A stretch of DNA of 44,509 nucleotides. Source: Hyphochytrium catenoides. Lineage: Eukaryota > Protista > Hyphochytriomycota. The position numbers and the translations under genes are program-made. Under the pieces are notes generated by a model. That model made no database searches. It was not told the DNA's origin and saw only the letters and a program-made list of their open reading frames with translations. The DNA lies in contig FLMG01000013.1 of assembly GCA_900088475.1 (NCBI GenBank), positions 1 to 44,509 on the forward strand. Direction: 5' to 3'. This document shows, one piece after another, positions 1 through 44,509 of the stretch. Positions within the stretch are counted from its first letter, which is position 1. Each line of letters starts with the position of its first letter.

Positions 1-136
1 GCTCCAAGAGGCGCTTCACCTTCTCCGGTGGAATTGTCGCATTGCCGTATCCACCTTCTACTTCATCGGCAGGGACTTCCTCCTCTCCTTCCAAGCGTCT
101 CTTCTTGTTCCCGTTTGCATTAGTCGGTGAAGACAT
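1..136 (-). CDS. 5' fragment of a gene running off the left edge; possibly a UBA2/hnRNP-like RNA-binding protein
   Basis: ATG at 136 opens MSSPTNANGNKKRRLEGEEEVPADEVEGGYGNATIPPEKVKRLLE with no stop to the window edge. It has an NLS-like KKRR, and 'KRLLE' recalls the 'LLEPF' N-terminus of UBA2-type RBPs. Intron-like signals lie upstream in the 5' leader (e.g. GTAAGC...GCCTAG just before the ATG). Confidence 0.45.
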   Translation of the reverse strand, partial: MSSPTNANGNKKRRLEGEEEVPADEVEGGYGNATIPPEKVKRLLE

Positions 137-1164
137 AGTTCCAGCTAGGCAAAAACAATTTCCTCCGGCAGCAAGTGGTTGTTCCTATACAGGTCTTGAG
201 AGCTTACCGCAAAGACCAGGGTGGGGCCGCTGCATTCAAAAGTATTGAGCCCCACCAGCGCCGCATGGGTTCGGGAGATAACAGAAAAACAATCAAGCTC
301 ATATCCACCAAGCTAGGCACACAAAGCAAAGCAATAAATACCTCGTAAGGAGTCAAGCACAGATCTCAGAAGGCACAGACAGACACAGAAATCTGCACAG
401 TCTGGTGGATCACAAGAGTTCCTCTGGAACGCAATAAAACCGCGAGGAATCCCAACACGGAATCAAAGCAGCAACCGAAATCAACCAGGTCAACCGCCAC
501 AAGCACGTCAACTGCGAGAGATAAGAGAGTCGTCCGCAGGGAAGCAAGTACGAGGATGCAGTCGGAGAACTAGCAAACGGAGAAATAGCTCAGACGCTTC
601 GAGATGGAGCTTCAGGGTTCCTGTTGCCGCTTTTTACTGAGCTTGACCCAGGCGATGGCTCCACAAACAGAAAAGTCTATGGAACTCGATCCAAGGCTGT
701 GCGTTTGTGTATGCGATCCTGGCCAAGGTATTATCTTAGCCTTTTGCCTCCGACCACAACCACATTCAAAGCGCCCCTCCCCCCNNNNCTCCCAACCACA
801 AGTTCATCGTATGATTACCCTAAGCTTATCGTATAATCGATAATCGCTCAATTGATTACTTTTACTTGATAACTTGATCTCTTGAAGCGGCATCAGAAAA
901 TGGTACTTGTACAGAGTTTGCCTTGTTTCTGTGTGTGAAGGGCTGAAGCGGAAGCTTCAGATCTCCGCAGATTTCCCGCAAATCTTCAGAATTGATCTGC
1001 AAAACCCTTGCGTGGTGCTTCACGTGAGATGCAACCAATTTATTTCAACCAGGCAAACGTCAGAGGAGCTCATCTATTAGTTGGTTCACTAGGTGTGGAA
1101 GGTGCTTGTAGTGTCAGGAAGCGTTAGGGAGAAGGGTCACGAGTTAAGGTCTGTAGAGGTAGAA

Positions 1165-1913
1165 ATGGATCAAGCGGAGGAGGAGGCTCTTGTGACTTTC
1201 AGGCTGTCAAAAGATGATGCAGAACGAGCCAGACAGCAGTTTCACCGATATCTGGACCCTAGCGTACCTTACGCGTTTGAACTGAAAGATGGCATGGAAG
1301 TAGAAGCCACGGCTCTGGTATCTTGTCCACCTGAGGCGGCCTATGACCTGTTCTTGGAGGTGAGAGGCTTGTGCTTGCAGTTAAAATCTCAGTAGCTTAC
1401 TCCGCATATCTGGTTGACCAGCTGTTTTGGAAGGGAAAGCAGGCAGGACTCATCTCTCCCGTCTTTCACGACCGTGGCGCTCATGATGGCACTGGCTCTC
1501 TCCGCGAGGTTGGCAATGCTCTATTGTTATCATGCACAAGGGAAGCCTGTGGTCAACTGACATTTCGTTCCTTCATACAGATCCCATACACTCTGGGCGT
1601 GAAAGAAAAATTGCTTCGCTGTTCAAAGCCCAACTCACAGCAGCCGACACTGATTGGTACCATAACCTATACCATCCTTGACGGCCCTTTACCAATGAAG
1701 AACTACCTCGCCCTTGTCTCCTTTATCCCTGATGACCTCGACAGCGGAGACAGCTCTCTTCCGACAAAGACTCTAATTACATGGAGGAGCAAGTTCCAGC
1801 CCACTACTGCTGCGCAAGTCCTCTGCTGCGGCGGGAGTATCGTTCGGGTCCTCCTCTCGCAGTTCTTTCGCCACACTCTCAGCCAAATGCAGGACGAAGC
1901 TAAGCGCAGATAG
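1165..1913 (+). CDS. SRPBCC/START-superfamily (polyketide cyclase/dehydrase-like) ligand-binding protein, 3 exons, about 204 aa
   Basis: Exons 1165-1359, 1422-1508, 1581-1913 with GT-AG introns 1360-1421 and 1509-1580. The spliced product has ALVSCPPEAAYDLF, GTGSLREI, ITYTILDGPLPMKNYLALVSF, TLITWRSKF and a C-terminal helix, typical of the SRPBCC fold. Confidence 0.8.
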
Positions 1914-2104
1914 ACGGTGCCCTAGCTGTGCAGAGGCTCCACCCACCCACAGGTGGCATTTGTACGTACGTTATTTATTACTGATGTACACAAAGAATAA
2001 ATATAAAGGCTTAGCCTAGCGCTTTGGCGGCAGCCAACCCCCACATCCTACCTCTGAAGGTGCCGCATGCCCCATCTTTCTCCCCTAGCACCCTCACGCC
2101 CTCG

Positions 2105-5100
2105 CTATAGGAAGCCTGTCATGGGATGACCATTCTGCTCTACGTCACGACGGAGCCTTGATACCTCGCTCGCAATGCGATGAGTCCTCCACATCTTTTT
2201 GATAAGTTCATAACGACTCGTGGAGAGGTAGAGAGGGCGGCCTCTCTGCAATCCAACGTCCTCCTCACCGTGAGAGTCTACGTAAGGCGAGGGTGCGGAA
2301 GCGGCAAGATGACCCCGTATAAAGCATACTTTGGCCTGATCTAACAAGAGAATTATGCCAATGCCCGCGCCACATTCGAGAGCGTGGCGGGTGCACTCAT
2401 TCACCTTTCGCCCTGCCACCATTGAACGGCAGCACCCACTGTGGGCACAGAGAAATTCTCCACAGATGAGGCACAGCGCAGGGTCCATTGGCGTATTGCC
2501 GCAATTGCGACACTCTTTGCCTATGTACGCACTGTAGAGCTTCTCATATAAGGCGGGGAGCTCCACAAGAGATGGTTGGGGCGGATAAGAGAAAATTTTC
2601 GAGGGCGGAAGGCTTTTGCGGGAGATCTCCTCATGATATAAAGCCACCTCCGGCAAGACATCCCTACGATTCTGCTTTGTCGACCAAGTGAGAATATCCC
2701 GCATCAGCTGCTTGTCAGTTCCTATGACTTCAGTCATGGTGGGAATGGGTGGTGCCGCCGCCATTACCTCTGTTAGACCAAGGCCTGGATCTGCAGCCAC
2801 AACTATGCATCTCCAAAGAAGGTATGCCTTCCTGAAGAAGGGCAAAGATCGCTCATAGATCTGCGCCATTTTCAGTCCTGCATCCTTTCGGGAAGGCGGC
2901 TTGGTCTTACTTTCCGAGGCAAGGAAGGATAATAAGGACTCGAGAGCATCCTCCTCGTTGCTTGGAAACGACCATGTAGAGTGCGGCTCAACTGTCAGGG
3001 GCATCTTCTCCTCTTTCTCCTCTTGGGCAACTTTGGAAGCTAGTCTGACAGGAGTTTTAAGAGCCCTTGCCGACCGCTTAGCCTTGGTGGTCGCAGCCCT
3101 TTTCCTTTGGTCAGTCTCAGATGGAGAACCTGCTCTGCCATCAGGTCTCCCGCGTTTCCGCGACGCTACAACTCTCTTGACAGAATCCAGCGAGGGAGGA
3201 GAGGCTACTTTTTCCGCTTCAGCCAACAAGCGGGCAATGTGAACGAGTTGTGCCACAAAATATAGCCGGAAGATGGCCCGGACTACCTCCAAGTCCTTTG
3301 CCAGGCATGACGCCACCACAAGCCCCTGATCATTGCAGGAAAAGGCGTCAGCTTATAGTTCAAGCACAACGTTAACTCCAATTAATGCACACACTATAGC
3401 GACAACCTTACCGNNNNNNNTGCTTACCTTCTGTCTTCGAGATGCCTCAACCCTTAAGACAGGGCAGCAGAATTTGACAACCGACGCCACTACGTGGTTG
3501 TGAAGTGCTCCCTGTAGTAACTTCCTCCACCGCGAGAAGCGGAGGACAGTACCGATGGAGAGAACGTCCCTTTCCAAGCCCGCAATAAAATCCAGGTCCA
3601 TGGTGGGTCGACCTGCCTCAGTCAATGTAAATGTTTTGTCAACTCCGCGACAACTGACCGTCGAGTCAAACTCCAGACATGTCAGTGAGTACGCTACAGC
3701 GGCCCAAAGGTCAGGTAGCCGCCCAACCTTCACTTCTCTCTTTTTCCTCCACTCCGTCGCAATACCCCCAAAGGCAGCCAGCAAGCCCGGTGTGCCCAGA
3801 TGGCGGAGCCTCTGGAGTGAGTCCGCCGCAACGGCCATAAGGCCAGAGCACTCAGAAGCTTCCTGGCTGCCATAACTCTTAGCCCCACTCTGATAGGTAG
3901 ACAGACAGTCAGTCCAAGCACTAGTAGAATACTGCTCCCTGGATAGACGGAGCCCAATAGCTTGCTCGTCTCTATCGACCCAAAGCTCTGGAGGTGTGTC
4001 GTCTACTAGAAGAGGCAAAATGAGGTTCCCCACTTGCTTGCAGAGTGGACAGAGGAATTCTTCCAAGACGGCTCTCGAGTCTAGCGCGGGATAGTCATCA
4101 GACTCCTGCGCAATACGGATTAGAGATGGTGCAACTGAGACATTGTAGCTCGTCCACAGGTTTGACTAGAAATTAATGTGAAAAAACAGCGAGAAATAGT
4201 CACGAGAGGGAGCAGCACTAACAGTGGAGGAAACATACTCTGCGTCCCTCACCTGTCTGTTGGCGTTCCTCTGGTACTCCAGGAGACACTCCACATGCAG
4301 GGAGTGTCTGCACGTTTGTATGAAGGTTCCCCAGCCTCTAAGAGTTAGGGACTCTAATATGCTCTCTGTTGGGTCCTCTAGTTCTTGCCGATCCCAGTCG
4401 GGATTCTCGTACCTAATGGACACGATACCTGTCTCGTCATCAATGCTGAAGCCTAGCGAGTGAAGGACACTCTGCTCATCCTCAATCCTGTCTAGCGTGT
4501 GCACTCGTCCAAGCCGCCGCCGTTCACAGGTCTTCACTTGCTTTGTAACTGCTTGTCGAGCTAAATGCCGGCGCACCTTGCCTTCAGGAGTCAACGCAAC
4601 CTCAGGCGGAGGGCGATAGGGGCTGGCAAGGACACTGGATCTCTGAGAACAACAGAGCTCATTAAGACAAGCGTTTAAGCGGTAGTTAGAAGTTTGTACG
4701 GAGGGGCCAAGTCGTACCTGGCATAAACCTATAAAACAGCCTTCCTTCTTTTTTGTGATCTTATCATGACAAAGAATGCAGGTTGATGGCTCCTGAATGC
4801 ACCCAGAGGAAGGATGTCGCCGTTCTACGGGTTTGCGGACCTTTCTTGACCGTTGTGTTTGACCTGCTGGCACCTTTCGCATCGAAGAAGCGCCCTGACT
4901 TACCCTTGGAAATGCTGCTGTACCAAGTGCTGCTCCGCTTTCACTGTCATAAGCCCCATCCTCACTGTCAAAGGCTTCGTCCATGGTCGACATCATGGCA
5001 GCAAACGCTTGCTGCTGCCTGGCGATAGCCTCCATTGCCCGCTTTCGGGCATCTTCTTTGACACCAGTATCCTTGCCCATCCCCTCCAATGCTTTTTTGG

Positions 5101-8100
5101 ACGAAGAACTAAGCGCCTTTCGCTGACTTTCGTCCTTCAAATATGCGGAAACAGCAGCTGCACAGTCGGGTGACTCAGCAGGAAGCTCCTCTATCAACCA
5201 GCTTACAGTTACTCTCTGTTCGTATGGTAGCTTGCTTTCTATCTCAGTATCCTTGAGCTGATAGTGTTAGAACAAAGAGGAGGTACTTAGGCACAAGAAC
5301 GGTTAGAAATGGAACTTAGGAGCCTCTTGCTTACCTGCATCAGCATCTCTATAATGGACAACTTTCCAGATTGAGGGGTCGTCCACATGCACCAATATCC
5401 TTCTTCTGGTTCAGGCTCTGCCAAAGCTGTGGAACTCACTAGGGTCCCAGAGAACTGATGTCGAGCATCTTCTTTCCGTAGCCTTGAAACCTGAAGAGCT
5501 AGGGAAAGTAGGTGCAGAGCTTGCGAGAAGAGTCTTTCCGTGACCACTACATCCTTATCATGNNNNNNNNNNNNNNNNNNNNNNNNNNNNNNNNNNNNNN
5601 NNNNNNNNNNNNNNNNNNNNNNNNACACTGCTTCATAAGTCGGGAAAGTGGGCGGAAGGCGGAGGAGAGGTTCTTGTTTCGCCTCATTCTTTGTCTGCTT
5701 CTGTCTCGCTTGAAGCCATCTGTCCCTCGCGTGCTCGTGATCCTCCTTAGTTAGATGTAGAAAGACTGGACTATAATCAAATATAGTGTCCGGCTTTATC
5801 TCATACTTTCCAGGTTCGAGACCATCCGGAGGGCGATAGACGGCAATATGGGTCAAAACCTAGGCAGAATGAGCAGCCGCTAATTTAGCTTCTTGCAAGG
5901 TCAAGTCTAACCGTAGTGGGCGGTAACATCAGTATCTATATACCTCCTCAACCAGTTGTTCTGGCAAATGGGACATGATATGGCAGCTCCCGGCAGCTTC
6001 CAGAAGCTCGCTAAATGTCCTGTTTCGGACACAGAGTTGATGCAGAAGTTCTAGCCGCAATGTCTCTTTTGCTGGGTCCTTTAGCACAGGTGTGATCGAG
6101 GGCACTTGTATGACCTGATATCACGATACGAAGTGAGAGCGCCACATCGGCACGGCATAACCTATGATCACTCTTACCATGGCCAGAAGGAGGTCAACAA
6201 ACTCTTCTGCCAGTGGGACCCAGTAATCTCCAGCACTGTCGCTAGGCCCGACAAGTCTAAACAGATCAAGCATCCGCGATAAGATCAACTTCGGGCCATA
6301 GATAGTGGTACCAAGCTGCATTCGTGAGCGCCATTAAAGACTGTGTTTTAGAAAAAAACATGAGCAATCTTTCTGTCTAACCTGAGCCGCGGCCATATCA
6401 GCGTCCCTCAGGTACATAGAATGTGGCAGCGACCGATAGTGCCATAGCTGAGAGCACATCTGCTCCTCCCCATTCCGGCGCCACATGCCAACTTGGACCT
6501 CGGCCCCCATTGCAAGACAGCGAAGTGGATTCTCCGCTAAAAGTAAGATACCTTCACCGGTTGACTTCTTCAACCACGACTGCGACTCAGAGTCTCTGAT
6601 GCTTGCCAGCAGCTCGGCCATTTTGGATCCTGGACATGTGGAGACCTTTCTAACGAGCAATGTGATGAAACGTGTCAAAGGTAGATGCATCGAGATGCCA
6701 GCAAAAGGTTCGAAGAGTCCCGCCGCAAGCTGCGCTTTGGCTTTCTCTTGGAGCATCCCAAGTCCTATTCTCGCTGCATTAATGGCTTGGTCCGTCGTAA
6801 CAGCTAAGACGAGACAGTCAGTCTAAGAACCGAAGTGCTTCTTACAGCTGTTGGACTCGCACCTCGCAACACACTGGAAACAGCATGGTGTAGATGCATG
6901 ACGAGATTAAAGGCACCAAACCATTGGTCTGTCTCATACTCCACATGAGGCTCTCCCTCTCTTCTTCTGATTTGCACATCTGCTCCCTACAGGACAAGGC
7001 CAGTCAGAGATTGCTCTACTGTCAAGANNGCATCAGTTTTATGCACCTCTTGGAAAGGGAGTAGTAACGGTTTAACCCACCTCTCATTGACAATAATCCT
7101 ATCTTCCAGATCCAACGAGAGCTTGGCCAGCCCCTCGGCCTCCTCCCTTGTCTTCAACAGCATATTGACGGCTGCCTTGAGGAACACCGTTATGGCATTC
7201 ATCCGCACAGGGCTTGGAAAGATGTCTTCCACACCCTTGCCCGCATAAGATAGTGAGGAGTGGCCTGGAACCAAGGCCTGGGAGCGCTTTTGCTCAGATT
7301 TGGCGACCCGTTGGGGTTGTTGTCTGCTTTTCTTTGTAGTCTCTGGAGCTCCCAGCGTCAGCATCAAAGAGGGAACGGTAAGGAACTGGACCGAAAGCTC
7401 AAAGATGTTCCTTTTGGAGCTTCCGCACCCATTACCATAATCCTCCATCATGTGGTCATAATGGGAAACGTAAGCCTTCGCCACTGCGGCCTTGAAGTCT
7501 GAATCCCCCTAAAGAGAAAAAGGTGAGAGGTCTCAGTGGGAAGGCAGGCTGAGAAAGAGGAGCTTCTCTGTACCATCAGTGTCTGCTCCAATGTGTTCAC
7601 CGAGCTTCCGACCATGCTAGAGAAGAACGGTTCAAGCCGTACCAACCTTTCAATGGTAGATTCACGACGGCGTTGAACCAGCTCACCGAATGGGTCTCGC
7701 CCATGAGCCGATGCAGTGTCCTACAGGCACATTTAGCTTATACATTGTTCGAGATACGCGGCGATTCGCACCTTAAAGACTGCAGCGGCCAGCTTGCTCG
7801 AAGCAGAGTTTCCGCGGCCAACAAGAGCCATAAAGGTCTCCCTCATCAGGTAGGCGAAGGGCTTATTCGTCATTTCGTTGATCCCAGAACCGCGCTTTCT
7901 CCAGAACCTCAACAAAGCAGAACTCCGGTCTTCCTCCGCTATCTGAGAAATGACGGTTTCTAGGTTCTTGAAAGGCATATCATCATACAAAGCTAAAAGA
8001 GCGGAGAGAGGGCTTCCCCGTGTCGTGACGTCCTTGAGAAAAGAGTTCCAATCTCCCCAGGCTTCTATCAAGGTAGACCGCATGCGACTAACAGACGGTA

Positions 8101-10158
8101 ATCTGAGTCCAAATACAATATCTTAGCAGGCACGATAATATAAGTCTTACCTGCGGACACTTGGGTCAAGAGGAGGCGTGAGGTTGTCCAGATAGCTGTA
8201 AGGATCGCCGTCGCAACTTGGAAAATTGTAAGCTGGTTCTCTAAGATCGCCTCGAGGAGCACACAGGGAACGGGCAACAAGCGCCCCACAAGCCTCAGAC
8301 ACCCCACATATCTCGTTAAGCCAGTGCGTAAGGCTGATAGCTCGATCCTCCACATCGGTCATCCNNNNNNNNNNNNNNNNNNNNNNNNNNNNNNNNNNNN
8401 NNNNNNNNNNNNNNNNNNNNNNNNNNNNNNNNNNNNNNNNNNNNNNNNNNNCATGCAAGCCTTCATTGCGCAATTCACTTGCAATGGCGCCACAATCAAG
8501 CGCGGAGCCAGCAGCAACTACAGCTTCGCCTTGATCGTCCATACGGCTGACCAGGACCATCGCCTCGTTCGCGCTGCAACCCGTTACTTTTCGCACTTTT
8601 TCAATGACCTGCATAAATATAAACAATGATATCAGCGCTAAGCTCTAGAGTGCAATTTCTGTGGACCAGTCTAGGCGATTATGGGCATCACCTCATCAAA
8701 CGTGTGAACCTCATCGTTAAAGAGGCGGACCACATAAGTATGCTCAGCCGATGACTCGAACGGGCAAATCTTATTCTGCCATGCCCTTAAATGCTCTTCT
8801 GCGGTCTTTAGGCGAGATTTGAGCTGTTGAACATAGTCGCCGACGATGTCATTGGAATTGTCCTCTTCTCCATAGGACATGTAGGACTCATCTGAGCTTG
8901 CGCTATTGAAGTCTTCGTCCAAGCGTTGCATTGTGTCTCTGCGGACAAGCTGTCAGTGAGTCTTCTGATACAGTCCTTTATCAGCATGATGCCTGCTCCT
9001 ACCTCACTCTTCCTCTAATGGCGAATTGTCCAAACTCTAGATCAACAATCGGGACAGGCGGCGGAGGAAAGGGCACTCTACCAGCATTACCACGCTGCCC
9101 TTCCCTCCGGGGCTGATCAACTGCCTCTTCCCGTACTTCTTCGGTATGCCAGCCTTCACCTTGGTCTGTCCCTTCACTAATGCCCTCTTCATGAGGTCTG
9201 TCAGTCTGAGAGCTGCGGCTGACCAGACTAGGTCTGCTTGGGCCTTTGCGACTGTACTTTTCTATAATTGTTCTACGATTGATAAACTCCTGCGGCGCTT
9301 CAGAGCGGACCTTCATAAAGCGATTGTACATATCTCGAACATCCTCTGTCATTTCTTCGAACATTTCCAGAGCAAGATGAGCCTCGTGGACGTACTGAAC
9401 CGCAGTATCTATGACGGTAGGGGCGAAACAGAAGTCTGGAAGGCTTTGTATTGCCTTCTCTCTATCCTCTCGGTTACTTCCCGGGTGCACCCAGCAGAAG
9501 CCCTTTGGATCCCAGGCCTATGATAGAGGTTAGTGTGAGCCAGATGTCGAGCGGCAAAGAGGTAACGGGCAAAAGACCAGATCATGGGTCAACACTAGGT
9601 ACAGACCTCTGGATCGCCGCAGTCGCAATTGCCTCCCTCTACAGTCCGAATAAATACAACCTCATGGCCCTCATGGTCACTGCATTGCATGCTTGTTAGT
9701 CGGGAGTGGGAACCATTCATGCTCCCATTTATTCCTGAGAGGACATACCTTCCCAAGTAACAGTCTCGGCACATCACACAGGTCTTATCTTTCCTGCAGC
9801 TCCGGCACGTGTACGCTATCTCATCTCTTGCAAAGACATGACCGCATACTCGGCGCTTCGTAGCGCAAAACGGGTCTCCCTTGCACCGTTTTCCATTGTC
9901 GTGAAGTAATGCGCAATCTTCTGAGACTTCTATGGATCTACCAGCACAGATCAAATGCTGAAGCCAGCTGTTGATCCCAGTGGAGTCACTCCTCAGGAAC
10001 ACATAGTTGTTCAAGAAAGCTCGAATGAGATCATCACTATCAACAACTGGGGAAGCTTTCTTTCGACTCTGACGCAAGGCTGGAGCCGAGCTTACAGCTG
10101 CCTCCTCGCGGTCATAAGCTGTCAATGACTTGCCACGACTTGCCCCGGAAGTCTTCAT
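2105..10158 (-). CDS. UBR1: UBR1/UBR2-type N-recognin E3 ubiquitin ligase (UBR box, ClpS-like domain, split RING-H2, UBR C-terminal domain); about 16 short introns
   Basis: Spliced UBR box CGHVF...YTCRSC...CVMCRDC...DHEGH...GNCDCGDPEAWDPKGFCWVH. ClpS-like VRLFNDEVHTFDEVIEKV. Conserved GMWRRNG and PHVEYE-W-GAFNL segments. RING-H2 CILCH...CRHSLHVEC...CPLCK. C-terminal CLICG...HALECGAGIG...PYVDSHGEED-GLQRGRPLYL. Junctions checked are GT-AG, often with CTAAC/CTGAC branch points. N gaps fall inside the gene. Confidence 0.95.
5563..5624. other. Assembly/masking gap (62 N) inside a UBR exon; similar gaps at 785-788, 3414-3420, 7028-7029, 8365-8451, 44178-44189
   Basis: Runs of n in the sequence. 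The reading frame is preserved across 5563-5624 and 8365-8451. Confidence 0.95.
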
Positions 10159-11623
10159 CTATCTAGTTTCACGTGCCTCAGAGGCAACAGAAGGCCACGC
10201 TCTCGCGTACAGCTAGCGCAAATGTGTCCAGTCAGTTGAGGCCACAGTTGAGATTGAAGAGCAAACAGACTCGCTGGTGCTGTCTGTCTGAGTTCCTGAG
10301 AGAAAGTCTCACATGCCTTCATGCTCAACAACCATCGTGCATAGCGTCCCCTATACTGCCACCTCCAGACCTCTTCTCTTGTCTTAGCGAAGCTGCCGCC
10401 CTGGATACTTTAGCAGAACTCTAGGGCCTAGCGTTGCTCCCTCATGACATTGAGAATCATCACTTCTTCTCAAGAGAAGCACAAGGACTCCGTCTTCAGA
10501 CTCTCAGAAATTGCGAATCTGCGCGAAAACTTCATGGTTGGCGCGCAAAACTGTAGTAATAATCGTTCAATACGACCAAGCTTCTGAGCGTTAAACTGTC
10601 TGTAGTAATATTCAATGCCAAGAGGCTGAAGAAGGTCTTTTATCTATAATAACATCATCGGATGCTCAGAGATCATAAATAGATCTCAAAAAGGCTTGCA
10701 GTTAGTTACTACAACTCTAGTTATTGATCGAGAGCCGCTCCACTTTACACAGTAGATGTTGCCACAGATCCGATCGCCGACCTCTCTAGATATAAGGCGG
10801 AAGCTCGTTGACAGCAGCAACAGATAGATAGAGATGTGAGATCGATGGGGAGAAGTGAAGGTGGCTTGGCGCAGAGCTGGCGTCCTTTCCTAGGATGACA
10901 GGCTCTCTTGCTTTGCCTGCTTCCTGCGCAGTGGGCCTTATCTGCCTCAGGGACGAAACAGCCTTCGGGACAATCCGCGGTTAAATAGTCTCTCCTGTAT
11001 CATCACCACAAACACCTGCGAGAAGCGCCGAGAGCAAGTTTGGTAGGAAAGGGAAGAGTTGGCTTAGACGGGCTAATAGCCGTACAGTCCAAACAGACGC
11101 AGAGTTTATGCCAACATGTCAGGCAAGGAGAAGGCATCGATTGCTAGCAAAGAGTATGCTTCGTCTTCGACTCACTCCTTTGATCCACTTCCCTTACCGC
11201 TAACTACTAGCTTATCGAAGGTTAAGTCCAGCGGACATCTGTCCCACTTATGTTATTTCCTATATGTTCTTGATTACCTTAATATGCAGTAGTCGTCAAT
11301 CGCACCGCGGTCACCTGAACGTTGCATTGATATTGAGCACTCCAGTCACCCTTGGCTGACCACTTTGTTAGCACCCCTTCCCTAGTGCATATCCTTTCTT
11401 TCCACAAAGTTCTCTTTCTCTTTCCTCGATTGTAACTCTCTAAGGTAGATGCTGGGTAGATGAATGCTTGCTTTCTCCAGTTCTTTTCCTCCATGCTTTT
11501 CTAATAGATAAAAGCGATTTACATAGCAACAGAGGAGACACCAATATCTATCTACGAGCAGAACTTCTGCCCTAACGAGTCTAGTCTAACATTTTCTAGT
11601 CGTCCGGCCCAGGCATCAAACCA

Positions 11624-14600
11624 CTAAGTAGGGGAAGGCGGAGGCACTGCCCTGACAGCAACACCTTCATTCGTCTCCTTCATCTGCTCCAACTTGTCTA
11701 AGAGTAGACTTTGTCTCACTGCTCGGCCACCTTTGGTCAGGGGATTCACAAGCGGAGTCCTCTCCTTCTCCGGTGAGGATGCTGGAGAGGACTTGATCAT
11801 TTTCTTCACTTCGGCCAGCTTCTTCTTCACAGCCATCTGAGCTTCTAAGATCTTCATCTTGACCAGTGAGGTCTCTTCCACTTCCTGCTGGGGCGCTGAC
11901 AGCCACCACATAATGAACTCCATTAGCTCAATACTGCCGCTGTTATCGCTGTCAATCTGTCGGAACCGGGACTTGGCCTACAGGGCGAGATGGGCGCCGT
12001 CAGTCTCTTTGCATATCTACGGTCCGCTGATACCTGCCCTTGATGCTTGTTATGCCTGGGAATTGATCTACGACATAGCCTATCTTCCTACTCGCTTCTA
12101 CAAGTTCCTCAAAACGCTCTATCGCTCTCCTCTCCGTTCCTTACACAGTCTCTCTCTCTCTCTCTTACTCGCGACTGGCTCTTGTGTAGAGCTTTAGTTG
12201 GATTTGAGATAGGCTTCCCGGGGAGTTTTGCGCCTCTCTCTCTCTCTCATATCAAACCCGGCCAAGTATCTCCTTTACTGTGCATCTGCTTGTTTACCTG
12301 TTCAAGAGTCACAAGTTCTCCCAAATCGAAAAGTATCTGCTGGAACTCTTCGACACCAATGGAGCCACTGCCATCCTGGTCGAAGAGCTTAAAGGCAGCA
12401 GCCATTTGGTCCACCAGCCGCTGGGAAGCCACAAGGTAAGGGCGCATTTTCTGGGCTTCTGTGTCGCTTTGCAGCATCTGGGGCCACTCAGGAAGAGCAG
12501 AGAGAAGGAGCTCTTTTTGGGCACGAAGGCGAGCGAGGGAGAGGATCCTACGATACTTTTCTAATCTGTGGACTCTGAGCGCCAATTGCAGGTGGTTCTG
12601 GAGCTAGAGAGGAGAGAAAAAGAGTGCAGAGGATGCATTGAAAAAGGAGGAGAAAGAGAAGAAAAAGAGATTGCTGAGTTCCCTTCCCACAAGACGACAT
12701 AACCAAGAACTCTCACCTTTATATTCTCAACCTCCTTCGGCTCATCATCCTCAAACTCTGGAGCCACCGCCTCAGCGATAGCAGGAGAGATGACTAGGTC
12801 GGGCGATGGGATCGCCAACTGTTCAATGCCATTCTTACGTATGACAGCCTTCAAAGCGCAGTGGAAGAGTAGGGAAGTGATATATCAGGTTAGAGAAGGT
12901 GTGCCTTCATCTCTTCTGTACTACGGCTCACGAGACACTTACCAGTCTATCAACAGCTCGTTGTGCGAGCGACCGCCACTCGGCTCCATTGCTGGGCAGC
13001 CGCTGGAGTCCCAGAGTAGTCCGTGCTGTTTCCATAGAGAGGTAATAGCGGAGGGGAAAGCCAATTATGGAGGAGTGGGCTTCAAAGAAGAGTAGACTGC
13101 TCTTGTTCGTTTCTATGTTGTCTGTCAGAGGTGGTGCAGCTTTCCGCCTTTTTAGTCTGTAGCCGCGGTAGAGGACATCCTCCACATCTTCTAACCTATG
13201 CAAAGAAAAGGTCATTCTCACTGTCACCCAGTAATATACTCCTGATAGTTTCCGATGTGTGGTAAGGATGTTGAGCGAGAGTGAGAGACCGCTCCCGTCT
13301 TGCCCACTCTTCCTCGCGTGCAGTGTCTCTCTCCCTTCCTCCGGCCGTAGTAAAGCTCTGTCCCTGCTTTTATCTTCGTCTTTCTTTGGTTCAGAAAGCA
13401 GTCTGATCCTCTCCATGAGACTAGACAGAGAAGATAAAGAGAGGTCTCTGCCGCTCTCTGGGCCACCAAAGAGGGAAAGCAAATCGCATCCCCGCAGCAG
13501 AAGTCCGTATATAACATCTCCTAGTCTGTCATGTCGCAAGCTCGTGATTTGAACGTCTGAATTCTTTCCTGCAGAGATTATTCTCTTGAGGTGAGGAGAA
13601 ACAGTGTCCAAGCCTATTGATGCCTTGATTCTCTCCCTCATTAAGACTTTCCAGGACTTAGGCAACAGTTGCTTGTTTGATCCGCCGTCTTTGGTGAGAG
13701 AAATCCTTTGAGAGGAAAGAGAACTACTGTTTTTTGCCTGTGTCTCTTCCTCTCGCCTAATACCCTCCGGAGCCTGGAAAGTGACCAAAGAGCTGTCCGC
13801 TCCTCCCTTGGGCAGTGTAACGGCGGAGCTCTTTAGCTCTTGCTTGGGGCGAAGAGGGCGGGGGAGAGAGAGGGTCTGCAAAAATTCGCAAGCTCCCAAA
13901 TGAAGATGTTTGGCTTCATATAGAGTCAATATCATTAGTGCCTGAGAGAGAGGAAGAAGACCCTGGAAGAGTTCGTCCTTTTCAACGTGCTCTCCGATCC
14001 TCCTCTTCTTCTGCTCGTCTCCAGTCATCCTTGCATCTATGCCCAGGCCTTCTTCTGCTTTTGCGGTATAGTCTAGCAGCATTGAGGCGAGAGCCTTAGG
14101 GGTCAGATTCAGAGTCGCGCTGAGGCAAGTTAGAGTAATGGTGGAAGTTTCGTCGTTCCCTTCTATCCCCGTCATTGCTCCCAAGAGGTGGTCAATGGTG
14201 GGACTCTGCTGCAATGTTAGAGGGAGAGGCCGCTGGAAGAAATGTCCATAACGTTAGGGTGTGGGAGCACAATGGGATAGAGGCAGGACAACAGTACGGT
14301 CAGAGACGGGTTATGAGGCCTAGCCGAGGGCTGGGTTACTTGAGATCATAAAATCCTAAGTATACCAATAGCCGAACCCAAGACTGAGAAAGATGGACCA
14401 ACCAGAGCAGAACTTTACCAGCCCCTGAGCTTCTAGCAGAGACACAAGAACCCAAAAAAGGGACACCACAGAAGCCGAGAATGGAAATCTTTGCTAAGGT
14501 GGAAGGAGAATGCGCGAGCTTGGAAGGTAAAGAGACCTGGAAAAGCAAGAAGTGAAAGAGAGAAGATGCACAAAGGAGAGCATCCAGCACCTTGAGCATC

Positions 14601-17600
14601 AGAGCCCAGTTGACCTTCTCTGCTGTTCGAAGTAACGCCTCTTCCGCATCCCCTGCCTGCGGCAGGGATCCGGGAGGAAGTAGATGTCCCAGAGATAGAG
14701 TTGAAGGTAACGATGGAGCAGACAGGGAGACCATAGGGAAACAGAAAGCAAGGTGGCGTCGGAGGTACTGTCCTTGATAGTGGTGCAGCTGCAAGTGAGT
14801 AAACGCCAGTCTTCTTTTAGTAGCGGCTCTACTTTCTTCGTCTTCAGTCTCCATCCTCTTCCTTTCTTCACTCTCAAGCTGCACCCCGCTGATTTCCTCT
14901 TCCTGTCCTTTGCCGAGCCTGAGCGGACAGATTTTATGAGCTATGCCATGGTTAAGATGTCAGATAAAGACACAACACAGACCAAGTCGTAAGTAAGGAA
15001 AGAATATGGAAAGATAGCCCACCTCCTCGCAGTGATAATGTAGTCCCCTCGATCCCTATAAAGTTGTAGGTGGAAGTCACACGCTGAAGACCCAATCCTC
15101 TGTGAAACTAGCGGAGTCAGAGGATCCACATGCTTTTCTTCAGAGAGATAGGCCGTAGAATAAGAATGAGAGCAAGACACAGGTTCATCCAGGGGGCAAT
15201 TCCTCGCCCGCGCCGAAGGAGATTGAGAGATGTGGGGGCGCGAGCGGCCGCTGCAGTTACTCTTTAAATTGAGCTCAACAGTGAACTGGCAGTAGCGAGC
15301 CAAACTCTCCCCAATCGGCTTCATGGGCACCGGACACTTCCTGCCATATATTGGAAAATGCTCAGCCAATTTTAATGGCAGAAGAACATTTTAGAGGCGA
15401 TATCGGAGAAGGCAATGAAAAAGGAGTAATTATAGGCGGAGAAACGCCCGAGTAAACATGCTGCGAGAAGTGTTACATCGTGCCGTTGTGCAGCAGCATA
15501 AAGTTGGAGGCAAGGAGATTGTAAGACAGAGAGGGGAACACACGTGGGTTGGGGGTCTACCTTTCCTGCGTCACCCAGGCATTGAAACTTTTGATAGCCG
15601 CTCGGAGCTGCGAGACTTTGCCTGTCATAAGCTCCTCCACATCCTTCATCTCCTCTCTGTCGCCTATCCCCACCTCATCTTCCATGGGTGCTCCAGCTGG
15701 AGAGGCCACACCACCTGAATGTGCTCTAATGTTATGAGCCACATTCATTCTACGTTGTCTGATCTGCAGGAACTCTATGATCTTTTCGTAGATCAGGTGC
15801 TGAGAGGTGCTGCGCAGAATATTGGGAGAATGGGAGAGAAAGATTTTCCTCGCAGCTAGCTTATCCACCTGTACAAAGTTGGAAGACAAAGCTGAGGTCA
15901 CGGAAGAGACACTGGTGTACTGATAGGGCAGCAAAAAAAGTCGATACCAGTCTGGACTGCACCATCATTGGTGGGATGGAGAGGAAGAACAGGCCAATCG
16001 GAAGGGAACTGAAGAAGAAGACTAACATGGGAGAAAGTAGTTCAACAGTTGCATGTTTCAGAAGGCTAAGAGATAGGACAAAATTGGTACTGAAGGTAGC
16101 GTTAGATGCTTCCCTGGAAAGGGATAGAACGTACAGGGATCATAAAGCGGTCTCTGGTCTGTACGTTGAGACAAGCAAGGAGCAAGTCGCCTCGGCTATT
16201 CTTCTGCACCTCTAAAAGGAAGGACGAGCCGATCAACCTCCGGCAGCATCTCCAGACTGTTTTCCTTCTCTCCCCTCCTCTCTCACGCCCTCCGCCACCA
16301 ATATGGAAGACAAGGCGAAGGCTATGCTTAGAGGAGGCGGCCAGAGAAGGACGAAGCACTTTGGTCTTCAGCTCGTAGTGGCAGTCTGGCGCCACAAAGA
16401 GACCGCCGGGAGGAGAAATAACACCGTCCTCTAGATCCCTTTCTGTCCTTTCCTTGTCTAGCTCATTTCTGTACTGCTGCAATGACCGTAAACGCTCCAT
16501 CTCGGGCTCATTGACAAAGTCTGAGAGACGTTTTGATCAATGAGAAATAGTGAAGGCGATAGCAGATTAATAGAAGCAAGTGGAGACTATAGTGGACAAA
16601 GGCCCACAAAGAAGATGTGAGGGATGAGGTAAGAAAAACGGAAGAACGCTTGCCCCTAAGCACAGCGAAAGAATTGGAGAGAAAGGAAACACACACAGAG
16701 AGAAAGAGAGAGGAGTTCCCCACCGAGCCGGTCCACAAGTCTGCGCAGGATGTTTTCCGAGTAATTTCCACATTTCACGCAGGCCAGGAAGTATGTAATT
16801 GCCTCTGCTCCTCCTCCTCCCAGATCTCCTGCTAGCGCCTGCAAAATTGAGGCAAAGGGGACTAGAAGGGCGAATACTCTTCTTTCCCGTCGATGGTAGA
16901 CCTCAAAGAGAAGGTCGCCCCAGTTCTCATAGGCGCTCACCAGGCAGTCCATACTGGATATCTAAGAAATCAACATACATAGTGTTCCAGGCTTAGAGGA
17001 CGGAAATCAGCAAGCTATAGAGGAGGACAGCATACGTGACCATACAGAGAGGTGAAGGTAACATGTGGTTGGGGGAAGTAAGGCCAGCACTATGCAAACC
17101 TTTCCTCAAGGAAGGAAAGAGAAGGCGACGAAACAGAGAGACAAAGGAGAGCGGGAATTGAGAGATATTGGTTGGGATTGGACCTTTCTCCCTTCATAGA
17201 ACACTTTCAGGCCCTTCGCCCCACTCTTGCCCTTCTTCTTATCCTCCAGCCACCACGACGATAGCAGACGAGACCGTAGAGTGAGCAGTGTATTAACATA
17301 AAAGAGGCGGCCTACAGAGAGAATGCCCGTGAAGGGAGAGATCAACGCAATCCGCAGCAGCTCCTACATGGACATGGGAAGAAAACGGGCAAAAGAGTTA
17401 ATCTTAGTGCAAGTAGGGCGCGCTTCGGAGGATCTCTTCTCCTTATACACCATTCTCTATCTTTCTCTGCTCTTCATTCAACTGAGCGAGCGGTCATAAG
17501 TGCTTAAGAATTTCCATCTCTAAAGCTCCGTCCGACGTAGCTCGTCCTTTTCTCTCCATTTTCATGCCCTAGCACTGACCTTGGCAATGCCCTTTACCCT

Positions 17601-20600
17601 CTCCCTCTCCTTTTTCCTTCTCTCCTCTAACGTCCGCTGTGGAGGCACAGGGAGGAGGAGATCACCAGCGTCCCGCTCCCCCACGGCAGGATGGGTAAAC
17701 ATATACTCCACTGCCTCGTACGATACATGGACATACTCGTAGGAGGAAGAATGAGGCTGATACCTGCGAGACATTCGTTAGTACCGAAGAGAGAGGGGTT
17801 TGTGAAAGTGAGAGAAGGTTAAGAAACAGAAAGGTAGAACGTGGAACCGGAGGACGACATGCGCGAAAAGGAGAGTCAGGAAGGTCAAGAAGGAGCCGAC
17901 ATGTGACCTCACGTAAAGCAGGAGTGAGATATGCTCAGTTATTCTGCAGGGAGATACTTAAGAGCTTCCCTCATATGAAGACTCTCTCTCTCTCTCTTTT
18001 TTTCCCCTTTCTCTTTCTCTCTTACCCCTCAATGACAAGATCATCGGCCTTAAGGGGGTCCACCAGGGCTGAGAGTAGGAAGTAAGCCGAAGGACGGCGC
18101 GGCATGTAAGGATGATCCACCTGGAAGACCTTCCGACCACACCGCAGCACAAAGTTGAACCCCTACCAACAGTTGAGAGAAAGAGAAGAACGTGGTGGAG
18201 CCACATTGAGACAATAGAACAATCGCAAATGATAAGACATGGGAAGAGGTGAGGGCCTCTTCCGGGCTTGAATGGAAGCTATATATCTATGTAGACAAGA
18301 GAACAACAACGCCACCAGCCGCCACCTTACAGCTGTTATTTGTGGCGTGAAGCCGCTTCTCGGCTCGTTCTCCCTCCACTTTTCTTCGCAGAACAGAAGC
18401 CGTCGCCGTGGAGGTTGGCGGACTGTCCACCGCAGGGTCAGCAGGGAAACTATTTGCTGGAGAGCAGTTCTCTGCACCCTCTGAGCCAGGGACATCGCCG
18501 ACCGTAAGCTGGAGAGCAAAATAAAAGAAGACCCCGGAGATAAGCTGCGATGAGATGTGTGCATGTGGAAGAGATTCTCTCTGCAAGACAGGAAGAGGAA
18601 GAAGCCGGGAGAAGATAGAACACTACAAAAGGCAAATGATAAGCGGCACTCGTAGAGAGGGTAGAGAGTACGCCAGGCGGTGGTGAGGGCAGTGCAGGTG
18701 ATGGGGACATCGCTTCTCTGCCTTCCTTCTCTCGTTCTCTCTTCTCTCTGAACCTCTGTACTTACCTCTCTGCTTCCTTCCTCACCTCCCTGGCGTGTAG
18801 AGCCAGAAGTTTCATTTCATCTTCCAAGCCCTTCACCTCCACAGCCGCTGCGTCAGCGTTGAGCTTAGCTTGGAACCTAGCATTGGAGTGTTGATAAGAA
18901 CGCAGAGAGGATTTATTATGAGAAGAAGCGCCAGGGATAGAGAGTGCCAGGTAGCGGACGTCAAGGGGAGGTAGGCGTCCATAATCAATAGCTCTCTTTC
19001 TATGAAGCTACCTCTGATAACGGGCTTCCTGCAGGTCGTCATAGAGTCGCCGCACGCGAAGGGTAGCTGCTCTCTTCTCTCTGATCAGTGTCCAGTTGTT
19101 AGCGTGCTCCAGAGGGTCCCAGGACTGCTGTAGCGAGGAAAGAGAGAGGTCGGAGTAGAGAGCAAGCTGTTCCTTTGAAAAGTTCAGCGCTTCCTTCACG
19201 AGCTTGAAGAGCTCGTCTTCTCTAGCCTTTGCGGCAGCAAGCTCTTGTTCTTCGTTATGATAGAAGAGAGACATATCTTCTGCCTTCTTTTCAAAAGAAG
19301 AGAAAGTCTCTCTGTCAAGGAAGAGACATAGAATATTAAGGGGAAGGGCCTTTACAAGTGAACTTTGAGGAGATAAAAAATCAGATACCTGGCGTTAGTC
19401 AGCTTTTCAGTCAGGTCTTTCTCTTGAGCCTCAAGGGATTGTGCCTTCGATGAAGAGTCAGAGCTCCTGCTTCTCATAGAGGTCTCTTCCTCAATGTTAA
19501 TGAGCCTCCGCTTGCTGCTTTTCTTCGTCCCTTCTGTCTCTCTCTCTCTCTGTCTGTCTGTCTGACTGTCTGTCTGTCTCTCTCTCTCTTCCCCCTCTCT
19601 GTCTGCCTTTACTTCGCTTACCCTGTTGTCCGCCGCTGTGAACATTCTCTCTATTTCTTGGCACTCGCGCAGCGGCTCAAAGGTCTTTCGGCTCTTCTTT
19701 CCGTCCAGCCACGGCAGCAAATTATCGTAGGGAAGAGGACGCAACCGCGCGCCAGAGAAGAGAAGAGAAAGATCCTCACGCAACACTCCAGGGGCAATTA
19801 CTGCATGACATGAACGAGAAGATAAGAGAAAGAGCGCGACATGTGGAGAGGAGGCACTCTAGGCTAGAGGGAACATGCGAGAAGAGAAGAATGGACAAGT
19901 CATCTACTTCGAAACAAACCCTTTCAGCTCACCTTCTCTTCTCTCGGTCTCCAAAAGCCTTCTTCTCAGCTGCTTCTCGGTTAGCCGCAGCTCGAAGTGC
20001 TCACTGGTGACAGGAAAATAGGCGCGGAGAATGATGCTCTCTGACTTTCTTTCTTTCTGGCAAGAGCAGTGGCCATGGTCTACGTAGTACTAACATGAGG
20101 ACGCGGGCAAAGAGTAGATGAGGTCGTGCTCTTAACAAATGGGTCTTCCCCTTTGAGCTGCATTGGGCGTCTCCCTCTCTCTCTCTCCTTCTCTCTTGCC
20201 CCCTCTCTCTCTGAGTCGCCGTCTCTCTGTTCTCTAATTTTGTTCTCTTTTCCTAAGCCCCACGTCAGTCTTTCCTAGCTCAGGTCTGCTCCTGAAGTCT
20301 GACCTCTGCCACGGCAACACCCAATCTTCCTTCTCTTGACAGTCGACGTACCTGCTGACTGTTGGTGCGGTACCGCATTCGGGCTGCCTGCCTTCGGCAT
20401 GAAAGACAAGAGTCTCCGACCACTGGCGCCTATGGAAGATAGAACACGTAGATATAGGACAGTAGTTATAGTCGGGCAATATAAAGAGAGAGACAGAGAG
20501 AGAGAGACAGAGAGAGAGAGAGAGAAAGGAAAAATAAGCGATATATATATCGAAACTGCCCAGGGAGACTATCCAGAGGGTACTGACTGAGGCATACAAA

Positions 20601-23600
20601 GGCGGAACGACGGCGGAGAAACAAAATGGAAAAATACACGGGAAGAAGAGTTGCAGCGAGAGAGCAGCCAACCCTCTTTCCCCTAGGTACCTGCTGGTAG
20701 TCAATGTGTTCGGAGGAGTGAACAGTGACCAAACAATGGTCACCGTCTAGGCGCTGGGAGGAAAGAAAGCGCGGTTTCAGAAGACTCCGCACCGCCCGTG
20801 CAAGTCCTTGACTCTGAGCGGAAGAAACGGCCGCTTGAGCCGCCGCTGCAGTAGCGGTCTCGTAGAGAAGCTGGAAGGAGAGCAGCACGGGGTCAGCAAA
20901 CGAAGAGAAACATGCAAACGTGACTGTGGTATAACGGGTGAACGTGGTCCGACAGGAGTTAAGGCGCCCCCCTATAATTCTTGGATCTTTTTAGGTCTCT
21001 TGACGTATGTTTTCAGCTTCATCTGAACCTCTTAGCTCTGCCTCCTTAGCCAAACAAGCATTCGATTCGTTACCTGGCCCTATATTAACCTGTTCCTTTT
21101 TTCGTTCCCTTTCTCTCTCTCCGCGAACACTCCTTATCTCCCTTATCATCTAGCATTGTACACTCTGTCCGTCCAACTGCGTAGCTTACCCTCAGTGTCT
21201 TGACCCTTCTTAGGGCTTCGAATCTTCTCTTTGCCTCAAGTCTTCCCAACCTCCCTCTCAAGACTCTTTGAAGCAGGAAGAGAGCTCCTCGCTTCGCTTC
21301 TGTTCTTTGAATAAATATTTCAGCGTTTTGAATATCGAGTAGAAGGACATCTCCCTTGAGTTCTCTGCCTTGCTCCATCAGCTGAGCAATCCTTTCTGTG
21401 TCCACAATGACGAAGTCTTTGCGCATCTCGTGACGTAGAAGCTGACACGGACACGGAGATAAGCAACAGAGAGACGGAGATTGAAGGAGCGAGAGAGAGA
21501 GACAGGGAGAGAAAGAGATATCAACGAGACGTCATCACTTAGAGGAAAGAGTTACCCAAGAAAGCAAGAGGCAAGGACAAGCCTTGACAAAGCAAAACCT
21601 TTCAAGTTGTAGCTGTCGGATACACAGATCTAGGCAAGAAGGCATGGGGTGAAAGAGGATGAATACTTTGCTGATACGCTCTCGTTGCTGCGCAAGTTTC
21701 TCTCCTTTCTCTCTCAGCATTTTCTGACGCTTAAAGCGACGACTCTCCTTCCCTCTTGTCTCAAAGCTCGCCCAAGGCCCTAGGTTGGGTCTGAGGAGAA
21801 TAGAAGAGAGTAGAAAAACTTATGTTGAGAAGCTGAAAGACAAGAGAAAACCTGTCGAACAGAATCAACCGCTTAGGTTCAGCAGCAAAGGATGTACGAC
21901 GAACCAGAGACTAGCTGTCTATCTTTAACCGAGAAGTACTCAGAAGAGGAAAGAGATACAAAGTACTAATGGACAGATATACTGCATTTCGCCGCTTAGA
22001 GGCGATGGAGACAAGAGCAAACAAAGCAAAAAATAAGCATAGCAATGGGAAAGAGAGAAATAAGGCAGGGTAGCGGACCTGCAGAACTCTCCGGAGCGCT
22101 TATAAGCGGGTATTTCTCTTCTCTGTGGTACTTCGATTCTTGCGCCGTGGTCCTCATAGACAGCAATTTTCGTTTGATAATCAGGTGGAGGTCCTGTCTC
22201 TCCGTCTTCTTCTTCTTCTTCATCATCTTCAACTCCGTCATCGTCTTTCCCCTGACCCTTGACTGCCTCTCCCATCCCTTTGGGAAAGATTGAGAAGTGG
22301 CAGAGGGAGAGGCAAGCAAAAAATTGTCAGGATAGGTTGCCAGGAGCAAAAGAGGTTAGCGACAAGAAGACTAAAAGAGAGTAAATAACGAGAAAGAAAG
22401 AGACAGGTAAGAAGTAAGCTTTCACCATCTCCATTCGCTCTGACCCAAGAGCTCATATCTTCTTCGTTCAACAGAAGGGACAAACCGCATGCCAAGGATT
22501 GGAGCACAGCAGGGGGCGTCATTGCATGGAAGAGGGAAGATAGTACTGGAAGGGACCTGCCGCACAAGTTATGTATAGAGAGAGACCCCACACAGTGGGA
22601 GAGAGAAAGTGAGTCGAAAGAGAGAGAGGAAGAGGAACACAAGCCACTTCGTATAGACCAAATGGAGTGGAGAGGAGCACATTTACTGAGGCGGAGCTCT
22701 CAGATACACACAGGAGCTGACTCGCTCGCGAAAGAAAGGACAAATTGAAAGAGGGGGAGGCACATCACGATAAAAGCGATAAAGGGATAACTAGCGGCTG
22801 GCTAAGCAGAACCAACCACAGAGAGCCAAACCTTTAAGGAGCCTAAAGGAGGGAGAGAAGTTGATATAGAGCGATATTAGAGAGCGAGAGAGGAATCTAC
22901 CGCTGGAAAGCTGCTCCGTTTATCCTGCTATCGCTCACAATTCCCTTAGTCCTTGAGTCTAGAGGAAGTGGCCCATTAGGACTCTTCTCTTCATTCTTAA
23001 TGGACGACGTCAGTTCTTCAGTTTGCCCTTCTCGTCCTGCCTCTTTGCTAATAGAGCCAAGAGAGTTGCGTTTCCTCTCTTTCTCTCTCTTCTTCTTCTC
23101 CTCCTCAGTCAGGAGCACATGATCCAGATTAAGGCCAAGGAGAAGCGGATTACGGGAGAAAGGGAAGGACGGGCCAAGGTATGCTCGGAGAGCTTGGAAC
23201 TGCTCTAGAAAGTCCAAGTCGGAAATCATCTAGGATGAAAGAGGAGAAGAACGAGCCATTAGCGTCTCAATCTCTCTCTCTCTCAGTCTCTCTCTCTAGC
23301 TACATCTGTTTGTTCTTCTGCTGCTTCTACCGTCTGCCATGACCACTGCCTCATATTTGCCTCTAGTAATCCCTTTCTCAAGCTCTCTCTCTCTCCCTCA
23401 AACCCTTTCTCGTCTCTCGGTCTTCAAAGAAGATGGCCCTCTCTCCGGGTCATTTTTCCACTAGTTTGCTGACCTTGAGTAGATAATTCGCCCCGTTCCA
23501 CATAAAGGAAGGGACCCACTTCTGCTGGCCGTCCATCGCCTTAACTGCACACTCTTCGCACACCGAGGGCCCCTCTCCTTCGCTCTCCACCCCGAAGTGG

Positions 23601-23667
23601 AAGCCACACGAACGAAAAATGAAGCTGCCTCAAGATCAGAAGGTGAGTGCGCCAGACAGACACGGTC

Positions 23668-23734
<67 letters not shown>

Positions 23735-25363
23735 AAGGGAGAAAACAAAAAAAGGAATTGGGGCTGTGGAACAAGAGCACCGAGCTGAGTCTAGAGAGAG
23801 ACAAGGAAGTGCTATGCAATCCAGACCATACTAATGTGCACCATGTTGAAGAGAATCTGTGACTATACGGGGAAGTCAGTAAAAGATAGAAGGTAGGTAA
23901 AAGACTGGCACAGACCGCTTCCTGGGGATCCTATCGAATGTCGTCTTCAGTCTGATCGCCTCCTTGATCGCAGCCGCATCGTACGCTCGAGCGGCTTCGT
24001 CCTGTCAGTCCTCATTAGCTGAGGCAAGAAGGTGGAAGAATGATCTCGAGTAGCGAGGAACGAGAGACGAAGGGAGAGAGAAAGAGATGGGCCAAGAACG
24101 GAAAGGAGAGAGAGCATTCGCGAGACTTTTTGGCGAAACGAGGCCATTGAAGATGCTAGATCTGCTGAACCTTCGTAGGATAGACGCCAAGATAGATTAG
24201 ACGCCTCAAACGCATCCCTTCTCGGTCGACAGGACGCCGAAAGCGCTTGATCTAGACAGTCAGAGAGGCAAAATGAGAGCGGAAGAAAGGAAAAGTAAAA
24301 GATGTGGACAGAGAAAAGAGAGACAGTGAGGTCCTAGTGCCATGTAGATGCGATGATAAGACCGGAATCTGCATGAGGTAAGATAGGGGAGAGACAAAGG
24401 ATGATAGAGGCAAGTGAACAAGTAACTAACGGGAATACGGACAAGGAGAGCTCGAGCTCGCAAGAGAAATAGGAGTTGAGGTAGAGCAAGCCTCAACGGA
24501 GCCAAGCCTACGTAGGAGAAAGGTGAAAACACTGGGAGAGAAAAAAGGGAAATTGGGCTGTGTGCGCTCTGTACTTTGGATTCATAGGCTGCGGACCCGC
24601 CGTAGAGCTGCTCGCCGTCCACTGTTAGACTGACCGACCAGCCACCAGTTCCCCTTGCCAGCCCTCCACCCCGACGTGGCCCATGCTCAGCTGCGACGCG
24701 GCCGAGATGTTCCGCGTGTGAGCGCCAAACAGTGACAGCCTGCAGTGCAGAGGAGATATTTATAAGATTAGCAGTGACATAGGATAGGGCCGTGGGCCGC
24801 AAAGGACGGAGCACCATCAGGGAGGGAGGAAGAGAGAAGGAAAGACAAACAAGAAGCCTGACCCAGCTTGAGACGAGGGAATCGCCATTCATCATCCTTC
24901 TCAAAACCTTTGTCCGTTCTCCCCGGGTACTAACTTCTGCCATCCCTTTAGACGGCTCTAGTGCTTCTCTCTCACGCTTCGCAGCCCTTATCACAACTCT
25001 ACGCTCTTTGTTCTCTACCTTGAGCTCGTCTTTCTCTATGTTTTGTCTCTCTCTCCACAAAATGTTCTTTACCTCTAGCAGCTTGGTACTGACTGTTCTG
25101 ATAGTGTTAAGAACCAGGACCAGCTCTGAGACATGAGAGAACTCCACGCCGCCGACAACCTCCTGGAAACGCTGATCGGACTTTTTACCCAGGCGACGGG
25201 CCATCTAGAGAAATCGAACACGGTAAGAGAAACAGAGAGAAAAATGAACGGAGTAAACATTGGCGTAGAATGCGGGAGCTAGGTGAGAGAAAGGTAGCCA
25301 CGACCTCAGGTCTCCAAGAGAAAGAAAGGAGAGAAGAGAAGAGAAGAGGGAGAAGAGAAGAGA

Positions 25364-25394
<31 letters not shown>

Positions 25395-28124
25395 TTGGAC
25401 AGTAAGCGACAAACATGCGAAAGAGAGGAAGAGCTAAAAAGGGAGGAGGAGCAACAAGAAATAGCAGAAAAGATACTGAGAACCTTTATGAGCTGCTCTC
25501 TCTGCACAATAAGCCTCAAGACCTCTTGCTCTAGCAGGGCTTCTTTGTCTTTTCTCCACTGCACCATTCTCTTCCTCTCCTCTTCACTGACGTAGTAGTG
25601 CCGGCCGCGGCACTGAGAGCCACGGAGAGAGCAAAAGAGAAGAACCCATCGCCGGCAAAGAGGAGGAGAAGATGACTCATCTCCAGGAACCACCAGCTCC
25701 TCCACGGACTCTTTGTAAGTGAGTGAGGAAGGTGACTTGTGAGAAAAGGAAGAGGCTAAAGGCCAGTGTGACAGAGCTCGTGAAAAGACAAAGACTAGAG
25801 AGCAAAGACAAGGTTAGAGAGCAAAGAGTAAGAGACAAAGTAAAATGTGACTGATTTGCATTAACCGACCAGTCATCTCCATCTCATCCACTGTCTCCTG
25901 AAAAGTCAGATTCTGCTGCTGAAATAGCGCCAACTCTTCCTGAAGGTTGAAGGCCGGGGCTGGCGGTCTCTCTTCCTCTCTCTTTCTCTTCCCTGGCCCT
26001 CCCTCTTCCAAGTGTGATAGGGCTCGCTTAGCCTTCTCTCTCTCTTCCTGCTCTCTTTCTTCCTTTGCTCTTCTGGCTCTCTCTCCTCTCTCAACTTTGC
26101 GTCTTTTGGAGCTTCGAATGTCATGCAGGACGAGCCTGCTGCCACCCCTGGCCAGACGTTGAAAGTCAAAAGGATCTCGGGAGAGTCGAAGAAGACTTTC
26201 TGGCAGAGTTCTTTCTTGCTTTCTCTCTTCCGTATCAGAGTCTTCCTCCTCACTCTCAGAAGACCCTGCTAAGCCAGAGAAGAAGCAGAAGGTATAAGTG
26301 CGATACCTTTGTTACAGAGTGAGACTCGGTAAGGCAGGAAGTAGAAGAGACAAGAGCGAGAGAAAGAAGACGGAAGAAGAGAAAGAAACCGGACGATGCC
26401 TTCTTGAAAAGAAGGAAGAGACAAAGAGGGTGAAACAGACCCTCCACTTTCTGGGCTTCCACATGTTCGTCTTCTTCCTCCTCCCTGGTGATGCCCAGAT
26501 CTGGCATCTGAGCAAAAGACGCTCTGAAGAGCTGGATGCCCAGCGCGGACTGGTAGCGAGGAACTCCATCTCTCTCTCCATTTTCTAGATAGATTCCGTT
26601 TACATTCAAGCTCCCTGCAAGAGCGCAAAATGTAAACCGGAGATATCCCAGGAGCAAAGGCACAAGAGAATAGACGAGGGAATGAGGAACAAGAGAAAGA
26701 ACATTGTCCGTTACTCTACCGTCTCCTTTGTGTCTTCCTTTGTTCTCTAGCTCTCATTTCTTTCTCCTTTTCTAATATGTCCTCATGTAAATAGGCGTCT
26801 CTCTCTCTTCCTCGTCCCTTTATATGCATATCGTTCCTGGCAACTTTCGATGCGCTGAACTCTCTCTCTCTCTCTTTTTCATTCACATCTCTCTTCTCAG
26901 TCAGTACCTGCATGTTGAACGACATACGCTGGGACAGGCCCTTTCTTGAGAGTGAGAGAAGGACCAGGCTTCTTCCCTTTGCCTCCGAAGGAACTCCAGC
27001 CACTCTCCGGCGGTAGATCTCTATCTGCGTAGTTGCCATAGAGATAGTTGTACGAGCCTGCCTCGGTGCCCTCACTGCCCAACAGCCATAGCCGCAGGGG
27101 ACTGGGAGACAAAGAGACAAATATAGGCAATCGACGTGAGAGCAACAGGGAGAAAAGACAGGGAGGTGGAGGTCGCCTCGAGAAGGATTGAGAAAGAGAG
27201 AGAGAGAGAGGAAGAGAGAGGGAGAGAGAGAGGAAGAGAAAGAGAGAGAGAGAGAGGAAGAAAAAGAGAGAAGACGGTTGGGTCGAGCACGACAGAGTGC
27301 CAGAAACTGAGCAGATAGGATCTAGAGTGAAGAGGAGCAAAAGAGGAAGGTCAGAGAAGAGCATCTAGCGAGCGAGCGAGAGAAAGAGGAAGAAAGATGC
27401 AGGTAGGAAGAAGGTTAGGATTAGTGCAGAGAGACTGACCGCTGGCTGTCGCTCTTTTCTTGATCGGACCCCGGAGCGTGAGTCGCTACTCCTTTAGCAG
27501 ACGCAATGGCAGGGAGAACAGAGGAAGGCAGCTTTTGATCTATCTCTTGAAGAGCTTTTGTTGCCTTCTCGGCCTCTTGCAGCTCTTTCTTCTTTCGTTC
27601 AGCCTCCTCTCTCCTTCTTATTAGTTTCTCTCTTGCTTGGACTTTCTCATCAAAAGAAAGCTCATTCGCCCGAAGAGAGAGAGACGTGGCAATTTCTCGA
27701 ACTTCATCCTCCAGCGCCGTCATTTCGTTTCTGAGCCGCACTGTGTGTGAGAGAGCCTCCTTGCTCCTCTGCCGCCCTGCCTCCGCCGCTGATATCTCTG
27801 AGACTCGCTGCTGAAGAGCTCTCAATCTTAAGAGAGAGCGAGAGAGAGAGGAAGAGCGAGAGAGAGAGAGGACGGGGTGGGGAGAGGAGGTGGAGCAGGA
27901 AACAAGACACGAGCAGAGATCAGCAAGAGACAAACACTCCGGAAAAGTAAGATTAAAAGAGGTAGACGGATGCAGAGGCAAGAGAGAGGAAAAGACAGCA
28001 GAGACAAAGGATTTTGTCCGGAAGGAAGGGAGAGGAGTGCTGACGCAGTCTGACAGCAGTATCTCTTCCTGCTCTTTCGATATCTTCTTTTGTGCTCGCT
28101 TTTCTTTTCTCCTTGTCTCTCCCT

Positions 28125-28169
<45 letters not shown>

Positions 28170-29956
28170 CTTTTTCTGTATCACCTCTCCTTCTCTTCCT
28201 CAGATGGTTCCGGGGCCGCGGCTCGGGCTTTGAACTCCTTTAAATCTTGGTCACTAATCGCCGCTGCCAGGCGTTTCTGTGCTTCTTCGTAGACCTGAAC
28301 CTCCGACCGAAAGTTCTCATACTCAAGCTTGGGAAGGTCCTACATAGAGAGAGAGAGACGCGAGAAAGAAGGAGAGAGACAGCGGAAAGACACACAATAG
28401 AGCAAGGGAGACAGAGAAAAGAGAGTTATACGATGCCCCTAGTTTGAAAAGATCATATAGAGAAAGTAAGAGATGCGAGAAAAAGAGAGAGAGACAGAGA
28501 GAGACACACAGAGGAGAGAGAGAGAGGCGGGGGACGCTGTCCTTGTTGCAGAGCCAACGAATGATAAGGGAAAAGGAGATAAAGAAGAGTTACTCAGCTC
28601 CAGAGGGCGAAGCAAGTGTGAAAAAAGTGAAAGAAAGAGATACCGATTGATTCAGACACGATTATTGAGAGAAATGGGAGGGGATCGCATTAAAGGCACA
28701 ACAGAGAGAGAGAGAGAAGATGCGAGAACAAGAAGAGAACAAAAGAAAAGAAAAGCAAGAGAGACTCAGAGATACGACGAAGAGAGATAAGCAAGAAGAG
28801 GGAGTGAGAAGCGTAAATGCGGAGATTAAGGAAGGAAAGAGCGAGGAAGAGAGACGGAGAGAAAGAGAAAAAGAGAAAAAGAGAAAGGGAGCCACCTTGA
28901 GCACATGCTCTCCCTTGATGAAGTTGGTCACGATAACTGCGCCTTCCTCCTCTATCTCTTTCCCTTTCATCAGCCTCTCCGCTAGTGCCTTTCTCTCTCC
29001 CTCTCTCTGCAACCGAACCTCTTCCTCCTGGCGTTCAGACATCGATTTCTTCAGCCGAGCCAGCCGATCCTGGAACTGAGAGCGAGCGCGAGAGAAAAGG
29101 AGAGAACAGAGGCCGCATCCAGGAAGTGAGAATGAAACCAGGACGCAGGGTCAGAGAAGGTGAGATAGAGATGTTCAAAAGAGAGGGAGAAGAGAGACGG
29201 AGAGAAGAGAGAGAGAAAGAGAGACGGAGAGAAGAGAGAGAGAGAAAGAGAGACACAGAGAGGAGAGAGAGATTGTGACAGAGGAAAGAGAGAGAGGTTT
29301 CAGAGCTTAAGACAGGGCAGACGGCAGTAGCACAAGGCGGCAGTGACAAAGCAAGCCCTAAAAGGACTGCGTGCATTGAAAAAAAAGCAAAGCAAGGAGA
29401 AAATGAGAGAAAGAGACGTGGAGAGCAAGGAGATGTCAATCAAGCTTTTGCTAGGGCAAGGGAGAACAAAGAGAGAGAGAGAGAGAGAGAGAGACAGAGG
29501 AATAGAGAGAGAAAGGAATAAGGAGAAGACGATCACCTTGTTCTGTCCTGAGAGAGCTGGGCTTCCTCTTGGAGATGCTGTAGGAATGGCTGGGAGCTGC
29601 GTAGACTTCGGAAGAAACGGAGAAGACATTGACTCTTCCGAAGGAGAGAAAGAGCCACTTTCTTCCTGGTTGTTCCTTCCCGCGAGTCCTCTTTCTCTCT
29701 CTCTTTCTCGCCCCTCCGGAGAGGAGAGCAGCGGAGAACTCTTGGCGGAGAGGATTCTTTCTCTGAGTGCATGTCTCTGGGCGAAGGAGCCTGCCTCGTC
29801 AGAACTCTCGTGGGAGAGAGAAAGGGGAGAGAATGGCCTCTCTCTTTCTCGCTCTCTTTCTGGGCTGCTCTCTCCATTTTCATCCTTCAACCCATGAGGA
29901 AAGCCAGGAGGAAGCCGCCGAGGCCCGGGCGGCGGTGGAGACGGAACGGGCAGCAT
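11624..29956 (-). CDS. Giant multidomain protein (about 38 exons, about 3,200 aa by hand-splicing): coiled coils, AP2/ERF-like motif, putative Zn site, IQ motif, repeated beta-rich modules, C-terminal EF-hand pair
   Basis: First ATG after an in-frame stop is at 29956 (MLPVPSPPPP). Successive GT-AG junctions can be joined in phase down to TAG at 11624. EF-hands FDQDGSGSIGVEEF and IDSDNSGSIELMEF. IQ-like LLQRVLRGRLGR at about 21230-21280. The AP2-like motif spans exons 24171-24251 and 23916-24001. Confidence 0.75.
23674..23733. repeat. Perfect (AG)n microsatellite, about 30 units, intronic ((CT)n on the sense strand)
   Basis: Directly visible; lies within intron 23625-23915. Confidence 0.95.
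23916..24739 (-). other. AP2/ERF-like domain encoded across three small exons of the giant gene
   Basis: Exons 24575-24739, 24171-24251 and 23916-24001 splice to GGWSVSLTVDGEQLY...RLIYLGVYPTK|DEAARAYDAAAIKEA, matching the AP2 signature YLG-x-F/Y-x-T-x-E/D-EAARAYD-x-AA. Confidence 0.7.
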
Positions 29957-30403
29957 GCCTTCCTCCTTTTGGCCGTTAAACCCTTGAGGTTCTCTTAATC
30001 GCCATCAACTCTTGAAGAGCGAGCGACAGAGAGAGAGAGAAGACTGAGGAGTGAGGGAGAAATAGAGAGGGATGGAGATATCAGAGAAGAGAGAGAGAGA
30101 GAGAGAGATAGCAGGGAAGAGAAATAGAGAGATTCGGGGTTATCATACCCCTTTCGCGGTTCTCGTGCCCTATTCACATTCCTTATATCCTTGTGCCTCT
30201 GGCATATCCCCCGCTGCTAGGGACGGGAGAATGGCCGAACGGCAGGACCGAGAAGAAGTCAGTGTTTTGTCTCCTTCTCTCTCTCTCTCTCTTTCTCCTT
30301 TATAGTTCCTTTTGAGCTTGATCATCGCGTCTTTCTTCACTAGCGACCCCTTCGCCGTGGTTCTGATGGATGGAGCCTGCAATATTCGTCTCTCCCTTTC
30401 CAT

Positions 30404-30475
30404 GTCTCTCTCTCTCTGTCTCTCTTTCTGCCTTTCTTGGCTCTCTCTCTCTTTTTCCCTCTCTCTCTCTCTCTG

Positions 30476-30569
<94 letters not shown>

Positions 30570-30570
30570 T
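30404..30570. repeat. Compound (CT)n microsatellite with a periodic GT interruption, between head-to-head genes
   Basis: Directly visible. G interruptions at 30475, 30497, 30517, 30537 and 30557. Confidence 0.95.
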
Positions 30571-30997
30571 TCCCCCCTCCCTTTTCCTCTGCTCAACACC
30601 TTCCCCGCGCCGATTCGTTAACAGGATGGACAAGACCTATTCCAAATCCGAACAAAGAATATCACCTATATTTCTAGCTGCATAAAGCCCCATTTACAGT
30701 ATCCTCCACGTGTGAAAAACAAGAGCGGATCTATTATTGGGTAAGTAGCCTTAATACTATGAATTTGTGCCTTGACATCTTGAAAACTTGATTTTTACCG
30801 ACAGTTGAGAGGGTGGCCACACAAATCTTTCGAAGCTCTTTCCAGAACAGAGACGCACAGACAGATCTCAGACAGAGATCGGACGGAGATCATCGCCAAT
30901 TATAGGCCCAGCGAGCTGAATAAGGGCTTGTACTTCGAGTCCTACTGTTTAATTAGACGAGGATTTGGTTGGGAAGGACAAAGACCAGAGCGGAAAT

Positions 30998-32252
30998 ATG
31001 AGTGGCGGGAGAATTTACGTGGGAAATCTTCCTCTGGATGTGAGGAAAGGTGATCTTCTCGACAAGTTCGAGCGTTATGGCAGAATAGAAGACGTCAACA
31101 TCAAGGCTGGCCAGAGGCCGCCAGCGTTTGCTTTCATTGTGGGTCTATCCTCTTACTTACCTGCACATTTCTCCCTCCATTTCTATTCTCTTTATCCTTT
31201 TGTACACGAAGGATGTTTACTGCGTGACCTCTTGTCTCTGCTCGTAGTAAAAAGCTTTATCTTAACGGTTTGTGTGCTGCAGGAGTTTGAAGATGGCCGC
31301 GATGCCATGGACGCCGTCCGCGGAGAAGACGGGTATAGCTCTCGTCGTAGCGCTTTTTCAGTCCTAGGGTCGTTGTCTCTAGCCCTGACGTCCTGCCTTA
31401 TACTGGCTTTCAAGCCAATTGTACACTTTTTCCTGTTCTAAGTTTCCGTCACTTCTTTCTCGGCTCTCTGCAGACGCGACTTTCTGGGCGAGCGAATCCG
31501 CGTAGAGCCATCCCGAGGCGGTAAAGACCGCAGAGGCGGCGGCGGAGGCGGCGGCGGAGGGTACGAACGACTCTTTGAACACACATCTAGGAGGGCGAGC
31601 GCCTACTAGGGGACTTTCTGGTTCTGTTTTGGGCTCTATTGCGTCTCATCTTGGTCTTGGGGGTTGGCTGGAGGAGAGCCAGGAGCAACTTAGGACACCG
31701 CTGGGCGGCTGGGAGCTCGCTTCCGGATATAAGGAGGAGGATTCTGGACACACACTCTCATTGTCTGGGCTGCTGTCTCCCTGTCTGGCGCCATCTTTCC
31801 TCCTGCTGCTGGTTGGGACTGCTGGGGCACTGGATCTTGGGCTAATCTTTCTCCCTTGGACCTGTAGAGGCGGCAAGCGCACGGAATTTAAGGTGTCAGT
31901 ATCTGGACTGCACTCCAGCGTCAGCTGGCAGGACCTTAAAGATTTCTTGCGCCGAGGCGGAGATGTGGTCCATACCAACGTTAACAGAGATGGTACCGGG
32001 TAGGTCCCTCACTACCTCTTGCTCAAATCTTTCTACTATTTACTTCCTAGATGAGGGGTTATTGCCCACTCTACCCCTTCTCTGTATTGTTGGTCCGTCT
32101 GCTGTCGATCAGTAAACAAACGCTTCAGCTGAGCCAGCCTTGATTTGTTGCAGTATGGGAGAGTTCTCTTCCTACGATGAGATGAAGCGTGCAGTACGCA
32201 AGCTCGACGACACCGAGTTCCGCGGAACCTACGTGCGACTCAGAGAGGTAAG

Positions 32253-32298
<46 letters not shown>

Positions 32299-32724
32299 GC
32301 TCTCATAATTGGCGCTAAATATTTGGTGGACTGTAGGCAAGACGCTCTGGATCTAGATCCCGCTCACCACCTCGGCGTGGACATCGTTCTCGTTCTCGTT
32401 CGCCTCCAAGAAGACGGGGTGGACGGTAAGCACAGATAACTTTAGCCCTCAGTTTGTCTCGCCTGCTGCCTGTCCCTCGATCTATCTTTGTGTTAGCTTG
32501 TCTTCTCCTCTCTCATCTCGTTTGCTCATGCCGTCACCGGATGAGGCCCCCCCCTCTTATCATTCTTTGCTTACAGCTCCCGCTCCCGTGATCGCGACCG
32601 AAGATCCCGTAGTCGCTCCCCTCGCAATCGCTCTCCTAGCCCTAACAGAGGAGATGACAAGAGGGAGGAGAGAAGGGAGGACGGCAATGATCGGTCTCCT
32701 CCTCCATCCGGCAGGGGCGACTAA
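30998..32724 (+). CDS. SRSF1: SR splicing factor, SRSF1/SF2-ASF (plant SR30/SR34) type: RRM1, Gly linker, pseudo-RRM2, RS domain; 7 exons
   Basis: Exons 30998-31138, 31283-31332, 31474-31560, 31868-31999, 32154-32247, 32337-32425, 32577-32724. RIYVGNLP (RNP2), FAFIEF (RNP1), the diagnostic SWQDLKD motif, AVRKLDDTEF and an RS/RSP-rich tail. Confidence 0.95.
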
Positions 32725-33339
32725 GCTCTCTTCACTATTCATGAATGTAGGCTACCACCCTCTTTCTTACTTCTCCGTTGGCTTTCCATCATGAGCTATA
32801 ACAGGGTTTGGCCTGTTGTCCTGCTGATTAGAAAAGATACAGAAGATTGTGCATGTCGTCGGCTCTCTCTTCCTCTTTCTTCTGCGGAGGTGAGAGTCCG
32901 CAGGAGAGGAGGAAAGTCCGGGCATCAACTCCCCGTGAGAGGCCTTCTCTCAGCCTTTCTTGATAGACGAAAAGCCTAGACTAATATGAAGGACACTAGG
33001 AGGCCGTTACTCTACACCGTTCTCTCTCTCTCCTGCATGTTTCTGCTTCACTAGACGTTCCAAAGAGGTCGCCACTCCAAGCTTACCCTCTCTTTCCCGT
33101 GCCCTTCCAGGCTATTGACAGAAGAGTAGGAGCTGGTTAGTTTGAGCAGTGGTGATGAAGGTTGGGAAAGAAGGTTGGAAAAAGAAAGAGGAGGGGCGGA
33201 ACCGATTGAGTAGCACGACAGAAGTCGAGGACGAATGCAGCAATAATATATTACAAAAGTCAGAGCAGCGGACTGAAGCTCTCTGTCTATTCGGGAACCA
33301 TCCTCCGTTCGATTTGCCTTTTCGTCGTATTCTCCTCTC

Positions 33340-35790
33340 TTAAGGGCTAGATTGCTTTCTAAGCGCTGGCGAGCTGCGCGTGGGCAAAGACACGGAACGA
33401 GCTAAAGATCCGACACGGGAAGAAAAAGTGGCCGCGGATGTCGTTCCCTCTGCAAGTGGAGAAAAGGATGGCGTCTGATTGAGGAGAGAGCTGCCCAGAG
33501 TACTGGCGTCTGTCCCAACCTGCAGTTGATCCAAGCGGTCTTGACGTGTAAACATCGCCTTACGCTTGAGATGCAGGCGGACAGAGGTCGAATTCATCTC
33601 TCGAACTTCCCTTCCTGCAAGTTCTCTCCTAACCTCTCCCTGCAACCTATCAAGAATCTCTCTCATGCTGGGCCTGCTTTCTGGATCCTCCTTCATACAA
33701 TCTAACATCAGCTGCCTTCTTACTGGCTGGCATGTATCCGGGATCGTTGGTCGAAGCCCTTGGTGCGCTACCGCCATCATAATCTTCAACCCATTCTTCC
33801 CATAACCTTGATAGGGCAACTTGCGTGTCTCAAACTCAGTCAGAACAACGCCAAAGCTGTAGCAATCCGCTTTTTCATTGTACGGCTCTCCTCGGATCAC
33901 CTCTGGGGCCAGCCAGAAGGGGGTACCAGCAAAAGTCGTTAGGTCATCCTCGTAGAACTTCCTACTCCGGGCAAAGTCAGACACTTTGCACCCGAAGGTA
34001 GCTGAACAGAGCAAGTTCCTACTCTTGAGATCGCGATGCACCACGGGTGGATCACTGGCATGCAAGTAGAGCATCCCTTGAGCAGCATCTATCGCCATCT
34101 TCAGCAGCGGGTCTGACCAGGTAAGAATGAGGTTGCAGGCCAATAAGCTTTGAACGTCACGGCGCTCAAGGTATTCCACCACCATGCAAATGTTAGAATA
34201 GTTGTCCCAGCTTGCCCCGATAAACTGCACTATATTGGGATGACGAAGACACGCCATCAACTCGATCTCAGCCTTGAAGACCGAGATCACCTGCTCGTGG
34301 ATTTTGTCCCTTAGGATTCGCTTGACCGCCACTTTGGAGCCTCTGTAGGTTGCCAGAATGACCTCAGTGATAGTGCCAGTATATATTTTCTTCTCCAGCT
34401 TGAGATGCGAGAAAGGGATTTTGACTTCTTCCAAGATCTGAGCGGTCTCTCTGTCTTCCATTACCGCCTTCACAGCTCTTCTCTCTTCAGGAGTCTCTTC
34501 AAAGTGCGTAAGAGCCGCTTCCGCCCTCTCTAGATTGTCTTTTAGTTCTTCGTTCTTCTCATCAAAGTAGTGAATGACTAGGAAGGTCCGCCTCTTGGTT
34601 CTATCCGTGTAGTAAGACGCAGTGGCGATAAGGATGACAGAGAGCGCGTTCGTGAAGATGAAGGCCAACCAGCTCCTGCCGTCTACATAGTCCAAAGAGT
34701 GGGGAGGAGGAAGAGAAAAGCTGTAGGAGATAATAATTATCCACGAAGCCACGCAAGAGAGAGAGATCAGCACGCTGACATGAGGAAAGTCCAGCTGCAT
34801 GGTGAGGCCAAGAGATCCTCCAATGAGAGAAATAAGAGTGTTGATATGGGCGATGAAGGACATGTATATCACGTCATCTCTAGCCCTAACAAAGGCCCCA
34901 AAGGTGAGCCCCTGGAAGAAAGGATCAGAAAGCGGAGCAGAGCACTCGTTTTTAGGAGACACGAAGAACTTGCTCCTCTCTGCAAACTGCCTCACAGACA
35001 ACGTGGCCTGATAAGACAGCCATATCTGGATCCCAACCATTAAAAGTAGTAGGGTGCAGCATGCCCACGTCTTCCATGGTACTCTGAGGCGAAGACAGGG
35101 ACAGCGAAAGCCTCTGGGGGTAGATATCAGAACAAAAGGCACTGCCAGCACGAGGTAGAGGCACTGTGCATATTCATCCACCCTGGAAAAGTCTCTGGGC
35201 CACAGATTGAGACCGTCCAGCTTCTGCCCGCGTACAGAGAAGGCAAGATAGAGCACCACGTGCATTATAATGGTCATTCCTACCAACCACCGTGCGCGAT
35301 AATATGCATCGTGTGTACAGGTATCTTGATATTGCGCCTCCACATTCAGATCTAAGAACTTGTTGGTTGTCCTATGCATTAGCTTGCCATCATGACTGAA
35401 GTCGCTGATGGAAGCGCGAGAAAGAGAAGAATAATTTTCCCCATTCACTAATGCCCCTTGCGGGTTGAGATTGGGGTCTTCGAAGGAGGAGGGATATGTC
35501 TCCCCATCCGTACATTGTGGCTCTCTCAAACCATCAACACGGACTTCGGACGGCCCTGACAGCTTGCGCAGCGGCGTGTGCTTTGTAGGCTTGTCTACAT
35601 GGGGATTTGAAGCTGTTAGCGAAGAACAGCATAAAAACCCGGGCGGTGCCTCACTTACCCGTGAATATTTGCATGACGGCATGGTAGGCGTCAAAGTTGA
35701 CAGCACTATCTCCTGAGTGATTATCATCATTGCCCGCCGTTTGGCAGACACCTGGCCCCTGGGAGTTTCGTCTCCTTCTAGGGGAGCCAC
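33340..35790 (-). CDS. Single-exon membrane TKL-group protein kinase with an N-terminal 6-TM region; start uncertain (first in-frame ATG at 35730)
   Basis: VAVK, FKAEIELM, HPNIVQFIG, HRDLKSRNLL, KVSDFA, GTPFWLAPE, ADCYSFGVVL and GLRP motifs. Six hydrophobic segments lie between about 34600 and 35290, followed by a coiled-coil linker. Confidence 0.9.
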   Translation of the reverse strand: MAPLEGDETPRGQVSAKRRAMMIITQEIVLSTLTPTMPSCKYSRVSEAPPGFLCCSSLTASNPHVDKPTKHTPLRKLSGPSEVRVDGLREPQCTDGETYPSSFEDPNLNPQGALVNGENYSSLSRASISDFSHDGKLMHRTTNKFLDLNVEAQYQDTCTHDAYYRARWLVGMTIIMHVVLYLAFSVRGQKLDGLNLWPRDFSRVDEYAQCLYLVLAVPFVLISTPRGFRCPCLRLRVPWKTWACCTLLLLMVGIQIWLSYQATLSVRQFAERSKFFVSPKNECSAPLSDPFFQGLTFGAFVRARDDVIYMSFIAHINTLISLIGGSLGLTMQLDFPHVSVLISLSCVASWIIIISYSFSLPPPHSLDYVDGRSWLAFIFTNALSVILIATASYYTDRTKRRTFLVIHYFDEKNEELKDNLERAEAALTHFEETPEERRAVKAVMEDRETAQILEEVKIPFSHLKLEKKIYTGTITEVILATYRGSKVAVKRILRDKIHEQVISVFKAEIELMACLRHPNIVQFIGASWDNYSNICMVVEYLERRDVQSLLACNLILTWSDPLLKMAIDAAQGMLYLHASDPPVVHRDLKSRNLLCSATFGCKVSDFARSRKFYEDDLTTFAGTPFWLAPEVIRGEPYNEKADCYSFGVVLTEFETRKLPYQGYGKNGLKIMMAVAHQGLRPTIPDTCQPVRRQLMLDCMKEDPESRPSMREILDRLQGEVRRELAGREVREMNSTSVRLHLKRKAMFTRQDRLDQLQVGTDASTLGSSLLNQTPSFSPLAEGTTSAATFSSRVGSLARSVSLPTRSSPALRKQSSP

Positions 35791-36796
35791 CCGAAGAGTG
35801 CGGCCGACACCGTCGTCTCCCTTGCGACTCTGTTTGGCTCTTCTTACTAAGCATATTTAGATGTTCTCTATGGGTCGCTTCTCGCCCCAATAGGAATGCT
35901 GCAGCATCAGTGTGAGAACGGGCGATGTCGCCATCGCCTCCAACGCAAAGTCATCCAATGGAAAGAAGAGAAGGATCAGAATAACCAGATGCAAAATATT
36001 CGACTACTCTTTCGGGCAGGAGGAGACACTTGGGCTACTCGCGATGACAACACGTCCGGCACGGAGCTATTCCTTTCAATGAATGGAGAGACTCCAATGC
36101 GCCATCGCCTACATTCAAGAACTACTAATCCTCCACCTGATGGCACTATGGCTGTTTCCGCCGTTGCAGCTTGGATAAACTGACCTCTGATCACTGACAA
36201 GTCAAGCGCGCGGTCGAGCTGTTGAGCTGCCCAGCAGGAGCATTGACAAGCAGTCAAGAGAAGGAGAAAGCCCGATGACAGCGGTCAAAAGCGGTGATGA
36301 GTCTGAAGCCCAGGAGACCTCGGACCCACGCCAAGCAGAACTGTGAGCAGCAGCAACCTTCTTAGCGGCAAACCCACAACCTAACTGAGACAAACAACAC
36401 AAAAGGTAATATAACTCACGTCGGGTCTAGAGCATGGCTCTTAGAGTAATGACATAAAATAGAAACGGTGGGTTTGGTTATAGAGTGTGTTTGGAATGGT
36501 AGCGGGCTGTGTTAGAGGAGGTACTGGCATGAGGGTCTCAGTTCTGGTATTTAGAGAGCCGGTAACCGATAAGAAATGCAGCCCAATCGTAGTCTATTTT
36601 TTCCTTTGCCAAGGAACGACCAGGCTTACATAGAATATTGCAGCTCGATGAGAGCTTCATGGGGCACCAGCGGTCAGGGCAGGAGGCTTCTATGGAGATT
36701 TGAAGCAGAGTCAGAGCTCACCGGGGCCCGTCGGCTTTCTACCAAGGAGCAGATGCAGCGGTAGAGCGACTGCTCTGCAATTTCCACGATAAAAGC

Positions 36797-38511
36797 ATGT
36801 CGGCAGCCGAGAAGGCTATCCAGGCACTGGACGCGCTCTTCGCATCAAAACAGAGCTCCAGCGCTAGCAGGTACGACAAAGGCTATTTCATAGATATTTT
36901 TTTTGACTCTAATAGCGCACGACGACAGGACTGTAAATTACACCCGGCCAGCGCCTGAGAAGAGGAAGGCTATAGGCAAATCGGGGAGGGATTCGAAGCG
37001 GCAGTCCGTGGCCTCGCCACCGTTGAAGAAAAAGCAAGCAGTGGTTTACCAGGAGGATCAGACGCTTTATTGTTCGCTGCCCCCGACACTTTTGACTAGC
37101 TCATCTCAGGTGTGTCAACATCAGTGGAAACTATTTATTTCTGCTGGGCTTACCGGGTGTAATCTCAAGAATGGAGCTAGGCCTGAGGCTGCCGAAGGCC
37201 TCCAGTCCTTCGTGAAGGAGATCTTACTGCCTATCCATGGGGAGAAGGTGGGGCCCTATTCATCTCTTCCTATCGTAAAGCTTGCCCTCCTTTCTACGAA
37301 GCTCTTAACCTATGGGCTCCTTGTGTCCGGAAACGAGAGAGACAGGATGAGTACAGAGAAACAAATTATATTTTGACATTTCTCCATTCTTTATCCATGG
37401 ACCCCAATGACAGACAAGTCAAAGCATTATCAATAACAAGCTAGCTAGGAAGGTCCTGCTGCTTGATAGTCAAGTGAAAAACAGAAAGCTCGAGAACGTG
37501 AGTGTGCCCTCATCTCTTGTCCTGGAGCCTAGCTAACGACAATGCACCGTATAAAGAAACCTGTCCAAGTGTCAAGGAAGCTGACTAGGAAAAGATGCAG
37601 AGAATTAAGCTTAGAAGGAAAGAATTCTACCCTGGAGCTCTCGTAAGTATCTTTTCTTCATTTGGCTGAGAGGATCAGAGAAACGCAGAAACAGATGGGA
37701 ACAGATTTGACTTGATCAGGGTGATGGTGACAGTCAGAATATGACAGCAGTACACCTAAGCGATACATGGAAAAACGAGCCATAACCTGCTCCCATCAAA
37801 CACGACAGCGGGCAGCTGGCATGGCATCGACTCAAACGACCTCTCCCGCAGCTATGCAAGTATGGGGTTTGTCTCCGACCTCTGGCGGACATATATGGAG
37901 GCGTCACTCGGCGACTTGCTCCAGCAAACTCAGCAGGGAACCTTAGACAATCAACGGAGAGAAACGTTCTGCGAGCGCGTTCAAAAGATGGACTTCAATG
38001 GATGCTTGCTAGAAGGTATATCTCTTCAGATTAGCATGTTGATGGCATAATGCTTGCCTTTTGTTGCCTGTAGTACTCTCTATCATGATCTTCTCCTCTT
38101 CCGACAAATCAAGAACCGCAACTGCCTTTATCTTCTGTGTGCTTCCCCTTCTCTGTCTACTTTCTGCTGGCATCCTCTTCCTGTTCAAGCTCAGTAAACC
38201 TTTAACCGTTTAATCATACAATCTCCTCTTCCACTCCTCGTAGTCAGCAGGTCATTGACACCTTCTACGGTTGGTTTGGAAGGAATTGTAACGAGGGAGA
38301 CCGCGCGGACGTTCCAGTTACTTACGAAAGAAGATAGGGTCATAGGTAAGAAAGCTCCTCGAAAGCCTTTGGCAACCATTGCTCCCTAAGAATATGTCTT
38401 CTCGCAGTGGTCCCCAAGCAAGGAAGCAACTTCTCTTTCAGCGCGAAGGGACTAAGGATCACAATCGATGGGGCTAGATTTTGCGATAGGTTAAAAGACC
38501 TTCCTGCCTGA
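36797..38511 (+). CDS. POP4: RNase P/MRP protein subunit POP4 (Rpp29), about 8 exons
   Basis: Hand-spliced product: MSAAEK...LYCSLP...SFVKEIL...KLARKVLLLD...SDLWRTYM...KMDFNGCLLEVSRSLTPSTVGLEGIVTRETARTFQLLTKEDRVIVVPKQGSNF...*. This matches the Rpp29 pattern D-x-x-G...S...VG-x-x-GIV-x-x-ET-x-x-TF...VPK...F. All junctions GT-AG; TGA at 38509-38511. Confidence 0.85.
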
Positions 38512-38564
38512 CCCTTGCAGAAATCTTTTGATTGTATAACTGTGAGACTTGGAGAAAGCTACCG

Positions 38565-38623
38565 CACCGGGACTGTTTTGGACAATCACGAGCACACCGG
38601 GACTGGTTTGGACAATCACGAGC
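38565..38623. repeat. 30-bp tandem duplication downstream of the POP4 stop
   Basis: CACCGGGACTGTTTTGGACAATCACGAGCA followed by CACCGGGACTGGTTTGGACAATCACGAGC (one mismatch). Confidence 0.9.
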
Positions 38624-39329
38624 GAGTGCCATCAGCGCCTACTGCAGAGGGTAAGGAACGGCGTTATGTTGAAGCCGAGGAGACTGCCTCACTAGCTAGT
38701 GTCACGGCCCAGCGAGGTAGTCGTACCAGCGAAGTGCGTGCCTAGATGGCCCTTCAACCAACGATGTGGGGACTAGATGGGCACTGCACCGTAGAGTAGT
38801 TGGGAGCAACTGCTACAGCCCAACATCAGCCGACATGGAGATATTTCAAGGGCTACGAAGAACATCAGACTCCTTCAGCCCGTCGGCGGAGGGTCACATA
38901 CGAGCACAGTTGTTCCCCTCCCCAGTTTGAGTTCACTTCTGCGCGCGAGCTTCTCTTCTACGTTTGTTATTCCGCATATCAAGTTGATAAGAAGATGGAT
39001 AGCGGGAGGAGATTCTATAAACCTTAGTCAAGCCCATCCCCACATGTCATATCGTAACAAACCTTGGCCATAGTTCTATACTGTGATGCTGGACTGCAGC
39101 ACGAAGCTTGAGAAGGTGCTTGATAGGTAGATGGGCGGCATCGCCTTCAGTCAGCTTCCATGATATCGGAGGAACCAGCTGCGCAGTGCGAAAGCTTCAC
39201 TTTATTTTTTTAGCACTCGGTGATGGTGGTGTGGCCTCAATCCAGGCATCTCTATTGCTGAAGGCCTTTATTATTATGTGCTTCTGACTTATGACTGAGC
39301 GTCTCCAGGTCTCAAGATGGGAAAAAGAT

Positions 39330-39402
39330 TGACCACGGCCGGGATTGAACCGGCGACCTACTCGGTGTAAACGAGACGTGATAACCACTACACCACGCGG
39401 CC
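39330..39402 (-). tRNA. tRNA-Val(UAC), copy 1
   Basis: 73-nt cloverleaf GGCCGCG...TTTACAC...GGTTCAATCCC...CGTGGTCA, with A and B boxes and a downstream T5 Pol III terminator. Confidence 0.97.
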
Positions 39403-39496
39403 CTACGATATAATGCCCTAAGCTAATGGGGACATTAGTGAGGCTTGGTAGCTTCTGAACGAGGAAGGGTACATCATTACATCATAGAAAAAGAAA

Positions 39497-39569
39497 TGAC
39501 CACGGCCGGGATTGAACCGGCGACCTACTCGGTGTAAACGAGACGTGATAACCACTACACCACGCGGCC
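39497..39569 (-). tRNA. tRNA-Val(UAC), copy 2
   Basis: Identical to copy 1; downstream T-run terminator. Confidence 0.97.
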
Positions 39570-39730
39570 CCGCTTTCTGGACGGTCAAGCTCATCATGGT
39601 GATTTATCCCGAAAAGCTAATACACGTTGTTCGCTGTATCCGAGTAGGGTGTTTGAATGTATCCTTGTACCTTAACCACGTACTACTCATGAACAACTAT
39701 GACTATGAAACATTGATTCTCAGGTAGCAG

Positions 39731-39803
39731 GGCCGCGTGGTGTAGTGGTTATCACGTCTCGTTTACACCGAGTAGGTCGCCGGTTCAATCCCGGCCGTGG
39801 TCA
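39731..39803 (+). tRNA. tRNA-Val(UAC), copy 3
   Basis: Identical to copies 1 and 2 in the opposite orientation; followed by GTCTTTTT. Confidence 0.97.
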
Positions 39804-40050
39804 GTCTTTTTAACAAAGGCGGTATCTGTTCTTTCCTATAACACTGATGATGAGACAGATTTTCGTACCGCCCAATGTACACGTGGCTAGATTGGGATAG
39901 GGATAGGATCTTAATTCGAAATCAATGACTTGTGATTCTGTATCTGAATGTTGAAGTTTCTCTGTGGAACATCCGAAAGGCAGTCCTTGAGATCTTTCCC
40001 AGCCTTCCACTCTCTCTCTCTCTCCCTAACCACACCTCTGAGAGAGAGCT

Positions 40051-40052
<2 letters not shown>

Positions 40053-40112
<60 letters not shown>
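40053..40112. repeat. Perfect (GA)n microsatellite, about 30 units, intergenic
   Basis: Directly visible upstream of the 40548 gene. Confidence 0.95.
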
Positions 40113-40116
<4 letters not shown>

Positions 40117-40547
40117 AAAGAGGAAGAGGTAGGAGATGGACATTGGTAAGTTTGAACCGTCAGGATGGCTGTAGCGAATAGCTGTCAGCCACACAGCACA
40201 CCGATGAGAGATGCAAGGAAAGCAAGAAAGAGAGAACTATAGGGACATACTTACTCTTCCTGTCTTCTTCTTTCTTTCTCCTGCGCCCCGACATCTCTCT
40301 TTTCCTTGTTCCCCAGACCCTCTACTCCAAGTGAATGAGAGAGAGAGAAGAGCGCCACACTTAACAAGGAACACTCCGGACACAGCGCTCTTTCTTGAAG
40401 GTTTCTCCACTTTCGCACCGCCATTTCCTGGTCTGACTGATCTGCTCAGCTCCAAAGGCTGTACCCGCTGACCAAAAAGCACTGCCATATACTTCTTTTC
40501 CATCTGCTGATCAAGATCAGACAGAGTTTGGGACTTGCTGAGTAACT

Positions 40548-42318
40548 ATGAGGACCATCAGTCAACTGGCATCGATCATCTTGGCCTTATGGGCGCAAGG
40601 TGTTTCGGCTGGGCCAGCAGATGTCCTGGCAGGTGCCCGGCCGCTCTTTACGATTCCAGTCTCTCTTCAGTCTGATCTCGAGTATTATGATGGGCTTACT
40701 CCTGGTCAGGCTGCGGATATGTTTATGGAAAAGCACGGCCTACAAAGCCGAAGTAATGCCCCTGCTGTTCGCCAGCAGCTCGAGTACATTGTAACACAGG
40801 CCATACAAAAGGCGCAGGGCGATAGCGCAGTGGTCTTCCGCATGCCTATCCAAATTGAAGGGCGCGGTGAGGTGATGTTTTCTCTCAAATCTGGGCAGAC
40901 CGTTCAGGTCGCAGTCCAGGAATTTCTTTCGAAGAATGGCCTCGCACAGGACGTCGGCTCTCAGCTGGTTCAAGCTGTACAGAGCCGACTGTCTGAGAAC
41001 CAGCAGCAGCAGCAGTCACAGCCCCAAGCTTTGGTACGAATTCCTGTTAATATTGGTGACAGCCAGCTGGATCTCGTGCATTACTATGGGCAAAACGTGT
41101 ATGATGAAGTTGAAGCCTTTCTACGACGAAACAGCGCTGCATCAGAGCAAGAAATTCCTTCTCTCAAAGCGCAGCTGAGCTCTTTGGTGCTTACACGCTT
41201 GGGAGCAGCAAGACAAAACCGCCATGAGCAGAGACTGAACCAGCAACCGTCCCGTCACCTTGAGCTGCCAGTGACTCTCAGTGAGTCAGACTCTGGAAAA
41301 ATTTACCTCTACGACAACGAGAAGCTCTCCGACGCTGTCATCAGCTTTGTCTTTGAGTACGGACTCAACACTGCCCCTGATGCCGAAGCTCTTGCCCAAC
41401 AACTCCTTGCAGAAGCCCAGAAGAGGTAAGGAAAAGCAATACTCTTGGACAAAATTGTGGAACAAGAGCAATAGAGAGCAAGAGTATTCCTTAAAGAGCT
41501 CTAGATGTTTGCTCAGTAACTGACATTTCTTTCCGTTGCATCTGAATAGGGCTGCTTTATGGAGCCAGATGGCAACCCCTCTCTTCCAACTCTCGGTGGA
41601 TTTGAATGGACAGCTCGTACCACTCTCTTATCCTCGCGGAGCTACCCCTGAAGAAGCCGTGAACAATTTTCTGGCCCAGAATGGACTTCAAAACGCCCCG
41701 AACGTCGCTTCTATCAGGGAACAGCTGCTTGCGCTTGTAAATCAACAAATCGATCGGCTTCTAAAGCAGCAGCAGCAGCAGTTGCAAGGCGACCAGCAAC
41801 AGCTCCAGGAACAAAGGACCCAAGAAACGCAGGAGCAGGGGACCTCTGAGTCCGGAGAGGGCGCAAACGAAGGTTCCGCAGATGAAGTTTTCACTTTGCC
41901 ACTGAAGTTCGGGGATAAAATCTATGAGATGCAATACCGGCGTGGTGCAACGGTGACACAACTTGCGGAGGGCTTTTGCTCTGAGACATGGGAGGCAGTC
42001 CGCGACGTACTTGTCGGGGTCCCCAATGCTCCAACGGACGCTAATCAGTGCGCGGAATGGGTTTCCGAGGTCATTGCCGAGACCCTTTCGAATAGGGCCG
42101 GGGCTAATGAGGAAGCAGATGGACAGCCAGCAGCCAAACCACTTCTCTTCTCACTTAATGTTACCGTTCAAGATGGTAATGTCGTTCCCTTCAACGTCTA
42201 TGAAGGGGATGTAGCGGAAGACGCTGCAAGGAACTTCTGCGTGGCTAATGGCCTGGATGAGGGTGCACATTTGCCTGCACTTATGGACGCCATTCAGCAG
42301 CAGGTTTCAGCTGCTTAG
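40548..42318 (+). CDS. Secreted protein (signal peptide) of 548 aa composed of seven approximately 55-65-aa beta-beta-alpha-alpha (PFU-like) repeats; 2 exons
   Basis: Exons 40548-41425 and 41550-42318; intron GTAAGG...AATAG. Signal peptide MRTISQLASIILALWAQGVSA. Repeated pattern LF-x-I/L-P-V...L-x-Y-x-x-G-x-T/D-x-x-x-A-x-x-x-F...GL. Confidence 0.85.
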
Positions 42319-43742
42319 AACCTCTTCTCTCCTCATTGCCCTTCTCATACACCCAATCTCCCCTTGTATGCTCCCTTTTGGCCTGTGATGTACAGATAGA
42401 GGCTCTTCCAATGAATGGACTGAGAGCTGTCTTAAAGTGAGAGATTCGTCTCCTTGCATATCAAATAAACCACCATCACTTCTACTGGACTAAGTGAGAG
42501 CCTATTGGTCTATAAGGAGCTCGTCTGGCCCCACACGTGCAAGCATTACGCTGCTCAGCACCTTCGTAAGACATCTGGGAGGGTGATCATCGACTTCTTG
42601 GCCACTATTTCATTACACCTGGAGTAGTTATGGGTTGTCGTTGATGGCTGAAGTAAGATCCTCTTCGTTACTTGGGTGGGCCTATAGCTGGGTCTGCCCT
42701 AGCGCTATGGACCTAGACCTTGACCCCACCGCCTGGCATGATCGAACTGATCCGTTCAGCATTGCCGCGTCTCCGGCTGCACTTCCCTGCACAGCCACCA
42801 TCGTGAAAGCCAGCTGCTTACCGATCACTTCCTCATTAGTCTGTGACGCTTCATTTCTTACCAATCATCGGCCACTGAGAGGGTGACGTTGAATCTGGAC
42901 CTGGTGGCATTGCGAGACAGAGAAAAGCTAATCAGTACCAAGTGATAGGGGATTGGTGCCGGTGAGATATCAGAGGGATACCTCTGGCCTCAGATAATCG
43001 CATATCTGTAAATGTGCAGTATTGATGCCAATTTAAGTCTGTTATTATTGCGGAAGTAGGTATCCGATATGGACATCCATTTTTTAGCCATTACATAAGT
43101 ACTTCAGATCCTATAATAGTCGTAATAGTGCCGTGATAGAAGTGTAAGGGTAGAAAATTCCTGTGTGTTTCTTCGTGCCACTATGCAGAGCCGAGGGCCT
43201 CTTATTACTAAGGTTTTCAAACCTGCAAAGCCCTATATTCGGGGCATTTTATCTTGGAGATGTCGCCGTATTACTACGTGGAATACAGTTCAGACGCGGC
43301 CTCAGTCTCTGGACCCCAAGGGAAACCTGCCTCAGAGGCGTGAGAACCCTTTCTTGTCGTCTGGGAGACAGGGAGAAGAAAGTTGAAGAGAGAGAGAGAG
43401 AGACAGAGAGAGAGAGACAGAGAGAGAGAGAGAACAAAAAGAGAGAGGAGAGAGCGAGAAAGAGAGTGAGAGAGAAGAGAAGGAAGAGAGAGCCATGCAC
43501 ATTAATCACAAGGGGATAGTAGAGAGGAGAGAGAGAGGAAGAAAGGGTAGGGAGCGTGGGATCACAGCTTATCAAGTGAGAGACAGGAGATGCTCTTGCT
43601 CTTAGAAGAGGTGCGGGTGCACAACTGCACAGAGACAGCAGGAGGGAGAGACAGACTACATGTTGGCCACAGCGCCTTCACCAGGTCCGCGGGGAGACTG
43701 CGAGTCTGAAGGCATTCTCACGTTTTCCTCAGTCTGAGATTG

Positions 43743-43782
43743 CGCTCTGCAACCCGCTCTGCAACCCGCTCTGCAACCCGCT
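43743..43782. repeat. 12-bp tandem repeat (CGCTCTGCAACC) x3.3 upstream of the carboxypeptidase gene
   Basis: Directly visible. Confidence 0.9.
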
Positions 43783-43894
43783 GACACTCTGGCCTATCGC
43801 TAAGCTGGATAAGTGTGGGCTAGGGGAAGAGACAGAAAGAGAGTGAGAGAAAGAGAGTGAGAGAGAGAGAGAGAAAGAGAGACTGTGTACGAGA

Positions 43895-44509
43895 ATGCAC
43901 CTCTCCTCGTTGTTTCGGCGAGTTTCTTTGGCTGCTGTCATCGCCCTCTCGGTTGGCACAGCAGTAAGCGGGAAGAGAATTCCTCTACATTTGCTTATAA
44001 AGCAAAGCGCAGCCCTTAGTCTACAGGCCACGTCACCAGCTTTCGATGATGTCTCTTCCTCTCCATCCCTCCCTCTCGCGGATGATCACCAAGGTGCGGA
44101 TACGTTTTATAAAGGCCTTGAGGAGCTGTTTCCTTTATCTGATCCACCTTCCCGCGTTTCTCTCTCTCTCTCTCTCTNNNNNNNNNNNNCCGCCCACATT
44201 CTCTGTCTCGCTGGCTGCCTATGTCTGGCTGTCTTCCCCTCATCCTCTCTCTCCGTTCGGCCATCATCTTCGCTCTCTTCTTCTGCTATTTTCTGCAGTG
44301 AGAAACCTTCCAGGAGCTCCGGAAGAGTTCAAGTCTCGAAACTGGGCTGGACTCCTCCCTGTCGATGACAGGAGAAAGGGTGGCAAGCTCTTCTACTGGT
44401 AAGGCCTCAGACTGTTCAAAGACCTTGCCATGGCTCTCTTGCTAAAAGTCAATGCTTGTTCTCTTCTGGTTTGACTAAATATCACTGTCTCATTGGTCTT
44501 GTCGCTTCC
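43895..44509 (+). CDS. Serine carboxypeptidase (peptidase S10, KEX1/SCPL-like), 5' part only
   Basis: Exon 43895-44093 (signal peptide, ...ADDHQ) plus exon 44299-44398 give ADDHQVRNLPGAP...NWAGLLPVD...GKLFYW, the classic S10 N-terminus (V-x-x-LPG...AG-x-L-x-V...LFYW). The next intron runs off the window. Confidence 0.85.

What the first reader, a model, noticed from the sequence alone, without database searches (positions are those of the whole stretch)
23130..25204. Hidden AP2/ERF-like domain plus putative Zn site inside a giant IQ/EF-hand protein
Seen: splicing five small exons gives IRTVSTKLLE|AVTVWR...GGWSVSLTVDGEQLY...RLIYLGVYPTK|DEAARAYDAAAIKEA...FRSCGFH...VCEEC...PSFMWNGANYLLK|MISDLDFL...FPFSRNPLLL. 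The AP2 signature is cut by an intron and is invisible in the ORF track. It has an approximately 25-aa insertion between the W-x-V strand and YLG, and is followed by C-x2-H...C-x2-C. From recollection (unverified), the flanks resemble one uncharacterised protist domain (LR...E-x-I/V-x-x-WR ... F-x-W-x-G-x-NYLLKM-x-x-DLDFL...NP). If so, AP2 + Zn site is inserted into that domain. The same polypeptide carries an IQ motif and two EF-hands. Inference: a Ca2+/calmodulin-responsive protein with a nucleic-acid-binding fold, or an AP2 fold repurposed in a structural/flagellar protein. I do not know this architecture as a characterised system.
Basis: partly seen in the sequence, partly recalled or inferred. 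Interest (0 to 1): 0.75.

Follow-up and report, generated by a model that had tools for sequence, protein, structure and literature searches.

The report
Intron-split AP2 domain in protist gene
Several small exons of a large protist gene together encode a divergent copy of the AP2 DNA-binding domain; the domain is real but a familiar kind, and its proposed zinc site and its link to calcium-sensing parts are unproven.

Summary
The exons exist as described, on the minus strand with GT..AG borders and compatible phases. Tested one exon at a time, three consecutive exons match consecutive parts of an AP2 profile: hhalign P 0.0055, 0.0066 and 1.9e-6. The helix exon is the best of 1718 six-frame segments of the window. 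The coded heptapeptide E-A-A-x-A-Y-D occurs only three times in the 61-Mb genome, and the other two sites are in AP2 domains. So a divergent AP2-type domain split by introns is real.

The rest is weaker:
- The Cys/His motif is present, but it has no relatives and folds at low confidence.
- No relative of the flanks was found, so the remembered "protist domain" is unsupported.
- The IQ match is a loose regular expression that also hits non-coding frames, and Pfam finds no IQ.
- The EF-hands are real but lie 11 kb downstream. One transcript joining them to AP2 could not be shown.
- The first junction (TKLLE|AVTVWR) is doubtful.

The joined (spliced) protein was not searched or folded, as the operators ruled.

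Most likely this is a large, lineage-restricted AP2-domain protein with a basic insertion in the sheet. I rate it a new member of a known kind, of moderate to low interest. Other AP2-fold genes were noted earlier in this genome.

The parts
24863..25204 (-). Exon upstream of the AP2 part. It starts after an acceptor at 25205. Both are in frame.
   Evidence: sequence; the stretch 25072-24863 is purine-rich with a positive in-frame codon score, like exons.
24575..24739 (-). Exon 2: a short helix, then three beta strands that make up the AP2 sheet, including G-W-S-V-S-L-T-V.
   Evidence: translation; hhalign to AP2 profile columns 15-38, P 0.0055; against this genome's canonical AP2, shuffle p 0.0005. 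AlphaFold pLDDT 72, strands 23-30, 33-40, 43-51.
24171..24251 (-). Exon 3: 81 nt, phase 0 to 0. Very basic (9 Lys/Arg of 27 residues). It ends in the canonical third strand R-L-I-Y-L-G-V-Y-P-T-K.
   Evidence: hhalign columns 32-41, P 0.0066; local AP2 HMM positions 22-31; recovered exactly by a crude ab initio parse; residue counts.
23916..24001 (-). Exon 4: the AP2 alpha helix D-E-A-A-R-A-Y-D-A-A-A-I-K.
   Evidence: hhalign probability 89.6%, P 1.9e-6, columns 43-56; best of 1718 six-frame segments, HMM positions 33-45; one of only 3 such sites in the genome.
23474..23624 (-). Exon 5: the C-x2-H-x15-C-x2-C motif (putative metal site), then a predicted hairpin K-W-V-P-S-F-M-W-N-G-A-N-Y-L-L-K.
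   Evidence: AlphaFold pLDDT 51, with the motif part under 50; weak AP2-like match, P 0.047; single copy, no relatives.
22901..23229 (-). Exon 6. It starts M-I-S-D-L-D-F-L and contains a basic cluster K-K-K-R-E-K-E-R-K-R. It ends at a donor (22939|22938 or 22901|22900) or at the TAG at 22899-22897.
   Evidence: single copy; no true relative among 1.84 billion representatives.
21190..21441 (-). Downstream exon carrying the IQ-like string L-Q-x3-R-G-x3-R.
   Evidence: regular-expression hit, with 4 further hits in non-coding frames; no Pfam IQ; splice sites.
11627..12603 (-). Two exons with an EF-hand each (12603-12250 and 11977-11627). The reading frame stops at 11627.
   Evidence: EF-hand_6 at 30.5 bits, over the cut-off; the second hand at 18-19 bits, under the cut-off; the gene call on the related contig also carries EF-hand hits.

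Best explanation
Exons 2, 3 and 4 (24739-23916, minus strand) together encode a divergent but genuine AP2-type domain inside a large, many-exon, coiled-coil-rich gene that has no detectable relatives.

Anatomy:
- Exon 2 gives the three-stranded sheet.
- Exon 3 adds a strongly basic loop plus a canonical strand (L-I-Y-L-G-V-Y).
- Exon 4 gives the helix (E-A-A-R-A-Y-D).

The two arginines that canonical AP2 domains carry on the second strand are serines here, while the inserted exon supplies nine Lys/Arg.

Most likely (inferred, not shown) the module still binds nucleic acid, with the basic insertion taking over backbone contacts. The protein would then act as a large nuclear regulator built like the giant single-AP2 proteins of other protists. 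A basic cluster in exon 6 could serve as a nuclear import signal.

The Cys/His motif may bind a metal, but nothing here shows it. A link to Ca2+ through the EF-hand pair 11 kb downstream is possible only if one transcript spans 30 to 11.6 kb, which is unproven.
For: - Exon borders and translations.
- hhalign of each exon alone against an AP2 profile (A1: 11 phage HNH-AP2 domains plus this genome's canonical AP2). Exon 2 matches columns 15-38 (P 0.0055), exon 3 columns 32-41 (P 0.0066), exon 4 columns 43-56 (P 1.9e-6). They lie in genomic order. Fisher combination is about 2e-8 (my arithmetic).
- Unfiltered six-frame HMM scan of all 1718 open segments of the window. Exon 4 ranks 1st (10.8 bits, E 0.04) and exon 3 ranks 7th. 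The HMM coordinates 22-31 and 33-45 abut across the 24171/24001 junction.
- Genome-wide pattern for E-A-A-x-A-Y-D: 3 sites in 61 Mb. The other two lie in AP2 domains, one over the Pfam cut-off and one a sub-cut-off half-domain match. The reversed control gives 0.
- Other AP2 domains of this genome are also cut by introns.
- AlphaFold of exon 2 alone: three strands, pLDDT about 80 in the sheet.
- A crude ab initio parse recovers exons 3 and 4 exactly.
Against: - Pfam PF00847 gave no hit to any single exon. It did not flag this locus in the six-frame genome search.
- phmmer against PDB sequences and tblastn against phages found nothing with single exons.
- The spliced protein was not scored or folded as a whole, so there is no family-threshold hit and no fold match.
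- The fragment model of exon 2 has no significant structural neighbour.
- Basic residues on strand 2 are missing (alignment), which could mean loss of DNA binding.
- No transcript evidence exists for any junction, and no orthologue is available to show conservation.
Confidence: 0.6

Rival explanations
1. One giant Ca2+-responsive AP2 protein. The AP2 exons, the IQ-like exon and the C-terminal EF-hand pair are one polypeptide of roughly 3000 residues, so Ca2+ (directly or through calmodulin) controls a nucleic-acid-binding fold.
For: - All coding-like blocks from about 30.0 to 11.6 kb are on the minus strand. They alternate with pyrimidine-rich, intron-like gaps.
- The one clear tandem intergenic stretch (11627-10158) is not pyrimidine-rich.
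- In-frame donors and acceptors allow exon 6 to run on.
- The EF-hands are real.
Against: - No transcript or orthologue shows continuity.
- Exon 6 can also end at the TAG at 22899-22897, and the next coding block starts with an ATG at 22275.
- A crude parse broke the region into several genes, though it is unreliable.
- The IQ string is a low-specificity pattern, with 4 of its 5 hits in non-coding frames and no Pfam IQ.
Confidence: 0.3
2. The AP2 fold is kept but repurposed. The domain no longer binds DNA and serves as a protein-binding or structural module in a coiled-coil (cytoskeletal or flagellar) protein.
For: - Serines replace the strand-2 arginines.
- Neighbouring exons are rich in coiled-coil-like sequence.
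- Earlier notes of this scan report AP2 folds in non-transcription contexts in this genome (unchecked).
Against: - The inserted exon is strongly basic, net about +7, which fits nucleic-acid binding.
- The Y-L-G and E-A-A-R-A-Y-D core is well kept.
Confidence: 0.2
3. Chance resemblance: the AP2 signature is a coincidence of short motifs in spliced reading frames.
For: Single exons give no Pfam, PDB or phage hits.
Against: - There are three collinear exon matches.
- Exon 4 is the top hit of an unbiased window scan.
- HMM coordinates abut at a canonical phase-compatible intron.
- The heptapeptide is AP2-specific genome-wide.

Confidence: 0.05

Closest known systems
AP2/ERF DNA-binding domain (Pfam PF00847), in the form found in phage and bacterial HNH-AP2 homing endonucleases and in this genome's canonical AP2 gene (G000:C3463)
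   Same: Collinear match to the sheet and the helix: the G-W-x-V-x-L strand, the V-D-G turn, Y-L-G-x-Y-x-T, and the E-A-A-R-A-Y-D-A-A-A helix.
   Different: - About 30 extra residues before the Y-L-G strand, most of them on their own exon.
- Strand-2 arginines replaced by serines.
- No HNH nuclease part.
- No Pfam-threshold hit in exon-by-exon tests.
Giant single-AP2 proteins of protists (the ApiAP2 type in Apicomplexa; my own knowledge of the family)
   Same: A very large protein in which a roughly 60-residue AP2 domain is the only recognisable DNA-binding part, set among low-complexity and coiled-coil sequence.
   Different: A different lineage: earlier notes call this genome a stramenopile near oomycetes (unchecked). 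No sequence relationship outside the AP2 core was found. The extent of the gene is unproven.
CAMTA, the calmodulin-binding transcription activators (CG-1 DNA-binding domain plus IQ motifs; PMC4516887, PMC3621073)
   Same: If the one-gene model holds, a DNA-binding domain and Ca2+/calmodulin-related elements would sit in one polypeptide.
   Different: The DNA-binding fold differs (AP2, not CG-1). There are no TIG or ankyrin parts. The IQ is not supported by Pfam. EF-hands are not a CAMTA feature. That the parts share one gene is not shown.
Plant ANT-type AP2 repeat with an insertion in the first AP2 domain (my own knowledge, not tested here)
   Same: Shows that an AP2 domain can tolerate an insertion in the sheet region.
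   Different: The insertion here is about three times longer, strongly basic and encoded by a separate exon. No homology to the plant insertion was tested.

Membership tests
AP2/ERF domain (PF00847) | Sequence match to the family profile at or above the curated threshold | tested here: not met
   Exon by exon there was no Pfam hit. The locus was not flagged in the six-frame genome search. The spliced protein as a whole was not scored (joined step left out). A self-built AP2 profile matches all three exons collinearly.
AP2/ERF domain (PF00847) | Core motif: third strand x-W/Y-L-G-x-F/Y-x-T followed by the helix E-E-A-A-x-A-Y-D-x-A-A | tested here: met
   I-Y-L-G-V-Y-P-T-K | D-E-A-A-R-A-Y-D-A-A-A spans the 24171/24001 junction. 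The coded E-A-A-x-A-Y-D is found only in AP2 genes elsewhere in the genome.
AP2/ERF domain (PF00847) | Three-stranded antiparallel sheet packed against a C-terminal helix | tested here: inconclusive
   AlphaFold of exon 2 alone gives three strands at pLDDT about 80. The packing against the helix needs the spliced protein, which was not folded. Fragment fold searches gave nothing.
AP2/ERF domain (PF00847) | Basic and aromatic DNA-contact residues on strands 2 and 3 (Arg and Trp in AtERF1; established knowledge) | tested here: inconclusive
   Trp of strand 2 is kept. The two Arg after it are Ser (W-S-V-S-L against W-R-A-R-I). Tyr replaces Trp before L-G. Arg-Arg precedes the Y-L-G strand.
AP2/ERF domain (PF00847) | Binds DNA | not testable with these tools
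   Needs EMSA, PBM or DAP-seq.
HNH-AP2 homing endonuclease | HNH nuclease domain next to the AP2 domain | tested here: not met
   No Pfam hit in exons 1, 5 or 6. The Cys/His motif follows AP2 and has no HNH signature.
Zinc-binding module after AP2 | Four Cys/His ligands conserved among relatives and folded as a knuckle or ribbon | tested here: inconclusive
   The four ligands are present. There are no relatives to test conservation. AlphaFold pLDDT is under 50 over the motif.
IQ calmodulin-binding motif (PF00612) | Match to the IQ profile | tested here: not met
   No Pfam hit at E up to 1. The loose regular expression hits 5 places in six frames, 4 of them in non-coding frames.
EF-hand pair | Two adjacent EF-hand loops matching the Pfam models | tested here: met
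   The first hand scores 30.5 bits (cut-off 25). The second scores 18-19 bits, below cut-off, but has a canonical D-x-D-x-S-G loop.
CAMTA-like Ca2+/calmodulin-responsive DNA-binding protein | DNA-binding domain and calmodulin- or Ca2+-binding elements in one polypeptide | not testable with these tools
   No transcript or orthologue data could be reached. Composition hints at one transcription unit, but a stop and restart at 22897/22275 is possible.

The most novel reading that the evidence does not exclude
A single transcript from about 30 to 11.6 kb encodes a giant protein of roughly 3000 residues. In it, an AP2-type nucleic-acid-binding domain with its own basic insertion exon, and possibly a second degenerate AP2-like unit and a metal site, is coupled to a C-terminal EF-hand pair. 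That would be a direct Ca2+-sensing AP2 regulator, an analogue of CAMTA built from different parts and so far undescribed.
Probability: 0.15. Interest if true: 0.6.

Novelty: new member of a known kind. Interest (0 to 1): 0.3.

Why it matters
AP2 is the main DNA-binding fold of plant and apicomplexan regulators, yet it is sparsely catalogued in stramenopile-type protists. Here its domains are cut by introns, so six-frame or ORF-based scans miss them: the Pfam model flagged only two loci in 61 Mb. This locus shows that exon-aware searches find more of them. It also offers a natural variant in which a basic exon sits inside the sheet while the usual strand-2 arginines are gone, which is useful for asking how the fold contacts nucleic acid. 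If the EF-hand link were real, it would be a new way to couple Ca2+ to an AP2 fold, but that is not shown.

Tried and rejected
Searches that found nothing:
- Pfam on single exons. The only result was a weak DUF7797 hit to exon 1 (E 0.19), which did not ring in the genome and appears in no paper.
- phmmer against PDB sequences with exons 2, 3 and 4.
- tblastn of exons 2 and 4 against phages.
- Word-index protein search with the exon 5 reading frame and with the 314-residue reading frame over exons 1-2.
- The full-library search with exon 6. Its only hit was a 3678-residue tandem-repeat protein (P0002), in which a weak match is summed over about 50 repeats. I reject it as spurious.
- A metagenome scan with exon 5, and one with the spliced 24171|24001 junction as a DNA pattern.
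- Language-model look-alikes for exon 6 and for the 441-residue exon, which scored at chance level.
- Fold searches with the exon 2 fragment model.

Leads that did not help:
- The related Logan contig L001 (96% identical) covers only 19563-6352 and misses the AP2 exons. Its divergence is too even to mark exons.
- Exon 3 as a duplicate of the end of exon 2 is not significant at the DNA or protein level.
- Codon-usage profile and a home-made exon-chain parser. The signal is too weak to settle gene borders: the parser splits the EF-hand pair and reads through intron 1.

Full report
WHAT IS THERE

The window is contig C3996 of a 61-Mb assembly in 4759 contigs. Earlier notes of this scan treat the genome as a stramenopile near oomycetes (unchecked by me).

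- exon 2: 24739-24575
- exon 3: 24251-24171
- exon 4: 24001-23916, ending in phase 2
- exon 5: 23624-23474
- exon 6: from 23229

Every border is GT..AG and the phases fit. Introns 2, 3 and 4 are pyrimidine-rich like the other introns of this region. An upstream exon ending at 25484 joins in frame to the exon that starts at 25204. The ATG at 25204 therefore need not be the start codon.

IS IT AP2?

I searched the spliced model exon by exon, by reference. The joined protein was not searched, scanned or folded, as the operators ruled.

Standard libraries were blind to pieces of 27-55 residues:
- no Pfam hit
- no PDB sequence hit
- no phage tblastn hit
- the PF00847 six-frame search of the genome flagged only two other loci

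I then built an AP2 profile from this genome's canonical AP2 gene (C3463, 36 bits to PF00847) and from phage HNH-AP2 domains found with it.

hhalign of each exon alone against that profile gave:
- exon 2: columns 15-38, P 0.0055
- exon 3: columns 32-41, P 0.0066
- exon 4: columns 43-56, P 1.9e-6, probability 89.6%

The matches are collinear and in genomic order. Fisher's combination is about 2e-8 (my arithmetic; P-values for single sequences are rough).

Exon 4 came first (10.8 bits, E 0.04) and the end of exon 3 came seventh. Their HMM coordinates (22-31 and 33-45) abut across the 24171/24001 junction.

A DNA pattern coding E-A-A-x-A-Y-D occurs three times in the whole genome. One site is in the canonical AP2 gene, one in a second AP2 gene that is itself split by an intron, and one is here. 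The reversed control pattern gave none.

I conclude that a genuine, divergent AP2-type domain is encoded here. I put this at about 0.85. The lower confidence on the best explanation (0.6) covers its inferred function as well.

ANATOMY OF THE DOMAIN

AlphaFold on exon 2 alone (single sequence, pLDDT 72) gives a helix and then three strands at residues 23-30, 33-40 and 43-51. The sheet therefore sits in exon 2.

Exon 3 is an 81-nt, phase 0-0 exon. It adds a very basic stretch (9 Lys/Arg and 2 Asp/Glu in 27 residues) and ends in the canonical strand L-I-Y-L-G-V-Y-P-T-K. Exon 4 is the helix.

Relative to canonical AP2, about 30 residues are extra before Y-L-G. The two arginines after the strand-2 tryptophan are serines.

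Because exon 3 is symmetric, skipping it would keep the frame and would give near-canonical spacing. Whether it is constitutive is unknown. A duplication origin for it was not supported.

THE OTHER CLAIMS

Zinc site. C-x2-H-x15-C-x2-C is present. The exon has no relatives and folds at pLDDT 51, under 50 across the motif. The site stays putative.

Flanking "protist domain".
- Exon 6 (50 residues) against 1.84 billion representatives gave only a spurious tandem-repeat protein.
- The reading frame over exons 1-2 found nothing.
- Exon 5 found nothing.
- Language-model look-alikes were at chance level.
The recollection is not supported.

First junction. The junction TKLLE|AVTVWR is doubtful. The 333-nt "intron" is open and in frame, and its first 210 nt are purine-rich with a positive codon score. 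A second in-frame donor, TGG|GTCAGG, lies at 24863/24862.

IQ motif. The regular expression hits five places in six frames of the window, four of them in non-coding frames. Pfam sees no IQ.

EF-hands. Both are real. They lie at 12603-12250 and 11977-11627, and the frame stops at 11627.

ONE GENE OR SEVERAL?

A separate PRT6/UBR1-type ubiquitin ligase gene runs from the ATG at 10158 to 2108 (zf-UBR 42 bits, PRT6_C 191 bits). The EF-hand gene therefore ends before it.

For one transcription unit:
- From about 30.0 to 14.3 kb, purine-rich blocks alternate with pyrimidine-rich gaps that look like introns.
- The known tandem intergenic stretch (11627-10158) is not pyrimidine-rich.

Against it:
- Exon 6 can also end at the TAG at 22899-22897, and the next block begins with an ATG at 22275.
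- My crude parser cut the region into several genes, though unreliably.

The only related DNA found is a Logan contig, 96% identical. It covers 19563-6352 and misses the AP2 exons. No transcript data could be reached. I put AP2 and the EF-hands in one polypeptide at roughly 0.3-0.4.

MECHANISM

Shown:
- an intron-split AP2-type core with a basic inserted exon
- a lysine/arginine cluster in exon 6
- coiled-coil-like neighbouring exons

Inferred:
- The module binds nucleic acid, with the insertion compensating for the lost strand-2 arginines.
- The protein is a large nuclear regulator of the kind seen as giant single-AP2 proteins in other protists.

VERDICT

The zinc site, the IQ motif, the flanking domain and the single-polypeptide architecture are not. 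This is a new member of a known kind. The basic exon inside the sheet is its one unusual feature. Interest is moderate to low (0.3).

The scan has already noted other AP2-fold genes in this genome (s1-371151, s1-331065). I used them as leads only.

Noticed in passing
window 2108-10158, minus strand: A complete-looking PRT6/UBR1-type N-recognin E3 ligase gene: UBR box at 42 bits, PRT6_C at 191 bits, and a ClpS-like stretch around 8700. Several runs of N fall inside it, near 8450 and 5600.
   Followed up: partly
window 23474-23080, minus strand (exons 5-6): A possible second, degenerate AP2-like unit. K-W-V-P-S-F-M-W-N-G-A-N-Y matches AP2 profile columns 19-34 (P 0.047) and Q-A-L-R-A-Y matches columns 44-49 (P 0.15). 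The phase-0 intron after L-L-K sits at the same place as the exon 3/4 intron after P-T-K. Weak; it could mean an old tandem AP2 pair.
   Followed up: partly
window 23473-23230, minus strand (intron 5): This intron is purine-rich on the sense strand, unlike the pyrimidine-rich introns around it. It has stops in the exon 5 frame seven codons past the donor.
   Followed up: no
L003 (G000:C1430), L017 (G000:C1845), L004 (G000:C1658): Other AP2 domains of this genome are also cut by introns inside the domain. One sits next to a PHD finger. The Pfam six-frame search therefore undercounts AP2 genes here (2 loci flagged, at least 5 present).
   Followed up: partly
L001 (Logan SRR28521206 contig, 13462 bases), equal to window 19563-6352: A public sequencing run holds genomic DNA 96-99% identical to this window. 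It is a close strain, a haplotype or a sister species. Its gene calls carry the same EF-hand and UBR hits.
   Followed up: partly
window 12931-14253, minus strand: A single 441-residue open exon with no Pfam family and no relatives beyond the 95%-identical Logan copy. Language-model look-alikes are HEAT/ARM/TPR-type solenoids at chance-level scores.
   Followed up: partly
window 30170-30640: A long GA/CT microsatellite-like tract where strand composition flips. It is probably the divergent region between this minus-strand gene and the plus-strand kinase gene noted at 34580-35370.
   Followed up: no
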